A DNA stretch of 64,000 nt, taken from contig CAVPCG010000025.1 in assembly GCA_963702325.1 (NCBI GenBank), forward strand, positions 36,124 through 100,123. The letters run 5' to 3'. The notes beneath the pieces are model-generated. The model searched no databases. It was not told where the DNA came from and was given only the letters and a program-made list of their open reading frames with translations. The position numbers and the translations under genes were made by a program. Positions 1 through 64,000 of this stretch are shown piece by piece (within the stretch, counting starts at the first letter, position 1; every line of letters starts with the position of its first letter). Source of the DNA: an uncultured Acidobacteriaceae bacterium. Lineage in GTDB: Bacteria > Acidobacteriota > Terriglobia > Terriglobales > Acidobacteriaceae.

Positions 1-573
1 AGCATCGTCGCCAGAAAAAACTAAAAAGCTTTCCGGAACCAGATTGCACATCTCGGCGACCTGCGTCATGTCGCCGCTGGCTTCTTTCACACCTGCTATG
101 TTCGGCAACTCGGCCAGCCTGGCCAAAGTTGCAGGCTCAATATTCGCTCCCGTGCGGCTGGGAACGTTGTATAGAATGATCGGCTTATTGACCGCCTCGG
201 CAATCGCCCGAAAATGCTGATACTGGCCTTCTTGTGTGGGCTTGTTGTAATACGGAGAGGCCGTAAGAATCGCATCTACTCCGGCCATCGCGGAGATCTC
301 TTTCGCTTTCGCAACCGCGTCCTGGGTTGAGTTCGAGCTCGCACCCGCAACGATTGGCACGCGCCCCGCAGCCGTTTCGACGGTGATCGAAATAACCCGC
401 AACCATTCGTCATGATAGAGGGTAGGGGTTTCGCCAGTGGTGCCACAGGGGACAAGAAAATCAATGCCGGATTCCACCTGCCATGCGACCAGATTTCGCA
501 AAGCGGCTTCGTCAATGGAACCGTCCTGACGAAACGGAGTTACGAGCGCGGTACCGCATCCCCGGAGTTGCAT
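1..573 (-). CDS. dapA: 4-hydroxy-tetrahydrodipicolinate synthase, N-terminal ~190 aa (C-terminus lies beyond the window edge)
   Basis: Own translation of the minus strand from ATG 573..571: MQLRGCGTALVTPFRQDGSIDEAALRNLVAWQVESGIDFLVPCGTTGETPTL...SPYYNKPTQEGQYQHF...IILYNVPSRTG...GVKEASGD. These are DapA/NAL-family motifs. It is absent from the ORF track because it is open at the window edge. Confidence 0.85.
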   Translation of the reverse strand, partial: MQLRGCGTALVTPFRQDGSIDEAALRNLVAWQVESGIDFLVPCGTTGETPTLYHDEWLRVISITVETAAGRVPIVAGASSNSTQDAVAKAKEISAMAGVDAILTASPYYNKPTQEGQYQHFRAIAEAVNKPIILYNVPSRTGANIEPATLARLAELPNIAGVKEASGDMTQVAEMCNLVPESFLVFSGDDA

Positions 574-650
574 GCTACTTTGCATGCTACTAAGATACCG
601 CGAACTTCGGTCTCTGCAAACCGACGACGTGGAACGGATTGTTCTTAATC

Positions 651-1424
651 CTACTTGCTCGCTGTCTGATTGGTTGGCTTCGTCACGATTTTGGCCAGCG
701 CTGCGGCGAGCTCATCTGACTTAAAACCAAATGGTCCCGGCTTGCTTTTGTAAGTAATCTTACCGTGCGGATCAATCACATACATGCGATCCGGCCAGCC
801 CGTATAGGCGCGTTCGGTGGAGTTACCAAACTCATCCAACACGGCGGGAAATTTCAAATTAAGTTTCCGTACACAAGCTCCGGCGATGGATGCTCTCTCT
901 TCTTCATCTTTTGGGGTGGCGAAAACAACTTTGTCTTTTATATTGCTCTGCATTTGCCACACGTCGCTTGGATGGGCTTCGGTGATGTAAACCACCAGGA
1001 ATGCGACGCGGTCATGATACTGCTCGTAGAGCTTATTGATAGCGGGAGCCTCCCGCCGGAATGGCGGTCAAGTATAGCTGCCGAAGACCAGCATAACCGG
1101 CTGCCGTTGATTCAACTCCGAAAGCCGGATGGTCCCACTCTTGTCCAACTTATTCAGCGAAAAGTCTGGAGCAGCGTCTCCCACATTGAGAGTTCCGGCG
1201 CGGGCGCGCGTCCATAATGTTTCAAATGGATAAAGCAAAAAAGGGACCGGACCGGGCATTTTCGCCATCACGCGCCCGAACTCTTCGGGAGGCTGATGCA
1301 TAGACCACCAGATGAATCCTCCAAATGCCAGGTAAATCACCAGCAGCCCAATTGAAACGCGAAGCAGTCGCCGTCGGGCAGTCGGACTCAATTTCCAGGA
1401 CGGAAGCGAAATTTTCCGAATCAT
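651..1424 (-). CDS. iodothyronine-deiodinase-like thioredoxin-fold protein with in-frame UGA at codon 119 (candidate selenocysteine) and an N-terminal TM anchor
   Basis: Track ORFs 1068..1424 and 651..995 are in the same frame and separated only by TGA 1068..1070. The joined protein reads ...QPVMLVFGSYT-U-PPFRREAPAINKLYEQYHDRVAFLVVYITEAHPSDVW...MYVIDPHGKITYKSKPGP. This matches the deiodinase active site FGS(C/A)T-U-PPF and the YIxEAHPSDGW motif. TM helix: LLRVSIGLLVIYLAFGGFIWW. The start overlaps the upstream stop as ATGA. Confidence 0.75.
1042..1067 (-). promoter_or_regulatory. candidate bacterial SECIS hairpin downstream of UGA 1068..1070
   Basis: mRNA reads UGA CCGCCAUUCCG GCGGGA-GGC-UCCCGC. 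A 6-bp GC-rich stem (1056..1051 pairing with 1047..1042) starts 11 nt after the UGA and carries a GGC apical loop about 20 nt from the U. An alternative CCGCC/GGCGG pairing overlaps it. Folded by eye only. Confidence 0.4.
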
Positions 1425-2002
1425 CTAGTTGCCACCGCCTGCAACGGCTGCTTCCGGTCGCGGCCTGCGTAGCCGAGTTGCGCCGTTTGCTTGCCAATTT
1501 CCCGGTACATTTCAGGATCGCGAGGCTGCCACGTGCCCAAACCATCCACGTACCGATTGAACATGCAGAAAGCCGCAGCGATCAATACCGTATCGTGGAT
1601 TTCTTTATCGGACGCTCCGCCCTCTCGAGCTCGCTCGACGTCTTGCGCGGTAACGTGCTTGCCGCCCTTCTGAACCTTCCCTGCAATATTTAGAAGTGCT
1701 TTCATCTTGTCTGAAACTTCGGCCGTCTCGAAGTTCTGTTTGACCTGACTAACCAATTCATAATCGGCCCCGCTGCCGCCAAGATGCTGTGCCGCCGTAG
1801 ATCCGTGACATGTCTGGCAGTAGTAACAGTCATTCTGAGAAGAAACATATGCCGCGATGATCTCGCGTTCGGCGGGAGTTAAGGTGTTTGGACCTCGCAA
1901 CAGAACCTCTGCCAGTTCGCACAGGGGTCTGGTGGTTGCTGGACTAAATGCGAGCGGCCCTCGAATGCCAGGAAGTTCTTCGGGAAGCTTGATATAAGCC
2001 AT
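1421..2002 (-). CDS. AhpD-like / carboxymuconolactone decarboxylase family peroxidase-related protein (Cys form, CxxC)
   Basis: Track ORF 1421..2032. Motif SSQNDCYYCQTCHGS (CxxC-xx-H of the AhpD core) and FNRYVDGLG near the C-terminus. I prefer the internal ATG at 2002 (MAYIKLPEE), which has a weak AGGA upstream. The stop overlaps the next gene start (ATGA). Confidence 0.75.
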   Translation of the reverse strand: MAYIKLPEELPGIRGPLAFSPATTRPLCELAEVLLRGPNTLTPAEREIIAAYVSSQNDCYYCQTCHGSTAAQHLGGSGADYELVSQVKQNFETAEVSDKMKALLNIAGKVQKGGKHVTAQDVERAREGGASDKEIHDTVLIAAAFCMFNRYVDGLGTWQPRDPEMYREIGKQTAQLGYAGRDRKQPLQAVATR

Positions 2003-2329
2003 TTGCAAGTCCTGCTTTGGAAGTAGTCCCATCCGGCCGCAAGCCGGGATGACAGCCAGACCACGTTAATCGTGGAGACATTCGCGAGCAATACTACAAA
2101 CAGATTACTGACCGCGGGCGATCCCACGCCTTCTTTTTGTCGGTCCCAACTTTTTTCGCGGGGTCTAATTGTTTTTCGTTATTGTGCTTCCGTCAGCGGG
2201 TAATTACTTTAGCGCATGTTTCGGCGCGGCCACCGGATCATTCACTGAAATCGGTAATCAAAGCCGTCACATGTTTTGAAGCACTTATCTGAAGATCTCG
2301 ATAAGCCGCTCGACATTCAGGAGGCGAAG

Positions 2330-2704
2330 ATGAAATTGAAGAACGTAGTGCGATTAGGATTTCTGTCCGCGTTTGCTTTCGTGCTGATAGCGGCCAGTGC
2401 AGATTCCGGCAAATCAATTGTAGTAAAAGGATACGTTCTTGATTCCGCATGCGCATTCACCAAAGGCCTGAAGAAGCCTATCAGCGCCGAATGTGCAACT
2501 GCATGCGCAAAGGCCGGGTCTCCGCTTGTAATCCTGTCAGACAGCGGGAAAATTTATTGGCCAATCGCCGATACCACACCCGCCAGCGGACAGAATGACA
2601 AGCTGCTGCCGTTCGCAGGGCAAAAAGTTACTGCCAGCGGAAAAACATTTCAGCGTGGCGGTTCGACCGCACTGGTGATCGAAAAAATCGAACCGCAGAA
2701 CTAA
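2330..2704 (+). CDS. small secreted Cys-containing hypothetical protein
   Basis: Track ORF 2276..2704. ATG 2330 is preceded by AGGAGG. Signal-peptide-like MKLKNVVRLGFLSAFAFVLIAASA. Four Cys (DSACAF, ECATACAKAG). No family recognised. Confidence 0.55.
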   Translation: MKLKNVVRLGFLSAFAFVLIAASADSGKSIVVKGYVLDSACAFTKGLKKPISAECATACAKAGSPLVILSDSGKIYWPIADTTPASGQNDKLLPFAGQKVTASGKTFQRGGSTALVIEKIEPQN

Positions 2705-2902
2705 ATCAGTCGTTCCATATCTGTCGTTTTTAATTCTTTTGAAAGAAAGAGGGGTATCCCTGGTCCTGATTCTGCTGGCCTTGGTAGCGTTGCGAAGTCC
2801 GCGGGGAAACCTTGCTCGGTGTCGCAGTGGTTCTCGCGGGATTGCCCGTTTACAGCTTGTTTCAGCGCAAGGTAACCTGAAAGCCAGAGGGAAGGATTGC
2901 AA

Positions 2903-3498
2903 ATGAACGAAGAGAATGCCATAAAACCCGCCACGAAAATCAAAATCATCGAAGACGCGGAAGCAACCGGCGAAACCGCCGCCGCCTACGATTTCTGGCG
3001 CAGTGGCTCAGGCAGGCAGCAAGTTCCCGGAATCATCAAGTGCTTCGGAGCGCGTCCTGATTTTTTGCGGCAAGTAGTCGAATTTTCAAACACCGTTCAC
3101 TTTTCCGAAGGGCATCTCTCTCGCCGCCACAAAGAGATGATCGCCAGCTACGTCTCTTACTTAAACCGGTGCCCATATTGACTGGACAGCCATGCCTACT
3201 TCCTGCGTGTTCAGGGAGCAACCGATCAATGCGTAGCGGCGATTTTCGAAGGCAGGCTGGATGACGCAGGCTTGACCGAGGCAGAGCGCGCCCTCTGAAT
3301 TACGCGGAGCTGATCACCGAAGCTGCTTACCGTTCAACGCCCGAAGACGTTGACAAGTTGCGAAATGCGGGCTGGAACGAAGATCAGATCGCAGAGGCCG
3401 TGTATGTCATCGCACTATTCGCTTTCTTCAATCGCGTCGCCGATGCCTTCGGCGTGCCCGCCCAGAACTATCTTGCCACCGGGAAAATGACCCCTTAG
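2903..3498 (+). CDS. AhpD-like / CMD family protein with in-frame UGA in a CxxU motif (candidate selenoprotein), plus an apparent 1-nt frameshift near 3295
   Basis: Track ORF 2897..3181 ends ...SYVSYLNRCPY at TGA 3179..3181. Reading continues in frame as LDSHAYFLRVQGATDQCVAAIFEGRLDDAGLTEAERAL, then TGA 3296..3298. The -1 frame continues LNYAELITEAAYRSTPEDVDKLRNAGWNEDQIAEAVYVIALFAFFNRVADAFGVP...TAG 3496..3498. NRCPY-U-LDSH aligns with NDCYY-C-QTCH of the paralog at 1421..2002. Confidence 0.7.
3197..3220 (+). promoter_or_regulatory. candidate bacterial SECIS hairpin downstream of UGA 3179..3181
   Basis: CUUCCUG-CGUGUU-CAGGGAG: 7 pairs (3199..3205 with 3212..3218, one G-U), with a 6-nt loop containing GU that lies 27-32 nt after the U of UGA. 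Folded by eye only. Confidence 0.35.
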
Positions 3499-3554
3499 CG
3501 CACAGCTAATGAGTCTGTGTGAGAACTCCTTGTTGCAATAAATGAGTGGAACGA

Positions 3555-3775
3555 ACTCTGCCAGAACCCAGCCCCGAAGGGGCGAATGAAAATAGCCCAG
3601 CGCTTCAGCGCTGGAAAAGCGGAAAAAATGATTCAAGTCCCGGAGGGACGGCTGAGTTCTAACACAGACTCTAAAGTCCCTCTGCGCAGGGGCAGGTGCT
3701 CTCACCTGCCCAGCCGAGCAAAGCTCGGCTTCCGGTATGTCGGCTCGCTTTCGATCAAAAAAACAACGCCCGATG
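3555..3775. repeat. mosaic of short GC-rich hairpin modules (intergenic)
   Basis: A chain of small palindromes: GCCCC-GAA-GGGGC, CCAGCGC-TTC-AGCGCTGG, GTCCC-GGA-GGGAC, CAGGTG-CTCT-CACCTG and AGCCGAGC-AAA-GCTCGGCT. The overlapping ORFs 3415..3831 and 3586..3795 are translations of these repeats. Confidence 0.5.
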
Positions 3776-3782
3776 ACATTCG

Positions 3783-4481
3783 CTATTTGGGCTGAGGAAC
3801 CACCCGCAAATACGGCTTCAACGTCTTCCAACCGGCGGGATACAACTTCTGCGCCTCTTCATTGGAAACCGCGCCGCTGATGATCACGTCATCGCCGGGC
3901 TTCCAGTTCGCCGGCGTAGAGACCTTGTGCTTGGTGGTCAACTGTAACGCATCGAGCACCCGCAGCACTTCGTCAAAGTTCCGGCCCGCGCTCATCGGAT
4001 AGATGAGCTGAAGTTTAATTTTCTTGTCGGGGCCAACCACAAACACCGTACGCACGGTGGCATTGTCGCTCGGTGTGCGACCTTCAGAAGTAGTCCCGCT
4101 CGACGCCGGCAACATGCCGTAGAGCTTCGCCACTTTCAGTTCCGGATCACCAATCATCGGATAATTCACCTTGTGACCCTGCGTCTCTTCGATATCGAGA
4201 GCCCACTTGCTGTGACTGCTAACAGGATCAACGCTGAGTCCGATGATCTTCGTATTCCGTTGTGCGAATTCGGGCTGAAGTCCCGCCATCGTCCCAAGTT
4301 CGGTTGTGCAAACGGGAGTGAAATCTTTCGGGTGAGAAAACAAAATCGCCCATCCATCGCCGATCCATTCGTGAAAGTTAATCTTCCCCTGCGTGGTATC
4401 GGCGGTGAAATCAGGGGCCGTGTCATTGATGCGAAGCGCTGGCGCTTGGGCGGTCGGAGTTGCTGTATCTGTGCTCATCAT
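3783..4481 (-). CDS. 1-Cys peroxiredoxin (Prx6-like)
   Basis: FSHPKDFTPVCTTELG peroxidatic-Cys motif with a single conserved Cys. Full-length 232 aa ORF. GAGGAGAG RBS upstream. Confidence 0.9.
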   Translation of the reverse strand: MMSTDTATPTAQAPALRINDTAPDFTADTTQGKINFHEWIGDGWAILFSHPKDFTPVCTTELGTMAGLQPEFAQRNTKIIGLSVDPVSSHSKWALDIEETQGHKVNYPMIGDPELKVAKLYGMLPASSGTTSEGRTPSDNATVRTVFVVGPDKKIKLQLIYPMSAGRNFDEVLRVLDALQLTTKHKVSTPANWKPGDDVIISGAVSNEEAQKLYPAGWKTLKPYLRVVPQPK

Positions 4482-4562
4482 TCTCTCCTCATAAAATTAA
4501 TCTCCCGGAATTACCGGGGCGGAAGTGCGGAATCGCCCGAAGCTCGTCGGGCGAAGTTCCTT

Positions 4563-4598
4563 GCAAAAAGAAACCCACCCAATGTGCGGCGGGTGGGT
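4563..4598 (-). terminator. terminator-like hairpin plus U-run in the region upstream of the peroxiredoxin gene
   Basis: Minus strand: ACCCACCC-gccgcacatt-GGGTGGGT followed by TTCTTTTTG. Two further hairpins (CGCCCGA/TCGGGCG at about 4534..4553 and CCCCGG/CCGGG at about 4508..4522) lie between it and the RBS. Confidence 0.4.
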
Positions 4599-4685
4599 TA
4601 CGGAAAAACTACTGCGCTACCCACACGCCGGCGCCCGTATACAACAACACAGGCCTGCCGGAATGGAGCCTACGCGCATGGGTAC

Positions 4686-4714
4686 AGCATACTCATGGGC
4701 CGGAATTCAGTCAA
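4686..4714 (-). promoter_or_regulatory. candidate sigma70-type promoter (TTGACT-N17-TATGCT) facing the peroxiredoxin gene
   Basis: Minus strand TTGACT (4714..4709), a 17-nt spacer, then TATGCT (4691..4686). Sequence match only. Confidence 0.3.
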
Positions 4715-4925
4715 TGAGAACGCGATAGCATGCGCCGAATCACCCGAAACGTTACAAACGGTCCCAAGTCATATGTCTGACGAGTCACTCGCCCGCATTC
4801 AGATATGCAACGAACCTCCAATTCTCATCGCAGAATTTCGAGTACCTCCCCGCAGTGGCTCGGATACCAGAGGGCTATCGGATACTAGAGTGGTAGTAGT
4901 GCATCCGCACAGGCTAACGTAAGCG

Positions 4926-7892
4926 TTGATGTGCTGGCTTACCGATTGCGTCGTACTCCGAAAGTATTGTTTACATGTGTCTTTCCTTGTCGTCTTGGCC
5001 ATTTTCGCTGGCCGCGTGGCTGCCCAGGCTCCCGACACAGCAACTCTCAAAGGGCAAATAAGCGATCAGAGCCATGCCGCGGTACCGGGCGCTGAGATCA
5101 TGCTCAAGGGAACGCTCACGAGCCTCGAGCGCAATGCGCACTCAGATTCGTCTGGGAACTTCAGCCTGTCCGGCTTGGCAATCGGTCAATATGCACTGAC
5201 TGTGCGCAAGGAGGGCTTTGCAAATGCGAGCCAGACCCTGACGCTTGTCGCCGGAACTACGGCCGATCTTAAGATTCAACTCAGTGTTTCGGCCGTACAA
5301 ACGCAGATTCAGGTGACCGGAACGGCCGGGGAAGTTCGCAGCGACGAGCCCCAACTTGGCGATCGTTTGAGTTCAGCAGAGGTGCAGGAATTGCCGCTGC
5401 TAAACCGGAGGATTACGTATCTGCCCCTGGTGAATGCGGCGAACCACCCGGCGCTGAACCAGGGCGATGTCTTCATGAACCAGGATCTTTTTGCGACGAA
5501 TGGCTCAGGACGCCGGCAAACGTCGTGGGTGGTGGATGGCAGCACGGGAAACGACAGTTGGGGAAGGCAGACAATTTTCACCAACGTCCCGCGAGAGGCC
5601 GTGGAGGAGATGACCGTACTCGAGAACGCGTTTTCAGCCGAATACGGCGCAACTACTGGCGGTGTGGTAAATGTCGTCACCAAAACAGGCGGCGATGAAT
5701 ATCACGGAGACCTACTCGGAATGTGGCGGCCAAACGGTACCGCTGCCAGGCTCGCGGGCTTCACCCCAAACAATGCGACCAGCGGCAACCAGATCGTCAG
5801 CGATTCGTTAGGCCAGACGGGAGCTTCGCTTGGCGGGCCGGTGCCCGGCAGCGACCGCACTCACTTTTTCTTTGCCGGTGAGTATAGTCACGAAGATCGC
5901 GGCTCCCCGGTAACGTCCCCACTCGAACCCAGCGTTTTCGTCGGGCATTATACCGATTGGATGACCTTTCTTCGCATTGACCATCGCATCAGCGATGCGA
6001 ACGCACTCTTCTTGCGGGCGAATACTGACAGCTTCCATGACACCGACCCCAACGGCACCGTGGGTGGAAACAGCCTGCCGACCGTGGATCGAATCTTCCG
6101 CCGGCGGACGTATTCTCTGGAGCTTGGCGACACGGCCATCCTCTCGCCATCGTGGCTCAACACCGCCCGTGCTCAATTCCAACTTGCTTCGCCAATCACG
6201 GAATTCGATCCCGTCATTTTCGGAACCCAATTTATCGTGCCGATCACTCAGGGTGGAACGTTTACCAGCGGAACCTCGCAGTCGGCGCTGCTTCTCAATC
6301 GCCAGTATGATTTCAATGACACGGTGGCGGCAAATTGGAACCAGCACCAATTCAAGTTCGGCGCTGATGTCGTGCACTCTCACAGCGGAGGGAACAGCAA
6401 GGAATTTGGTGGTCCCTTCTTCCTGGGACAGCTCACCTACAATCCGTGCAATCTGGGGCTTGCCCAATGCGAAAGCTCGGCCTATCTAGGCAATATCGCC
6501 AACGTGGCGAGCTACAACCAGAGCTACGGCAACGCCAGTTACACCGTGGACGATACGATCTGGGCGCTCTTCGCGCAGGACAACTGGAAAATCCGCCGCG
6601 ATCTGACGCTCGATTTGGGGCTGCGCTATGAGCAGCAGACGTTTACCGATTCCCGCAAGGATTTTGCGCCCCGACTCGGCTTTGCCTATGACTGGCAGGA
6701 CCGCGGCACCACTGTCATCCGTGGCGGGTTCGGAATCTATTACTCACAGATGGTGGACAATGCTGCCGCGAATTATGCGCTCAGCGGGCCCACCGGCTTT
6801 TTCAATTTTTCCGCGGGCCCGGGCCAAGTCGGATTCCCGGCAAGTGTGTCGGACGTACCGCTGCCGGCCTTTCCTCAGGGGGCTGTCGCACCCGTACGCA
6901 GTATTTACATCCGGCCTGGGCGAGCCGCGTTCTATAACCAGTTTTTCGATACCTCGTTGCTTATTCGATATCCAGATGCGTTGCTCAATCCATCCTCTGA
7001 GCAATGGACTTTTGGCGTCCAGCGGCAACTCGGGAAAGGCTGGGTGCTCAGTGCGGATTACGTGGGATCGCATGCCATCCACGTGTTGCGGCCGCTCGAC
7101 GTGGATCCTCCGTCGCCTTTCGTTCGCACCGCCCAGGGGCAAACTCGCAGCGCACAGGCAGCGAACTGCACGCGTCCCCTGTGGATTGCGTTCTATGAAG
7201 CCGCGGGGCGCACCTGCAACCCCAGCGCGGCGAATCCGCCCCAACCCGCATACGGTGTGATTCAAACGGACGTGAACGACGGTTACGCCCGCTACAACGC
7301 GCTGGATCTCAATCTCAGTCACCAGTTCGCGCGCCGCTTCGCTATGCTCGCGAGCTATGTGTACTCGCACGCGATTGACAACGTTGATCCCGATGTTCCT
7401 GGCCAAAATCCGAACGATCCGAATTTCACCGGAAAACAAGAAGAAGGCAACGCGATTTTCGATGAGAGGCACCGCTTCGTGCTCAGCGGCACATATCATG
7501 CTCCGCTTGGTTTGGATTTCGGCGGAATTGCCACACTCGCTTCGGGCCTGCCCTTCAACTATGTGACCGGATCAACCAACAGTGGTGACACCGGCGGGAC
7601 CACAGATCGTCCGGTAATCAATGGCGTGGTGGTCGGGCGCAACACCGGGCGAGGAAACGCGATCTATGATTTTTCGCCATTCCTTGAGAAGTCGTTCAGG
7701 CTCACGGACCGATTTCGAATACAGGGCCGCGTCGAATCCTTCAACGTGTTCAATCACTCGAATTTTGTCGGCTATAACAGCACCTTCGGCAACCAGGCCA
7801 CGTCGAGTGCCGCTCTCGGGCTGCCTCTCACTGGAATCACGAACCAACTGCCCGCTCGCTCGCTACAGTTTATGGTGCGATTGGTGTATTGA
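4926..7892 (+). CDS. TonB-dependent outer-membrane receptor with N-terminal carboxypeptidase-regulatory-like domain
   Basis: 988 aa. Signal peptide ...LAIFAGRVAAQAP. CarboxypepD_reg-like segment (GQISDQSHAAVPGAEIMLKG...GNFSLSGLAIGQYALTVRKEGF). Plug/barrel-type sequence (VLENAFSAEYG, GGVVNVVTKTG). C-terminal aromatic residue. The ATG at 4929 is equally possible. Confidence 0.85.
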   Translation: MMCWLTDCVVLRKYCLHVSFLVVLAIFAGRVAAQAPDTATLKGQISDQSHAAVPGAEIMLKGTLTSLERNAHSDSSGNFSLSGLAIGQYALTVRKEGFANASQTLTLVAGTTADLKIQLSVSAVQTQIQVTGTAGEVRSDEPQLGDRLSSAEVQELPLLNRRITYLPLVNAANHPALNQGDVFMNQDLFATNGSGRRQTSWVVDGSTGNDSWGRQTIFTNVPREAVEEMTVLENAFSAEYGATTGGVVNVVTKTGGDEYHGDLLGMWRPNGTAARLAGFTPNNATSGNQIVSDSLGQTGASLGGPVPGSDRTHFFFAGEYSHEDRGSPVTSPLEPSVFVGHYTDWMTFLRIDHRISDANALFLRANTDSFHDTDPNGTVGGNSLPTVDRIFRRRTYSLELGDTAILSPSWLNTARAQFQLASPITEFDPVIFGTQFIVPITQGGTFTSGTSQSALLLNRQYDFNDTVAANWNQHQFKFGADVVHSHSGGNSKEFGGPFFLGQLTYNPCNLGLAQCESSAYLGNIANVASYNQSYGNASYTVDDTIWALFAQDNWKIRRDLTLDLGLRYEQQTFTDSRKDFAPRLGFAYDWQDRGTTVIRGGFGIYYSQMVDNAAANYALSGPTGFFNFSAGPGQVGFPASVSDVPLPAFPQGAVAPVRSIYIRPGRAAFYNQFFDTSLLIRYPDALLNPSSEQWTFGVQRQLGKGWVLSADYVGSHAIHVLRPLDVDPPSPFVRTAQGQTRSAQAANCTRPLWIAFYEAAGRTCNPSAANPPQPAYGVIQTDVNDGYARYNALDLNLSHQFARRFAMLASYVYSHAIDNVDPDVPGQNPNDPNFTGKQEEGNAIFDERHRFVLSGTYHAPLGLDFGGIATLASGLPFNYVTGSTNSGDTGGTTDRPVINGVVVGRNTGRGNAIYDFSPFLEKSFRLTDRFRIQGRVESFNVFNHSNFVGYNSTFGNQATSSAALGLPLTGITNQLPARSLQFMVRLVY

Positions 7893-7933
7893 AGCCGGGT
7901 GACGTAAGCTAGTGTTCTTTGGAGAACAGCTCG

Positions 7934-8362
7934 ATGAGGTCAGCGCCCAAATCGGGTTCAAAGCCGCCTCAACTGGGTCCATTGGAGACGCATCTGCTCG
8001 CGTTGTTGTGCCAGCGGAAACATGCCACAGTCCGTGAACTGCTGGACTCAGGAAAAATTGAGGCCGCCTACACCACGGTCATGACGACCTTGGACCGGTT
8101 GTACAAAAAGGGGTTTCTGAGTCGCGCTACCGATGCTCAGGGACAGGCATTTCGCTATCGCCTGAAGCAGGACGAGCAGACGTTTTACCACGCTGTTCTC
8201 GGAGCGAATCTCAACCGCTTACTGCAATCCGCTGCGAACCCTTCCCTGCCTCTTTCCTATCTGGTTGATGCCGTAACCGAGCATGACCGCGCATTGCTTG
8301 ACGAATTGCAGCGCGCCGTCAATCGCAAGCGGCAGGAATTGCGCCGGAGGGAAAAACTGTGA
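7934..8362 (+). CDS. BlaI/MecI/CopY-family winged-helix transcriptional repressor
   Basis: LGPLETHLLALLCQRKHATVRELLDSG...AYTTVMTTLDRLYKKGFLSR is typical of the Penicillinase_R family. The track ORF starts at 7919 (TTG); ATG 7934 follows a GGAG. Confidence 0.8.
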   Translation: MRSAPKSGSKPPQLGPLETHLLALLCQRKHATVRELLDSGKIEAAYTTVMTTLDRLYKKGFLSRATDAQGQAFRYRLKQDEQTFYHAVLGANLNRLLQSAANPSLPLSYLVDAVTEHDRALLDELQRAVNRKRQELRRREKL

Positions 8363-9309
8363 CCTATTTCCTTAGGGGCGCGTTGCTATGGGTTGGCGCA
8401 TTCTTTCTCATATATGTCACGCTTTCCATCGGCGTCGCCTGCGCTTGGCAGTTCCTAAACAGAAGGGCCACACCATCGAACGCATCCTTCTTGTATGGAT
8501 TGCGAGCCCTTCCTCTTGCGGCAGCAGTTGCTCTTGTCGTTTTTTTGGTCGTACCCTCATTTCTTTTCCTGGAACCCTATCAGACCGGCGAAAGAATTGG
8601 CATTTTAGGCCTCGGGCTGGCCTGTGGTGGAATCGTGGTCCTCGGTTTCGGAGCCGTCTCTGCTCTCTGGGCCTTACGGAAAACGGGTCAATTTCTCGCG
8701 TCGTACCCGGACAAGCGTTCGAGGCAATTGGACAAATCACAGGTGGTTGAAATTGCTACCGCGACGCCCATGCTTTTAGTTGCGGGTATTTGTCGGCCCA
8801 AGCTGCTCATTTCAGAACAGGCGGTTCAACTCTTGGATGAAGGCGAAACCCAGGTGGCAATCCGGCATGAACTGGCTCACGTGAGTTTCCACGACAACTT
8901 CAAAAAGCTGACGCTTCGAGCCGCGAAATTCCCGTTTCTGTCAGGATTGGAACAGAGTTGGATGCACGCAGCGGAAGTTGCCGCCGATGATGCCGCCGTG
9001 ACCGATGAGTCCAGCGCTCTCGATCTCGCGTCCGCCTTGCTCAAGATAGCGGCTCAGACTTCCGCCATACAAATACCCGACCTTGCAACAAGCCTCGTAC
9101 CGGACAGAGACAGATGCAAAGACAAAGACAAAGACGAGGCTCTGCGCGCGCGTATCGAACGCCTGATGGCGTGGCATCCCCGCCCAGCGACCCCGCGACG
9201 CAGGCAACCATCGGCGCTATTCATCGTGAGCGGATTGCTTCTGCTGGCAGTCTGCTACGGCCCATTGTTGCGTCATGTCCACGATCTAAGCGAACTGTTC
9301 ATCCGGTAG
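8359..9309 (+). CDS. BlaR1-like M56 family membrane metallopeptidase (no extracellular penicillin-binding sensor domain)
   Basis: The GTG start overlaps the blaI-like stop (GTGA). Multiple TM helices. HELAHV zinc motif (AIRHELAHVSFHD). Only 316 aa. Confidence 0.75.
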   Translation: MTYFLRGALLWVGAFFLIYVTLSIGVACAWQFLNRRATPSNASFLYGLRALPLAAAVALVVFLVVPSFLFLEPYQTGERIGILGLGLACGGIVVLGFGAVSALWALRKTGQFLASYPDKRSRQLDKSQVVEIATATPMLLVAGICRPKLLISEQAVQLLDEGETQVAIRHELAHVSFHDNFKKLTLRAAKFPFLSGLEQSWMHAAEVAADDAAVTDESSALDLASALLKIAAQTSAIQIPDLATSLVPDRDRCKDKDKDEALRARIERLMAWHPRPATPRRRQPSALFIVSGLLLLAVCYGPLLRHVHDLSELFIR

Positions 9310-9500
9310 ATATTGACGCATCAAGTTGAAGCCCTGAGGCTCGCGTAGGAGAGCTCCATGAAGGATGCGACGGTCGCGATTGTCACATATAAGGCACCAA
9401 GTAATCGCCTGAGATTAATTCGCCGCAACCAACTCGTCTCTCCCGGAAATGAAGTATGAAGAAAGTGTGGCTCCTGGAACCAGACCGCTCCCAAAACGCC

Positions 9501-9909
9501 ATGAAGCGGCAAACGGAGTTGCTGCGATTCAACGGCGCTGTCGAGACGGGATCCTGCCATTGATGCTTGGATGCAAGAGCATGCAGGTGAATTAGGAGCT
9601 ATCGCGCAGCAGTGGTTCGAGATGATGCGAAAATGCGGGGACGAAGTCCGGGAGCTTTTGCATGACGGCTGTCCGGTCGCATGTTTGGGAGATGTGCCCT
9701 TCGGCTACGTTAATGTATTCACTTCGCACGTAAACGTCGGGTTCTTTCAGGGCGCAGCCCTCCCCGATCAGGCTCGCTTGTTGCAAGGCACCGGCAAGTT
9801 CATGCGCCACGTGAAGTTGACACCCGGAACGGCCACGAACGCCGCAGCACTAAGAAGGCTCATCCATGCAGCCTACGCCGATATAAAGGCCCGTGTCGAA
9901 AACGGCTAG
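9501..9909 (+). CDS. DUF1801-domain protein, apparent 1-nt frameshift near 9548
   Basis: Track ORF 9571..9909 (…HDGCPVACLGDVPFGYVNVFTSHVNVGFFQGA…MRHVKL). The upstream frame from ATG 9501 gives MKRQTELLRFNGAVET, and the downstream frame resumes DPAIDAWMQEH. The join lies at a GGG run. Confidence 0.55.
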
Positions 9910-10253
9910 CCTTAGAGGAAACCCTGCCGCGTGCCCTTTCTAACGCTAGAAGTTTTGACTGCGGATGTTGGAAATGAATCCAAAACCAGCGGCAATAACA
10001 AACTAGTCAATGTGAACGTCAGTGGAAATCCTTGTCATGTTTCGTGACACGGCTCCGCGGAGCCCAACAAAATGATCTAAATTCCCGCAAGAAGGCGATC
10101 CACGCACAAACATTAAAATTTTTCAATACTCCCGCAGTGCCATTGGCGTCTGTGCTACTTTACCCTCGTCTCCACACCCGCTACGATTCGTTCGCCTTCA
10201 TTTCTTAAAATACTTCTAAATTCACGGCGCATTCGGGAGCAATTGAAACGTTC

Positions 10254-10673
10254 ATGAAACCAAAGAAAACAATACTTTGTGCTGACGCTAATGAGCAGTC
10301 GCTCTCCATACGAAAAGTTATGCTTGAAACCCGGGGCTACCGCGTGCTGACCTACTCAAGCAGCGACAAAGCTCTGCAACGCTTCAAGGAAGGGGGCATT
10401 GATCTGGTGCTCGCTGATTTGATTATGCCGGGTTTTGACGGCACTCGGTTAGTCGAGCAGATCAAGAGCCTTTCTCCGGAAACGCCCGCGATTCTGCTGT
10501 CTTCCAAAGTGAGAAGTTATGACCGCGAGAGTCGCGCCGATGTTTTTTTATCCAAAGGCATGTATGGCCCCGCCGAATTGCTTGATCGGATTCGTCTTCT
10601 ATTGGTGCGCAAGCGCGGCCCCAAACGCTCTCAACCCGTGCCGGTGCCGGGGAATACTTCCACAGCCGCGTAA
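10254..10673 (+). CDS. single-domain response regulator (REC only)
   Basis: CheY-like receiver: KTILCADANEQ, DLVLADLIMPGFDG (phospho-acceptor Asp), PAILLSSK. No output domain. Confidence 0.8.
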   Translation: MKPKKTILCADANEQSLSIRKVMLETRGYRVLTYSSSDKALQRFKEGGIDLVLADLIMPGFDGTRLVEQIKSLSPETPAILLSSKVRSYDRESRADVFLSKGMYGPAELLDRIRLLLVRKRGPKRSQPVPVPGNTSTAA

Positions 10674-10781
10674 AATTATCCGTCACCAACTGTTTTGAGT
10701 CGGTCAGTTGGAACTTCTACCATCCCAACGTCATTCCTACCATCCGGCGCCTCCCACCACGCCGATGTCACCCGTAACCCT

Positions 10782-10835
10782 GACGTCATCCTGGAGGGGC
10801 TTCAGTCCCGAAGGATCTCGCGCGTAGCGGTAGTG
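10782..10835 (+). repeat. hairpin repeat family D (GACGTCATCCTG...GAAGGATCTCGCGCGTAG)
   Basis: Shares both ends with the inverted copy at 47550..47588. A related variant is at 29771..29832. Confidence 0.5.
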
Positions 10836-10985
10836 ATCCTCTCGGGTTCAAGATAATGTCCGACATTTAAGCCGGAACTCTAAACTGAGCCGTTGCTGTT
10901 CATCTCCCGGCCTCGCCAAATTGTCGTGTAATATTGATTTTCGCTTGCCTTGGATGGACCAGACGTGAATCCACGGCTTTCTTCC

Positions 10986-11660
10986 ATGCCCGCAATTATC
11001 GAAGCAACAGATCTCCGCAAGACTTACCACGTGGGCAAGATAGAAGTCCCCGCATTACGCGGCGTTTCCTTTACCGTGCAGAAGGGAGAATTTGTAAGCG
11101 TAGTTGGCCCGTCGGGCAGCGGCAAATCTACGCTCTTTTATCTTCTAGGGGGGCTGACCCGACCCGACTCCGGACATGTGATTGTTGACGGAGCCGATTT
11201 TGCGAAGCTTTCCGATGCGGAACGAACCCGCATGAGAAAGCGGAAAATAGGGTTTGTTTTCCAGAAATTTAATCTTCTGCCGACCCTTGATGCTTCCACC
11301 AATATCGAAATGGCGCGCGAGATTGCCGGCACAAACGGTGATAAGGACAATGCCTACCTCAATAAGATTATCGGCCTGCTGGGGCTCGAGAAGCGTCTGC
11401 CTCACCGGCCATCGGAACTCTCTGGCGGGGAACAGCAGCGAGTCGCGTTAGCCAGAGCATTGGTAAACAAGCCGGCAATTGTGCTTGCCGATGAGCCTAC
11501 CGGCAACCTCGACACGAAGAATTCGGAGATTGTCCTCAATATGCTTCGCCATTCCAATCGTGAGCTAGGACAAACAGTCCTAATGATCACGCATAATCCC
11601 GAGGCCGCGGCCTACGGAGACCGAATCATCCACATGCGCGACGGTCAGATCGCAGCTTGA
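10986..11660 (+). CDS. ABC transporter ATP-binding protein (LolD/MacB/FtsE-like), no adjacent permease
   Basis: Walker [10 protein letters not shown], signature [15 protein letters not shown], Walker [13 protein letters not shown] and H-loop ITHN. ATG 10986 ([12 protein letters not shown]) lies within track ORF 10950..11660. Confidence 0.85.
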
Positions 11661-11666
11661 GAGGTT

Positions 11667-11794
11667 GCGGAAAAATGAAGAGAATGCGCGGAAAAGGGAA
11701 GGGCCCGACTTACAGTCGGGCCGTAGATGCTGCAAAATCAGTAATCGGCCCGACTGAAAGTCGGGCCCTTCCCGGCTAGAACGAGTTTTTCCGC
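11667..11794 (+). repeat. 128-bp MITE-like element, family B (two GGCCCGACT/AGTCGGGCC hairpins, GCGGAAAAA/TTTTTCCGC ends)
   Basis: Terminal inverted repeat GCGGAAAAA (11667) ... TTTTTCCGC (11794). Core GGGAAGGGCCCGACTTACAGTCGGGCCG...CGGCCCGACTGAAAGTCGGGCCCTTCCC. A second 128-bp copy lies in inverse orientation at 22158..22285. Confidence 0.7.
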
Positions 11795-11951
11795 TGCCTG
11801 TTGAGACGTGTTTGAGAGCGCGCGATACCGGCACGAGTTTTGAGATTTCAGATTTTGAGTTAAAGCGATGGAATGCGAGAACCGTCGTGATTCTGCAATC
11901 TAAAATCTGCACTCTGAAATTGAGGTGTCGCTCCCTCAATCTTTGGTGCCA

Positions 11952-11980
11952 TTGCCTGCCCTTGGCGCGCTGTTTATAAT
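11952..11980 (+). promoter_or_regulatory. candidate promoter for the tRNA-Gly/tRNA-Cys pair
   Basis: TTGCCT (11952..11957), a 17-nt spacer, then a perfect TATAAT (11975..11980) that ends 11 nt before the tRNA-Gly 5' end. Confidence 0.5.
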
Positions 11981-11991
11981 CTGTCTACCGA

Positions 11992-12066
11992 GCGGGAGTA
12001 GCTCAGTGGTAGAGCGCGACCTTGCCAAGGTCGATGTCGCGGGTTCGACCCCCGTCTCCCGCTCCA
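11992..12066 (+). tRNA. tRNA-Gly (anticodon GCC), CCA encoded
   Basis: Manual cloverleaf: acceptor GCGGGAG/CTCCCGC, D arm GCTC-AGTGGTA-GAGC, anticodon arm CGACC-TTGCCAA-GGTCG and T arm GCGGG-TTCGACC-CCCGT. Confidence 0.9.
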
Positions 12067-12122
12067 ATTTCTTGTGTAAATGTCAGCAAGTTATGCGTTT
12101 GCAAGAATTAAGTGGATGGTAA

Positions 12123-12197
12123 GGCGCGGTACCCAAGTGGTAAGGGAGAGGTCTGCAAAACCTTTATGCGTGAGTTCGATTCTCACCCGCGCCTCCA
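12123..12197 (+). tRNA. tRNA-Cys (anticodon GCA), CCA encoded
   Basis: Manual cloverleaf: acceptor GGCGCGG/CCGCGCC, anticodon arm GAGGT-CTGCAAA-ACCTT and T arm GTGAG-TTCGATT-CTCAC. Confidence 0.9.
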
Positions 12198-12646
12198 ACT
12201 TTGATTGCTACAAACCCCAGAGCGTCGCTAACGAGGTCGCTGCTACCGACAAAGCCCGTGTCCTGGGGTCGGCTCGGTTCGTCCCGAAGCTTCGTTGGAC
12301 GATTGGCATGTGGCGTGTAACAGCTTTGGGATCGTCATCGTGCAACTCCTCCAGCGCTGTTTCAAAATTGTGCTTCAGCTCTCCTTGCAACTTAGGGGCT
12401 GGCATGATCGTTGGTCTATTCATCATTCATCCTCGTGAACTTCATGATTACAAGCCATGAGGCAATGTTGAACAATACGATTGACTTTCGATTATTCGGC
12501 TTAGTCCGCCTTACTATCTGCTCGTTTCTCTTCCAAAGGTAGGATTTCATACAGTGAGCGCCCTATGAAAGTAGCCTCGGCCGCCTCGCCATTGCCTGCG
12601 CGCCTTCACGAGATCGAACCATCCCCCTGCTAAAATACGTTTAACC

Positions 12647-14005
12647 ATGTTTGAAAATCTTTCAGAGAAACTACAGCGTGCGTTCAAGACCCTGCGTGGG
12701 CAGGCCGTTCTCAATGAAGAGAATATTCAAGAGGCGCTTCGTGAGATTCGCCTGGCCCTGCTTGAAGCGGATGTCAACTTCAAAGTCGTAAAGCAGCTTA
12801 TTGATCGCATCCAGGAGAAAGCTGTCGGTCAACAAGTGGAAACGTCCCTCTCGCCAGGCGAGCAGGTAATTAAGATCGTTCGCGATGAGCTGATCGAGAC
12901 CTTAGGCCGGGACACGGCTCGAATAAAATTCGCTTCCCAGCCTCCAACCGTAGTTCTGATGGCCGGCCTTCAGGGTTCAGGCAAAACAACCACATCCGGC
13001 AAGCTGGCAAATTGGTTCAAGAATGGCGGGCATCGGCCTCTGCTGGTTTCCGTTGACGTCTATCGGCCTGCCGCTCGTGAGCAGCTCAAAGTTGTGGCTC
13101 ACGCCATCAAAGCCAACATTTACGAAGGCGAAGTCGGAGAAGCCAATACGGCCACCGTCGAACGTCTCGCCAAGGAAGCGCGAAAAGAAGCTATCAACAC
13201 TGGCTCCGATGTTCTCATCGTGGACACCGCCGGCCGGCTCCACATAGACGACCAGCTTATGGATGAAATGCAATCGCTGAAGCGATTGCTAAATCCGCAG
13301 GAAATATTATTCGTCGCCGATGCCATGACCGGCCAGGATGCGGTGCGGTCCGCCGAGGAATTTCACAAGAAGCTTTCGCTGACTGGCGTAGTGCTCACGA
13401 AAATGGATGGCGACGCCCGTGGTGGCGCGGCTCTTTCCATCCGGCAGGTCACGGGTCAGCCCATTAAGTTCATCGGCGTCGGAGAAAAATACGACGCTCT
13501 CGAGCCATTCCATCCTGACCGCATTGTGTCGCGCATTCTCGGAATGGGCGACATTCTCTCCCTCATCGAAAAAGCCGAGCAGCATGTTGACAAGAAGAAG
13601 GCTCAGGACATGGCCAGCAGGGCTCTGGCCGGGGATGGGTTTTCGCTGGAAGATTTTCGCGATCAACTTCTTCAAGTCAAGAAAATGGGATCCATCCAGA
13701 GTTTGATGGGAATGTTGCCCAGCATCGGTCCCTTTGCCGGTTTACAAAAAGCTGCCGACAAAGTGGATGAAAAACAGATCAGCCGCGTCGAGGCCATTAT
13801 CAACTCAATGACAGCCCACGAACGCCTTCACCATGAGGTGATGAACGGAAGCCGCCGCAAGCGCATTGCCAGAGGCTCCGGCACCAGCGTTCAGGAGGTC
13901 AATAATCTGCTGCGCCAGTATGCGCAGATGCGAAAAATGTTCAAGCAGATGGGGAAGGGTAATTTCGCGCGCAGGTTTGCCGGCATGAAGTTTCCCGGGA
14001 TGTAA
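12647..14005 (+). CDS. ffh: signal recognition particle protein Ffh
   Basis: NG domain motifs GLQGSGKTTT, DTAGRL and TKMDGDARGGAALS, with a Met-rich M domain (MGSIQSLMGMLP). Confidence 0.95.
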   Translation: MFENLSEKLQRAFKTLRGQAVLNEENIQEALREIRLALLEADVNFKVVKQLIDRIQEKAVGQQVETSLSPGEQVIKIVRDELIETLGRDTARIKFASQPPTVVLMAGLQGSGKTTTSGKLANWFKNGGHRPLLVSVDVYRPAAREQLKVVAHAIKANIYEGEVGEANTATVERLAKEARKEAINTGSDVLIVDTAGRLHIDDQLMDEMQSLKRLLNPQEILFVADAMTGQDAVRSAEEFHKKLSLTGVVLTKMDGDARGGAALSIRQVTGQPIKFIGVGEKYDALEPFHPDRIVSRILGMGDILSLIEKAEQHVDKKKAQDMASRALAGDGFSLEDFRDQLLQVKKMGSIQSLMGMLPSIGPFAGLQKAADKVDEKQISRVEAIINSMTAHERLHHEVMNGSRRKRIARGSGTSVQEVNNLLRQYAQMRKMFKQMGKGNFARRFAGMKFPGM

Positions 14006-14319
14006 CGTATGGAGGATTTTTTCGCTCGCCATACGTTCTCCAATCTACAATGGCTCTACAAGCATTCAGCGGGGTATTGATATGCCTTCGCGATCCAGGA
14101 AAAAGAAACTAGTCAAAATCCTTTCGCCGAAAGACCCGCTAGCGAGGGATGAGGGGCTGCGACTCATCCCCCTGGATGATCGCCTGACCCAAGGCACCGC
14201 TTCCTCGCGCACGGATTATTATTTATCGCTTGCCGACAAAATGCTTGGGATAAAAGAACAGCCATAAAACACGCTTGGTAGCTTTTCTCCAGTGTGAATG
14301 GATCCCGGCGATTTGCGCG

Positions 14320-14562
14320 TCACAGTTTTTTCCTGAAATATTCAAAAACTACATACCCCGCGAAAGCGGAGATCATGGCAATAAGAAAATTAGCAATCGT
14401 AAAAATATCCCGGAGAGCGAATGCCAGATTTTTCCCCTGTCCATTTGCGTGGGTAAATTCGCCCATCAACAGGTTCGAATAAAACAGAAAGATTATGAAA
14501 GCCATTTCGACTATGGCTCTCCAAACGGAAGCCAGCTTTCGAGGATGTTTCTCGTGATCCAT
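14320..14562 (-). CDS. small hypothetical membrane protein (2 predicted TM helices)
   Basis: 80-aa ORF with two hydrophobic stretches (AIVEMAFIIFLFYSNLLMG, IANFLIAMISAFAGYVVF). No family recognised. Confidence 0.35.
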   Translation of the reverse strand: MDHEKHPRKLASVWRAIVEMAFIIFLFYSNLLMGEFTHANGQGKNLAFALRDIFTIANFLIAMISAFAGYVVFEYFRKKL

Positions 14563-14641
14563 CGTCGAAACTATATCGCAACCGCTGCAACGCCCATACA
14601 GCTATAATCCCGTCTGCCATCTTCATTTTAAGGAGAACAGC

Positions 14642-15385
14642 ATGAATTTTTCGGGCCGGGTCGCGCTTGTCACCGGGGCCTCTCAGGGCATCGGTCGAGC
14701 GTGCGCAGTGAGGCTGGCACAGGCTGGCGCCACAGTGGCGGTGGCCGCGCGTAACGAAGAAAAATTAAGAGAATTGGTGAATGAGATCACCGCAACTGGC
14801 GGGAAATCTTCTGCCTTCGTGATGGATGTTGCAGACGAAACCCAAGTCAAGAACGCCATCAAACAAGCGCTGGCCGATCTCGGGAAAATAGATATCCTCG
14901 TAAATAACGCTGGCATTACGCGAGATCAGCTGGTCATGCGAATGAAGCGCGCCGATTGGGATTCCGTTATCAACACCAATTTAACGTCCGCTTACCTTTG
15001 CACTCAACAAGTGATCGGCTCCATGCTCAAGCAGCGTTGGGGGCGCATCATCAACATTACCTCCATCTTTGGGCAGACGGGGCAAGCTGGCCAGGCGAAC
15101 TACGCAGCGTCAAAAGCGGGATTGATCGGCCTGACCATGGCGATCGCCCGCGAGGTCGGATCGCGAAATATCACCTGCAATGCGATCGCTCCCGGATTTA
15201 TCGAAACTGCCATGACCGCCGGACTTGCCGACGACCTCAAAAAGGAAGCGTTAAAAATGATTCCGCTCGGCCGCATCGGCACTCCCGAAGACGTTGCATC
15301 TGCGGCCGCATTTCTCGCTTCTGAGGAATCCTCATACATCACCGGCCACGTTCTGAGCGTGAACGGCGGAATGTTAATGGGGTGA
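14642..15385 (+). CDS. fabG: 3-oxoacyl-[acyl-carrier-protein] reductase
   Basis: SDR motifs TGASQGIGRA, NNAG and YAASKAG. 247 aa, with the typical FabG C-terminus GHVLSVNGGMLMG. Confidence 0.9.
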   Translation: MNFSGRVALVTGASQGIGRACAVRLAQAGATVAVAARNEEKLRELVNEITATGGKSSAFVMDVADETQVKNAIKQALADLGKIDILVNNAGITRDQLVMRMKRADWDSVINTNLTSAYLCTQQVIGSMLKQRWGRIINITSIFGQTGQAGQANYAASKAGLIGLTMAIAREVGSRNITCNAIAPGFIETAMTAGLADDLKKEALKMIPLGRIGTPEDVASAAAFLASEESSYITGHVLSVNGGMLMG

Positions 15386-15521
15386 GAGCAGCTGTTGGCC
15401 ACCCCAACTCATTCGCGTTCTTTGCGGATTCAGCGAGTAGGCGGCGGGGTTTGGCGTCCACTATCCAACAGTTCGACTGAGATCGGTTGATTCACGTTGC
15501 CGCTACAATGTTTCCATCGCG

Positions 15522-16096
15522 ATGAAAGCTCGACCTTCGATTCAGAGACAAAAATCTTCCACTCAGGTGCCAGCGGCGCAGAAAGACTTGCGTTCGCCCC
15601 TGGCCGCCTTCATGATTGCGATCATTTTAGCGGCGGCTGTATTCGCAATTTATAGCCCGCACTTAATTTCCAATTTATTCTCGACGACCATCACTTCGTG
15701 AATGATCCCCGCTTGCAATCGTCCGGACACGTGTGGGAATACTTTACAAATTATGTGTGGGCACAAAACGCCGGCGGCCCGGCGAGTTTTTATTGGCCTT
15801 TTTTTGTTTTATGGCTGAGGCTCAGCTTCATTCTAAGCGACACGTATTCCTGGGGATGGCATCTGCTGAGCGTGGCGAAACACGATGAAGCGGTGCCCAT
15901 ATTTCAGCAGGCGATTCAACAATATTCGCAGGACTGGTTTGCGTGGGCGGGTTTAAGAAAGTGTTATTTCAAGCTCAACGACCCGGCCAAGGCCGAGCAG
16001 GCAATGCACCGGGCCGCCGATCTTTCTGGCGAACCCAGAGTGAAAGAAGAGTGGCAAGAAATGAGAGAAAAGATGGATCTTTCTCCCGCGCCTTGA
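15522..16096 (+). pseudogene. short, frameshifted remnant of a membrane/TPR protein
   Basis: ATG 15522 gives MKARPSIQRQK...LAAFMIAIILAAAVFAIYSP. The frame then changes near 15658 to ALNFQFILDDHHFVNDPRLQSS...YSWGWHLLSV, followed directly by a TPR-like tail (AVPIFQQAIQQYSQDWFAWAGLRKCYFKLNDPAKAEQ). My recollection is that homologs with this N-terminus are several-fold longer. Confidence 0.4.
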
Positions 16097-16171
16097 ACTC
16101 TTCTTGAAAGATTTGACAAACAACATCCCTCACCATAAGCTCCTCCATCGCTAGGATTTCACAAACCCCAA

Positions 16172-16630
16172 ATGGAGGACTTCATGATGCATCACAGGCG
16201 GTCGCTGTTCGCAGCACTATTCTTGATCACGGCGTTACTCACTTCGGCGTGGGCAGCGGATGTGCAGGAACAACTGAAGAAATTGGAGATGGATCGCGCC
16301 GAGGCGAATGTTAAGGGCGATGTCTCAATGCTCGACAAACAAACATCCGATGACTACGTGCTGATCAACCTGAACGGAGGGACCGCGGGCAAGGCCGAAA
16401 TGCTCGAGGGCTTCAAATCTGGCCGCACGAAAATCACCACCGACGACTTGTCCGACCTGAAGGTTCGCGTGTATGGCAACACTGCTGTCATCACAGGCAA
16501 AGCTGACGTCAAAGGCACTCTGGGAGGAGCCGACGCTAACGGACAAATTCTGTTCACTCGCGTCTACGTGAAGAAAGATGGACGCTGGCAGTGCGTATCG
16601 CTACAGCAAACCCGCGCGGCCACCCCGTAA
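16172..16630 (+). CDS. secreted NTF2-like / DUF4440-type (SnoaL-like fold) protein
   Basis: Signal peptide SLFAALFLITALLTSAWA. Pattern ...DDYVLINLNGGTAGKAEMLE...VRVYGNTAVITGK...FTRVYVKKDGRWQCVSLQQT is typical of this fold. Confidence 0.55.
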   Translation: MEDFMMHHRRSLFAALFLITALLTSAWAADVQEQLKKLEMDRAEANVKGDVSMLDKQTSDDYVLINLNGGTAGKAEMLEGFKSGRTKITTDDLSDLKVRVYGNTAVITGKADVKGTLGGADANGQILFTRVYVKKDGRWQCVSLQQTRAATP

Positions 16631-16639
16631 TGGTTGGCT

Positions 16640-16735
16640 GAGCCGCCCCGTTCAGCTCTTGATCTCGCCAGCATCGCCCAACTGCGGGTGCCCCATCCTT
16701 CGCCCGGCTTTGCGAAGGGTGGGGGCATACCGAAT
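16640..16735 (+). repeat. REP-like hairpin element, family A
   Basis: GCTCTTGATCTCGCC...GGGTGCCCCATCCTTCGCCCGGCTTTGCGAAGGGTGGGGG. It lies between convergent gene ends (16630 plus, 16745 minus). Confidence 0.65.
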
Positions 16736-16744
16736 GTCAAAGAC

Positions 16745-19444
16745 CTATACACCCACGGTCTGCGCGCTGGGCTTCGACGCGAGCAGTTGCCTCAGAACGT
16801 ACTGCAAGATCCCGCCGTTCGCGTAATATTGCGCTTCCTGAGGCGTGTCTATTCGGACGAGCGCATTGAATTCCTTCGTTTGACCGCCGGATGCTGCTCG
16901 CACCTTCACCCGGCGTCCCGGTGCAAAGTTAGAAGTCAACTCACGGATTCCAGAAATCTCGAACACTTCTTCGCCCGTGAGTCCGAGCGATTGCGCATTT
17001 TCGTCGGAGACGAATTGCAGCGGAATAATTCCCATGCCGACTAAATTCGAGCGATGGATGCGTTCGTAGCTTTCCGCGATCACGGCGCGAACGCCCAAGA
17101 GGAGCGGCCCTTTGGCAGCCCAATCGCGGGATGAGCCTGATCCATATTCTTTGCCCGCAATAATGATCAGTGGTACACCGTCGGCAATGTACTTCTCCGA
17201 TGCTTCGAAAATGGACATCTCCGCACCATCCGGGAGATGACGCGTGAATCCTCCTTCAAGCTTGGGCACCATTTTGTTTCTGAGACGGACATTGGCAAAC
17301 GTACCGCGAACCATGACCTCATGATTCCCGCGACGCGATCCGTAGGAATTAAAATCGCCGGGCTTCACACCGTGTTCAATCAAATATTTTCCCGCAGGGC
17401 TGTCTTTTTTGATCGAACCCGCAGGCGAAATATGATCGGTAGTCACGCTGTCGCCAAGAACGGCCAGCACCCGCGCTTCCTTTATTTCCTCGACCTGCCC
17501 CGGCCGCAAAGTCATGTCGTCGAAATAAGGTGCGCGCCGAATATAGGTTGATTCCTCATCCCATGCATACGTTTCGCCATCGGGAACCGGCAGCGAACGC
17601 CAGCGATCGTCGCCATCGTAAATTTCGCCATAGCTCTTGCGGAACATGCTCGAAGAAATGGACTGCTGAATCGTTTCCTCGACCTCGCGTTGCGAAGGCC
17701 AGAGGTCGGCGAGGTAAACAAACTTTCCCTGCTTATCTTTTCCGACGGGATCTTTGCGAAGGTCAACATCAATCCGTCCCGCCAATGCAAAAGCGACGAC
17801 CAGCGGGGGGGACATCAAATAATTGGCACGAACCTCGGAATTGATGCGCCCTTCAAAATTGCGATTGCCGGAAAGCACCGAGGCCACGACCAGATCTTGT
17901 TCATCAATCACGCGCGAAATCTCTTCTGGCAAAGGGCCGGAGTTCCCGATGCAAGTGGTGCAGCCGTATCCAACGATATGAAATTTCAGTTTCTCGAGAT
18001 ATCCGGTAAGCCCCGCACGGTCGAGATAGTCGCGCACCACTTTCGATCCCGGTGCGAGCGAAGTTTTCACCCATGCTGGAACTTGCAGCCCGCGCTCCAC
18101 AGCTTTCTTGGCAAGCAATCCGGCGGCAATCATCACCGACGGATTCGAAGTGTTCGTGCAACTGGTAATGGCTGCAATGACCACGCTGCCATGATGAAGA
18201 TGCCCGTTACCTGACGAGGGAGCAGGTTGAGAATGTTGTCCAGGCTTTAACAGCGTGGGCAGCGCAAGCTCAAAAGATTCCTTTGCTTTAGAGAGCGCAA
18301 CGCGATCCTGCGGGCGCTTCGGTCCCGCGATGCTCGGCTCGACCGAATCCAGATCAAGTGCCAGCAGTTCCGAGTATTCCGCCTCCGGAGTTTTCGCGTC
18401 GTGGAACAATCCCTGCTCGCGGCAATAAGCTTCGACCAATGCGATCTGGTCGTCGGAACGTCCAGTCAAGCGTAAATAGTTCAGAGTCTCCTTATCTACC
18501 GGGAATATTCCGCAGGTCGCGCCATACTCCGGTGACATATTGCTGATCGTGGCGCGATCGGCCAGTGCCAGTTCCGCCAGCCCCGGTCCAAAGAACTCTA
18601 CAAACTTTCCGACCACTCCAAACTTGCGCAGCATTTCCGTGATGGTCAAAACCAGGTCGGTCGCTGTCGCTCCCTCTCGCAACCTGCCCGTCAATTTCAC
18701 GCCAACCACCTGCGGGATGAGCATAGATACCGGCTGCCCCAACATCGCAGCCTCAGCCTCAATCCCGCCGACTCCCCATCCCAGCACGCCCAACCCATTA
18801 ATCATTGTCGTGTGACTGTCGGTGCCGACTAGCGTATCGGGATACGCGAAGCGTTTTCCGTTTGCTTTCTGAACGAATACCACGTGGGCTAGATATTCCA
18901 GATTGACCTGATGCACGATTCCAGTATCGGGAGGGACAATGGCAAGATTGCGGAATGCGGTTTGTCCCCAGCGCAGGAACGCGTAGCGCTCTTTATTACG
19001 AATGAACTCCATTTCGGCGTTGAGGCCGAATGATTGCGAACTTCCAAACGAATCCACTTGAACCGAATGATCAATCACCAATTGCGCGGGCTGCAAAGGA
19101 TTAATCAGCGCTGGATCGCCTGAAAATTTACTCATCGCGTCGCGCATCGCGGCGAGGTCAACGATGGCAGGGACGCCGGTAAAATCCTGCAAAAGCACCC
19201 GGCTGGGGGTGAAAGCAATTTCGGAGTCGTTTGCGGTCTTGCCGCTCCATCCGGCAAGCGCTTCAATATCTTGTTTTCTGACATTGCGGCCATCTTCGGT
19301 GCGCAAGAGGTTTTCCAGCAGAACTCGCAAGGAATACGGCAGATGCTGTGTCGAAATTCCTTGCTTATCGAGCGCGTCAAGACGATAGATCTCGTAGTCA
19401 AGCTTGCCCACCCGAAGGGTTGAGCGGCTATTAAAGCTATTCAT
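16745..19444 (-). CDS. acnA: aconitate hydratase A
   Basis: 899 aa. Fe-S ligand motifs [10 protein letters not shown] and [11 protein letters not shown]. Full-length aconitase/IRP-type sequence. Confidence 0.95.
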
Positions 19445-19734
19445 GATGTATGGCCTTCCTACAGATAGTTTAGCCGTTCCGCCCGGGATTGCGTAGTGTT
19501 GGGACCTTCCGAAAGATTCGAGTGAATCCGCGAAAGTCTGGAGCAGTCAGGGTGAAGCAACTGTCGAAGCTTATTTTCCGTGAACTTCACATCTGCTAAA
19601 AACGTAAATGTCAGGGAGCCGCCCTCATCGCGGTTTTCGCGCGTCCTAAAATGAGGGGTTGAGGGTTGGACTCACAGTACCGCAATCAGTTTCCGAGCAC
19701 ACAGAAGCAACCCAATTCTTTCCGCGAGGTGACG

Positions 19735-20640
19735 ATGAAAACTGTAGCCGTGTTCGCATTACGGGTTCTCGTACTCACTCTCGTTCTCATCATCGTTTTC
19801 ATCATTGCGAGTAACTTGGCTGGCATGTCACCGTCGCCATCAGCCAAGCCGTCGCCCACTCCAGCAGCTCAGGCGCAACAAGCCGCTTCGTTGTTCGTAC
19901 CACTCCTGGCCTACACGTTCCTGGTTTCGCTGGTGACTGCCTGGATCATCCAAAGATCACGGTGGCGCGGATTGAAATTGATTGCGGCGCTCACTTTCAC
20001 CTTCTACGGCCTTATGACGGTTATCACCCAGATCGAAACTATCGTTTACCTGCGCGCAAAAATGCCGCCCGGGCTGATTAAGAACCTCTTTGTGTTGGGA
20101 GTCGTAGTCGCGATTCTGTTTGTTCCCCTGGCAGTGCTGATCATGGGAAAAATACGCGGGCCCGAGCAGCCGCATTCCGACCGTGTCCTCACCGTGCAGA
20201 ACAAGGCGGCCCGATTCGCCATCCTCGCAATCGTCTACGTAGCGCTCTATTACCTCTTCGGATATTACGTCGCTTGGCAGAATCCCGAACTGCGCCTCTA
20301 CTACTCCGGAACAACCGAGCTGAAGACCTTCTTCCAGCAAATGCGATCTACCATGACGGCAACGCCTTGGATGCTGCCATTTCAATTCGCACGCGGACTT
20401 CTCTGGGTCCTATTCGCATATCCCGTGGTCAGGATGTTGAACACCCGCAGAACCGAAACCGCGGCCATCATCGCCACGCTATTCGCAGTAGGAAGCTTCG
20501 CGCTGTTCATTCCCAACCCGCTGATGCCCGCTTCCGTAGCCCACAGCCATTTCTGGGAGACGCTATGCTCCGACCTCCTCTTAGGGGCAATCGTAGGATG
20601 GGTGCTGGCCGCACATGAGAGTCCCACTACGTTCGTGTAA
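19735..20640 (+). CDS. multi-pass membrane protein, function unknown
   Basis: ATG 19735 follows GAGGTG. About 7-8 hydrophobic helices. No catalytic motif recognised. Confidence 0.55.
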   Translation: MKTVAVFALRVLVLTLVLIIVFIIASNLAGMSPSPSAKPSPTPAAQAQQAASLFVPLLAYTFLVSLVTAWIIQRSRWRGLKLIAALTFTFYGLMTVITQIETIVYLRAKMPPGLIKNLFVLGVVVAILFVPLAVLIMGKIRGPEQPHSDRVLTVQNKAARFAILAIVYVALYYLFGYYVAWQNPELRLYYSGTTELKTFFQQMRSTMTATPWMLPFQFARGLLWVLFAYPVVRMLNTRRTETAAIIATLFAVGSFALFIPNPLMPASVAHSHFWETLCSDLLLGAIVGWVLAAHESPTTFV

Positions 20641-20688
20641 GGCCTTATTATGCGGAATGCATGTTATAGCCTCCGCTCCAAGTAGCCG

Positions 20689-21237
20689 ATGACAAGGCCA
20701 ACAGCGACGCTGAGCGCTCTTCTCGTGACCGGCATTGTGACTGGCCTTCATTATGTCGTCCCACAACTGTTGCCATCCCTCCAGCGAACACCCACAGCTT
20801 TGGGGCAACACCAGTGGTGGCGTCTCGTAACACCGCTGTTGATACAACCCGACGGATGGCGCGCAATTGTCTTCGTCTTTGCGTCAATTTTAGTCGTCGG
20901 GATTCTGGCGGAAAACCTCTGGGGACCCCGGCGCTGGCTAATTCTTTATATCGTGTCCGGCATTTCCGGAGAACTCGCGGGCTATGCCTGGCAGCCTCAG
21001 GGCGCTGGGGCATCGGTCGCCGGAGCCGGGCTGCTCGGCAGCCTCGCGATATGGCTCGTCTACAAATGCCAAACTCGCCCCGCTCAGTTCGGCGGACTCG
21101 TTATCCTGCTCGGCGCGATCGTCCTCACCTATTTCCGCGATATCCATGGTATTCCGATACTGGTCGGCGCTCTCCTCGGATTCGCCATGCTTAAGGCCGA
21201 TGATTCGCGTTCCGCCGCGCATGTCCAAAACTTATAA
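20689..21237 (+). CDS. rhomboid-family intramembrane protease-like protein
   Basis: WWRLVTPLLIQ (rhomboid WRLxT motif), GAGASVAGAGLLGS (GxSxxxxG-type helix) and a later His (RDIHGIPILVG). About 6 TM helices. Confidence 0.55.
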   Translation: MTRPTATLSALLVTGIVTGLHYVVPQLLPSLQRTPTALGQHQWWRLVTPLLIQPDGWRAIVFVFASILVVGILAENLWGPRRWLILYIVSGISGELAGYAWQPQGAGASVAGAGLLGSLAIWLVYKCQTRPAQFGGLVILLGAIVLTYFRDIHGIPILVGALLGFAMLKADDSRSAAHVQNL

Positions 21238-21304
21238 GGTACGCTCGACGACGCCCAGTTCAACTGCGCTTGAGCGACGACTTTGCTATCTTAGGAGAAA
21301 TCAA

Positions 21305-22030
21305 ATGAAGCGGAAGATTCTCTGGGCGACCGCGGTAAGGACGATCACGGTAAGAACTTTCGCGCTGGTCATCATGCTTGCTACAGCGTTACAAGCGCAG
21401 GACGTCAAAGCGCCGTACCCCACCATGGCCCCACTTGAGCAATACCTGATTGCCGATAAAGATGCCGAGATAGCCCTGGCGCGGAGCGCGGCCCCGGAAT
21501 CAATCTCAAGTGACGCCGACGTCCTGGTCTTCGGCCGTCACGGCTACGAAACCGCCGTTAAAGGTAAAAACGGTTTCGTGTGCTTCGTGCAACGATCATG
21601 GGCCGCCGCGCCCGACGATCCCGAGTTCTGGAATCCCAAGCTGCGGGCTCCGATCTGCATCAACGCGCCCGCCGTACGATCCTTCCTTCCACTCATTACC
21701 AAGAAAACCGAGTGGGTATTGGCTGGACGATCCACAGCGCAGATCTCCGCGGATCTCCAATCCGCTTTCGACAAGAAAGAATTGCCCACGCTGGAACCTG
21801 GCGCGATGAGCTATATGCAGTCAAAGCATGGATACCTAAGCGATAGCGATGGGCACTGGCATCCCCACTTAATGTTTTTCGTTCCACTTGCCGATGCTAA
21901 AACGTGGGGCGCAAATTTGCATGGCTCACCGATCCTGGCAGCTGAGGACCCCCTGGAGCGGCTGACGATATTTCTGATTCCAGTCGCCAAATGGTCCGAC
22001 GGCACGCTCGATTCCCCGCATGATCACTGA
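21305..22030 (+). CDS. secreted hypothetical protein
   Basis: ATG 21305 follows AGGAG. Signal peptide MKRKILWATAV...MLATALQA. The longer track ORF 20984..22030 overlaps the rhomboid gene and is rejected as an N-terminal extension. Confidence 0.6.
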   Translation: MKRKILWATAVRTITVRTFALVIMLATALQAQDVKAPYPTMAPLEQYLIADKDAEIALARSAAPESISSDADVLVFGRHGYETAVKGKNGFVCFVQRSWAAAPDDPEFWNPKLRAPICINAPAVRSFLPLITKKTEWVLAGRSTAQISADLQSAFDKKELPTLEPGAMSYMQSKHGYLSDSDGHWHPHLMFFVPLADAKTWGANLHGSPILAAEDPLERLTIFLIPVAKWSDGTLDSPHDH

Positions 22031-22157
22031 CGCCCCTTTTCAGGAGGCGCCGAGAATCCTCTTGCGAGTTGTTTTTTGAACTTGGCTTTGTATCAGGGCA
22101 TCGCTTTAGCGATGCCGAATATCCGCTGAACAATTTGCGGCACGGCTGAAATAGGCT

Positions 22158-22285
22158 GCGGAAAAACCCATTCCAATCGGGAAGGGCCCGACTTTCAGTC
22201 GGGCCGATTACTGATTTCGAAGCATTTACGGCCCGACTGAAAGTCGGGCCCTTACCTCTTCCCCGTATTCTGTTCATTTTTCCGC
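22158..22285 (-). repeat. 128-bp MITE-like element, family B (inverse orientation relative to 11667..11794)
   Basis: GCGGAAAAA (22158) ... TTTTTCCGC (22285). The core and both flanks align with the reverse complement of copy 1. Confidence 0.7.
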
Positions 22286-22455
22286 TACCTGTGAAACCCG
22301 CGCCCGGAAACGGAATCAGAAATGACAAGCTCTCCACTCTTTCCGGAAAACTCCGCCACAAAATGCCTGACGCTCTAAGATTACTTTCATAACGCGTTCC
22401 GCACCCCTTCGGTACTCTTTCCCATTTTGGTCCCTTCGCCTAGTGTTTAGGCACG

Positions 22456-22791
22456 ATGAAGCGCTCCCCGTTCCTCATCCTGTCCGTGCTCGCAATACTG
22501 GTGATTGTCCAACCGAAGGCATGTTTCGCGCAAAACCAGCAGAGTCCCAACGGACGCAAAGTGGTCAATAAAGTTGTGCCAATGTATCCACAGATGGCCC
22601 ACTCCATGAAGCTGGGCGGCACCGTCAAACTAGAAGTGCTGGTGCAGTCCAACGGAAACGTCAAATCCATGCAGGTCATGGGCGGGAGTCCTTTGCTTGC
22701 ACAATCGGCGCAGTCTGCAGTTCACAGTTGGAAGTGGGAAAAGGCCGACCACGAAACCATGGAATTAGTGGAATTTCACTTCAACCCGTAA
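22456..22791 (+). CDS. secreted TonB C-terminal-domain protein
   Basis: Signal peptide, then VVNKVVPMYPQMAHSMKLGGTVKLEVLVQSNGNVKSMQVMGGSPLLAQSAQSAV (TonB_C fold pattern). No TM or Pro-rich part. Confidence 0.6.
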   Translation: MKRSPFLILSVLAILVIVQPKACFAQNQQSPNGRKVVNKVVPMYPQMAHSMKLGGTVKLEVLVQSNGNVKSMQVMGGSPLLAQSAQSAVHSWKWEKADHETMELVEFHFNP

Positions 22792-23285
22792 TCCAAAAAA
22801 ACTGAGGGTGGCCGCTTCACTCTGCAAGATTTTGATCTTGTAGGACTACAGCGTTGCCTGCAACCGGCCCTGGATCATTGACCCGGAGTAGTGCCTCCCA
22901 TACGAGGTTCGCTTGCGAAGATAAAACCCTCAAGCGGAGTTAAACAGGGCACCCTCCAGGGCTTCGTTTTCCAGTACAGTTTGACGGGCAGGCCGTTTGT
23001 TCCTTAGAAACGGACGTAGAGTCTTCTTCCCCAAAACCAGCCACCAGTAAGGCTTCCCAGAGATAGCCCATTTTAACGAGACCGCGCGCCTAGCCCTTCT
23101 GCATAAGTTCTTTCTTTTCGTTGGCGTATTAGACTCCTCAACCAAAGGATCGGGTCCGCGAAAGCGCCGGACCATCGTAGAGGAATAAATCCTCTATCAA
23201 CAGGCGATTCCTTCCGCCTGTGAATATTTGCGTGTGCTTTTTAGCAGGATTCGTGTGCCAGAAATTAAGCGACTGAAGGGTTACT

Positions 23286-26060
23286 GTGATTTACCTCCCC
23301 CAAAGATTTGTCGCAGTCATCATCACGGTTATGTCTCTATCCTGGTGTGCAACTGCCATTGTGATTCCCACAATTACCAGCCTCTCGCCGGCTTCCGGTG
23401 CTCCGGGAACAACCGTTACGATCAAGGGAGCCAATTTCGGATCCACTCCAGGATTCAGCAAAGTAACATTCAACGGCATCCCCGCGAACCCGACGAGTTG
23501 GACCGCGGGCTCAATCCTGGTTCCGGTTCCCGCGGGCGTTACAAGCGGTCCGGTAATAGTGAACATTAATGGATTACCCAGCAATAGCGCACAGTTCACT
23601 GTCTCTCAGGGCCTTAAGATCACAAGCTTATCCCCGTTCTCTGGAACGGTTGGCACTGTCGTCACCATCACGGGAACCGGCTTCGGCGCGAGCCAGGGTG
23701 CGAGCAGTGTTCAGTTCGGCTTTTTGAACGCCACGCCCACTAGTTGGAGTAACACGACGATTATCGTTGCTATCCCTGCCGGAGCTACGACCGGGTTGCT
23801 GACCGTCACAGTGGGAGGCGCCTCCGCCTTGGCTGGTCGCTTTTCCATCGTTTCAGGTCCGGCGATTAGCAGTTTGTCGCCTGCATCTGCGGCAATCGGC
23901 AGCTCAATCAAGGTGATCGGTAGTAACTTCGGATCCACTCAAACATTCAGCACAGTGACATTCAATGGCATCGCAGCGACGCCGGCGAGTTGGACGGCGG
24001 GCTCAATCCTGGTTCCAGTTCCCGCAGGCGCCACCAGCGGGCCAGTAGTAGTGAACGTTAATGGCGTCGCCAGCAATGGCGTGCAGTTCACAGTCCCTCA
24101 ACATTTTCAGATAACCAGCCTCTCCCAGACCAGCGGCGCTATTGGCGCATCAATCACAATCAACGGATCCGGCTTTGGTGTAACTCAGGGGTGGAGCAGC
24201 GTCACATTTAACCGCACCCCGGCAACTCCGATTAGTTGGAGCGACTCGGCGATTACAGTTCCCGTACCAACCGGAGCAACAACAACCGGGTCGCTGGCAG
24301 TCACGGTTGGAGGCACGACGGCTTCGGCTAGTTTTACGGTTGTGTCCGGCCCGGTTCTGAGCGGCCTGTCGCCCGCGTTGGCGGCGGCTGGCACTCCAGT
24401 CACGATCACAGGTTCTGGGTTTGGACCGACTCAAGGCTCCAGCATGGTGAAGTTCAATGGAGTAACCGCCACTCCCACCGGTTGGAGTTCTTCTTCAATT
24501 GTGGTGTCAGTGCCATCCGGCGCGCTGACAGGACCGGTCACGGTGACGGTCGCAGGAATTCAGAGTGCGGGTGCAATGTTCGTTGCGGTTTCTTCTGGAG
24601 GCCCCTACGCCTACTCGCTGGCTGCTGGAAACTTCGACAACAATTCCAATCCCGGTCTGGCAATCATTAATCGTTGCTTGAGCACTACGAACTGCTCCTC
24701 AGGTTCTGTCGGAATAATGTTGGGAAACGGAAATGGAACCTTCAAGCCCGCCGTGACTTATTCGAGCGGCGGAATCGAAAGTCTCGCTGCCGCGGTCGGC
24801 GATTTCAACAACGATGGAATTCAAGACCTGGCGGTCTTGAACAGTTGCGCCACTAGCGCCTGCACGAATGGTTCGGTGAGTGTACTGCTGGGCAACGGAT
24901 ATGGGACCTTTCGGTCGCCACTGAATTCCAGCGCCGGCGGCTACCAATCAACTGGCATCGCCATGGGAGATCTCAATGGAGACCACATTCCTGACCTCGT
25001 GATCGCTAACAATTGCGCGGACAGCAGTTGCGCTTCCGGGGGAACAATCACTGTATTGATTGGGAAGGGTGATGGAACGTTTAAGCCGCCGGTGAGCTAT
25101 GCATCCGGTGGGCAGGGCGCTTTTTCGATTGTGGTCGGAGATTTCAATCGGGATGGCATTCCGGATGTCGCGGTAGTAAATGATTGCGCCACCACTGGTT
25201 GCTCAAGCGGCAGCGTTGGCATTTTGTTGGGTAATGGCGACGGAACTTTCAAGCCCGCGGTCACCTACCCTTCCGGAGGCCAGGGCGCTTATTCGTTAGC
25301 GAGCGCAGACTTCAACGACGACGGATATGCGGACTTGGCTGTGGTCAACAATTGCGCCAATGGCGCCTGCTCGAATGGAGGCGCGGTCGGCGTACTGCTA
25401 GGCAATGGGGACGGAACATTTCAGGCTCCGATAGTCAGCAACTCCGGAGGGCTTTTCGCTTACTCGCTGGCGGTTGCCGATTTCAACCTGGACAGGCACG
25501 CCGACCTCGCTGTCACGAATGAATACGGCGGAACTTCGAACGGCGGCACCGTGAGCGTGCTGTTGGGGAACGGCGACGGGACCTTTCAAGCAGCGGCGAA
25601 CTATGACTCCGACGGCACAAATCCATTTTCGGTAGTTGCGGCAGATTTCAATACTTTTGGCGGCACCGGTCTCGCGGTGGCCAATTCCTGCCTGCCCGCT
25701 TTCAATTGCGCAGAAGGAGCCATCACTATACTTTCCGGCAATGGCGATGGAACCTTTGGATCGGCCGCAAGTTACGCCGCTCTGACCGCGGGTGGCCAGT
25801 CTGGAACTCTCGCGCCTCCTCATCATCAGGTAAGCCTTTCGTGGAATGCAGTCGTCTCCGTAAACGGCTACAACGTTTATCGCGGCTCTCAATCAGGAGG
25901 CCCATACACCAAAATCAATCCGATCGTTGATGCGAGCCCAAGTTTCGTTGACCTCTCCGTACTCGCCGGACAGACTTACTATTACGTGACCACAGCCGTT
26001 AACGCCGGGGTCGAAAGTGGTTACTCCAACGAAGTTGAGGCCTCGATACCATCCCCGTAG
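23286..26060 (+). CDS. large secreted protein: 5 IPT/TIG domains + 7 FG-GAP/VCBS-like repeats + C-terminal fibronectin type III domain
   Basis: Five units of about 80 aa (ITSLSPxSGxxGTxVTIxGxxFG...VTFNGxxATPxSW...VxVPxGATSGPVxV). Seven units of about 56 aa (GDFNxDGxxDLAVxNxCxxxxCxxGxVxVLLGNGDGTFxxxxxYxSGG). Then an FN3-like tail (VSLSWNAV..NGYNVYRG...YYYVTTAVN). Confidence 0.8.
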   Translation: MIYLPQRFVAVIITVMSLSWCATAIVIPTITSLSPASGAPGTTVTIKGANFGSTPGFSKVTFNGIPANPTSWTAGSILVPVPAGVTSGPVIVNINGLPSNSAQFTVSQGLKITSLSPFSGTVGTVVTITGTGFGASQGASSVQFGFLNATPTSWSNTTIIVAIPAGATTGLLTVTVGGASALAGRFSIVSGPAISSLSPASAAIGSSIKVIGSNFGSTQTFSTVTFNGIAATPASWTAGSILVPVPAGATSGPVVVNVNGVASNGVQFTVPQHFQITSLSQTSGAIGASITINGSGFGVTQGWSSVTFNRTPATPISWSDSAITVPVPTGATTTGSLAVTVGGTTASASFTVVSGPVLSGLSPALAAAGTPVTITGSGFGPTQGSSMVKFNGVTATPTGWSSSSIVVSVPSGALTGPVTVTVAGIQSAGAMFVAVSSGGPYAYSLAAGNFDNNSNPGLAIINRCLSTTNCSSGSVGIMLGNGNGTFKPAVTYSSGGIESLAAAVGDFNNDGIQDLAVLNSCATSACTNGSVSVLLGNGYGTFRSPLNSSAGGYQSTGIAMGDLNGDHIPDLVIANNCADSSCASGGTITVLIGKGDGTFKPPVSYASGGQGAFSIVVGDFNRDGIPDVAVVNDCATTGCSSGSVGILLGNGDGTFKPAVTYPSGGQGAYSLASADFNDDGYADLAVVNNCANGACSNGGAVGVLLGNGDGTFQAPIVSNSGGLFAYSLAVADFNLDRHADLAVTNEYGGTSNGGTVSVLLGNGDGTFQAAANYDSDGTNPFSVVAADFNTFGGTGLAVANSCLPAFNCAEGAITILSGNGDGTFGSAASYAALTAGGQSGTLAPPHHQVSLSWNAVVSVNGYNVYRGSQSGGPYTKINPIVDASPSFVDLSVLAGQTYYYVTTAVNAGVESGYSNEVEASIPSP

Positions 26061-26108
26061 GTCCGGCATAGTGAGAGGTTCTGATCTTTGAAAGACTCTT
26101 GGAAATCC

Positions 26109-26130
26109 GGCGGCGCGAATTGCCGCCTTT
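26109..26130 (+). terminator. possible intrinsic terminator after the IPT/FG-GAP gene
   Basis: GGCGGC-gcgaatt-GCCGCC followed by TTT only, so this is weak. Confidence 0.3.
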
Positions 26131-26199
26131 ACAAAGCAGTGAGGCAGAGCCTGCTGTGATCTTTCAAGAGGTTGTCTATTCGACCGGAACTGGGATGAA

Positions 26200-26337
26200 A
26201 TGGTAAAAACCATGACGAAGCACGTGATGGAGAAGCACCCCGATGTAGCGAAAAAGCAGGAAAGAATGCACAACGAAGATCCAAAGAAATGGGGCAGAGA
26301 GATGAAGCCGAAATGGGATGCGGCTCCTGAAGTCTGA
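26200..26337 (+). CDS. 45-aa ORF, possibly a remnant of a small DUF1059-like protein
   Basis: MVKTMTKHVMEKHPDVAKKQERMHNEDPKKWGREMKPKWDAAPEV. The in-frame upstream sequence (ACCDLSRGCLFDRNWDE) has no start codon. Weak. Confidence 0.25.
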   Translation: MVKTMTKHVMEKHPDVAKKQERMHNEDPKKWGREMKPKWDAAPEV

Positions 26338-26436
26338 TTCATCCGCTATTGATCAGGCGAAGCGAGCTATGCCCCAGCTTCACTAGATTTTGATTTCGCC
26401 GAAACTCGTACGCACGCGGCATCCTCCGCGGAAATG

Positions 26437-26501
26437 GGCGGACGATCGCGTGGTTCAAAGATCCCGCAGGGAATATCTTGTCGGTGCTGGAAGCGACTTA
26501 G
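26437..26501 (+). pseudogene. C-terminal fragment of a glyoxalase/VOC-family gene
   Basis: [25 protein letters not shown] is a typical VOC C-terminus. There is no intact upstream reading frame. Confidence 0.35.
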
Positions 26502-26518
26502 CGAAAGCGTCTTGCCCG

Positions 26519-27378
26519 CTAGAATGAACGAAACTTCACCCCAGGTCCCAGTCCCGCGATAAACCCAATCGCCAGGGCCACCGCAACGATCATCCATCCA
26601 CGGCTGCGTTCGATTTCGGGCATCTGGAACTCGCTGCTGGGGATGCGCGGACCATAGAGCAGTGTCCACATCCATGCCAACCCCGACTGCCCGCCGAAAG
26701 ACGCAGCCGCAGCGGAGATCAGAATCAACAGCGGCCCCACCGGATTCAGCGCGCCCGCAACGCAAGCCAGGACTCCAGCAGTGAGATACGGCGTGAGCGT
26801 AAGCCGCCGCGCGCGCCGCACCCGGACAGCCCCATCTTTCCCTAAGAACGGACACAGTTCGCGCAAGGACAGAGGCACAAAGACAAAGAAATAAACAACG
26901 ATCCCCATCGCAGCGAGGCCCACGCGCCACGCCCATGCTGGCTGCCATCCTGCCACCACGTCCGCCCAGTCCCCAATGTTGCCGATGCCGGAGAACAGGA
27001 AATATCCTCCCGCTGCGAACAATTAAAAGTCATCAGCACCCAAAAAAAATATCGCCAGGATGCCGACCGTTTGACGGCACGCGCAGCGCCCCAGAAGACC
27101 GCGCCGAAGATCAGATTGGCAAGCGTTCCGCCCGCCGCGACAAGGCGTGTGTCCGAGCTACATGCGAAGTGCACCGTGGAGAGCACTAGCGGCCGCCCAC
27201 CCGTAGCGACGCACATGCCTCCGTGGCCAAGTCCCTCATGGATAAAATCCGCAATCACCGTGGCAGCAACGCTGATCGCAACAATCGTCAATAGATCGGG
27301 CTCGGTTGCTTCGCCCAAGCGTGGCGGGTTGGACTCTGCGATTACGTCTTTTGCAGAATTCGCGGACATGCGCCGCAT
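26519..27378 (-). CDS. polytopic membrane protein with HExxxH-like motif (putative metallopeptidase), apparent 1-nt frameshift near 27025
   Basis: Track ORFs 26842..27378 (…ADFIHEGLGHGGMCV…WRYFFWVLMTFN) and 26519..27022 (LFAAGGYFLFSGIGNIGDW…) join smoothly if one base is restored at TTTAATTG. Confidence 0.5.
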
Positions 27379-27455
27379 TGTAGCAGCGCACTCGAGGACG
27401 TTAGCGGAGCAGTACCGCGAAGGCGGTCATCGGCAAGATTTTCCCGACGCCTGGC

Positions 27456-27686
27456 TTACCCAACGCTCTTTCCATTTGGCGGAAAATTATTGTTTGAGGA
27501 CCCCGACCGTTCAGCCACGATTGCCGGCAGTCGGCCGGTTCGGCGCATGGTTCGGCAGTCAAATCCGTAGGCTGCCCCGCAAACTAGGCAGACCTGATAG
27601 TCCTGCCCATGAGCTCCAGTATGTGGCCAGGAAAATTGATGGCGGCAAAATATTTCTGAGAGTCGCGCTAACAGTGGGGGAGTCAT
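27456..27686 (-). CDS. small Cys/His-containing hypothetical protein (possible zinc ribbon)
   Basis: 76 aa. CRHQFSWP...YQVCLVCG...DCRTMRR. It follows the PilZ gene on the same strand. Confidence 0.4.
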   Translation of the reverse strand: MTPPLLARLSEIFCRHQFSWPHTGAHGQDYQVCLVCGAAYGFDCRTMRRTGRLPAIVAERSGSSNNNFPPNGKSVG

Positions 27687-27746
27687 GCTGTCCTGTTCCT
27701 CTGCGTTAATTATGTAATCTTCACATACGAAGTTGAATGTGACCCG

Positions 27747-29117
27747 TTATTTGACTGACGCATATTGAATCTCCCGCCTTTTGGACCCACTCTCCGGTCG
27801 AAGTTGCCTGCCGAGAGTGCTTGACAGTGAACCCAAATCCTCGGCTAGCGCCTGCCGCCACTGTCCCACGGTATCCTGCGCCAGCTCCTCCATCGTTTGT
27901 CCGAACGAGAGCAACGATCCCGTAACCTCCGACTTGAGCAATTGCGAGATCGAGCCTTCGATCGTTTTCTGTACGCTCTTCAAATGTTCGCAGGCATCGC
28001 CAAGTTGCTTGTTGAGTTCCTGGGAATTGCGTGTGCCCAGCTCTTTGAGAACCGCGTCTAACGCCTTTTCCAGTTGCTTACGGGCGCCGGCAATAATGTC
28101 ACTGCCCATTTGCACCAGGCGTCCATCCAGATCTGTCTCGAGCCGGTGCGCGGATTCGTCAAGCTTGGCTATGCGAGTTGCAAGATCGGCGTTTTGTGCG
28201 TGCAAGCGCGAGGATTCCGTCCCCGCGGCTTCGTGGATTGTTTGCATTTCCCGGCGATACTTTTCGTGCTCTTCGCTCAGGCGTTGCTGAAGGCTTCGTA
28301 GGAACTCCTCGCTGCGCCGTTCAAGCCTGATTCCCGCTTCCACCACTTGCTGCTGAAACCGCTCGGCTCCAGAATCGAGATGCTTCTGCACCACTTTAGT
28401 GATTTCTTCCGAGAAGCCGTGAGCACGTTGCTCTACCCCCTGCAAGTCCTGTTCGAGTTGCTCGCGAAACTCATTGTGGGCGTCCCTGATCTTCTTACCA
28501 ATGGCTTCCTTCGCCGCCTCAAGAACTTCTGCCGACTGCTGGCTTGTCTGGCGCAGAACTTGCACGCCCAGATCGTCACGCAGCCGCACTAAAAGTTTTT
28601 CCTGCACCTCCGGAGGAATGTGCGTGAGCGATATGTCAAATTTGCTTTGCCTTGCTGATGGTTGCGCCAGCTTTTCGCGGAGTTCTTTAATTTCGGCTTG
28701 CAACGGCTCAACCAATTCCGCAACTACGGCCCGAAAGCGAGCGTTATCGAGAAGCGATTGCTCCCCGTGCGCCGACGCCTCCGTCAGTGCCCAGTCTTCA
28801 GGCAAGGTTTCGAGCCCCCAGAAGTTATCTGGCTGATCCAACTTCGCGCCCAGCCTCCAGCCCTTCTGGTCAGAATCCATTGGCTGGCAGTCAACGATAT
28901 GGGCCATCGTCCAGCGCCCGTCCTGGCTTCGGAATTGCACCGGAACGCCAGCCTCCAGCTTCGAGGAAGAACGCATCGCGCAGCCGTGGGCGTTGACAAC
29001 CAACGTCTCGCATAATTCGGAGAAGGCGAAATCCGGTTCCAGGCTGGTAACGTGAATGGGGAGGGCGATCGGTAACCTTGAGCTGCGGCGTAAATCAGAC
29101 AGGTTCGGCGCGGGCAT
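27747..29117 (-). CDS. PilZ-domain protein with long apolipoprotein-like coiled-coil C-terminal region
   Basis: ATG 29117 follows GGAGGG. N-terminus LRRSSRLPIALPIHVTS...LVVNAHGCAMRS (PilZ RxxxR plus beta-barrel pattern). This is followed by about 330 aa of heptad-rich E/Q/L/K/R sequence. Track ORF 27747..29300 extends further upstream. Confidence 0.6.
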   Translation of the reverse strand: MPAPNLSDLRRSSRLPIALPIHVTSLEPDFAFSELCETLVVNAHGCAMRSSSKLEAGVPVQFRSQDGRWTMAHIVDCQPMDSDQKGWRLGAKLDQPDNFWGLETLPEDWALTEASAHGEQSLLDNARFRAVVAELVEPLQAEIKELREKLAQPSARQSKFDISLTHIPPEVQEKLLVRLRDDLGVQVLRQTSQQSAEVLEAAKEAIGKKIRDAHNEFREQLEQDLQGVEQRAHGFSEEITKVVQKHLDSGAERFQQQVVEAGIRLERRSEEFLRSLQQRLSEEHEKYRREMQTIHEAAGTESSRLHAQNADLATRIAKLDESAHRLETDLDGRLVQMGSDIIAGARKQLEKALDAVLKELGTRNSQELNKQLGDACEHLKSVQKTIEGSISQLLKSEVTGSLLSFGQTMEELAQDTVGQWRQALAEDLGSLSSTLGRQLRPESGSKRREIQYASVK

Positions 29118-29344
29118 TGGGTCCCTCCAGGCGAAGTGTGCGCACCCCTCGTGCCCATGGCGTGGGCGCGAGTTCTCTAGTAAAGGTAACGCTATATGGC
29201 GCGCAAAGCTTGGCACGATGGTGTCTTTTTGCATGTGCAATCGGACACTGCCCCCACCGTGATCATGACGCGTAGTTCCTTCCAGTCGGAGACCTTGCAC
29301 ATAAGCCGTCTGCCGTGCTCCTGTAGCGGCTCATAGACTCGTGC

Positions 29345-29731
29345 TCACAAACCCAGGGCTTTCACCTGCTCCTCCGTTTCGTAGCCGAGCCAGTGCGCAA
29401 CCTCATGCCAGACCACCCGTTTTACTTCGGCTCGCAAATCTCCTTTTGAGCAGCGCAGAATGGGCCCACGAAAAACAAATATCAAGTCGGGGGCGTACTT
29501 CACCTGGCTGTACGACTGTTTCGTCCTGACCGTTCCGCTATACAGTCCCAACAACTCGGTTCCACGCCGCCATTTCTTTTTGTGCGACATGTCTCCGAAT
29601 ACTTCTGCGGGAGGCTCGTCCACTACCTGAATGCCGGGGAAATCTGGCAAGGCCCTAATCTTCTGTGGCAGCGTGCCGTATGCCCACTCCACAATCTCCT
29701 CAAAGCTTTCGGGACTCGGAGTGTCGGCCAT
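29345..29731 (-). CDS. small zinc metallopeptidase-family protein (minimal HExxH, DUF1025-like)
   Basis: C-terminal VVWHEVAHWLGYETEEQ. ATG 29731 (MADTPSPESFEEIV) lies within track ORF 29345..29776. Confidence 0.65.
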   Translation of the reverse strand: MADTPSPESFEEIVEWAYGTLPQKIRALPDFPGIQVVDEPPAEVFGDMSHKKKWRRGTELLGLYSGTVRTKQSYSQVKYAPDLIFVFRGPILRCSKGDLRAEVKRVVWHEVAHWLGYETEEQVKALGL

Positions 29732-29770
29732 GAAGCCAACTTTATCACCGGGCTGTACCGACAAACCAAT

Positions 29771-29832
29771 TGTCACCCTGAGCGCAGCAGAACGATTCGC
29801 TCGCGAATCGTTCTGCGAAGTCGAAGGACCCC
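29771..29832. repeat. hairpin repeat (family D variant) with a 14-bp perfect stem, immediately 3' of accC
   Basis: TGTCACCCTGAGCGCA-GCAGAACGATTCGC-tc-GCGAATCGTTCTGC-GAAGTCGAAGGACCCC. The stem spans 29787..29816. Confidence 0.6.
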
Positions 29833-29931
29833 TACCTCCACAACCGTCTCCCCCGGAATCTTGACGTTGCCCCCACGAAAGTTTCGGTTTCTTCGCTCCT
29901 CGGAAACACAGAGCGGAAATCTCGACTCTAG

Positions 29932-31299
29932 CTACGCCGCCGGCTTCCCAATCCGATGCTTCGCCAGAAATCTCTCAATAAATGTCGTATCCAGGTTCCC
30001 CGCGCGAAAATCCGGATCAGCCAGAATTTTTCTGTGCAACGGAATCGTGGTAAAAATTCCTTCCACGATAAACATCTCCAAAGCTCTCGACATCCGCGAC
30101 ACCGCCTCAGCGCGATCTTTCCCATGCACAATCAACTTCGCAATCAGTGAGTCATAATAAGGAGGAATCGTGCCCTCCGCATACGCCGCGGTATCCACGC
30201 GCACTCCGGTCCCTCCCGGAGGATTGAATGCAGTGATCTTCCCCGCCGACGGCGTAAATTTCTCCGGATGCTCCGCATTGATCCGGCATTCAATCGCATG
30301 CCCGCGATGCACGATCGGTGCCTGCAAAATCGCGTCGAGACGTTCTCCGGCAGCCACGCGAATCTGGCTCTTCACCAGGTCAACATCCGTCACCATCTCC
30401 GTAACCGGATGCTCGACCTGAATCCGCGTATTCATCTCGATGAAATAAAGTTTCCGGTCTTCATCCATCAAAAACTCAATCGTTCCCGCATTCACATACC
30501 CAATCTCAGACAGCGTTCTCGACAACATCTGCCCAATCTCATTCCGCAACTCCGGACTCACCTGCGTTGACGGCGACTCTTCCAGCAACTTCTGATGCCG
30601 CCGCTGAATGCTGCATTCGCGCTCGCCAAGGCTGACCACGTTGCGATATTCATCCGCCAGAATCTGAAACTCGATATGCCGCGGACGCTCGATAAATTTC
30701 TCCATGTACAGGTCGCCATTACCGAACGCCGCCGACGCCTCCGACTGCGCCGCTTTGAAGAGTGCCGGAAGCTCCTCTTCGCTGCGCACGATTCTCATGC
30801 CCCGCCCGCCCCCGCCCGCTGAAGCTTTAATGATCACCGGAAATCCCACTTGCCGCGCCCATTCCAGCGCCTCGCCATCGCTTGCAAGAATTCCCTCCGA
30901 CCCAGGCAGAATCGGCACGCCAATTTTCTTCATGATCGCGCGCGCTTTTTCTTTCTCTCCCATCAACCGCGTAATCTCCGGCGGCGGCCCAATAAACTTT
31001 ATGTTGCAGGTTTCCGTTACTTCGGCGAAATTCGCATTCTCAGCCAGCAGTCCATACCCAGGGTGGATGGCGTCAACATTGGCAATCTCGGCGGCGCTGA
31101 TCACGGCAGGAATATTCAAATAACTCAAAGCCAGTTGGGGAGGCCCAATGCAGATCGCCTCATCCGCAAACCGTACGTGCAGCGAATTGCGGTCAGCCTC
31201 GCTATAAATCGCGACCGTGCGGATTCCCAATTCCTTGCACGCGCAAATCACTCGAAGAGCAATCTCTCCCCGATTCGCTATAAGTATTTTGTTAAACAT
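29932..31299 (-). CDS. accC: acetyl-CoA carboxylase biotin carboxylase subunit
   Basis: [18 protein letters not shown]... Full-length 455-aa ATP-grasp biotin carboxylase. Confidence 0.95.
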
Positions 31300-31313
31300 T
31301 TGTTAGAAAATTT

Positions 31314-31393
31314 GGAAGGCAAGGGCGCGACTTTCAGTCGTGCCGTAACGCCTGAGATGTTGCTCATCGGCCCGGCTGAAGTCGGGCCCTACC
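31314..31393. repeat. family B double-hairpin core (degenerate flanks)
   Basis: GGAAGGCAAGGGCGCGACTTTCAGTCGTGCCG...CGGCCCGGCTGAAGTCGGGCCCTACCC, between accC and accB. Confidence 0.6.
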
Positions 31394-31443
31394 CGTTCCC
31401 ACAACCAAGTTTCATGAGGCACGAAGTTCTGCCGCACAAATTC

Positions 31444-31936
31444 TTACTTCCGCGGCCTTATGGCAAACAACTCCTGCCCATATTCAATCGGCTGGCCGTT
31501 GGCAATCAGCTTCTTCACTACTTCCCCGGCCACATCCGACTCAATCTCATTCATCAGCTTCATCGCTTCGACAATACACAGAAGCTGTCCCACTTCCACC
31601 ATATCCCCAGCCTTCACAAACGGAGGCGACCCCGGCGAAGGCGACTCATAGAACGTGCCCACAATCGGAGACTTAACCATATGCAGCGGCTCTTCAGGAA
31701 CCGGCTCAGGTTCCTTAGTCGCAGGAGGAGGTTGGGATGGAACCGATGGGGCCGCCGTTTCCGGAGCAGCCGACGCTGGCGGATGCACCGCAAAATAAGA
31801 AGTGGGCGCCTGTGTATGCGACGGGCTCGCACGCACGCTTTATGCGCACCTTCACATCGCCGCGTTCCAGTTCAAACTCAGCAATATCCTTTTCAATCAG
31901 GAATTCGATGAGTTCCTTTATTTCTTTTTGGTTCAT
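31444..31936 (-). CDS. accB: biotin carboxyl carrier protein, apparent frameshift near 31835
   Basis: N-terminus [35 protein letters not shown] (from ORF 31715..31972) and the Pro/Ala linker plus biotinyl domain ...[19 protein letters not shown]... (ORF 31444..31836) are in different frames. The switch lies at GCGTGCGTGCG. Confidence 0.8.
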
Positions 31937-31984
31937 GGATGAGGTGGGATTTTCCCCGAAAATTCGACCCAACAGGTTCCAATT

Positions 31985-32063
31985 GGGAAGGGCCCGACTT
32001 TCAGTCGGGCCGAATCTTGACTTAACAGCGCTTTCGGCACGACTGAAAGTCGTGCCCTTCCCC
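31985..32063. repeat. family B double-hairpin core (degenerate flanks)
   Basis: GGGAAGGGCCCGACTTTCAGTCGGGCCG...CGGCACGACTGAAAGTCGTGCCCTTCCCC, between accB and pepP. Confidence 0.6.
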
Positions 32064-32096
32064 AGCCCGGAAATCGCCGAGTTCTTGGGTAGCCCC

Positions 32097-33200
32097 TCAA
32101 AGTGTTATCAGTTCCTTGCTCGTGGGCGTCAGCACTTCGCACCCGGTTTCGGTCACCAAAACCATATCTTCGATGCGGATTCCCCATTTCCCGGGAATAT
32201 AAACGCCGGGCTCAATCGTAATTACCATTCCAGCTTGCAAAAGGTCGGTTTGACCCGACGCATTTCGCGGCGCTTCGTGGATTTCCAGGCCCACGCCATG
32301 CCCCGTCGAATGGCTGAAATACTTTGCCAAGCCTCGCTTTTTCAATAACTTGCGGGCGGCTTCATCAACTCCGCCAACGGCCACTCCGGGCTCCACAGCT
32401 TCCACCGCTGCCTGCTGCGCCTCGCGCACCGCCTCGTACACCGCGATTGCTTCCATGCCCGGCTTATTCACATGAACCGTGCGAGTCATGTCCGAACAGT
32501 AGCCCGCGAGTATAACACCGAAGTCGCAGACGACGAATCCCCTGGCACCGATCTTCGCCTGTGACGCGACCCCGTGCGGCAATGCCGACCGTTTCCCCGA
32601 AGCAATAATAGTCGGGAAAGACATCTGTTCCGCCCCGGCCCGTCGAGCCTCATACTCCAACTCCGCCGCCACTTCGTTTTCCTGAATTCCTGGCCGGATA
32701 TTCTTGATCAGCGTGGAAAATAGACTCGCCCCCATCCGCACTGCCGCTCGAATAAGTTTTATCTCTTCAGTATCCTTCACCATCCGCGCTCGTTCTATCA
32801 GCGGAGGCGTTTCCTTCAACCTGATCCCTGACCCGAATACTTTCGCGAGCTTAGATCGCGCGGCAACCGTCAAATGCTCGCCTTCGATTCCAAGACTCAG
32901 TGCGCGCTTTCTCAAAGATCGCGACTTCGTCCGATGCCCCACCAGCCATTCCGCTGCCGCCAATAAAGCAGTCTTCCGTCCAATCACCACACGCGAATTC
33001 CGGACCTCAGCTCTCGCCTGCTCGATATAACGCCCATCGGAAAAGAAGACACTGCGATCTTCAGTAAGGATAAAAGCCGCCGAGCTTCCGGTGAATCCGC
33101 AAAGATACCGGACATTCGGAAGATGCGTAACCAGCAATCCATCGAGCCCGTTCTGATTGAGCAACCCTCGCAGCTTTTTCTGTCGAGCCCCATAATCCAT
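32097..33200 (-). CDS. pepP: Xaa-Pro aminopeptidase (M24B family)
   Basis: Creatinase-like N-terminal domain plus M24 metal ligands (DFGVILAGYCSDMTRT, HSTGHGVGLEIHE, ITIEPGVY, IRIED). Confidence 0.85.
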   Translation of the reverse strand: MDYGARQKKLRGLLNQNGLDGLLVTHLPNVRYLCGFTGSSAAFILTEDRSVFFSDGRYIEQARAEVRNSRVVIGRKTALLAAAEWLVGHRTKSRSLRKRALSLGIEGEHLTVAARSKLAKVFGSGIRLKETPPLIERARMVKDTEEIKLIRAAVRMGASLFSTLIKNIRPGIQENEVAAELEYEARRAGAEQMSFPTIIASGKRSALPHGVASQAKIGARGFVVCDFGVILAGYCSDMTRTVHVNKPGMEAIAVYEAVREAQQAAVEAVEPGVAVGGVDEAARKLLKKRGLAKYFSHSTGHGVGLEIHEAPRNASGQTDLLQAGMVITIEPGVYIPGKWGIRIEDMVLVTETGCEVLTPTSKELITL

Positions 33201-33254
33201 ATCTAGAGTTTAGCAACTGCCATGGAGGGACGGACGTCCTGTCGAAGTAATCTT

Positions 33255-33320
33255 CTCGTGGGTGCCCCATCCTTCTCGCGTCTTTTGCGAGAGGGTGGGG
33301 ACTTTCATCCGCTGATCAGT
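33255..33320 (+). repeat. REP-like hairpin element, family A
   Basis: GTGGGTGCCCCATCCTTCTCGCGTCTTTTGCGAGAGGGTGGGGAC. Confidence 0.65.
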
Positions 33321-33350
33321 GTGATGAAGCAGGTTGCCCACGCTGGCCTG

Positions 33351-34304
33351 CTATGGAATGTCCTTCTTCGCCCGCTTCCACCACCACCGATGACCCTTAC
33401 ACTCTGATTCGAACTCCGGATTGCAACGGGCATGAAAGGTACTCTCGGCAATGGCAAGGCCCAGCGCAGATCCAAGGAACATGTCAGATGACCAGTGATC
33501 GCGGGCCATCGCGCGGCTGAAAGTTACAGTAAATGCCGCACCGTAACTCAGAAAGCGCGCCCATGGTTTCGGATATTCGTCAGCCAGCACCGAGGCCATC
33601 GCCCAGCTAAACATGGCATGGCCACCGGGGAACGAAGTATTCACCGCGTGGTGCTTGAAGAAGTCGCCGCGCCCGTTACCCTCGTCGGGCCGCTGCCGTG
33701 CAAAAATTAGCTGCATCGGGGTATAGACCAGAAAGGTGTTTACCAGCGTTTCGAGTTCGAGGTCGCCGGTCTCTTTGGCGTGACTATGGTCGTCTTTAAA
33801 TCCGTAAGCGTATAACCCAGCCAGCGACCCGGCCAATCCGGCAATCGCAATATCGGACGTAGTCTGATATGCCGAGACATTCGTGTGCGAAATATTATTT
33901 TCGATGTGGCGGTCGGCGGCGAGGAATGCACCCGTGCCTACCAGCACTAAAACGTCCCACTTAATGTTATGCCGCTCGAACGGGCTCACGAAATAGAGCC
34001 GCTTTTGATCTTCTCCAATCCGTTTGACGCTCCGCTTAAACAGTCCAGGCTGCGAGCTGCTGGAAGAAGAATCAGGAGCAGCATCCGGGCTGTCGGCGCT
34101 ATTCTCGTCGAGCGTTCCGAATTGAAAATCCGGAATCCGAAGATTCGGGATGAAAGCAGTCCCTTGAACTCCGGATGCAGGCAGCCGCAGCATCGAAACT
34201 GAAAACGGTTCCTCGCCATAGGCTCCGATAGAAAGAACACTCACCACCAAGCCTGCCAAAGTCGTTTGAAGAATTGATTTGCTCAATTTTGGGCCCTTGC
34301 TCAC
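33351..34304 (-). CDS. PAP2-superfamily phosphatase (secreted or membrane-associated)
   Basis: Tripartite PAP2 motif: ARQRPDEG, SFPGGHA and SRAMARDHWSSD. N-terminal signal or anchor. Confidence 0.75.
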   Translation of the reverse strand: MSKGPKLSKSILQTTLAGLVVSVLSIGAYGEEPFSVSMLRLPASGVQGTAFIPNLRIPDFQFGTLDENSADSPDAAPDSSSSSSQPGLFKRSVKRIGEDQKRLYFVSPFERHNIKWDVLVLVGTGAFLAADRHIENNISHTNVSAYQTTSDIAIAGLAGSLAGLYAYGFKDDHSHAKETGDLELETLVNTFLVYTPMQLIFARQRPDEGNGRGDFFKHHAVNTSFPGGHAMFSWAMASVLADEYPKPWARFLSYGAAFTVTFSRAMARDHWSSDMFLGSALGLAIAESTFHARCNPEFESECKGHRWWWKRAKKDIP

Positions 34305-34399
34305 GCAAATTGGACAAAACGCCCCCGTTAAGATGCGAATTGGCGAAAATAGTGAGCCAGATTTCTACAAAATTACCGTCTTGTTGCGATTTTCAACCC

Positions 34400-34552
34400 G
34401 CGGGGGCGGGGACTTTGACTTCGCTACATTACATCAAATCGTGGGTGCCCCATTCTTCGCCGCCTTTGCGAAGAGTGGGAGAGAAAATTCCCAATCACCA
34501 GGGTGCCCTATCCTCCTCGCGTACTTTGCGAGAGGATTTTGATTTCACCGAA
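34400..34552 (+). repeat. two adjacent REP-like family A units
   Basis: GTGGGTGCCCCATTCTTCGCCGCCTTTGCGAAGAGTGGGAG (34441-) and GGGTGCCCTATCCTCCTCGCGTACTTTGCGAGAGGAT (34501-). Confidence 0.65.
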
Positions 34553-34604
34553 AATCCCCGACCCCTCCCGCGAACCGCACCGTGCTCTATAATGACTGCT
34601 TCCC

Positions 34605-37257
34605 ATGTCTCTTACCAACGGCACCAAAATCGGTCCCTACGAAATCCTCGCCGCCATCGGCGCCGGAGGAATGGGCGAAGTCTATCGCGCCCGCGACACC
34701 CGCCTGGGACGTGACGTCGCCCTCAAAATTCTTCCGGAATCTCTCGTCCGCGACAATGACCGCCTCCGCCGTTTCGAGCAGGAATCCCGCGCCGTCGCCA
34801 CTCTCAACCACCCCAACATTCTCGCCATTCACGATGTCGGCGAGCACAACGGCACTCCATTTCTCGTATCAGAACTTCTCGAAGGCGACAGTCTCCGGGA
34901 AATACTCAACGGAAGCACGCTCTCCCAGCGCAAAACCATTGACTACGGAGTTCAGATCGCCCATGGATTAGCAGCAGCGCACGAAAAAAATATCGTCCAT
35001 CGCGATCTCAAGCCCGAAAATTTATTCGTGACCAAAGACGGCCGGGTAAAAATCCTCGACTTCGGATTAGCCAAGCTCACCGAGAAGCCGGACGCTCGCC
35101 ACAGTACCGATGGCATCACCCTCACCAGTTCGCCCACCGCCGTAGGAACCGTCATGGGCACCGCCAGTTATATGGCGCCCGAACAGGTACGCGGTCAGGC
35201 GGTTGATCCTCGCACCGATATTTTCGCCTTCGGCGCCGTGCTCTTTGAAATGCTATCCGGAAAGCGCGCCTTCCTCCGCGACACACCCGCCGAAACCATG
35301 ACCGCAGTCTTAAAAGAAGATCCGCCCGAGACGCAGAATTCAACCCATCCGATTTCACCGGCTCTCGATCGCATCATCCGCCGCTGCCTCGAAAAAAATC
35401 CAGAGCAGCGCTTCCAATCCGCGAAAGACTTGTCATTCGCCCTCGGCTCATCCACCGACACTCACAGCAGCGCCGCTCTCCATACCGTAGAACCTCGGCG
35501 AAGGATTCCCTGGGTGCTGTGGGCCGCCATCGCAACCTCGCTCGTAATCGTCGCCGCAGTGACGTGGTTTCTCGCGAGACGCCACGCGCCTGAAGCCCGC
35601 ATGCAGTTCGCCATCGCAGTTCCCGGCGAAACCAGTCACATGGCTTTATCGCTCGATGGTTCCATGCTGGTTTTCGTCTCACCCGACCAGGATTCTGGTA
35701 CGCCCGAGCTCTTTCTCCAGCGCGTAGGCTCGCCCGATGCTACTCCGCTGCCGGGTACGCAAGGAGCGAGTTATCCATTCTGGTCTCCCGACGGCGCGTA
35801 CGTTGCATTTTTTGCCGGTGGCAAGCTGCAAAAGATCGCGATTGCGGGAGGCCCTCCTCAAGTATTGGCCAATGTGCAGTCAGCCCGCGGAGGAAGCTGG
35901 GGCAACCGTAACGTGATCGTCTATGAGCCCGACGCGTCGAGTCCGTTGTGGCGCATCAATGCGGATGGAACGGGTTCAGCGGCAGTTTATCCGAATTTTT
36001 TCGGCAAGGATGACCAATCTCATCGCTGGCCGGTTTTTCTTCCGGACGGAGTTCATTTCTTATTTTGGGCGGGCAATTTTGAAAATCGCAAGGAGGACTC
36101 CTTCAGCGGTATTTATAGCGGCTCCCTGGATGGCAAGGACAAAAAGCTGGTCGTTCTGTGCCATTCCAGCTTCGCTCTCGCTGCCGGCCATATTTTTTAT
36201 GCTGACGATAACAGGCATTTGGTCAGCATAGCCTTCGATGCTACTTCCTCCACCGTTTCGGGTACCGCCAGCGTCATTGCGGATGTTGTCGGCTTTCAGC
36301 CGTCCACCTATTGGGTAGCAGTGACCGCAGCGCAGAATGGGACTCTCATTTATAACGCCAGCGCGGGCGCGGCATTATCGGTTCTTACCTGGGTTGACCG
36401 CAGCGGCAAGGAACTGAGACGCATCGGCGAGCCGGGCGTTATGGCTAATCCCATGCTGTCGCCCGATGGCACCCGGGTTGCCCTCGACATCAGCGATCAA
36501 AAAGCCAACAACGTTGACGTTTGGATAGAAAGCACAACCAACGCCGGGAACTCGCGTTTTACTTTCGATCCCGCTGAAGAGGTGGTGCCGGTATGGTCGC
36601 ACGACCAGCGGACAATCGCATATCGGACGGCGGCAGGCACCGGGGGATTATTGCTGGTTTTTAAGCCAACTAATGGCCTGGAGCGAGAACGCCAGGTATT
36701 TGAAGCCGCCGGTTTCGATGACATCTTTCCCAATTCCTGGGCGCACAGGCGATCAGCAGGTCTTGTGCACTTACGAAAATCCTAAGAATCATTATCTGGC
36801 ATTGGTCCCAGTGAATGGAGGAAAGCCGGTACCATTCCAGTCCGGACAGGGCAATCAGACAAACGGTCAGATCTCTCCCGATGGAAAATGGGTCGCCTAC
36901 GCTTCCGATGAATCCGGCAATTGGGAGATCTACGTAACCACGTTTCCCGGCGCATCCGGCAAGTGGCAAGTCTCACGCGGAGGCGGCACGGAACCACGCT
37001 GGCGCGGAGACGGCAAAGAAATCTTCTATCTCGGGCCCTCCGGAATGCTCACGGCGGTATCAGTCAGTACCACTGGTACATTTTCTACGGGAGTTCCCAC
37101 GCCCCTATTCCAGGTTCACAACCGCGCACCTATTTCTTCGAGCGATCTGTTCAGTTATGACGTGACCAAAGACGGCAACCGCTTTCTGCTGAACCGTTAT
37201 GTAAAACCAGAAAAAATCGCGCCGCTAAATATCGTCCTCAATGCCGGAAACCCGTAG
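34605..37257 (+). CDS. Ser/Thr protein kinase fused via a TM helix to a TolB-like beta-propeller, apparent 1-nt frameshift near 36744
   Basis: GAGGMGEVYRA, HRDLKPEN, DFGLAK and APE kinase motifs. TM helix WVLWAAIATSLVIVAAVTWF. Repeated PxWSPDG-type propeller motifs. Track ORFs 34605..36785 and 36673..37257 join at ...IFPNSWA / TGDQQVLCTYENP. Confidence 0.8.
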
Positions 37258-37302
37258 GGACGGCGGCCCTCACCTGTCCAATCGAGCAAAGCTGGACAAT
37301 CT

Positions 37303-37432
37303 GCCGCTTTTGATCTCTTCCCAATAACCAAATCGAGGGTGCCCCAATCTTCGCCGCCTTTGCGAAGATTGGGAGGAAATATCCCAACCCGCCGCTCTTG
37401 ACTTCGCCCTTGTCACCCCAAACTGAGGTCCC
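37303..37432 (+). repeat. REP-like family A unit plus a truncated second unit
   Basis: ...AACCAAATCGAGGGTGCCCCAATCTTCGCCGCCTTTGCGAAGATTGGGAGG...CCGCTCTTGACTTCGCCC... Confidence 0.6.
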
Positions 37433-37470
37433 CATTTAATGTCAAACCCTGAGACATTCACCCCAAACGC

Positions 37471-37504
37471 AAAAATGCCCAGGAGCCTTTGCGGATCGCG
37501 GGCA
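37471..37504 (-). terminator. possible terminator of cspA
   Basis: Minus strand TGCCC...GGGCA with a large loop, followed by TTTTT. Weak. Confidence 0.3.
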
Positions 37505-37522
37505 AATTTGTAGTTTCAGTAA

Positions 37523-37726
37523 CTAGACTGCCTGAACGTTCTCTGCCTGCCAACCCTTCGGACCCTTCGTCACGTCGAACTGGACGGTCTGTCCCTCTTG
37601 CAGGCTGCGGAAGCCGCCCGCCTGAATTGCTGAAAAGTGCACAAAGACATCTTCGCCGCTTTGACGGCTGATAAAACCATAGCCTTTGGCGTCGTTAAAC
37701 CACTTCACTGTTCCTTGTTCTGCCAT
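37523..37726 (-). CDS. cspA: cold-shock protein (CspA family)
   Basis: [15 protein letters not shown] (RNP1) and VFVHFSAI (RNP2). 67 aa. Confidence 0.95.
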
Positions 37727-37845
37727 TTTGTTTTTTCCTTATTTCTGTTTTGAATTGTGCTGAGAAGAATCGTGCTGGTGAGAAGAGGTGACGCTGGTTG
37801 GCGGTACCGGCTTTCAACTGCGTGAATCAAACTTAGCTGAGCACT

Positions 37846-37851
37846 ATTATA
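37846..37851 (-). promoter_or_regulatory. candidate -10 box (perfect TATAAT) about 120 nt upstream of cspA
   Basis: Minus strand ...GATATGTGTATAATAGTGC. It would give the long 5' UTR typical of csp genes. No convincing -35 was seen. Confidence 0.3.
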
Positions 37852-37861
37852 CACATATCTA

Positions 37862-38390
37862 CAAACCGAGGGAGATTTTGACTCTTGATCTTCGTCCCCA
37901 CAACCAAACAGTGGGGTGGCCCATTCTTCGCCGCTTTTGCGAAGAGTGGGAGACGACGATCTCCATTCGCCGCTCTTGATCTCCGCAGCCAAACCGAGGG
38001 TGCCCCGTCCTTCTCGCGTTCTTTGCGAGAGGGCCTGGGTTTTGACTCTTGATCTTCGTCCCATAACCAAAACCGAGGGTGGGGTGGCCCATTCTTCGCC
38101 GCTTTTGCGAAGAGTGGGAGACGACGATCTCCATTCGCCGCTCTTGATCTCCGCAGCCAAACCGAGGTGCCCCGTCCTTCTCGCGTTCTTTGCGAGAGGG
38201 CCGGGGTTTTGACTCTTGATCTTCGTCCCATAACCAAAACCGAGGGTGCCCCATTCTTCGCCGCTTTTGCGAAGAGTGGGAGGGAGGATCTCCGATCCGC
38301 GGCTCTTGATCTCCGTCCCCACAATCAAACCGAGGGTGCCCCATCCTTCGCATCTTTTTTGCGAAGAGCGGTAGCGAGGAGGATTGCCCC
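37862..38390 (+). repeat. tandem array of six REP-like family A hairpin units (about 83-bp spacing; first four form two ~165-bp super-repeats)
   Basis: Hairpin cores start at about 37915, 37998, 38083, 38166, 38245 and 38334, with consensus GGGTGCCCCAYYCTTCKCSNNYTTTGCGARAGRGTGGGAG. The inter-core segments are themselves duplicated. Track ORFs 37705..38568, 37833..38324 and 37859..38353 are translations of the repeats. Confidence 0.85.
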
Positions 38391-38692
38391 TACTCCGGAA
38401 TCCCCACAAACAGCGCCCGCCTCCGAGGCAGTTCCTCATCGCTAACTTCCGCGATGAACTCCACATCCAGCCCGAGCCGCATACATTCCTGCCGTGCCGC
38501 GTCATTAAAGAAATACACCACATCCCCACCAAACCGGTCCTTCGCCCGCTTCCGTTCATCCAGATCAAACGGACTCGCCGAATATACCTTTATCTCTTTC
38601 GATTCCCGCAGCACGGCGCTCAACTCCCGCTGAAAGCCAAGTCCACCTCGCCTGACCTGAGCCATCGTCAAAGCCACCACGTGATACGCCAT
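38390..38692 (-). CDS. hypothetical protein (about 100 aa) embedded between REP units
   Basis: MAYHVVALTMAQVRRGGLGFQRELSAVLRESKEIKVYSASPFDLDERKRAKDRFGGDVVYFFNDAARQECMRLGLDVEFIAEVSDEELP. Non-repetitive and coding-like. The N-terminal 56 aa of track ORF 38390..38860 are repeat-derived and excluded. No family recognised. Confidence 0.4.
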   Translation of the reverse strand: MAYHVVALTMAQVRRGGLGFQRELSAVLRESKEIKVYSASPFDLDERKRAKDRFGGDVVYFFNDAARQECMRLGLDVEFIAEVSDEELPRRRALFVGIPE

Positions 38693-38739
38693 AAATGCGG
38701 CCGCCCATTTCACCGAATTCAAGAATACCTCACAATCCT

Positions 38740-38870
38740 CCGCCTTTGATCTTCGCCCGTCCCAACCAAAAGGAAGGGTGCCCCATTCTTCGCGCCCTTT
38801 GCGAAGAGTGGGAGCGAGAGTCCCAATCCCGCCGCTCTCGCTCTTCCCCGCATCAATCAAAATAGATCAA
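38740..38870 (+). repeat. REP-like family A unit
   Basis: GGAAGGGTGCCCCATTCTTCGCGCCCTTTGCGAAGAGTGGGAGCGAGAGTCCCAATCCCGCCGCTCTCGCTCTTCCCC. Confidence 0.65.
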
Positions 38871-38975
38871 CCAAAACACCTCCGAACTTTAGTAACCAGC
38901 ACAACAGGCCATTGGTACGTGGTCCCCGATGTGAAACCTTTGTTCATGGCATCAAGTATTTAGAAAAGAGGGTTC

Positions 38976-39557
38976 ATGAAAATTCGATCCGTGACATTTT
39001 CGATATTACTATCCGCAGCCATGGTCTCACCCTCGCTTTTGAGGGCGGACAATATTACATACAACATTGATCAGACGGTTGGCGCTGGGAGCGTTACGGG
39101 CACCATAACAACCGACGGAACGATTGGAGTACTCAACACTGGGGGCGTAATTGACGGACCGGTCGGGTTTGCTGGGAACATAGTCGCCGTGAATTTGGTA
39201 TTGAGTGACGGTACGAACACCGAGCCGCTTTCCGGCGGTATCTTTAGCAGTGTTGGAAGCGATCTAATTGCCTCGGCTACTGATTTGACCTTCGATTTCG
39301 GGGCGCCCGATGCTGGTGGTTTCGCTCTCTACAGCGGATACGCATTCTACGATCAACTTTGTTACTCGGCTGCCTGTGGTGGAATTTCGATCTACAACGT
39401 TGACTTGGATGGACAAACGGTTGCCACAAGCGAAACAGGAACTCAAGTCATCGGCACTGTGCCGGACGCATCGGGCTTATCCCTCGCAGGAATTACCGCG
39501 ATTGGTATCCTCGGAGCATTCAGGAAGAAGTTCATGATTTCCCCCCAAAGCTGTTAG
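38976..39557 (+). CDS. PEP-CTERM sorting-domain secreted protein
   Basis: Signal peptide MKIRSVTFSILLSAAMVSPSLLRA. C-terminus VPDASGLSLAGITAIGILGAFRKKF is a PEP-like motif plus TM helix plus basic cluster. Confidence 0.65.
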   Translation: MKIRSVTFSILLSAAMVSPSLLRADNITYNIDQTVGAGSVTGTITTDGTIGVLNTGGVIDGPVGFAGNIVAVNLVLSDGTNTEPLSGGIFSSVGSDLIASATDLTFDFGAPDAGGFALYSGYAFYDQLCYSAACGGISIYNVDLDGQTVATSETGTQVIGTVPDASGLSLAGITAIGILGAFRKKFMISPQSC

Positions 39558-39614
39558 GCCGGCTGGCGCCCAAGTATACGTTTTTGTAAAGGTGGGATTT
39601 ATGTGCCTGGCAGT

Positions 39615-39780
39615 CACAGGCTGCCCCATTCTTCGCCGCTTTTGCGAAGAGTGGGAGGGAGGATCCCAATCCCGCCTCTCTTGATCTTTCCCGGCATCAA
39701 CCAAAACACACCAACCAATACAACGGGTGGCCCATACTTCGCGCCTTTTGCGAAGTGTGGGAGCGATAAAGCCAACACGA
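39615..39780 (+). repeat. two REP-like family A units
   Basis: GGCTGCCCCATTCTTCGCCGCTTTTGCGAAGAGTGGGAGG (39619-) and GGGTGGCCCATACTTCGCGCCTTTTGCGAAGTGTGGGAG (39725-). Confidence 0.65.
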
Positions 39781-39822
39781 TTGCGACCTAGGTTTTCCCA
39801 GGACACTCCCCAAAAACTCAAA

Positions 39823-39866
39823 CCGCCGGACTCTGACAGTTTCTTCAGAGGCCGGCGGCGTTTTAT
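39823..39866. terminator. bidirectional intrinsic terminator between the convergent PEP-CTERM gene and pilQ
   Basis: CCGCCGGACTCTGA-cagtttct-TCAGAGGCCGGCGG (14-bp stem, 1 mismatch), flanked by a T-run on the plus strand (CGTTTTAT) and by TTTGAGTTTTT on the minus strand. Confidence 0.6.
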
Positions 39867-39881
39867 CTCGACTTAAATTTT

Positions 39882-41990
39882 TTAAGTTTCGATAATCCGT
39901 GGAGTAATGAAGAAGATCAGCTCCTGGTTTGAAGTGCTGACCGTCGTGTGTTTGAAAAGGTTTCCGATGTACGGAATGCTTCCGAGCAATGGTACCTGGT
40001 CCACGCTGATGGAGTTATTGGTTTGAATAACGCCGCCGACAACGACCGTGCCGCCATCTGTAACCAGCACTTGCGTGGTGGCCTGCTGCGTGATCAACGT
40101 TGGGTTGCCCTGCACTTCGTGTCCAAAATCTGGCGTGGTGTTTTCCACGTCAACGTTCAGGAAGATTGTGTTTTCAGACGTGATCTGCGGAACGACCGTC
40201 AGCCGCAGGAAAGCGTCTACGTAAGTAACGGTTGGCGGTCCGCCCAACTGCGCCTGGGTCACAATTGGAACCCGGACGCCCTGGCGCACCAGAGCTTGAA
40301 TATTGTTTTGGGTGACGACGCGCGGCCGAGAAAGAATCTTCAGCAAGCCACGTGATTCAGCCATCGTCAGAAGAGCATCCAGCTGAACGTGATTGCTTAC
40401 GTTGACAAAGCTAAGACCGCTGGTCGGACTGGTAACGCCCAGATTGGAGAACAATGGAATCTGAGTTCCGCCACTGCTCCCACTGCCGGTTCCGACCGTC
40501 TGATAAAACGGGCTGATTCCGTTCACAGTGATTGGCGAAGTTCCCACTGCTCCAACGCCGCCCACTGCATTCGCTCCGTTGCCCCATCCGAATCCGAGTT
40601 GGGTTCCGATGTCACGCGCGAAGCTGCGGGTTGCAGCGACGACGCGGGCTTCAATTTCTACTTCCTGAGTCTTGCGGTCGAGCTGCGTGAGCAAGCGGTC
40701 AATTCCCGGCATCACCGAAGGAATATCCGAGATGATGACGGCATTCGTTCGGTCATCAGAGATAACGTCACCACGCTGGCTTAGGAATTTCTTCAACGTA
40801 GGTACGACATCTTTTGAATGTGCGTAGCTCAGGAATCTCGTGACCGTAACTTTATCCACGGCCAGCGCTTCTGATTCCTGTTCTTCACGCCGTCCATCCG
40901 CTTCTTTCTTCAGCGTGTCCACGGTCGCGATTCTCAAAACATTCCCATCCAACTGCCGCGACAAATCATTATTCTTCAAAACAATATCCAACGCCTGATC
41001 CCATGGAACATCGTCTAGGACGATTGTTAGTGTGCCGTGGACGTTGGGATCGAGGACTACGTTGAGTCCGCTGATTTCGTGGATGAGGCGGAAGAAATCT
41101 TTCAGGTCTACATCTTTTAGATTTACGGAGATTGGTTCGCCGGTGTATTTGGGTCCCATGACCGGAGCTTGTTGCTGCAATTGTGCTTTTTGTTCCGCGG
41201 CGAGATTATTTGCGGCGGGCGCTTGAGCGCTCGGCGTTCCGGACTGCATTGAGGCGCTGGGTTTGGGCAACAAGTCCATATCCGGGCGCTCGACAAATTT
41301 GGCGGCGGCTTGAATTGCGCGCGCGGGTTGGCTGGTCACTGCCGGGAATGAATCTTCGGTTGCCGGCTTTGGTTTGTACGAAGGTTCAACCACAACAAAG
41401 TTGCTGGCGGATGTTGCCGGCGCCGCATCTTTTTGTGGCGCGGACGAGATCGAAGAGGGCAGCTGCGGAACACTTGTCTCTTTCGTTGATGCGGAGACTG
41501 TGCTCACCGGCAGTGGCTCAGCAGTTACCACCACGGGTACAGCCTTTGCAGGTGGGACCGCCTTGGCGACAGCGATCGCGGAATGCAGCTTCAGAGTGAA
41601 CGTGCCGTCGGCACCGGGAACGATTTCGTACCGGCACTTCTGCGACAGATCAACCACAACGCGAGTGGTGGGTGTCGCCAGATTGTCGGTGCCGATGCGC
41701 ACGCCTTTCACGCCGTTGGAGCCCACGTCAATGCGGCTCACGGACGTGCCCATAGCAGTGTTCGGCAGGTCAATGACAAGCCTCGAGGGCGCGCTGAGAG
41801 TTTCAACCTTGGGGGTCAATTGCCCGCGGGCTATGACTTCCAGGGTGATTCCATCATTACCGCGCACAACGTTGACCTTCTGCAACGAGGCATGAGCAGT
41901 GTCATTCATGCCCGCGCTCTGAGTTTCGGCCGTTGCCATAAGAACCATTGCCAGCAACGGTAGAAAAATACCCAGCATTTGCTTTCGCAT
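39882..41990 (-). CDS. pilQ: type IV pilus secretin PilQ (AMIN domain + secretin)
   Basis: 702 aa. N-terminal AMIN-like region (VNVVRGNDGITLEVIARGQL...RLVIDLPN), a Pro/Ala/Ser linker and a secretin C-terminal domain (…GGTVVVGGVIQ…VPLLGSIPYIGNLFK…ELIFFITPRII). Confidence 0.9.
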   Translation of the reverse strand: MRKQMLGIFLPLLAMVLMATAETQSAGMNDTAHASLQKVNVVRGNDGITLEVIARGQLTPKVETLSAPSRLVIDLPNTAMGTSVSRIDVGSNGVKGVRIGTDNLATPTTRVVVDLSQKCRYEIVPGADGTFTLKLHSAIAVAKAVPPAKAVPVVVTAEPLPVSTVSASTKETSVPQLPSSISSAPQKDAAPATSASNFVVVEPSYKPKPATEDSFPAVTSQPARAIQAAAKFVERPDMDLLPKPSASMQSGTPSAQAPAANNLAAEQKAQLQQQAPVMGPKYTGEPISVNLKDVDLKDFFRLIHEISGLNVVLDPNVHGTLTIVLDDVPWDQALDIVLKNNDLSRQLDGNVLRIATVDTLKKEADGRREEQESEALAVDKVTVTRFLSYAHSKDVVPTLKKFLSQRGDVISDDRTNAVIISDIPSVMPGIDRLLTQLDRKTQEVEIEARVVAATRSFARDIGTQLGFGWGNGANAVGGVGAVGTSPITVNGISPFYQTVGTGSGSSGGTQIPLFSNLGVTSPTSGLSFVNVSNHVQLDALLTMAESRGLLKILSRPRVVTQNNIQALVRQGVRVPIVTQAQLGGPPTVTYVDAFLRLTVVPQITSENTIFLNVDVENTTPDFGHEVQGNPTLITQQATTQVLVTDGGTVVVGGVIQTNNSISVDQVPLLGSIPYIGNLFKHTTVSTSNQELIFFITPRIIET

Positions 41991-42080
41991 TTCGCTTCTC
42001 CCTACGGGTTACGCTCTACGATTCCCGTGACTTTCTGAACAGATTTTTAGTTCGCCGGATGACCGGCTTGTTGCCAGGGC

Positions 42081-42701
42081 CTAAACTGCCGGCGTGAAAA
42101 TTTTCTTTGTAACTTCGCGCGTGAACGGTTTTCCAAATTTGTCCTGCACGCTTTCTTTGAAAATGACCGAGTCGCCGGTGATCTTGACAACATACCCGTT
42201 GAACACCGGATCGTTCTCGTGGAGGAAATAAGCTTTGTCGAGGGCATTGACAACAACCGCGATCATGCCGTCGTCGGACTTCACGACGCCGCGAAGATTA
42301 ATTTGATCAATAGCGAGGCAGCGTTTGCCGGTGCTGCATCCTGAGCCCGACATGGAGCGGCTTACGACCGGGCTGACAAAAGGATCTCTGCGCCCGGTTA
42401 TGTTCATGGCAGGCGCTCCCTCAGATTTTGTACTGTCTGGCGCCGTTGCCGCGTTTTCGACATCCACCACGGGTGCAGGCCGGTGAGCTTTCGCGGATTT
42501 ACGCGCGGCAGGCTTCGCCGAACTGTACGGTGATTTCGCAGCTTTCTCCGCGGTGATACCCAGGGCGGCGTTCGAATCAGCAACCCGCTGCGCCTGAACG
42601 GTATCCAGTTTGCTCTTCGTGTTGGTGATGATGTTGGGATTCTGTCCGTAAACAGTTCCCGCCGTCATTCCTACTAGCAGAATTGCGCCTATCAGCTTCA
42701 T
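42081..42701 (-). CDS. pilP: pilus assembly lipoprotein-like PilP
   Basis: Its position is between pilO and pilQ. RRDPFVSPV motif. C-terminal beta-domain LRGVVKSDDGMIAVVVN...YFLHENDPVFNGYVVKITGDSVIF. Confidence 0.7.
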   Translation of the reverse strand: MKLIGAILLVGMTAGTVYGQNPNIITNTKSKLDTVQAQRVADSNAALGITAEKAAKSPYSSAKPAARKSAKAHRPAPVVDVENAATAPDSTKSEGAPAMNITGRRDPFVSPVVSRSMSGSGCSTGKRCLAIDQINLRGVVKSDDGMIAVVVNALDKAYFLHENDPVFNGYVVKITGDSVIFKESVQDKFGKPFTREVTKKIFTPAV

Positions 42702-42711
42702 CAGGATTCCC

Positions 42712-43332
42712 CTACTTTTTGGCCAGCGTAGCTACTGGCGCTGGCGCGTCATTACTGAAGAACGTGGTTGCGGTGCATGTAGCCACAATGCTCTCGCTCG
42801 CGGCATATTGATATGTGTGTTTTGCCTTTGCCTCGCTGGGCTTCTTGGTGGTGGCAACCAGCAGATTGGAGATGTTTACGATGCGCTCCAATTTACTGAC
42901 TCGATCGAAGAAATTCAGGACCGAGTAATAAGGCCCGTCGAGTTCAATCTCAAAGGGCAGTTCGGAATAAAACTCTTTAGACGAGACGGGGTCTGCGGTA
43001 TATCGCCGCACTTCAATTCCGGCCTTGAGAGCCTCGGAATCGAGCATCTTCATGAAGTTGTCAACTTCTTTCTCATCGGGAACGATTCGGCGTTCAATTT
43101 CGAGTTGCTGCTTCAGGCTGGCCACTTGACGTTCGATTTCGGCAAGCTTTGGCCGATAGGCTTCCAACTCCGCATTTTCCCGAAGTTTGGATTGCAGGTT
43201 CTGCTGCGCCGAATCATTTGCAGCACGTTGAGTTTTAAAAACCGTGAAGTAGAGAGCGAGCGTTACGAGCGCTGCTCCGACGAGCAAGGCCGCCCACTGT
43301 TTGAGACCCGATAATTCGCTAAAATTCCCCAT
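42712..43332 (-). CDS. pilO: type IV pilus assembly protein PilO
   Basis: A single TM helix, a coiled coil, and PFEIELDGPYYSVLNFFDRVSKLERIVNISNL, typical of PilO. Confidence 0.8.
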   Translation of the reverse strand: MGNFSELSGLKQWAALLVGAALVTLALYFTVFKTQRAANDSAQQNLQSKLRENAELEAYRPKLAEIERQVASLKQQLEIERRIVPDEKEVDNFMKMLDSEALKAGIEVRRYTADPVSSKEFYSELPFEIELDGPYYSVLNFFDRVSKLERIVNISNLLVATTKKPSEAKAKHTYQYAASESIVATCTATTFFSNDAPAPVATLAKK

Positions 43333-43343
43333 TTTCTCCGCCT

Positions 43344-43931
43344 TTAGGCTTTCAACTTTTCGCAGGTCAAAGTAAATTGGAATGCCTGCATATCTTTAAG
43401 CGAGTCGTCCTGATACGTTTCCTTAATCTCGATGGTCTTGAAATAACCGGTCTTTTGCAGATTCTGAATCAGGTTCGCAACCGCGTCGGTGCTCAGAGCC
43501 ATACCCTCTATAGCCACACTGCCGCCCTGATCTTTCATGGTGCTCAACCAGACCGCTTCGGTGCCGTTGACGGTTTCTCCAACGGTATTCAAGAGATTCA
43601 CGGGTCCCATCTGGCCGGCGCGCAATTGATCAATCACATCTACGCGACGTTTGTAGCTGTCGGCCTGGCGCTGCCGCTCCAGATATTTAGCTTTCACGTC
43701 CGCCAGTTCACGGTTCTTCTGTTCAGCGGAGGCCATCTCAGCGGTAATCTTCTTGCTTTGCTGATCCAGGCTGTACCAATAGGCAAAGTTGAGCCCAGCC
43801 ACGAGAGCCAGAATGATCAGCAGTTTGAGTTTTGGGGAACCAGCGTCCCCCATCTCCATGACTGCCGCGGTAGAGGCTGCGCCGCGCTTGTTTCTCGGTT
43901 TCGATGCTCCCAGCAGATTGATTCGGATCAT
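43344..43931 (-). CDS. pilN: type IV pilus assembly protein PilN
   Basis: MIRINLL start motif, a TM helix and a coiled coil. 4-nt overlap with pilM. Confidence 0.85.
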   Translation of the reverse strand: MIRINLLGASKPRNKRGAASTAAVMEMGDAGSPKLKLLIILALVAGLNFAYWYSLDQQSKKITAEMASAEQKNRELADVKAKYLERQRQADSYKRRVDVIDQLRAGQMGPVNLLNTVGETVNGTEAVWLSTMKDQGGSVAIEGMALSTDAVANLIQNLQKTGYFKTIEIKETYQDDSLKDMQAFQFTLTCEKLKA

Positions 43932-44983
43932 AAGTCTTCAAAGCTCCTTAATGCCAAACCGACGGCAACCGCCAACTGGCCTGCATTCTGCTCGATCAGC
44001 CCTACGCCCGGCCCATCTATGGGAGGGGCGATCTTTTGAAACGGATTGAAGATCTCGACCGGCAGCGAAAACTCCTGACGCAAAGCCTCAACCAGACCGG
44101 GAACCTTCGACGATCCTCCCGCCAAATAAATCTTCTCGATGTGTTCACCGGAAGAACTGGCGCGGAAAAAATCGAACGTCTTTTGAATTTCCAGGACGAT
44201 GATTTCGGTAACCTGCTGTAGCACCGGAGTCTTGGCGTCCTCGCTGACCGTACCTACTTTGTGCCCGAGCTTCAGTGACTCGGCGTCTTCGAAGCTCAGG
44301 TCCAGTTCTTTCTGCAACGAATCGGTGTACTGATGTCCGCCTACGCTGACATCACGCGGGAAGAGCGGCGTGGTGCCTTTTACGATGTTGATGTTCATCA
44401 CGCTCGCACCCAGGTTCAACAATGCGACCACCTGACCCGGCGCGGGGTCGTAGTTGTATTCGTAGCAATTTTGAAGCGCCAACGCATCAATATCCACGAT
44501 AGCGGGACTTCGGCCGGACATCGAGAGTACGTTGGTGTAATTGAGAATCTTGTCCTTTTTGACTGCAACGAGGAGAACGTCCATCTGCGGATTACCGACG
44601 TCTTCGGAAAGAATCTGGTAATCGAGGTTCACGTCGGCGAGGTCAAAAGGAATGTGCTGTGCGGCTTCCTTCTGAATGGTCTCGGCCAATTCCTGGTCGC
44701 TCATGGAAGGGAGCGAAATCTTTTTGACGATGACGGAGTGACCGCTGACAGCGGTCGCGACATTTTTGGTTTTGATCTGGTTGTCAGCAAAGAGTTTTGA
44801 AATCGCGCTGGAAACGGTACCGGAGTCCACGATCATGGAATCCACGACGATATCCGGGGCCAGCGGCTCTAATCCCAAATGGACTACTTCGATTCCGTTG
44901 CGTCCCTTTTTGAGTTCCACTGCCTTGATGCTGGAAGATCCCACATCCAGGCCAACAATCGTTTTTGTTCCTAATCCAAACAT
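43928..44983 (-). CDS. pilM: type IV pilus assembly ATPase-fold protein PilM
   Basis: Actin-like fold start IVGLDVGSSSIKAVELKK. 351 aa. Sits at the head of pilMNOPQ. Confidence 0.9.
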   Translation of the reverse strand: MFGLGTKTIVGLDVGSSSIKAVELKKGRNGIEVVHLGLEPLAPDIVVDSMIVDSGTVSSAISKLFADNQIKTKNVATAVSGHSVIVKKISLPSMSDQELAETIQKEAAQHIPFDLADVNLDYQILSEDVGNPQMDVLLVAVKKDKILNYTNVLSMSGRSPAIVDIDALALQNCYEYNYDPAPGQVVALLNLGASVMNINIVKGTTPLFPRDVSVGGHQYTDSLQKELDLSFEDAESLKLGHKVGTVSEDAKTPVLQQVTEIIVLEIQKTFDFFRASSSGEHIEKIYLAGGSSKVPGLVEALRQEFSLPVEIFNPFQKIAPPIDGPGVGLIEQNAGQLAVAVGLALRSFEDL

Positions 44984-44993
44984 GTGTCCGCCT

Positions 44994-45239
44994 TTACGAT
45001 TGCCCAGCAGCTTTGGAAGCCGCCTTCGGTTTGTTCTTGCTCTTCACTTCCATGTGGCTCGACTTTTCTTCCATCCACTGATCCAGCCTTGATTTCTTAA
45101 AGCGCCAGCGGTTGCCCAACTTGAAAGCAGGAATCTTTTGCTCACCTACGTACTTGTAAAGCGTGTCAGGACTCACTCCCAGGTACTGGGACGCCTGGCG
45201 AATGTTCATCACTTCACGCGAGTCGGCCATAAATTTCAA
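44994..45239 (-). CDS. small excisionase/MerR-type helix-turn-helix DNA-binding protein
   Basis: MNIRQASQYLGVSPDTLYKYVGEQKIPAFKLGNRWRFKKSRLDQWM (HTH_17-like) followed by a Lys-rich tail. It ends 10 nt before pilM on the same strand. Confidence 0.7.
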   Translation of the reverse strand: MKFMADSREVMNIRQASQYLGVSPDTLYKYVGEQKIPAFKLGNRWRFKKSRLDQWMEEKSSHMEVKSKNKPKAASKAAGQS

Positions 45240-45589
45240 AATCCCTCGTTACGCGATCACACCCGCTACAACCGGGCAGGATTGGGAAGAAATTCCTCGA
45301 ATCGAGCTGCTCAAGAAATGCGGTTCGAGTGAATCAAGTGGACTGAGCATATATCAGCCCCCATTTGCAGCAGGTCAAAGTGAATATCCGCGTTTTATTG
45401 GGTTTTATGGGGGTTTTCTGGAAAGTAACCAAACTGGCTTTTGAGAGAAAGTCTAGATATTGTGGTTAGAGTTTCGGCGCACACAATTAGAAGGGTTATA
45501 TGGCTGCCAGATTCGTGGCTGGGACGGGACACATAACTAAAGTACTAGGGAGAGTACCAAGGTCTGTGTACGAGCGCGAGGAGGCTGGG

Positions 45590-45850
45590 CTAAGGGGAAG
45601 CGAAGCTGATGGGTTTTAAGGGGTTGCGGGAAAATGAGACTCCAGCAGCGGGTTCTGCAAGGCGATATTGATGCCCGAGCCGGAGTGGTCGGCCGTCTCC
45701 TGGTATCCACTTCAGCGCTGGAGAACATCTTACCCTCCCGCAAAGAACGCGAGAAGGATGGGCCCCCGGTTCCGGCTGGACACGGGGGCGGCTGTCCCTA
45801 CGTGATTCCGGCCCGGATTCGGGATCTAGTCGCGCTTTGTGAAGATGGAA
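45590..45850. repeat. mosaic repeat region including an inverted family A core (45733..45777)
   Basis: CCCTCCCGCAAAGAACGCGAGAAGGATGGGCCCCC is the reverse complement of the family A core, flanked by other short palindromes. ORFs 45590..45907 and 45634..45894 are judged repeat translations. Confidence 0.5.
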
Positions 45851-45984
45851 TCCATAAGCAATTTCAATTGGACAGTCCCGTATCTTGCGCCTAAAGTTTG
45901 TGAGCATCTAATACCCGGCAGGTTTCGACCAGGGTAGAGGAAACGGGCTGGAGAGTTGTTTTTCCCGGCCCGAGGAACACGGCG

Positions 45985-47493
45985 ATGAACGCATCCGCGA
46001 TGACGTTATTAAAAAAACTTTCGTCGAGTGCGAACGTTGGGAATGCATTCCCTAACTATGAATTGGATGAGTCTTACGACGAGATGTTCAGCAGCACGGG
46101 CGTTCCTCGCGAGCACTACCATGCCCTTTACCGGACGCTGCTGGAATTGCCACCTGAAGAACTGAAGAAAAGCCAACAGGCGGCCGACTTATCCTTTCTT
46201 CATCAAGGCATAACGTTCACCGTGTATGACAACAACGAGGGAACGGAGCGGATATTTCCCAATGATCTTCTTCCCCGCATTATTCCTGGCGAGGAATGGC
46301 AAAAGATCGAAGAAGGCCTGACCCAGCGAATCGCGGCGCTCAATCTTTTTCTCAAGGACATTTATCACGACGGCCATATCCTGGCCGACAAAATTATTCC
46401 GCGTGAACTGATTTACAGTTGCCGGCACTTCCGCCGAGAAATGCGTGGCTTGAATGTGCCGCGCGACATTTATGTGAGCATCTGCGGAAGTGATCTGGTG
46501 CGCCTGCCGGATGGCAGTTTCGCGGTGTTGGAAGACAATTTGCGAGTGCCCAGCGGTGTGTCTTACATGCTGGCAAACCGGAAGGTGCTGAAGCGCGTAT
46601 TTCCGACTTTGTTTCGCGACTATGGCGTTTGCCCTATTGACCATTACACGTCGGCCCTGCTCGCGACTCTTCGCAGCCTGGCTCCGGTTAATGCGGCGGG
46701 AAGGAACGAACCATCCACTGCACTGCTCACTCCGGGAGTCTTTAATTCAGCCTATTTTGAGCATACGTTTCTGGCCCAACAGATGGGGATTGAGCTGGTG
46801 GAAGGGCGCGATCTGCTGGTGCACGACAACATCGTTTACATGCGTACGACCTCAGGGTTGCGGCGAGTGGACGTCATTTACCGCCGCGTGGATGACGATT
46901 TTCTGGATCCGCTGACGTTTCGTCCTGACTCCAATCTTGGTGTTCCGGGCCTGTTCAATGCATATCGCGCGGGGAATGTTGCGCTAGCCAATGCGATTGG
47001 CACGGGAGTCGCAGATGACAAGGCGGTCTATGCGTACGTACCGAGCATCATTAAATATTATTTGGGAGAAGATGAGATTCTTCCAAATATTAAAACCTAT
47101 CTTTTGACTGAAAAATCAGAACTCAATTATGTGCTGGAGAACATGGACAAGCTGGTGATTAAGGCCGTCGGCGAATCGGGAGGATACGGCATGCTGATCG
47201 GCCCGCACAGCACCGCGGCGCAGCGTGAGGAGTTTCGACAGCGGATCATCGCGCAACCGAGGAATTACATTGCGCAACCTACGCTGGCACTATCGAGCGC
47301 GCCGTGTTTTCTGGACGGTGGAGTGGAGGCGCGGCACGTGGATTTGAGGCCTTACATATTGTTTAACGGCAGTGTTGCGCTGGTTCCTGGGGGGCTGACG
47401 CGAGTCGCGTTGCGGCGGGGTTCGCTGGTGGTGAATTCGTCCCAGGGCGGCGGGAGTAAAGATACTTGGGTGTTGCGGAAGGAGGAGGACTGA
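45985..47493 (+). CDS. circularly permuted ATP-grasp type 2 protein
   Basis: 502 aa. Sequence typical of the CP_ATPgrasp_2 family (…[23 protein letters not shown]…[19 protein letters not shown]…[17 protein letters not shown]…). It is followed by the alpha-E and transglutaminase genes, the canonical triad. Confidence 0.8.
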
Positions 47494-47549
47494 TGCAATC
47501 GCGGGCGAGGGCGCCGTCCGACTGATTGTCACTAAGTTTGGGGCGCGGG

Positions 47550-47588
47550 CACTACGCGCGAGATCCTTCGCAAGCTCAGGATGACGTC
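47550..47588 (-). repeat. hairpin repeat family D (inverse copy)
   Basis: The reverse complement GACGTCATCCTGAGCTTGCGAAGGATCTCGCGCGTAGTG matches the ends of 10782..10835. It lies between the ATP-grasp and alpha-E genes. Confidence 0.5.
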
Positions 47589-47672
47589 AAAAACTTAACG
47601 GAGCCCACTTCGACAGCAAATTTAGCGACACTAGATTTATTCAGCACCAATTTATTCAGCATTGAATTCCTT

Positions 47673-48632
47673 ATGCTTTCACGAGTCGCAGAGAGTCTGT
47701 ACTGGATGAGCCGTTATCTGGAACGCGCCCAGCATACGGCGCGCCTGATTGACGTGGATCTGCAACTGCGCCTGGACCAATCGCTTGAATCGAGCACGGG
47801 GCGGTGGTTGCGGCTAGTCGAGGCCTTACACGTCCCGGCTCTGCTTGCGGGCAACGTAGATGCGACGCGCCTGGCGCACACTTTGACTTTCAACCGGACG
47901 AATCCCTCGTCCATCGTTTCTTGTATTGCGTCGGCAAGAGAAAATCTTCGACATGTGCGGGAGCAGTCGAGTTCCGAGATGTGGGAGCAGTTGAACCGGC
48001 TGTATCTGCAAATGACGGGGAGTCCGGCGGAAGATGAATGGGTTTTGCGATCTCATATTCTGTTTCGCGCGGTGCAGGATGGCGCGCACCTTTTTCAGGG
48101 CATCACGGATTCGACGATGTCTCACGGTGAAGGATGGCAGTACATCCAACTGGGGCGATTTGTAGAGCGGACGGATGCGGTCGCAGCGCTGGTGGCCACG
48201 CATTTCAGCCGCCTGTCGCATCCGGCAAATCAGCCGGTGGAGGGCGCGGATTATCTGGACTGGGTGGGATTGTTGAAGTGCTGTGCGGCATTTGAGGCTT
48301 ACTGCAAAGCCTATTCCGCCGAGCTTCGGCCGATTCGCGTGGCGGAATTTTTGCTGCTGAATTCCGAGTTTCCGCATTCGATTCGCTTTTCGGTTGAGAG
48401 CCTGCATGCCGGCCTCGGCCGCATTGGCGAGCTTACGGAACGGAAAGTAACCCAGCCGGTGCGCATCGCGGGGCGAATGAGGGCGGCTTTGAGCTTCAGT
48501 CAAATTGAGGAAATTATGGCGGAAGGAGTGCACTTGTATATGGAAAACATTCGCGGTCAATGCACGCAAGCCCACGCCGCCATTCAGCAGATTTATTTCG
48601 ATTATCCGGTGGAAAGCGCTTTGGCAAGTTAA
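47673..48632 (+). CDS. alpha-E domain protein
   Basis: MLSRVAESLYWMSRYLERAQHTARLIDV is the hallmark alpha-E N-terminus. ATG 47673 lies within track ORF 47526..48632. Confidence 0.8.
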   Translation: MLSRVAESLYWMSRYLERAQHTARLIDVDLQLRLDQSLESSTGRWLRLVEALHVPALLAGNVDATRLAHTLTFNRTNPSSIVSCIASARENLRHVREQSSSEMWEQLNRLYLQMTGSPAEDEWVLRSHILFRAVQDGAHLFQGITDSTMSHGEGWQYIQLGRFVERTDAVAALVATHFSRLSHPANQPVEGADYLDWVGLLKCCAAFEAYCKAYSAELRPIRVAEFLLLNSEFPHSIRFSVESLHAGLGRIGELTERKVTQPVRIAGRMRAALSFSQIEEIMAEGVHLYMENIRGQCTQAHAAIQQIYFDYPVESALAS

Positions 48633-48660
48633 TCGTTGGCAAGTTAGCAGGGAGAACAAT

Positions 48661-49611
48661 TTGGTTTATTCGATCCGACACGTTACCAGCTTTGTGTATG
48701 AGCCGGCCATCCGCGAGAGCGTGATGGAAGTGAGAGTACAACCGCGCAACGAAGCGCGGCAACGATGCCTGACATTCTCTTTGGATATCAGTCCGCGGGC
48801 GAACATCATGACGTATCGTGATTTTCTTGGAAACACGGTACATCACTTTGATATTCCGGGACGGCATAGCCAATTCAAGGTGACCGCGCAGGCGCTCGTA
48901 GATGTCCAGGCTGTTCCTGCGCCAACGCTGGATGCGGTCGGAAGTTGGGCGGATCTGGATGCCGCGGTTGATGGCGGCGACTTTTCGGAAATGTTGCTGC
49001 CAAGTCTGTTTGCTCAATCAACGGAACTGTTGCGGGAGTTGAGCGCGGAGCTAAGGTGGGAGCGGAGTGGGAATCCTTTGGAGAGAATGCTGGAATTGAA
49101 TCATGCGATTTATGGCGCATTCGACTATGTTCAAAATGTGACGAATGTTGATTCTCCGATTGATGACGCTTTGAGAGATCGCAAGGGAGTGTGCCAGGAT
49201 CTTTCGCACATCATGATTGCGATGGTGAGGGAGCTGGGAGTTCCATGCCGTTATGTGAGTGGATATCTTTGCCAACGGGACGGTGCTCATGACCGGTCCG
49301 CGGATGGGGCGACCCACGCATGGTTGGAGGCGTTTTTGCCGGGGGCGGGATGGGTTTCTTTTGATCCGACGAACGATCTGGTGGGCGGCGAACGACACAT
49401 TCGCGTGGCGATTGGACGGGATTATGCGGATGTGCCTCCGACACGCGGAGTTTACAAGGGGGATGCGGAAAGCGAGTTGAGCGTGGCAGTGATGGTGAGG
49501 CCTGCGGAGGCTCCGTCCCCGGAGGAGATAGTTCCGACTACGGTGCTTCGCACGCGATCTCCAAACCGCGGCGGATGGGAACAATTTCAACACGAGCAGC
49601 AACAGCAGTGA
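48661..49611 (+). CDS. transglutaminase-family protein (N-terminal Bact_transglu_N-type region + Cys-His-Asp core)
   Basis: TTG 48661 follows AGGGAG (LVYSIRHVTSFVYEP...). Core GVCQDLSHIMIAMVRELGVPCRYVSGY, THAWLEAF and SFDPTN. Confidence 0.75.
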   Translation: MVYSIRHVTSFVYEPAIRESVMEVRVQPRNEARQRCLTFSLDISPRANIMTYRDFLGNTVHHFDIPGRHSQFKVTAQALVDVQAVPAPTLDAVGSWADLDAAVDGGDFSEMLLPSLFAQSTELLRELSAELRWERSGNPLERMLELNHAIYGAFDYVQNVTNVDSPIDDALRDRKGVCQDLSHIMIAMVRELGVPCRYVSGYLCQRDGAHDRSADGATHAWLEAFLPGAGWVSFDPTNDLVGGERHIRVAIGRDYADVPPTRGVYKGDAESELSVAVMVRPAEAPSPEEIVPTTVLRTRSPNRGGWEQFQHEQQQQ

Positions 49612-49703
49612 GTCCTCGCAGGACGGCCGTCTCTCTATTGAATTCTGATTGGGCGCGAAAGCTGCTTATGCAATAATTTCTGCGTCCGTAGAAGAGGGAA
49701 ACA

Positions 49704-50120
49704 TTGCGGTTTCTGGATCGGCTTCAACCATTCGCGCTGTTTGTGCTGCGCCTTGTGCTGGGCGTGATTATGATTGCCCACGGCTCGGGCAAGGTGTTTG
49801 GGGGGCTATCCCATCATGTGCAAATGGTGAGCGGCTTGGGGTTGCCGGGATGGCTGGCATATTTTTCGGCGGCGGCGGAATTTTTTGGCGGGATTCTGGT
49901 GATTGCGGGCTTCTTGACCCGGTTTGCGGCACTGGCGATTTTAGTAGATATGGCGGTCGCGATTTGGAAAGTTCATTGGAAGAACGGACTCATGGGCGAT
50001 CATGGATATCAGTTTCCGCTGGCCGTGGCGGCCATTGCGTTTGCGCTGATCTTTTTTGGGGCGGGTCCGATTTCGTTTGATAGTCTTCGCGGCGGAGGAC
50101 GGTTGTCGGGGAAGAAGTAG
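49704..50120 (+). CDS. DoxX-family membrane protein
   Basis: LFVLRLVLGVIMIAHGSGKVFGG. Four TM helices, 138 aa. Confidence 0.75.
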   Translation: MRFLDRLQPFALFVLRLVLGVIMIAHGSGKVFGGLSHHVQMVSGLGLPGWLAYFSAAAEFFGGILVIAGFLTRFAALAILVDMAVAIWKVHWKNGLMGDHGYQFPLAVAAIAFALIFFGAGPISFDSLRGGGRLSGKK

Positions 50121-50138
50121 GCGAACGCCCTCTACAGG

Positions 50139-50177
50139 CTCCCATGTCTCGCAACGGCGGCGAGACATGGGGCACCC
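50139..50177 (-). repeat. REP-like family A core (inverse orientation) just after the DoxX stop
   Basis: CTCCCATGTCTCGCAACGGCGGCGAGACATGGGGCACCC. Confidence 0.6.
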
Positions 50178-50235
50178 TACGTGTTAAGTGGAATCAACAA
50201 TTCCAAGATCGGGAATCCCCTCGGAGCATTCCCTG

Positions 50236-51236
50236 CTAGTTTGTTTTCGCCCACCAGCCTAGAACTTTTTGCTTTCGGTCGAACATTTTTTTGGCTTCGC
50301 CGCGGAGTTTCGAAATTAATTCGTAGCGGGATTTGGTGAACCAAGGGACTTGATGTGGCGTGCATCCATATTTTTCTTTGTATGCGCCTTCACCGCCCCA
50401 ATCGTAAACTGCAACGCCTCGCCGCTTCCAATAGCGCATCGCGTACCAGTGGATGAGTTCGTTTGGGCGAAGATTCTGGCTGGAACGGAAGCTGGCGTTT
50501 CCCAGAATTCAGCGATTTTGTTGAAGCCCGGAAAGATGCCGCTGGCTATGCACTTCCCTTCAGAATCGCGCGCCCGCAGCAATAAAATCCGGCCTGTCGG
50601 CTCGAGATTCCGAACTAAGGCCCGGACCCGCTCCACATCATATGTAGGGACCAATTCCTGCTTCGCGAATACGTCTTTCAGCTGTTCATGGTATTCGTCA
50701 GCGAATGCCAGGTCGTGGGCTTCTTCGATTGCGACGCCGCTTTTTTCTGCTTTGCGGATGCAGCGGCGGCAGGCACTGTCCATTCCATCGAAGAGCTCTT
50801 CTTCTGACTTGGTGAGATCCGTGCGATAAGACGCGTAGGAACTGCATGTGAAACCCAAGTCTTTGCCGTCTTCGACGGTGAAATTGGGATCGGAGACTTC
50901 CATGTGCAGACACTTCAGTTCATCCCACGCGAATTGTTCAAGGGCCGCTAAAGCATCCCTGCGAGAGGCGCCGGGAACCATATTGAAACCGATGTAAGGG
51001 GTGGTCCATCCGGGGAATGAACTGCCGAGGATTTTCACGCCGAGCCGGTTGAATACTAATCCGGTGAAATATCCAGCGATGTCCTTGGCCTCGTGCAATT
51101 CCACGAGGAGAGGAGTGGCAATCTGGGTTTGGCTGATGAAATCTATCCACTCGCGCGTCTGGAATACGGTGCGGTCGTGAAATTTGTCCAGCGATTCCCA
51201 ATTGGCAGCATCGAAATTGACAGTCTTGCACTTCAT
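50236..51236 (-). CDS. FemAB-like / GNAT-fold acyltransferase of PEP-CTERM-type EPS loci, apparent 1-nt frameshift near 50502
   Basis: Track ORFs 50316..51236 (…FPGFNKIAEFW) and 50236..50439 (MRYWKRRGVAVYDWGGEGAYKEKYG…) join as AEFWGNASFRSSQNLRPNELIHWYAMRYW if one G is restored in the GGG run. Confidence 0.65.
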
Positions 51237-51411
51237 TAAAAATTACGAGTACGCGGGCGGAAGACAATCATTTTTGAGGATTCATATTCAGTTTAGCCCA
51301 GATAATCTACGCACAATAAGGTGAGGCCAAAACAGTTGTTACCCGCGTAACCTGAAAAGTCATATGCGGAATGCCATGACCGAGGACTATTAGCATTTAG
51401 GATTAGCTGGA

Positions 51412-53781
51412 ATGAAAAGGTTTGCCGAAGCCTGGTCGCGCATTACGCAGATGAACTGGGATGAGCGACGAACCCGGATCGCTCAGGAGATCCATAAGAG
51501 AGTTGACCTCGGCTGGTATCGGGTGGGCGTGGGGCCACTGGGAAACAGGGTAAAGGATATTGTTCCAGCGAGCGGCGAGTTCTTTTTCTCACATGCTGAG
51601 TTGGCGGAGCGAGTTGTGCTTTTCAAAGAGCGGGCGGGCGCGGACGCAGACAACGCTATTCGAGAGGCCGACAAGATTTGCCGTCACCGATTCGATCTCC
51701 TGGGCTATGAAGATCTCGATTACGGAACTGATATTGATTGGCATCTCGATGCGGTGCACGGGAAATGCGCGCCGATGAAGCCGTGGTACAAGATTGATTT
51801 TTTGGATTTCGAGCGCGTGGGAGATCACAAAGTTATTTGGGAGTTGAACCGGCATCAGCATCTTGTAACGCTGGCGAAGGCGTGGTGGCTTACGGGGGAC
51901 AAGCAATACATAACTGAACTGCGAGGCCAGTGGACTTCATGGCAGCGGGCGAATCCTTATCCGATCGGAGTGAATTGGGCCAGCAGTCTGGAGGTTGCGT
52001 TTCGTAGTTTGTCGTGGGTGTGGATATTGGCGCTGCTTCCGGAAGGCGTAGCCGGCTCGGACTTTCGGAAAAACATGATTCGCGATTTGGCGATCCATGG
52101 ACGCCACATTGAACGCAACTTGTCCACATATTTTTCTCCCAATACCCATCTGCTAGGGGAGGCGGTTGGCCTGTTCTTCATTGGGGTGATGTGTCCTGAG
52201 ATTGCAGGTGCGGGACGCTGGCGCAGGAATGGATGGCGCATTTTACTCGAAGAGACTCAGCGGCAAGTTCGCCCGGACGGCGTCTATTTCGAACAATCGC
52301 TTTACTACCACGTTTATGCGCTAGATTTCTTTTTGCATGCCCGAATTCTGGCAGAACGGAACGGGATAGATATTCCCGTAGATTTTGATTTGATCTTGAA
52401 CCGAATGCTGGACGTTGTCTCCTCGGTATCACAGGCCGGAGTGGCGGAAGGATTTGGGGACGATGATGGCGGACGAGTCTTTAATCCGCGGCGAAATCGA
52501 AGCGAGCATCTCACTGATCCCCTGACGCTGGGAGCGATATTGTTTCTACGCGAAGATTTGAAATCTGCGACTTCGCCGACAGAGGAAGCAGTCTGGCTTT
52601 TCGGGAAGAGTGCACTTTCTTACTTCGATTTGCCTGCAAATAGTCCTGCGAAGGGTCCCACGAAAGTTGGATCAACATCGTTCAACGCGGGCGGACTCTA
52701 CGTAATGGCCAGTAATAAGAAAAACCTGCTGCAAATGATCATTGACGCCGGCCCGCAAGGCACTGGACGCAGCGGTCATGGCCACGCTGACGCTCTCAGC
52801 GTCAGCGTCGCGATGGATGGACGACGCTGGCTGATTGATCCCGGCACATATTGTTATATGTGCGATGAACGCGACCGCTTCCGAGGGACAGGAGCACACA
52901 ACACGCTGAGCGTGGATGGGCTTGATCAGGCAGTTCCAGACGGGCCTTTCGCGTGGACATCAATTCCTGATGTTCATTGCGAGCGATGGATCGCGGGCAA
53001 GACTTTTACGCTATTTGAGGGCAACCATACCGGGTATATGCGCCTCGCCGATCCCGTGCTGCATCGGCGTTGCATCTTTTATCTTCACGACGCATTTTGG
53101 ATTATTCGAGATGTTGTGGAGGGGCGCGAAGAACACCGACTCGAAATCAATTGGCATTTTGCTCCGCATGTTGTGATAGAGAAGGCGGGCCATGGCTTTG
53201 TTGCGAGGGCGACACAGGCGCCGCTCGCGGGCGAAGGCGGATTCGCGTTGCGTCCCGTGGAGGAGGCTGGCTGGACTCATACGATCGAATCTGACTCGAC
53301 GTCTCCTGCATATGGGAGAAAAGATTCGACATTGACTGTGCGTTCGAGCGGTCGCCTGAGACTTCCAGTGAATCACGCGACTATGTTGTTGCCGTTCGCG
53401 ACGCCGGAAGCAGTTGGAAGGCTTTCGCGCGTAAAAGAATTCGGAAAGGCGACCTCGCATTTGTCGGTTTATTGCTACGAGGATCGCGATGCGAAACACT
53501 ATATGATTTTTGCCGATCCTCAGACAGAAACATGGACATGGAATGAGTGGACGAGCGACGCCAGATTTTTATACTTCAACGTCGAAGACGGACTTATTGG
53601 GCACTTCATTTTTTCTGAAGCCCGTGAAGTGAAGCTGAATGGAATCCGAGTGGCTCGTCACTCTGAGAAGATTGAGCGCTTCGAGTGGAATAGGAAAACG
53701 AGAGAGATTTTCTCGTCCGACGATTCTGCGGTGAATTCGATTTCCATCAACGCGCTGGAGTCGTTTAGACCATCCAGCTAA
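51412..53781 (+). CDS. heparinase II/III-family protein (alginate-lyase-like N-domain + Hepar_II_III domain)
   Basis: …VIWELNRHQHLVTLAKAW…NWASSLEVAFRSLSWVW… and …GHGHADALSVSVAMDGRRWLIDPGTY…GTGAHNTLSVDG…. Confidence 0.75.
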   Translation: MKRFAEAWSRITQMNWDERRTRIAQEIHKRVDLGWYRVGVGPLGNRVKDIVPASGEFFFSHAELAERVVLFKERAGADADNAIREADKICRHRFDLLGYEDLDYGTDIDWHLDAVHGKCAPMKPWYKIDFLDFERVGDHKVIWELNRHQHLVTLAKAWWLTGDKQYITELRGQWTSWQRANPYPIGVNWASSLEVAFRSLSWVWILALLPEGVAGSDFRKNMIRDLAIHGRHIERNLSTYFSPNTHLLGEAVGLFFIGVMCPEIAGAGRWRRNGWRILLEETQRQVRPDGVYFEQSLYYHVYALDFFLHARILAERNGIDIPVDFDLILNRMLDVVSSVSQAGVAEGFGDDDGGRVFNPRRNRSEHLTDPLTLGAILFLREDLKSATSPTEEAVWLFGKSALSYFDLPANSPAKGPTKVGSTSFNAGGLYVMASNKKNLLQMIIDAGPQGTGRSGHGHADALSVSVAMDGRRWLIDPGTYCYMCDERDRFRGTGAHNTLSVDGLDQAVPDGPFAWTSIPDVHCERWIAGKTFTLFEGNHTGYMRLADPVLHRRCIFYLHDAFWIIRDVVEGREEHRLEINWHFAPHVVIEKAGHGFVARATQAPLAGEGGFALRPVEEAGWTHTIESDSTSPAYGRKDSTLTVRSSGRLRLPVNHATMLLPFATPEAVGRLSRVKEFGKATSHLSVYCYEDRDAKHYMIFADPQTETWTWNEWTSDARFLYFNVEDGLIGHFIFSEAREVKLNGIRVARHSEKIERFEWNRKTREIFSSDDSAVNSISINALESFRPSS

Positions 53782-53809
53782 CTGTAGCCAAGGTTGATCA
53801 GGACACAAA

Positions 53810-55762
53810 ATGTGCGGGATTGCGGGAGTAGTCGAGTTCGGCGGGCGCACCGAGGTTGATCCTCAAGTGCTTCGACGGATGTGCGCCGCGATGGTGCACC
53901 GCGGCCCTGACGACGAAGGCATTCACGCCGAAGGCCGGATTGGGCTGGCGATGCGGCGGCTCAGCATTATAGACGTCGCGGCCGGGCATCAGCCCCTTAG
54001 CAACGAGGATGGCACAGTTTGGATCGTCTTCAACGGCGAAATTTACAATCATGCAATTTTGCGCGAGCAATTGCTCGCACGAGGACATCAATACCGCACG
54101 CATTGCGATACCGAAACAATTGTTCACCTCTATGAAGAGTATGGACGCGATTGCGTGCAACATTTGCGGGGGATGTTCGCATTCGCGATTTGGGATTCGA
54201 ACCGGCGAAGCTTATTCGTGGCGCGTGACCGGTTGGGAATCAAGCCGCTCTATTACCGTTTGGCCCCTGACTCATTTCTCTTTGGTTCCGAAATAAAGGT
54301 TATTCTCGCGCATCCCGCGGCGGAGGCCAAGTTTCGCCGAGCGGCGCTTCCCGAATATCTGGCCTTTGGATATCTCTCCGGGCGGGAGACTTTCTACGAC
54401 GGGATCCTCAAGCTCATGCCGGGACACACGCTTGAACTCAGCGAAAACGGCGAGGTCAAAATAGAGCGGTATTGGGATTTGCGACTGACCGGGGATGTTC
54501 CTTCTTATTCCGAAGACGACTACGTCCGGAAATATCGCGAGATGCTGGAGGAGGCCGTCAGCAGCCAGCTGATGAGCGATGTGCCGTTAGGAGTGTTTCT
54601 GAGCGGCGGCCTGGATTCGAGCGCGGTTGCCGCGCTGATGACAAAAATACGGCGCGCGCCTGTCGAAACATTTTCGGTTGGGTATTCGGAACACGCATAC
54701 AGCGAACTGCCCTACGCTCGAACGGTGGCGAAGCACTTGAATTCGAATCACCATGAAGTCTCGGTAAGCCGTGAGGATTTTTTCGGCGCGCTACCCAACC
54801 TGATATGGCACGAGGATGAACCCATCACGTGGCCATCGAGCGTGGCACTGTATTTCGTTGCGAGACTGGCGAGCGAGCATGTGAAGGTTGTGCTAACGGG
54901 AGAAGGCAGCGATGAAACTCTCGGAGGCTACACGCGGTATGCGTTTACACGGCGGAATGCTGCGTTTGACCGCGTATATCGAAAACTGCTGCCGGCAAAT
55001 TTGCGGAAACAGATTCGTAAATCAATCTCGAATTCGGATCTAATCGGCGCCACGGTTCGGAGAAAACTTTCGCATACTTTCCTGGCGTTGGATGGAGACT
55101 CGTGGCCGTCGTTTTATTTCGATAACTTTTATTCAGCTTTTGACTCCGGGGAACAGAGGGAACTGCTTACCGAAGAGTTCACCGGAGAACTTTCTGAGGG
55201 CGCAGCTTATCGCAACGTTCTCAAGGATTGGGAAGCTTCCTCGGGCGACATGCTGCAACGACTGCTTTACACGGACATCAAAACTTATCTTGTCGAACTG
55301 CTGATGAAACAGGACAACATGAGCATGGCGGCTTCCATCGAGAGCCGCGTGCCGTTCCTTGATCATGTTCTTGTAGAATTCGCCGCCAATATTCCTGCGA
55401 AATTCCAACTCCGGGGCATGGCGGGGAAACATATATTGAAAAAAGCTGTCGAGGACTTGCTGCCACATTCGATTATTTACCGTCCGAAGCTGGGTTTTCC
55501 AACGCCCTGGAGTGGATGGCTAGCCGGAGAGCAGTTGGATGCTATTGAGAAGATGCTTTTGGAACCGCGCAGCATGAACCGTGGATTCTTTGAGAGAGAC
55601 GCCATCGAGCGATTGTTTCGGGAACACCGGACACGACGACGGGACAACTATGATCGCATCTGGCGATTGCTGAATTTGGAATTGTGGCAGCGAGTTTGCG
55701 TGGAGAGGGACTCGCATGATTTTGCAGTTGAGACGGCAGTTATTTCCGTCCGCAATATTTAA
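53810..55762 (+). CDS. asnB: asparagine synthase (glutamine-hydrolysing), EPS-locus-type amidotransferase
   Basis: N-terminal nucleophile MCGIAG, the GATase II domain and the PP-loop SGGLDSS. 650 aa. Confidence 0.85.
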   Translation: MCGIAGVVEFGGRTEVDPQVLRRMCAAMVHRGPDDEGIHAEGRIGLAMRRLSIIDVAAGHQPLSNEDGTVWIVFNGEIYNHAILREQLLARGHQYRTHCDTETIVHLYEEYGRDCVQHLRGMFAFAIWDSNRRSLFVARDRLGIKPLYYRLAPDSFLFGSEIKVILAHPAAEAKFRRAALPEYLAFGYLSGRETFYDGILKLMPGHTLELSENGEVKIERYWDLRLTGDVPSYSEDDYVRKYREMLEEAVSSQLMSDVPLGVFLSGGLDSSAVAALMTKIRRAPVETFSVGYSEHAYSELPYARTVAKHLNSNHHEVSVSREDFFGALPNLIWHEDEPITWPSSVALYFVARLASEHVKVVLTGEGSDETLGGYTRYAFTRRNAAFDRVYRKLLPANLRKQIRKSISNSDLIGATVRRKLSHTFLALDGDSWPSFYFDNFYSAFDSGEQRELLTEEFTGELSEGAAYRNVLKDWEASSGDMLQRLLYTDIKTYLVELLMKQDNMSMAASIESRVPFLDHVLVEFAANIPAKFQLRGMAGKHILKKAVEDLLPHSIIYRPKLGFPTPWSGWLAGEQLDAIEKMLLEPRSMNRGFFERDAIERLFREHRTRRRDNYDRIWRLLNLELWQRVCVERDSHDFAVETAVISVRNI

Positions 55763-56964
55763 TTGGGCTGCTGTGTTTTTCTCGCCGATTCCAATACTTC
55801 ACCGAATTTTTTCGCAATGACAGACCAATCATATTTCCTGGCCGTTTCGGAGGCGGCATGCTCGTAACGCTGTCGAAGGTCAGGGTCTTTTAGAAAAGAT
55901 ACAACGGCATTGGCAAACTCACGTGGATCGTCCGCAATCACAATATCGCGGCCCGGGGAGATATCTAAACCTTCAGCGCCGACGGTGGTGGAGACGACGG
56001 CTTTGCCGGCGGCCATGGCTTCATAAATTTTCAAGCGTGTTCCTCCGCCGACGCGCAATGGGACGATCACGACGGCTGCTTTTTGCAGGTAGTCCGCCAC
56101 GGATTCGACGCGGCCGGTGATTTCAATTGAATTGGAAGCCAACTTCCGCACACGGCGATCTGGATTGCGGCCTACGATGCAGAATTGGGCGCCAGGAACG
56201 GCGGCCACGATTGTGTTCCAGATCTCGCCGGCAAAAACTTCCACGGCGTCAATATTCGGCTCCCAATCCATCGCGCCGACGAACATCACTATCGGGGCGG
56301 TATTCCGATGATCCGAGGTGGGCTGATACTGTTTTACGTCAACACCCGTCGGCACGACCGTGATACCGGAGGAGGTCCATGCTCGCATGAGGTCTCGGTC
56401 GTGATCCGAAACGGTAATGACGTGCTGAAACTTTCGAAGGGCGTTTTGCTCATAGCGCAGCATTTTTTGGAATTCAAACTTATAAATGAGGCGCTTGACG
56501 GGATTGGTCTCTGTTGCGGCGTGACGCCGCCAAATCTCGCTTTCCACGTTGTGCTGGAAGAGAACCGCCGGAACCGCCATCTGGTGCGGCAGATTTATCG
56601 CAGCATCGAGGAAGTCGGCGATGACTACGTCGAAAGAGCCAGTCTCCAAAAGAGCATTTATTTTTGCTTTCACGAGTGGCGAGGCGAATCTGCTCACGGC
56701 GTAGGGTGCTGGCGAGGACAATTTGAGCAAGTAATCTGACATGCGCGAAATGAAGGTCGCGCTTTTGCCGGTGTGCAGGGCAGTCGAGGACGGAAAATAA
56801 TTGCTTAATTCGGCAGCATATGTTTTGTCTTCCGCGCCGTCGTAGTACGAGAGAAATGTAACGTCATTGCCGGAAGATAAGTGTTTCAGGATTTGAAATG
56901 AGCGGATGTCTCCTCCGCTGTGGAGGGGCAGGAGCTTGTTAGCCTTGATCCAAAGAATCTTCAT
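55759..56964 (-). CDS. glycosyltransferase family 4 (GT-B fold)
   Basis: C-terminal half with GGTRLKIYEAMAAGKAVVST (EX7E-type motif). 401 aa. Confidence 0.8.
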   Translation of the reverse strand: MKILWIKANKLLPLHSGGDIRSFQILKHLSSGNDVTFLSYYDGAEDKTYAAELSNYFPSSTALHTGKSATFISRMSDYLLKLSSPAPYAVSRFASPLVKAKINALLETGSFDVVIADFLDAAINLPHQMAVPAVLFQHNVESEIWRRHAATETNPVKRLIYKFEFQKMLRYEQNALRKFQHVITVSDHDRDLMRAWTSSGITVVPTGVDVKQYQPTSDHRNTAPIVMFVGAMDWEPNIDAVEVFAGEIWNTIVAAVPGAQFCIVGRNPDRRVRKLASNSIEITGRVESVADYLQKAAVVIVPLRVGGGTRLKIYEAMAAGKAVVSTTVGAEGLDISPGRDIVIADDPREFANAVVSFLKDPDLRQRYEHAASETARKYDWSVIAKKFGEVLESARKTQQPN

Positions 56965-57036
56965 CGTCTCGACGGATCCCAGTCAGAGGGCGGCCTGCGA
57001 AGGCTTACAGGTAATGCGATCCAGGCCCGATTTGTT

Positions 57037-58188
57037 TCAGCGAATCCAGGCCGCTTTTTTCCCAGTGATGAAATTCGTAAAGGCGATAAAAGCGGCGGTG
57101 TTGAGTACGACAAAAGTGAATGAAGCGTCCGCGATTCTCGCTATGGGCCCACGCTTGAACTGGGCGAGCGAAAGCAGGCTGAGTGTATAGAATCCCAGTT
57201 GCGATATCAGGGCGACGCGATAAACAAGCCCTTGCAGGAAAATGGAAGACACAAGAGCCGCGACCAAAGTGAAGGGGGCAACGAGCCGCAGAAGTTTGTG
57301 GCTTATGAACTCGAAGCGAATCGGATTTGAGCTTGTAAGCAACCACGGCGCGAGTTGTACCAGTTGGTAATTGCCGGTTAAGGTTCTTACTTTGCGGGCG
57401 AACTCGCGAGTCACTCCCAAGTTTGGCACGTCCCACGCGATGGCGCGAGAATCAAAAACCACCCGGAATCCCTGGCGTGCGACATTCATGGGAATGTAGA
57501 CGTCGTCGAGGATGGTTTCAGAAGGGACAGGTGCGAGCAAGCTGCGTCTTGCGGCGTAGAGCGCACCGGTGGCGCCGACGACTGATCCGGATGCGGACTC
57601 CATTTCGCGGATGCTCTTCTCGATGCGCCAATACAAACCCATTCCCTTAGCGGTTTCGCCGGATTCGGGATCGCCCAGCATGAGTTCTCCGCTGGCACAA
57701 CCGACTTCGGGATCGGCAAAGTTTTCGGCGAGAAAGCATATTGCGTTCGGCTCGATGGTTTGGCGGGCATCGGTGAAAACGACAATTTCGCCCTTTGCGG
57801 TTGCAATCGCGTCATTCAGGCAGGCGGATTTTCCACGAGAGTCCGGGCAAAGGATTGTGTGGGCTATGAAATTATTCGAACCGGAATTATTTGAGCCGGA
57901 ATTATTTGACCATTGAGACAGAATTTGATTGGTCGCGTCGGCGGAGCCGTCCGATACGACGATAATTTCACGCTCGCCTTGGGGATAATTCAGGTCCATC
58001 AAATTCTGTAGCTTCGCTTCGAGGACATCAGCTTCGTTGCGAACCACCATTACGAATGAAACTGTAGGAGTGTGTGGCGCCCGCCTGATGGGCCGGCGAC
58101 GCCAATAATTGCGAAGCCACAGCCATCCTGGATAACCGGCGTAGGTGTATGCGATGACTCCAACCGATCCCCAGAACAACCATTTCAT
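57037..58188 (-). CDS. glycosyltransferase family 2 (membrane-associated)
   Basis: VSFVMVVRNE...IIVVSDGSADAT...FTDARQ (DxD-type) and C-terminal TM helices. Contains the SNNSG repeat insertion. Confidence 0.8.
   Translation of the reverse strand: MKWLFWGSVGVIAYTYAGYPGWLWLRNYWRRRPIRRAPHTPTVSFVMVVRNEADVLEAKLQNLMDLNYPQGEREIIVVSDGSADATNQILSQWSNNSGSNNSGSNNFIAHTILCPDSRGKSACLNDAIATAKGEIVVFTDARQTIEPNAICFLAENFADPEVGCASGELMLGDPESGETAKGMGLYWRIEKSIREMESASGSVVGATGALYAARRSLLAPVPSETILDDVYIPMNVARQGFRVVFDSRAIAWDVPNLGVTREFARKVRTLTGNYQLVQLAPWLLTSSNPIRFEFISHKLLRLVAPFTLVAALVSSIFLQGLVYRVALISQLGFYTLSLLSLAQFKRGPIARIADASFTFVVLNTAAFIAFTNFITGKKAAWIR
57871..57909 (-). repeat. in-frame 15-nt tandem repeat (about 2.6 copies) inside the GT2 gene
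   Basis: Minus strand TCAAATAATTCCGGC TCAAATAATTCCGGT TCGAATAAT encodes SNNSG-SNNSG-SNN. Confidence 0.8.
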
Positions 58189-59558
58189 TGCGCGCCCCGT
58201 CCGAGCAGGACGATCTTGATGGTTTGAAACATGATGAAGACGTCCAAGCCGAGAGAAGCGTTCTTAATGTAGAAAAGATCGTATTGAAGCTTTTCTCTGG
58301 CGTCCTCAATCGTGTTGCCGTATTTGTAGCGAACCTGCGCCCAACCCGTGATGCCCGGGCGAACCATGTGGCGAACGCCATAGTAAGGAAGCTGTTCCGT
58401 GAGCCACTCGACAAACTCGGGGCGTTCGGGGCGAGGGCCTACGAAAGCCATATCGCCTTTGAGGACGCACCACAGTTGCGGGATTTCATCCAGCCGCGAC
58501 GTGCGGAGAAATTTTCCGATGCGGGTGATGCGAGGATCATCGTCCAAGGCCCAGGTGGGTCCGGTATCGGCTTCAGCGTCCTGGCGCATGGTGCGGAACT
58601 TGTAACAATAGAAAGTTTCTCCACCACGGCCGGTGCGCTTCTGGCGGTACAGGATAGGACCTGGCGAATCGAGTTTGATGGCAAGCAGGACGAATGGCAT
58701 TAGCGGCAAGGTGAGGAGAAGCCCAAGTAAGGCTGCCGAAAATGCAAGCAGGCGGCGGAAGATGCGAAACGCACTGCTAAAACGAAAGCCCTGAGCGAAG
58801 ATGATCCAACTGGGATAGAGGTTTTCGACTTCAATTCTGCCGGAAATTTTTTCCAGCCAGGTGGTGGCCTCTTCGATGTGCACGCCGCGGAGACGGAGTC
58901 TTAAAAGTTCTTCCATGGGCGTGGCTTCGCGGCGGTCCTGCATTGCGACAATGACGCGGTGCACGCTGGTTTGCTGAACCATGTCTGTCAGGTGCGCCCC
59001 CATCGTCTGGCGGTTCAATGGGCCCTGCACGTTGCCGCTCCACCCAATGACATCCGCGCCCAGTTCAGAGCGCGCTCGCAATCCTTGAACAAGTCTCTGC
59101 GCCCGTTCACCACCCCCCAGTACGTACACCTGTTCTCGCAGATATGGTTTCTTCGCCAGCCAAGAGTAGATAGTTCTCCAACACAACAAAGCGATGGTCA
59201 GAAAAATCAGTCCCACAAGGAACGATGATTTCCCCAACATAATGCTCGGAAACACTGCTTCCGCCACGGCCAATGCGAGAGCGATTACCCCGGGAACAAG
59301 TAAAAGCCGGAAATAGAGTTCCCCCTTGGCGTCAAAGTGAGTTGGATCATAAAGGTCGCACAAATGCGAGATAACAAGCACAAGAGCAGTAAGGCCGACA
59401 ATTTTTAGATAGCCGCCCTCATAGTTGAGGACGATATAGCTGTCATCAGGGTGCTGGAGCAGCGTGGCCAGAAGGAAAGACATCCATATAATCAGCGCCT
59501 CACCCAACAATAAAATGAGGGTGCGCGCCGGATAATAAACTTTGAAGATGCGGATCAA
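58185..59558 (-). CDS. polyprenyl-phosphate glycosyl-1-phosphate transferase (bacterial sugar transferase, EPS initiating enzyme)
   Basis: N-terminal TM helices plus a CoA-binding-like region. C-terminal KLDSPGPILYRQKRTGRGGETFYCYKFRTM...DEIPQLWCVLKGDMAFVGPRP. Confidence 0.85.
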   Translation of the reverse strand: MIRIFKVYYPARTLILLLGEALIIWMSFLLATLLQHPDDSYIVLNYEGGYLKIVGLTALVLVISHLCDLYDPTHFDAKGELYFRLLLVPGVIALALAVAEAVFPSIMLGKSSFLVGLIFLTIALLCWRTIYSWLAKKPYLREQVYVLGGGERAQRLVQGLRARSELGADVIGWSGNVQGPLNRQTMGAHLTDMVQQTSVHRVIVAMQDRREATPMEELLRLRLRGVHIEEATTWLEKISGRIEVENLYPSWIIFAQGFRFSSAFRIFRRLLAFSAALLGLLLTLPLMPFVLLAIKLDSPGPILYRQKRTGRGGETFYCYKFRTMRQDAEADTGPTWALDDDPRITRIGKFLRTSRLDEIPQLWCVLKGDMAFVGPRPERPEFVEWLTEQLPYYGVRHMVRPGITGWAQVRYKYGNTIEDAREKLQYDLFYIKNASLGLDVFIMFQTIKIVLLGRGAQ

Positions 59559-59559
59559 G

Positions 59560-60480
59560 CTATTTCTTCGCTCCGGCGCGGGCTTCGTTACCGTAGGCTG
59601 CGTAGTAATACTTACTATAGGAAGTTCCGCCGTCCACGCCGTTCAGGACAATGCCGACCAGGGCGGTATTTTTGAATTCCATTCTGGCTTTTCGTGCGAC
59701 ATCAAAGGGTGTTTCGTTGGAGCGGACGACCATGAGCACGCCGTCACAGCATTTGGCGAGCAGAGCAGCGTCGGAAATGGGTACTGCCGGGGGGGCATCC
59801 ACGATGATCCAATCGAAGAGCGATTCCAAACGGTTGAGAAGAGAGTTGAGACGGCCATTGGCAAGCAGTTCGGCCGGATTCGATACCATGCGGCCCGCCG
59901 GAATAAAGAATAAGTTCTCCATAGGCCCGCGTTGCATGATGGCGAATTCATCATTCTCGCCCAGTAGATATTCGGCCAGGCCCGGGGTCGCATTGGTTCC
60001 CAAACTTCGGTGCAGTTGCGACGCCCGCAGGTCGGCGTCAATCAAGAGAGCCTTGCGCCCATGCTGCCGCACCATAGCCTGGGCAAGATTGGAAGAGACA
60101 AACGACTTTCCTTCCTGTGGCAGGGCGCTGGTTACCAGCAATTTTTTTAGTGGTTGTCTTTCGCGAATCTGATAAAGCCGTGAACGGAGGGTTCTGAATT
60201 CTTCAGTGCCAAAAGCCTGTTCGTCCTCATTGAAAAATAACATCGTTCCAGGTTCTGGCGCCCACTTGCTTTCAACGGTGCGTGTTAGCAATACGTCCTG
60301 AGCTGACGAAGCATTGAACTGGCCCGGCACATTCTGCGGAATGGGTGAACGGGAGTCGGACGGCGACTGAGGAATTGGACTGTGCGGAAGCACCTCAGGG
60401 TTAACTTCAACGTAAATTGTTTGCTGCGATGCGGCGCGCTCGTCCTCCGCCTTCTTTAAAGCTTCGTGGATCCGGCTCAT
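59560..60480 (-). CDS. BY-kinase-like tyrosine autokinase/ATPase (chain-length regulator partner)
   Basis: Walker A LLVTSALPQEGKS, A' LLIDADLR and B IIVDAPP. C-terminal Tyr cluster YSKYYYAAY. Confidence 0.75.
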   Translation of the reverse strand: MSRIHEALKKAEDERAASQQTIYVEVNPEVLPHSPIPQSPSDSRSPIPQNVPGQFNASSAQDVLLTRTVESKWAPEPGTMLFFNEDEQAFGTEEFRTLRSRLYQIRERQPLKKLLVTSALPQEGKSFVSSNLAQAMVRQHGRKALLIDADLRASQLHRSLGTNATPGLAEYLLGENDEFAIMQRGPMENLFFIPAGRMVSNPAELLANGRLNSLLNRLESLFDWIIVDAPPAVPISDAALLAKCCDGVLMVVRSNETPFDVARKARMEFKNTALVGIVLNGVDGGTSYSKYYYAAYGNEARAGAKK

Positions 60481-61742
60481 ATTTTCCTTTCCTTCGGGCC
60501 TTTTTGTTCTGGCTCGCGCAATCGGTCGGCGAGATTGGCGAGAGTCTTCAAAGCGTCCACCAAATCAAATCTTTCAGTTGACGACGCCGCTGGCGAGGCC
60601 TCCGAAGGGGATGGGGGTACCGGCGCAGGCTCGGGCGACGAATTTCGCAATGCGACTAGTGGCGTGGCTGAGGTTGGAGCGGAGGAAAAATCGTCAGCGG
60701 CCGGTGTTGACATAGAGTTATCTGTAACTGGTTTCGAAGTGACGCGTGACACGGGAGCAAAATCCCTGCGTGGGTAGGAGAGGGACGTCTTCGGCGAATC
60801 CGCATCAAGAACTGTGCTTTTCTCTACGGAGATAGGTGGAGTCTTCGCGATTGGCGGAGCGGCAGCTTCATGCGAAGGGCTTTCAGACAAGGAAACGGGC
60901 TCGGCGGATAAGGCCATTCCAGAAACCGGGTTATCAATCAGATCGAAATCCCGGGCAACCACTTCGACCACGCTCGCGGTTACTGTTCTCTGCTGATCCA
61001 CAAAAGCGCTCACAAGACAATGCTCGCAAATCAGATTGACGACACGAGGAATTCCGCAAGAATAACGGTGAATTGCGACCAGCGACTCCGGCTCGAAAAT
61101 GGCCTGCCCATTCCAGCCCGCAATGCGAAGTCTCTGAGCCACATAAGACTTGGTTTCCTCGGAGGTCAGCGGATAAGTTTTTGCCCGCAGAGTGAGCCGT
61201 TGACGCAATTGCCGAAGATTCGGCTGCTTCAACTTCTGCTCCAGTTCTGGTTGGCCGACCAGAACGATTTGTAAAAGCTTCTCGGTGAAAGTCTCGAGGT
61301 TGGTCATCATGCGGATTTCCTCAAGCAATTCTTCGGAGAGACCCTGAGCTTCATCCACGATCAGTACGGCGGTTTCGCCGGCGCGATAGCGATCGAGAAG
61401 CCAGTTATAGAGACGCAATAAAATCTGGCTCTTCGACCTGGTGTCCGAGGGGATGCCAAAATCGGCCATCATGTAGTCGAGGAATTGCGAAACATTCAGC
61501 CGGGAATTGAAAACGAAAGCGGTTGGCACTTGCTGAACGCGCAACCATTCCAACAATTTATTGATGAGCGTGGTCTTGCCAGTCCCGACTTCACCGGTGA
61601 GCAATACAAAACCCTTGCGGCTTTGAATACCGTAAGTAAGACAGGCCAGTGCTTCCTCAGTATGCCGCGTTAGAAATAAATAACGCGGATCCGGGTTGAC
61701 GTTGAAAGGGTTGGCTCGTAATCCGAAGAATGCCTTATACAT
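60477..61742 (-). CDS. ExeA/GspA-like AAA ATPase of PEP-CTERM-type EPS loci, with long Pro/Ser-rich C-terminal tail
   Basis: Walker A LTGEVGTGKTT and Walker B VLIVDEAQ. About 150 C-terminal residues are low-complexity P/S/A-rich. Confidence 0.7.
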   Translation of the reverse strand: MYKAFFGLRANPFNVNPDPRYLFLTRHTEEALACLTYGIQSRKGFVLLTGEVGTGKTTLINKLLEWLRVQQVPTAFVFNSRLNVSQFLDYMMADFGIPSDTRSKSQILLRLYNWLLDRYRAGETAVLIVDEAQGLSEELLEEIRMMTNLETFTEKLLQIVLVGQPELEQKLKQPNLRQLRQRLTLRAKTYPLTSEETKSYVAQRLRIAGWNGQAIFEPESLVAIHRYSCGIPRVVNLICEHCLVSAFVDQQRTVTASVVEVVARDFDLIDNPVSGMALSAEPVSLSESPSHEAAAPPIAKTPPISVEKSTVLDADSPKTSLSYPRRDFAPVSRVTSKPVTDNSMSTPAADDFSSAPTSATPLVALRNSSPEPAPVPPSPSEASPAASSTERFDLVDALKTLANLADRLREPEQKGPKERKI

Positions 61743-61748
61743 GGGTAG

Positions 61749-63311
61749 CTATACCTCGACGGTCTCCTTCTCGTTCCCGACTTGCTTCTGTCGAAGGCTG
61801 TTCTTGCCATGAAGATTCTTGTCTTCCTGATCACGGTCTATCCAGGGAATAGAAACCATCACGGGCAAATCCAGCACTGCAATTGCGTCTTCTTCCGTAC
61901 GAATAGATTTATCGGTAAACTCCAGCCAAATTGCGAGGGCAAAACCCAGGCCGAGACCCGCGCCTGCTCCACCGGCGGCGAACAATAGCCGATTCGGGAA
62001 ACTGGGGTCTTCGGGAAGGCCAGCGGGGTTTAACAGGCGCATTTGCTCGCCCTGCTGACGGCTCTCCATATCGGTCTGCATCTGGGATTCGCTCTTTTTG
62101 GACAACAGGTCGTCGTAGAATTTTTGCGCGGTGTCGTTATCGCGGGTCAATTCTTTGTACTGCTCTTCAATGGCGGGGCTGAGTGAAAGGCGGCTCTGAT
62201 AGGTTTGAATCTGACGCTGTGTGCGCTCTTGTTCGCGAGTGGCCTGCGCGATCGCATCGTCGTATTGATGTATCTGTACCCGCATTTGACGAATCTCGGG
62301 AGGTTCGGCGGAACTCGCTTTGTCATTCGCGTCGGATGTTTTAGGAGATGCCGCATTTGCGGCGGCAAGCTGCCGTTTTAGCTCTGCAATATCAGCTTTC
62401 ATTTTGATGACATCGGGATAGTCATCGGTGTAGCGCGATTGCAATGCTGTGAGTTTCCCCTGCATGTCGGCCAATTGCTGTGCCAGAGTTTGAGGATTTA
62501 CCGAGCTTTGAGAGGCTTTCCAAGCGGCCACTTGCTGCGCCAACAGCGATTGCGTATAGGCCTTATCCTGCTGGGCGCGGTTCAGTGCCTGAGTACTTGC
62601 GTCCAGCTGCGTATTTAGAGTTGACAGAAGCTTCGAATTGCTTTCTTCATCTCCGGGCAATTGTCCGATGTATTGCCTCTTAAATGCTGCGAGCTTTGCA
62701 TCCTGTTGGTCGAGATTGTGTTTGGCGTCTTCCACCTGACGAGCCAGAAAATCAGTGGTGCTCTGAGCAACCTGCTCACGGGCCTGGAGGTTTTGTTCCA
62801 GCATCATGGAGGTCAGTTCGCTGCAAATCTGCTGGGCAGTTCGTGGATTGTCGGCGGTAAAGCTGACGTTGAACCCCGGAACATCGCTGCTCTGTCCAGG
62901 TTTATGGGTTGCGGGTTTGCTTCCCGGAAGAGCGCCGGGAGGCACATCGGGCACAACCGGCTCAATCGAAAGATTCGTCTGGATACTGTCAATTACATCG
63001 TCGGCGCTCTTGCCCTTGGCCAGTCCAAGCCGGTCAATCATTGGGATCAGACGAGTGCGGCTGAGCACTTGTTCCTGCATGGTCGCGATGCGCTGCACAA
63101 TGTCTTCTGTGACCACGGGCTTGACGTACCCTTCGGGAACCTTCTGCCCTTCCACTAAAATGCGAGCTTGCGAGGTGTACTTGGGGGTAAAGGCATAAGA
63201 GACGAGGAAGCCGGCAACGGGAGCGAGAAGAGCCGGAACCAAAATTAGTTTCAGGCGCCGGCGCAACATTGCCAGGTAGTCATCCATGCTCAATTCGCGA
63301 TTCGAAATCAT
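61749..63311 (-). CDS. polysaccharide chain-length determinant (Wzz-domain) protein with extended coiled coil
   Basis: ATG 63311 (MISNRELSMDDYLAMLRRR). TM helix, PKYTSQARILVE Wzz motif, long coiled coil and a C-terminal TM helix (LLFAAGGAGAGLGLGFALAIWL). The track ORF extends to 63446. Confidence 0.8.
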   Translation of the reverse strand: MISNRELSMDDYLAMLRRRLKLILVPALLAPVAGFLVSYAFTPKYTSQARILVEGQKVPEGYVKPVVTEDIVQRIATMQEQVLSRTRLIPMIDRLGLAKGKSADDVIDSIQTNLSIEPVVPDVPPGALPGSKPATHKPGQSSDVPGFNVSFTADNPRTAQQICSELTSMMLEQNLQAREQVAQSTTDFLARQVEDAKHNLDQQDAKLAAFKRQYIGQLPGDEESNSKLLSTLNTQLDASTQALNRAQQDKAYTQSLLAQQVAAWKASQSSVNPQTLAQQLADMQGKLTALQSRYTDDYPDVIKMKADIAELKRQLAAANAASPKTSDANDKASSAEPPEIRQMRVQIHQYDDAIAQATREQERTQRQIQTYQSRLSLSPAIEEQYKELTRDNDTAQKFYDDLLSKKSESQMQTDMESRQQGEQMRLLNPAGLPEDPSFPNRLLFAAGGAGAGLGLGFALAIWLEFTDKSIRTEEDAIAVLDLPVMVSIPWIDRDQEDKNLHGKNSLRQKQVGNEKETVEV

Positions 63312-63352
63312 CTTGTGTTCCCGTTCTGGCTGCCTTCCGGCGGCCTGAAGAA

Positions 63353-64000
63353 TTAGTCCAGCCGTATCGGACGTGGATACCACTCGAGGCCGACTACACC
63401 CATCTGGCGGTTGGAGGTTCTCCCGCAACCGGCGTCTGCCAGACAAACTAACTCATTGAATGACGTTCTGTTGTACTGATAGCTGAGGAACATGCGGTAC
63501 CGGCGGCCTATGTGGCGATGAACTGCTGCTCCGGCGTAAATATACCGGTCCGAGGTGGCAGGAACCACAACCGAACCAGGCTCAAGACGCGTATTGTTTG
63601 CGATCCCGATATCGCTGTTAAGTTCCCATACCCTGCCGAGGTTCCGTAAAACTGAAAGCGTGCCCACATCGGTGATCGAACCTAGAAAAAACCCTGAACC
63701 ATTCGTATTGTAGTGCCGATATTCCAGCTCCATTGACGTTCGAGAGAAGCGATAACGCAATTTCAAATTTCCGCTGGCCGAGATCCTGGTATTCGAACCA
63801 AATAACGGACTCTGAATTTGAGTGAATTGTGGGCCGGCGGCCGCAATGAAATCCAATCGTCCAGTGAGCCTGTGGCCATACACGAGATGAACCGTATTGG
63901 CGGTAACCGAGGTGTCAAAAACCTGAGGGAACTGGAAATGCTGGAAGCCGTAGGAAACGGCAATTTGGTCGGTATGATTAATTTGCCTGCTGAATCCAAC
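63353..64000 (-). CDS. putative outer-membrane beta-barrel protein of the EPS locus (N-terminus beyond window end)
   Basis: The frame is open from the window edge (VGFSRQINHTDQIAVSYGFQHF...). Alternating-hydrophobic beta-strand pattern (LKLRYRFSRTSMELEYRHY, MFLSYQYNRTSF, GVVGLEWY). It sits upstream of the Wzz gene, as in PEP-CTERM loci. Confidence 0.45.
   Translation of the reverse strand, partial: VGFSRQINHTDQIAVSYGFQHFQFPQVFDTSVTANTVHLVYGHRLTGRLDFIAAAGPQFTQIQSPLFGSNTRISASGNLKLRYRFSRTSMELEYRHYNTNGSGFFLGSITDVGTLSVLRNLGRVWELNSDIGIANNTRLEPGSVVVPATSDRYIYAGAAVHRHIGRRYRMFLSYQYNRTSFNELVCLADAGCGRTSNRQMGVVGLEWYPRPIRLD

Follow-up and report, generated by a model that had tools for sequence, protein, structure and literature searches.

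The DNA analysed here, a stretch of 64,000 nucleotides that we refer to as the window, carries on its minus strand a complete gene for a predicted deiodinase-like selenoprotein, with two AhpD-like genes and a peroxiredoxin gene nearby (Table 1). From its ATG (1422..1424) to its TAG (651..653) the gene translates as 257 codons plus the stop, the sole internal stop being the TGA at codon 119; counting selenocysteine (Sec) at that codon, the product has 257 residues. The peptide around the TGA reads ...VMLVFGSYT*PPFRREAPAINKLYEQYHDRVAFLVVYITEAHPSDVW..., which gives the motif FGSYT-U-PPFRRE. An earlier note, made from the letters of the DNA alone, had proposed that the open reading frames (ORFs) 1068..1424 and 651..995 share one frame interrupted only by this TGA, and that gene callers would split the gene. 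Both statements held, as the two ORFs do lie in a common frame and a standard ORF listing yields the two halves. Public protein databases likewise store the gene either as two fragments or as a full-length protein with W at the Sec site, the W being TGA translated as Trp on short JGI contigs.

Table 1. Features of the deiodinase-like locus and its surroundings in the window.
Feature	Position	Strand	Evidence
Deiodinase-like selenoprotein CDS (predicted), complete	651..1424	-	Translation; Pfam PF00837 E=4.8e-30
UGA codon 119, probably read as Sec (FGSYT-U-PPF)	1068..1070	-	TGA in 161/161 loci; Cys in distant homologs; Dio alignment
N-terminal transmembrane anchor, residues 20-42	1299..1367	-	Hydropathy 2.13 over 19 residues
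Y146-I-T-E149-A-H151-P-S-D-V-W156 block	957..989	-	Alignment to 4tr3 and 9h48
Cys184, sole cysteine	873..875	-	Conservation in homologs
Bacterial SECIS-like stem-loop, 5'-GGCGGGA GGC UCCCGCU(A)-3'	1040..1057	-	RNAalifold consensus; covariation; synonymous constraint
AhpD/CMD-like gene, Cys form (CYYC)	1421..2032	-	TIGR01926, 90.2 bits vs cutoff 81.8; Pfam CMD
Second selenoprotein gene (predicted), AhpD-like, motif C-P-Y-U	2897..3498	+	TGA 3179..3181; TIGR01926
Peroxiredoxin gene, same redox neighbourhood	3783..4481	-	NCBIfam PRK13189, E=1.6e-59

Several lines of evidence place the protein with the deiodinases. It matches Pfam T4_deiodinase (PF00837) with 105.1 bits against a cutoff of 27, over profile positions 74-235 of 237, and it scores 203 bits, below the cutoff of 250, against NCBIfam NF038285 (deiodinase_rel), where the match covers model positions 177-341 of 347 only. 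Pfam AhpC-TSA (PF00578; 52.5 bits against 26) and Redoxin also exceed their cutoffs, but the deiodinase (Dio) models score much higher; the ResA model reaches 46.8 bits, below its cutoff of 170, and the protein has U-P-P-F in place of a CxxC or UxxC motif. The active-site signature of peroxiredoxins is P-x3-T/S-x2-C, against which the window protein has Ser at -3 and Leu, not Pro, at -7. In a sequence search of the PDB the best matches were mouse Dio3 (4tr3) and Dio2 (9h48), with E about 2e-19, and UGA119 aligns with Sec170 of Dio3 and Sec130 of Dio2 (Cys in the crystallised mutants), so that the stop falls in the catalytic column of the vertebrate enzymes, as the earlier note had stated. The fold was tested on a natural Cys homolog, P0037, which is 53% identical and served as a stand-in for the window protein; its AlphaFold2 (AF2) model has a pLDDT of 94.8 and is matched best by Dio2 and Dio3, with target-normalised TM-scores of 0.83 and 0.80. 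On this modelling the catalytic domain is predicted to be of the deiodinase type, a thioredoxin fold with the deiodinase insertion.

Deiodinase-like character had also been claimed from the block beginning at Tyr146, and here the outcome is divided. The block is present, and Y146, E149, A150, H151 and W156 are invariant in an alignment of 36 sequences; these residues belong to the proton relay and loop-D edge of deiodinases, to judge from the roles assigned in PMC11592359. Ser116, Thr118, Tyr146, Glu149, His151 and Trp156 are all found in the window protein. However, across the family Dio2 His182, a proton relay, is replaced by Pro171 and Dio3 Arg275, a proposed clamp for the substrate carboxylate (PMC11592359), by Pro229, and because both positions are Pro the resemblance to vertebrate deiodinases, and with it the vertebrate-type residue set, is incomplete. 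Cys184 is kept in at least 90% of both Sec- and Cys-type homologs and is absent only in an EF-hand fusion subgroup, and we consider it a candidate resolving cysteine.

The single N-terminal membrane anchor described in the earlier note is borne out. The segment comprising residues 20-42, with a Kyte-Doolittle value of 2.13, follows an N-terminal flank of net charge +7, a comparable hydrophobic segment occurs in 79 of 80 orthologs, and the AF2 model of the homolog has a single long N-terminal helix. By the positive-inside rule, this signal-anchor helix is predicted to place the catalytic thioredoxin-fold domain outside the cytoplasmic membrane.

We compared the gene with 161 related DNA loci, namely 80 Terriglobia/Acidobacteriota genomes, 80 soil-metagenome contigs and one JGI contig. 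Every one of the 161 has TGA at codon 119, and in all of them the frame is uninterrupted on both sides of it. The TGA is thus kept in 80/80 GTDB species genomes, whose genes are 65-86% identical to that of the window, and a scan of metagenomes with an alignment of Cys homologs returned TGA forms for all of its best 80 loci. The loci that keep the TGA have diverged to dS above 1; dN/dS is 0.03-0.10 downstream of it and 0.06-0.17 upstream, and the C-terminal half is 72-88% identical across relatives as against 55-85% for the N-terminal half. In 21 more distant homologs Cys replaces Sec, within FGSYTCPPF or FGN(F/Y)TCGPF and in the same FGSYTCPPFRRE context, and the DNA of Cys-type homologs reads TGC or TGT at the Sec codon. 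In the Cys/Sec column, whose inspection the earlier note had called for, Sec thus appears to be used in every DNA locus retrieved for this soil acidobacterial clade.

These comparisons bear on whether the UGA could instead be a true stop, with 1068..1424 and 651..995 as separate small genes or the whole locus as a disrupted pseudogene. A standard ORF listing does split the locus, half-length fragments are frequent among database entries, and Sec machinery was not seen in the 64-kb window. Nevertheless, a true stop would have to be reconciled with the same TGA in 161/161 loci at such divergence, with strong purifying selection on a downstream half that stays in frame with the upstream half, with a catalytic fold that spans the stop, and with Cys at the same site in homologs, and we regard it as extremely improbable. 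Orthologs that end at the TGA and lack the C-terminal half, which the earlier note had named as evidence that would count against it, were not seen among the related loci, in which the downstream half is at least equally conserved.

Downstream of the UGA, the hairpin GCGGGA-GGC-UCCCGC that the earlier note had placed 11 nt after the codon is present (1042..1056, with the apical loop GGC at 1048..1050), but in the window one extra G-U pair gives a 7-bp stem that starts after 10 nt. Folding of the 66 nt after the UGA as a single sequence gives the hairpin no advantage over chance (z = -0.92), and the structure of minimum free energy contains another hairpin, CCGCC/GGCGG. We rejected this competitor on two grounds: its 10-18 pair is disrupted in 64 of 137 distinct sequences, and it is without covariation. 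Across relatives the stem-loop begins 10-11 nt after the UGA with 98.5% of cells paired, and in the RNAalifold consensus the helix occupies alignment columns 17-23/27-34 around a GGY loop in which G24 and G25 are invariant. Pair 18-33, both members of which are third-codon positions, occurs as CG (63), GC (55) and GU (14); covariation is confined to this pair, the remaining pairs being fixed by the encoded peptide, and neither any of 500 shuffles nor any slid register matched the observed helix values. As a family model, a continuous 7-bp register was replaced by the RNAalifold register with a bulged C32, since only that register makes the CGC...GCG variants a C-G pair; the window sequence can take either.

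Constraint on codon choice coincides with the hairpin. From codon +4 to codon +10 after the TGA hardly any synonymous variation is left, with an entropy of 0-0.3 bit at +4 to +7; the codons used are CGG for Arg (78/81 and 79/80), GAG for Glu (80/80), GUU for Val (64/67) and only CCY for Pro, and the same amino acids elsewhere in the gene have a codon entropy of 1.5-2 bits. Of five distinct Cys-type genes, four have the helix disrupted, this control being limited to five genes because the best 80 metagenome loci were all TGA forms. In an Rfam search at E <= 10 the hairpin matched neither a SECIS nor any other family, chance matches apart. Bacterial SECIS elements are expected to have a small apical loop containing G (Zhang, Fomenko and Gladyshev 2005). 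Taken together, the alignment supports a conserved SECIS-like element of the bacterial type. The SECIS of E. coli fdhF is a G+C-rich hairpin with a GG(U) apical loop and one bulged U on its 5' side. The acidobacterial element would resemble it in being a short G+C-rich hairpin 10-11 nt after the UGA, closed by A-U, with one bulged nucleotide and a small apical loop of 3-5 nt (GGY or AGGYU) that starts GG(U); it differs in the bulged nucleotide, here a C in the 3' strand (column 32), and its role as a SECIS is predicted. Because the TGA is present in 161/161 loci, synonymous variation collapses at +4 to +10 and one helix pair covaries, the feature goes beyond chance. With the Cys homologs and the conserved hairpin, these observations sustain the central claim of the earlier note, that a Sec-encoding UGA lies at the catalytic position of a deiodinase-like protein: UGA119 is very probably a real Sec codon and the gene a genuine Sec-decoded one.

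Machinery for Sec was sought in the available DNA. ARAGORN and Rfam found no tRNA-Sec in the 64-kb window, nor did ARAGORN in 160 related loci. NCBIfam gave no match to SelA, SelB or SelD for the ten window ORFs of suitable size; eight correspond to ffh, accC, EpsB, an AsnB-like protein, a Ser/Thr kinase, pilM, pepQ and an ATPase, and two had no match. A tblastn search with E. coli SelD and SelB against the window and 166 loci gave no match, a weak null because the probes were unverified sequences and the loci are short. Beyond the deiodinase-like and AhpD-like genes, we found no further convincing in-frame-TGA gene in the window.

The missing tRNA-Sec in the window and the 160 loci would also fit decoding of the UGA as something other than Sec: Trp or Gly in a reassigned code, Cys through a tRNASec-like tRNACys, or Ser or another residue through an allo-tRNA. 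JGI pipelines rendered the codon as W, and suppressor-like allo-tRNAs occur in Acidobacteria, as does a SelB-dependent tRNACys(UCA) in other phyla (Mukai et al.). However, TGA terminates 20 of the 56 window ORFs, among them lolD, pepQ, pilM and EpsB, ordinary genes that are profile-complete to the end, which argues that the code is not reassigned. Moreover, a hairpin that is conserved, covaries and stands at the distance of a SECIS speaks for decoding through SelB, the codon falls where the family has its redox-active Sec or Cys, and reports of the selC* tRNACys concern other phyla and not Acidobacteria (Mukai et al.). Finally, Occallatibacter riparius DSM 25168, which carries an ortholog, is classed as Sec-utilizing. 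We consider non-Sec decoding very improbable and retain Sec as the reading of UGA119.

The neighbouring genes have a bearing on function. The earlier note described the gene as translationally coupled to an AhpD-like gene, and the overlap is real, the TGA stop of the CYYC form sharing ATGA (1421..1424) with the selenoprotein ATG, but the arrangement is local: of 80 related genomes, only 4 have an AhpD1-type gene immediately upstream. We rejected AhpD as a dedicated partner by general rule in view of the variable neighbourhood and the differing predicted topologies. An AhpD-like neighbour without a signal is a poor fit for direct partnership with a domain predicted to be extracytoplasmic.

The second AhpD-like gene, of the CxxU form, is a member of another known selenoprotein family and lies 1.5 kb from the deiodinase-like gene, a proximity that speaks for Sec decoding. 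In the window it carries a 1-nt deletion near 3293..3296 that shifts the frame; the reconstructed product scores 103 bits against TIGR01926 (cutoff 81.8) and is 65% identical to the published AhpD-like selenoprotein of O. riparius, and intact orthologs with the same TGA are found at loci L033, L038, L042, L044 and L064. If real and not a sequencing error, the frameshift may be a sign that this lineage is losing its use of selenium. The product of the peroxiredoxin gene scores 200.8 bits with PRK13189, just under the cutoff of 211, and in the closest relative (L001) a peroxiredoxin gene stands directly upstream of the deiodinase-like gene. Upstream of the deiodinase-like gene and in its orientation, 47 of 80 genomes encode a protein of about 1,140 residues with OMP_b-brl_4 and CarboxypepD_reg domains; in about 15 of them it is the immediate neighbour.

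Recoding at UGA119 is well supported, and its mechanism may be drawn by analogy from the E. coli fdhF paradigm. Ribosomes at UGA119 would not terminate; the mRNA 10-11 nt past the codon would fold into a 6-7-bp G+C-rich stem with an apical (A)GGY(U) loop, and this bacterial SECIS-type hairpin would be bound by SelB-GTP-Sec-tRNASec, which would deliver Sec. Outside the membrane, Sec119 would serve as the nucleophile beside the conserved Ser116/Thr118/Tyr146/Glu149/His151/Trp156 network and would be oxidised by the substrate; Cys184 would resolve it to a selenenylsulfide, and a thiol reductant would recycle the selenenylsulfide in a peroxiredoxin-like catalysis. We put forward this specific chemistry tentatively, as one possibility. 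A peroxide or other redox substrate seems to us more likely than halogenated aromatics, and thyroid-hormone-like compounds seem unlikely.

Alternatively, the protein could be a true reductive dehalogenase of iodinated, brominated or chlorinated soil phenolics at the outer face of the inner membrane. Its sequence and its fold both lie nearer to Dio2 and Dio3 than to any peroxiredoxin or ResA, the Ser/Thr/Tyr/Glu/His/Trp network of the Dio type is kept, and Sec is predicted in all 161 loci, a change from Sec to Cys costing Dio about 1000-fold in activity (PMC11592359). Substrates may enter through the TonB-dependent-type outer membrane protein (OMP) whose gene often precedes it (upstream in 47/80 genomes), but Acidobacteria have a great many genes of this kind, and the association may reflect synteny by descent. 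In addition, the Dio2 His182 and the Dio3 Arg275 clamp are replaced by Pro171 and Pro229, the neighbours in the window (two AhpD-like genes and a peroxiredoxin) are peroxide-related, and no dehalogenation assay is on record for any bacterial deiodinase-like protein. Dehalogenation thus appears unlikely. A wider proposal, that the Terriglobia clade uses an outward-facing anchored selenoenzyme for Sec-dependent reductive dehalogenation or another reaction incompatible with Cys, phenolics arriving through the upstream TonB-type OMP, seems to us quite doubtful; if true, it would give thyroid-hormone deiodinase chemistry a counterpart in bacteria, and possibly its evolutionary source, at work in soil organohalogen turnover. 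Peroxiredoxin-like redox chemistry is still the reading that we favour.

For annotation, the locus is correctly given as one selenoprotein with a transl_except at 1068..1070 instead of two hypothetical fragments, and the AhpD-like gene at 2897..3498 needs the same treatment; mis-translated copies, half-length or with W at the Sec site, are numerous in public protein databases. The gene is well supported but ordinary, since selenoproteins of its family, acidobacterial orthologs included, are already in the literature. The deiodinase-like protein has been a catalogued bacterial selenoprotein family since the Sargasso Sea study of 2005 (Zhang, Fomenko and Gladyshev), which expected the bacterial function to differ from deiodination, and the family is also treated in reviews of 2022 and 2026. 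Data S1 of the deep-Sep paper (2025) lists the O. riparius DSM 25168 ortholog as a known deiodinase-like selenoprotein, along with an AhpD-like one. What we add are modest details of the clade, namely universal Sec in the retrieved loci, a SECIS-like element with one covarying pair, a domain predicted to face outward, one invariant candidate resolving Cys and a frequently adjacent TonB-type OMP gene, and these results leave a specialist's existing picture unchanged.

Over 239 residues the O. riparius ortholog has 53% identity to the window protein, and FGSYTUPPFRRE, YIxEAHPxDVW, the N-terminal anchor and the conserved Cys occur in both. With the prokaryotic deiodinase-like family at large the gene has in common PF00837, a catalytic in-frame UGA, Cys homologs and a bacterial SECIS (here SECIS-like) directly downstream. 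Review representatives such as the marine MBO99264.1 have a UxxC motif (FGSITUSEC) and are more distant from the window protein than is the acidobacterial clade, which, unlike them, has UPPF as in vertebrates and its sole Cys 65 residues downstream. In the structural comparison ResA/TlpA/DsbE and the 1-Cys or atypical peroxiredoxins (AhpE, Bcp) rank next behind Dio2 and Dio3. ResA-type proteins have an N-terminal anchor and a domain that faces outward, as is predicted for the window protein, but the latter lacks CxxC and has the deiodinase insertion. In the fold search the E-values of this group are more than 5 orders weaker than that of Dio2 (3.9e-15), and in the sequence search they fall about 15 orders behind those of Dio. 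Vertebrate Dio1-3 share the N-terminal anchor, the thioredoxin fold with the deiodinase insertion, FGS-x-T-U-PPF, Y-I-x-E-A-H-P-S-D-x-W and the Sec column, at an identity of about 30%. They differ in having His (Dio2 His182, Dio3 His219) at Pro171, Arg (Dio3 Arg275) at Pro229 and Cys (Dio3 Cys239) at a Phe, the clade having its own conserved Cys184. Finally, the vertebrate SECIS is a 3'-UTR element whereas the acidobacterial SECIS-like hairpin lies inside the coding sequence, and the acidobacterial domain is predicted to lie outside the cytoplasm, with no thyronine substrate expected.

On the minus strand, the ORFs 1068..1424 and 651..995 share a common frame, and translation through both gives 257 codons and a TAG stop, with the TGA at 1068..1070 (...QPVMLVFGSYT*PPFRREAPAINKLYEQYHDRVAFLVVYITEAHPSDVW...) as the sole internal stop. 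The earlier note had described a single frame split only by this TGA, and its descriptive points are all confirmed (the frame, an AhpD-like neighbor, an ATGA overlap, an N-terminal hydrophobic helix and a hairpin). In protein databases the family takes four forms: N-terminal fragments ending ...FGSYT, C-terminal fragments, full-length products with W at the Sec site, and Cys homologs. The full-length W products are JGI entries named "peroxiredoxin" and comprise dozens of metagenome proteins (hits P0001-P0049 etc.). When the DNA for one of them was fetched (JGI contig L167, 311..1021) the codon was TGA, verifying on that contig that the W in these entries is TGA translated as Trp on short contigs. 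Other entries carry R (P0050, P0062) or G (P0064) at this site.

Features of the window discussed in the text
Feature	Position	Strand	Basis
Deiodinase-like CDS	651..1424	-	translation, internal TGA 1068..1070
SECIS-like stem-loop	1041..1057	-	RNAalifold consensus, covariation, synonymous constraint
AhpD/CMD-like gene (Cys)	1421..2032	-	TIGR01926, Pfam CMD
Small secreted ORF, 142 residues	2276..2704	+	
AhpD-like selenoprotein gene	2897..3498	+	TIGR01926, motif NRCPY-U-LDSH, TGA 3179..3181
Candidate SECIS of AhpD-like gene	3199..3218		CUUCCUG-CGUGUU-CAGGGAG
Acido-Lenti-1 RNA	3570..3615	-	Rfam RF01687, 55 bits (gathering score 37)
Outer-membrane protein homolog	4926..7892	+	
tRNA-Gly and tRNA-Cys	11992..12197		
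XrtA/PEP-CTERM exopolysaccharide-system cluster	53810..63446		amidotransferase-like gene, TIGR03013 glycosyltransferase, system-associated ATPase

We retrieved relatives as DNA in two sets. Scanning GTDB with a single genome for each species yielded 80 loci, 65-86% identical and all from metagenome-assembled genomes of Terriglobia/Acidobacteriota; in every one this codon is TGA, and the surrounding FGSYT-TGA-PPFR is invariant. With Cys-type homologs as the seed, a scan of metagenomes yielded 80 further contigs, and TGA was again present in 80/80. TGA (Sec) occupies the site in all 161 DNA loci retrieved, and the frame stays open for ~130-140 codons past it in every locus, the opposite of the termination and missing C-terminal half that the earlier note had named as evidence against recoding. 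Identity to the window protein across relatives is 72-88% after the TGA and 55-85% before it, and dN/dS against five relatives is 0.03-0.10 downstream and 0.06-0.17 upstream (dS ~1-3). Given the conserved TGA, the open frame and the low dN/dS on both sides, a truncating stop or a sequencing error cannot explain the locus; a retained TGA followed by a conserved downstream half cannot arise in either way. Nor is the genetic code of the source organism reassigned, since 20 of the window's 56 long ORFs end in TGA, among them lolD, pepQ, pilM and EpsB, which are profile-matched to their ends. These comparisons show that the UGA is read through in frame under selection, and we consider it very probable that this is a genuine selenoprotein gene.

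The hairpin reported in the earlier note (GCGGGA-GGC-UCCCGC) extends in the window to 7 bp (GGCGGGA-GGC-UCCCGCU). Folding the single sequence after the UGA was uninformative alone (z = -0.92) and gave another hairpin as the minimum-free-energy structure; this competitor was rejected as the family structure, being broken in 64 of 137 sequences. Codon entropy per site in 81 orthologs reveals a collapse of synonymous variation at codons +4 to +10 past the UGA: Arg (+4) is CGG in 78/81, Arg (+5) CGG in 79/80, Glu (+6) GAG in 80/80, Val (+7) GUU in 64/67 and Pro (+8) only CCC or CCU, as against 1.5-2 bits for these amino acids at its other positions in the gene. The RNAalifold helix falls on exactly these nucleotides. 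We tested this helix on 150 sequences (137 distinct), with downstream columns 17-23 opposite 27-31 and 33-34, C32 bulged and a G24-G25-Y26 loop: 98.5% of cells were paired, and none of 500 shuffles and no slid register came near that value. Pair 18-33 occurs as C-G (63 sequences), G-C (55) and G-U (14), and is open in 5; because both partners are third-codon positions (of Arg+4 and Ala+9), this covariation is not imposed by the protein. Where residue +9 becomes Glu or Val, the bulge position shifts and G33 is retained.

As a control, the helix is absent over the same peptide region in four of five distinct Cys-type genes. Downstream of its TGC codon, the closest Cys-type relative (L161, contig ERZ25039518:contig_1705, position 5325, encoding the Cys homolog P0037) retains the GGC loop and six of the seven SECIS pairs, apparently a relic SECIS left behind when Sec was recently replaced by Cys. 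This locus, too, has an AhpD/CMD-like gene just upstream. The window stem begins 10-11 nt past the UGA, and in position, size and GG-containing apical loop the hairpin also resembles the E. coli fdhF element. The same three properties match the Gladyshev-group criteria for bacterial SECIS elements, and the alignments show a conserved predicted RNA helix at SECIS distance.

Pfam T4_deiodinase is the best family for the product (105 bits, E = 4.8e-30), ahead of AhpC-TSA and Redoxin, in agreement with the earlier assignment; NCBIfam deiodinase_rel matched under its cutoff and over the C-terminal half of the model only. Among solved structures, sequence comparison ranks mouse Dio3 (4TR3) and Dio2 (9H48) highest, each at E ~2e-19. 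The UGA aligns with their catalytic Sec, which is Cys in the mutants that were crystallised; the earlier note had placed it there as well. An AlphaFold model of P0037 (53% identical, pLDDT 94.8) has Dio2 and Dio3 as its best matches (target-normalised TM-scores 0.83 and 0.80), followed by ResA/DsbE-type oxidoreductases and AhpE/Bcp peroxiredoxins. Ser116, Thr118, Tyr146, Glu149, His151 and Trp156 are conserved in the family; in deiodinases, Steegborn and colleagues (PMC11592359) assign these residues to the proton relay and the edge of loop D. Also conserved are the cis-Pro motif WP211xR, KSxPGPFGF and a single cysteine, Cys184. In contrast to the deiodinases, the window protein has Pro171 in place of Dio2 His182 / Dio3 His219, Pro229 in place of the Dio3 Arg275 clamp and Phe in place of Dio3 Cys239. 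Sequence and model comparisons together show a protein of predicted deiodinase fold whose recoded residue occupies the catalytic position.

Residues 20-42 form a hydrophobic helix, found in 79 of 80 orthologs, consistent with the single N-terminal anchor claimed earlier. The flank before the helix has a net charge of +7 and the one behind it is neutral; by the positive-inside rule, the predicted orientation has the N-terminus inside and the catalytic domain outside the cytoplasmic membrane. Inspection of the Cys/Sec column found Sec (TGA) in close relatives and Cys in ~21 homologs at greater distance (29-54% identity with the window protein), divided into 15 stand-alone proteins (42-54%) and six EF-hand or TPR fusions (29-36%). 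The EF-hand fusions (P0090, P0104, P0105, P0111) carry the Cys-type domain, with motif FGNFTCGPF, behind N-terminal EF-hand repeats, and in all of them except P0090 (thus in P0104, P0105 and P0111) the equivalent of Cys184 is missing; the TPR fusions are P0093 and P0097. Both architectures are unlike the membrane-anchored form.

In the orientation of the deiodinase-like gene, the order is dapA, deiodinase-like (Sec), AhpD-like (Cys), a small secreted ORF, AhpD-like (Sec), Acido-Lenti-1 RNA and peroxiredoxin, with a divergent TonB-type outer-membrane protein gene beyond. The Cys-type AhpD-like gene (TIGR01926, 90 bits, cutoff 81.8) overlaps the deiodinase-like ATG with its TGA stop as ATGA; the coupling noted earlier is thus present but local, this type lying directly upstream in only 4/80 loci. 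The arrangement as a whole is local: L001, the closest relative (86% identity), has peroxiredoxin immediately upstream of the deiodinase-like gene and dapA on the downstream side, so the block at ~1421..3780 (both AhpD-like genes and the small ORF) is an insertion relative to that locus. The small ORF, which matches no family, has an N-terminal hydrophobic segment and several Cys; L062 and L080 carry homologs of it (66-69% identical) immediately upstream of their deiodinase-like genes. The Acido-Lenti-1 RNA, ~170 nt downstream of the peroxiredoxin gene on the side facing the AhpD-like selenoprotein gene, fits an acidobacterial origin of the window. The XrtA/PEP-CTERM cluster is unrelated to the deiodinase-like gene.

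The commonest neighbor is a ~1,140-residue, TonB-dependent-receptor-like outer-membrane beta-barrel protein (PF25183 OMP_b-brl_4 + CarboxypepD_reg), encoded upstream on the same strand in 47/80 loci (e.g. L031 2516..6016) and directly adjacent in ~15; the window homolog is divergent, 3.5 kb away. This association could be functional or merely inherited synteny. Two of the 80 loci have the Sec-type AhpD gene directly upstream, and five more have it within 6 kb. Compared with five intact orthologs, the copy of this gene in the window lacks 1 nt near 3293..3296, which shifts the frame after ...LTEAERAL; either the sequence is in error here or the copy is a pseudogene. A further AhpD-like type, with motif NRCVY-U-IESH and likewise an in-frame TGA, occurs on two metagenome contigs (L122 ~8634, L155 ~8558), ~4 kb from deiodinase-like genes.

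By analogy with the established bacterial pathway, SelB-GTP-Sec-tRNASec would bind the hairpin and insert Sec at the UGA. We infer that Sec119, in an outward-facing domain, may act as the nucleophile, that Cys184 may resolve it to a selenenylsulfide and that a thiol system would recycle the enzyme. We favor a peroxidase or redox role because of the peroxide-related neighbors in the window. Dehalogenation is unlikely by comparison, even with a kinship closer to Dio than to any peroxiredoxin, Sec in 161/161 loci and the outer-membrane protein linkage in its favor; the missing His (Pro171) and Arg (Pro229) argue against thyronine-like substrates.

A search of the 64-kb window and the fetched loci for selA, selB, selD and tRNA-Sec found none; indirect support for Sec use comes from the Sec users known among Acidobacteria and from Occallatibacter riparius, a Sec-utilizing species by its published classification that carries orthologs of both window genes. 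The interpretation in the earlier note, Sec at the catalytic UGA of a deiodinase-like protein, is supported, and the gene is a correct rediscovery of a known family. Our additions are incremental: TGA in 161/161 loci, covariation within the SECIS, a predicted topology, Cys184 and the adjacent outer-membrane protein gene. A 2005 Sargasso Sea study described Sec-containing deiodinase-like proteins along with their Cys homologs and bacterial SECIS elements, its authors judging their function probably redox and not thyroid-related, and prokaryotic selenoproteome reviews of 2022 and 2026 list this family and AhpD-like CxxU proteins. Data S1 of the 2025 deep-Sep paper gives three known selenoproteins (AhpD-like, deiodinase-like and FdhA) for Occallatibacter riparius DSM 25168 (Acidobacteriota), which is classed as Sec-utilizing (by SelB, or SelA + SelD). 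Its published AhpD-like protein is 65% identical to the product of the corresponding window gene, and its deiodinase-like selenoprotein is the 53%-identical counterpart of the one studied here.

Follow-up and report, generated by a model that had tools for sequence, protein, structure and literature searches.

Within the window, the whole stretch of 64,000 nucleotides analysed here, lies a gene for a CMD/AhpD-fold protein whose coding sequence is crossed by an in-frame TGA and, further downstream, by a one-base deletion (Table 1). A Shine-Dalgarno-like GAGGGAAGGA at 2887-2896 stands upstream of the ATG, and with translation table 11 the open reading frame from that ATG stops after ...SYVSYLNRCPY at the TGA, where a preliminary description made from the sequence had correctly put it, within NRCPY-U-LDSH. 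With TGA read as selenocysteine (Sec, U) this frame runs on as LDSHAYFLRVQGATDQCVAAIFEGRLDDAGLTEAERAL to a further TGA at 3296-3298, and the −1 frame from 3295 reads LNYAELITEAAYRSTPEDVDKLRNAGWNEDQIAEAVYVIALFAFFNRVADAFGVPAQNYLATGKMTP up to its own stop, the family-like LNYAELIT... included.

Table 1. Positions of the genes and sequence features at the locus, numbered from the first nucleotide of the window
Feature	Position	Strand	Remarks
Predicted AhpD-like selenoprotein gene, whole	2903..3498	+	198-aa CMD/AhpD-fold "peroxidase-related enzyme"
Predicted AhpD-like selenoprotein gene, 5' part	2903..3294	+	codons 1-130 and the first two bases of codon 131; ATG at 2903
Predicted AhpD-like selenoprotein gene, 3' part	3295..3498	+	−1 frame, L132 to P198, stop TAG 3496-3498
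Redox motif C90-P-Y-U93-L-D-S-H97 (CxxUxxxH)	3170..3193	+	AhpD proton-relay pattern with E78
In-frame TGA, predicted Sec codon (U93)	3179..3181	+	TGA in 83/83 related loci; Cys in sister clade
Predicted bacterial SECIS, upper hairpin	3199..3218	+	CUUCCUG (3199-3205), loop CGUGUU (3206-3211), CAGGGAG (3212-3218)
Possible lower helix enclosing the UGA	3176..3230	+	UAUUGA paired with UCAAUG; partly conserved
Frameshift site	3293..3298	+	third base of codon 131 missing between 3294 and 3295; frame-0 stop TGA 3296-3298
Strain-variable patch around the frameshift	3260..3324	+	65 nt; 13 differences from the X1 strain
Distant Cys TIGR01926 paralog (NDCYYCQTCH)	1421..2002	−	TIGR01926 90.3 bits
Predicted deiodinase-like selenoprotein gene (FGSYT-U-PPF)	651..1424	−	TGA 1068-1070; TGA kept in 9 orthologs of the fetched loci

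The family to which the protein belongs is readily recognised. The family tests took as query the 198-residue translation, in which C stood for U and the frame was corrected for the missing base. This query scores 103.2 bits with the TIGR01926 model ("peroxidase-related enzyme"; cut-off 81.8) over residues 14-188, and the Pfam CMD family PF02627 matches residues 52-134 at an E value of 1.6e-19 and spans the TGA, which bears out the earlier remark that the sequence after the UGA stays family-like. Three other models scored below their thresholds, namely the canonical AhpD model TIGR00777 (19.8 bits, cut-off 191.95) and the (seleno)protein models NF041238 AhpD_rel_CFYUT (73.1 bits, cut-off 175) and NF053654 GroundWater_YciW (34 bits, cut-off 310). 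Sequence matches to the solved AhpD-core proteins 2oyo and 6k40 cover residues 40-190 with E of about 2e-17, and in these NRCPYCLDSH (U as C) aligns with NRCLYCAVSH. An AlphaFold model of an intact ortholog (the L001 gene, TGA as C) has a pLDDT of 92 and is all-helical, and its top Foldseek matches are 2prr, 6k40, 3c1l, 2pfx and 2oyo at query-normalised TM-scores (TMq) of 0.78-0.81. The gene is very probably a member of the known AhpD-like (TIGR01926/COG2128, CxxU) family of bacterial selenoproteins, from a Terriglobia-type acidobacterium.

That family was described in 2005 from Sargasso Sea sequences as the "AhpD-like protein" (COG2128, CxxU), with 27 sequences and predicted bacterial SECIS elements (Zhang, Fomenko & Gladyshev; PMC1088965). 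A 2006 survey found it in complete genomes, with Acidobacteria among the selenoprotein holders (PMC1794560), and it appears under TIGR01926 with CxxU in a 2026 review (PMC13188914) and is included in BSepDB (PMC13326102). The view that Sec-containing AhpD-like proteins are an established family thus agrees with the literature and with a TIGR01926 score above the cut-off. In common with the published members the window gene would have Sec at the position of the second Cys, Cys homologs exist, and shortly 3' of the UGA comes a predicted SECIS hairpin whose small apical loop contains G. It differs in that the window copy comes from a Terriglobia-type soil acidobacterium and carries a 1-nt deletion, nothing of which is different in kind, and in that within its clade a 40-nt segment of TGA plus hairpin is almost invariant across at least 80 species. 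The window gene is then an ordinary case of the family published in 2005 and holds little new biology. It does make a clean example of how a gene for a predicted bacterial selenoprotein comes to be shortened, or mistranslated as Trp, by standard gene calling, and the fitting annotation would be one CDS with a Sec codon, flagged as frameshifted in the assembly.

Conservation of the TGA was followed through 83 relatives, made up of 80 species genomes (one genome per species) and 3 metagenome contigs, and nearly all of the 80 genome loci are labelled as Terriglobia, Acidobacteriaceae or Acidobacteriota MAGs. Every one of the 83 has TGA at the U93 codon and a frame that is open 3' of it, at protein identities of 78-87%, and the predicted Sec form is carried by at least 80 Terriglobia species. 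A homolog search returned 749 matches, and the best 42 of them (78-87% identity) print W at the Sec position apart from one that prints R; the remaining homologs with a readable motif have Cys there, except for a single Gly (P0099, of the Cys clade). In terms of the JGI proteins (P0004-P0045) these are 41 metagenome gene calls with a printed Trp and one cluster, P0028, with a printed Arg, and three of the W-printing proteins that were looked up (loci L001-L003) translate only with TGA as W. In a tree built with the Sec/Cys column masked, a Sec clade (42 TGA, 2 Cys, 1 Arg) is separated at 100/100 support from a Cys clade of 73. The true Cys counterparts make up this separate sister clade, at about 64-75% identity.

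The UGA could be taken as a plain stop or a base-call error, leaving a truncated or decaying CMD gene without selenocysteine, as indeed standard gene callers take it when they end the ORF at 3181. The preliminary description had itself named a base-call error as what would undo the selenocysteine reading, and it is the retention of the TGA in 83 of 83 relatives that speaks most directly to this. TGA and open frame go together in all of these, the clades split as they do, and other genes of the window end at TGA in the normal way, which together exclude both a base-call error and a decaying stop. Purifying selection downstream of the TGA, the conserved hairpin at SECIS distance and a second gene with a conserved TGA 2 kb away also count against a plain stop, and that reading is extremely improbable. 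A different form of recoding, with TGA read as Trp or Gly in this lineage or with a programmed −1 ribosomal frameshift at 3293-3298, would account for the W printed in the JGI gene calls and for the exact coincidence of the frame-0 stop with the shift site. However TGA terminates 10 of the 28 long ORFs in the window, and so the code is not reassigned there; the homologous residue is Cys and not Trp; and the shift is needed in 0 of 83 relatives. Nor does the site read CC CUC UGA offer a slippery heptamer, and the sole match to a DnaX element, with 11 bits where the threshold is 35, is noise. Both forms of such recoding were rejected on the ordinary use of TGA in the window and on the uninterrupted relatives, and their being true is a vanishingly small chance.

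Just 3' of the UGA the preliminary description had noticed a 7-bp hairpin with a GU-containing loop, and it is there with the arms and loop as given in Table 1. The hairpin starts 17 nt and its apical loop 24 nt after the UGA, and the loop has G at its position 2. Taken alone it folds with −8.6 kcal/mol (z-score −2.05; 7 of 200 shuffles were as good), and with 81 nt of context the z-score rises to +1.0, so the thermodynamic signal alone is modest. All seven pairs form in 84 of 84 sequences, and no covariation is seen in the hairpin because the stem never varies. The codons of the stem are fixed to the same extent (TAC in 83/83, TTC, CTG and CAG in 84/84, GGA in 83/84), and neighbouring codons vary freely at synonymous sites. 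Expressed as observed over expected synonymous diversity, most of the gene lies at 0.75-1.0 and only codons −1 to +12 after the TGA fall to 0.16-0.44, with the minimum of 0.16 over the Y-F-L-R-V-Q-G hairpin codons and no other trough in the gene. Selection here acts on the nucleotides of the hairpin, and such a trough is the signature of a bacterial SECIS, which the hairpin is predicted to be.

A lower helix enclosing the UGA may also exist. Its pairs form in 66-83 of the 84 sequences and without compensatory changes, and synonymous variation is reduced at codons TAT (−1), GAT (+15) and CAA (+16). A scan of 3120-3320 against Rfam at E ≤ 10 returned noise only and no SECIS match. Metagenome contigs with flanks unlike the window still match a core of 46-56 nt comprising TGA and hairpin. 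When 3164-3219 was compared with contigs of runs X1, X3, X5 and X6, several matched in this core only, at 92% identity or above, and the flanks of such contigs encode other CMD proteins, for example with ...EAIASWVSWLNRC... on the 5' side and ...NEKTVQAIA... on the 3' side of the core. Paralogous CMD selenoprotein genes would therefore have near-identical SECIS nucleotides in common. At about 40 nt and almost invariant in at least 80 Terriglobia species, the segment of TGA plus predicted SECIS could serve as a nucleotide probe for soil metagenomes.

In the proposed decoding, the UGA would be read as Sec with the hairpin recruiting SelB that carries Sec-tRNA(Sec), and on the strength of the comparative sequence evidence we infer insertion of Sec at U93. 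Searches for selA, selB, selD and tRNA-Sec, by tblastn with approximate E. coli SelA, SelB and SelD queries and by aragorn, found none in the 64-kb window or in 86 fetched loci, and the sole tblastn match of these queries was EF-Tu (tuf) in one related locus (L078).

The codon of E78 is at 3134-3136 and this residue together with the motif around U93 reproduces the AhpD proton-relay pattern E-x11-C-x-Y-C-x3-H, with E78, C90, Y92 and H97 invariant across 21 aligned homologs. The corresponding relay is made of Glu36, Cys48, Tyr50, Cys51 and His55 in PA0269 and of Glu118, Cys130, His132, Cys133 and His137 in M. tuberculosis AhpD (PMC3141380), and the latter five match E78, C90, Y92, U93 and H97 of the window protein. 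M. tuberculosis AhpD (TIGR00777; 1knc, 1gu9; the reductant of AhpC) shares with the window protein a CxxC-type site (CxxU here), the Glu/His proton relay and a thioredoxin-like disulfide chemistry (PMC3141380), but the Foldseek TM-score is about 0.5, the motif lies elsewhere in the chain and there is no ahpC-ahpD operon here. Closer are the solved Cys-type "uncharacterized peroxidase-related" proteins 2prr, 2oyo, 2pfx and 3c1l and the D. radiodurans AhpD 6k40, which have the same all-helical fold of about 190 residues and an NRC-x-YC-x-SH motif at the same place, although with Cys-Cys in place of the Cys-Sec predicted here and at 23-29% identity.

By homology to AhpD the protein would be an all-helical CMD/AhpD-fold thiol/selenol oxidoreductase in which Sec93 replaces the second Cys of CxxC. 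The selenol/thiol pair of Sec93 and Cys90 would be oxidised to a selenenylsulfide and reduced again, Glu78, Tyr92 and His97 would act as the proton relay, and the probable role would be the re-reduction of a peroxiredoxin-type partner or of a small peroxide or disulfide substrate. The catalytic roles of all five residues, and the partner, are in this way assigned by analogy.

A quite different chemistry may be considered in which the Sec AhpD-fold protein and the neighbouring deiodinase-like selenoprotein act on halogenated organics and not on peroxides, that is a selenol-based reductive dehalogenation in soil Terriglobia. Weak hints towards it are that the model of the L001 ortholog matches the debrominase Bmp8 (6ohi, 6ohj), a thiol-dependent reductive dehalogenase of the same AhpD/CMD fold, at a TMq of 0.73, and that 11 of 83 related loci have a deiodinase-like TGA gene no more than 6 kb from the Sec AhpD-like gene. 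But identity to Bmp8 is 19% and the match is weaker than those to the peroxidase-related proteins. We consider dehalogenation by this pair very unlikely.

The single nucleotide that the preliminary description had found apparently missing near 3295 is indeed absent from the assembly. At this place the window has CT-CTG where the 83 relatives all have CTN followed by CTG or ATG, and the deletion is unique among 84 sequences. Leaving aside the Sec codon, the frame of the window copy is thus interrupted, and that of all 83 relatives is uninterrupted at this site. Without the base between 3294 and 3295, translation would end after 131 residues, at 3296-3298. Lost with the remainder would be most of the helix at 125-143 and those at 146-154, 159-182 and 189-192, as placed by the ortholog model, which is the last third of the fold, and because this part belongs to the region conserved with the solved structures, a real deletion would almost certainly leave the product inactive.

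Downstream of the deletion no relaxed constraint was found, whether by dN/dS, which is 0.05-0.16 against the six nearest relatives (background median 0.065), or by conserved columns, at 0 of 38 of which (those highly conserved) the window departs. A decaying pseudogene, named in the preliminary description among the outcomes that would undo its reading, does not fit with such values. The nearest of these relatives is only 80% identical in DNA, and so a recent deletion would have left no trace.

Closer comparisons came from sequencing runs. Run X1 contains a near-identical strain, with contigs over 2400-3086, 3777-4192 and 4210-4480 that have 4, 2 and 0 mismatches. Its contig over 3194-3414 equals the window except in the patch 3260-3324, where 13 bases are substituted and a G is inserted behind 3294, so that the frame is intact. 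Contigs of X5, from more distant relatives, have the extra G behind 3294 too, and those of X9 are also one base longer. The window's own allele across 3260-3324 occurs in no indexed public run, and JGI metagenome contigs gave no exact match, be it to the patch in either form, with the base or lacking it, or to its flank. For the read-level inspection that had been proposed around 3290..3300, the outcome is that the nearest strain has the base and that the window's own allele was found in none of the indexed runs.

Over a further 20 kb or so the window was compared with Illumina-derived contigs of near-identical strains, and the two disagree by an indel at four places only, from which the assembly is not generally indel-ridden. 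One such place is 7613, where the X1 contig has an extra A inside a TonB-dependent receptor gene; as that ORF is intact in the window to its typical C-terminus (...RLVY), the window is probably right there. Split genes as a gauge of indels gave none shown to be split among five pairs or groups of overlapping ORFs (ten ORFs). On the plus strand at 34605-37257 an ORF of 726 aa overlaps at its end with one of 194 aa in another frame (36673-37257), which has a PD40 repeat, and this may be a second frameshifted gene. Elsewhere, tuf (EF-Tu) at 10460-11674 of L078 loses its frame about 270 codons in, likely through an assembly indel in an essential gene. In the ortholog of L081 an additional in-frame stop stands 20 codons ahead of the Sec codon, and that of L035 ends three codons early.

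Quite how the deletion arose is evenly balanced, with mutation and a consensus or assembly error about equally likely. It may be a real and very recent mutation, fixed or polymorphic, by which a selenoprotein gene has newly become a pseudogene, and the chances of this stand slightly below even. The site is not in a homopolymer, the indel agreement over some 20 kb with the contigs of near-identical strains fails at few sites and at 7613 favours the window, and about 2 other orthologs of the 84 (L081, L035) are also defective. Against a mutation stand the complete lack of downstream decay, the absence of the allele from the indexed public runs and from the JGI contigs, the intact site in the nearest strain (X1) and in every relative, and a gene under strong purifying selection with dN/dS of about 0.06. 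That the assembly or its consensus is at fault, with the organism's own gene an intact and functional selenoprotein gene, has a probability likewise just short of one half. All conserved downstream residues are retained, the deletion falls inside the 65-nt strain-variable patch where the building of a consensus from mixed strains is error-prone, and frameshifts are known in related MAG assemblies, tuf in L078 being one example. Yet no other clear frameshift was seen in the window genes examined, and the context that is not a homopolymer tells against an error as well. Whether it marks recent gene loss or a consensus error, the frameshift matters for judging assembly quality.

Among the neighbours of the gene is one for a 1-Cys peroxiredoxin (3783-4481). 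The protein of the Cys paralog is 28% identical to the Sec protein over 151 aa, and its NDCYYCQTCH aligns with NRCPYULDSH, so that the UGA stands at the second Cys of the AhpD motif as had been read from the alignment before. The further idea of a Cys/Sec pair of paralogs in one locus holds as far as a TIGR01926 paralog is present, but the paralog is a distant one, and of 83 related loci only 4 have its ortholog at up to 6 kb from the Sec gene; a close Cys/Sec pair in the window was rejected on these two grounds. Such a tandem of close paralogs was seen in one of 86 loci, L084 4001-5229 (ENA ERZ25039539 contig_1570), where a Cys-clade gene at 4001-4594 is followed directly by a Sec-clade gene at about 4645-5229. 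The latter has NRCPY, a stop codon and LDSH, is 76% identical to the window protein and is given by gene callers as ORFs of 106 and 88 aa.

The second UGA-recoded gene that had been reported nearby is the deiodinase-like gene, 2.1 kb away, the recoding of which is again a prediction. Of the 11 loci among 83 that have its counterpart within 6 kb, 5 have it directly next to the Sec gene and divergent from it, and a gene for a small secreted 4-Cys protein is found at up to the same distance in 19 of the 83. With neighbours recurring in 4, 11 and 19 of 83 loci, the "redox island" is a loose and variable neighbourhood and not a conserved unit. On the minus strand at 1030-1070 the segment CCGGCGGGAGGYUCCYGCC, 3' of the deiodinase-like TGA, is conserved in the 9 orthologs that keep this TGA, and it can form GCGGGA-GGY-UCCYGC from 11 nt after the UGA, with RNAfold preferring a CCGCC...GGCGG hairpin. 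Just downstream of the Sec AhpD-like gene and on the opposite strand, 3570-3615 matches the Acido-Lenti-1 RNA (RF01687) with 55.1 bits against a gathering score of 37, which supports an acidobacterial origin of the DNA, and a terminator-like hairpin is found at 3615-3596.
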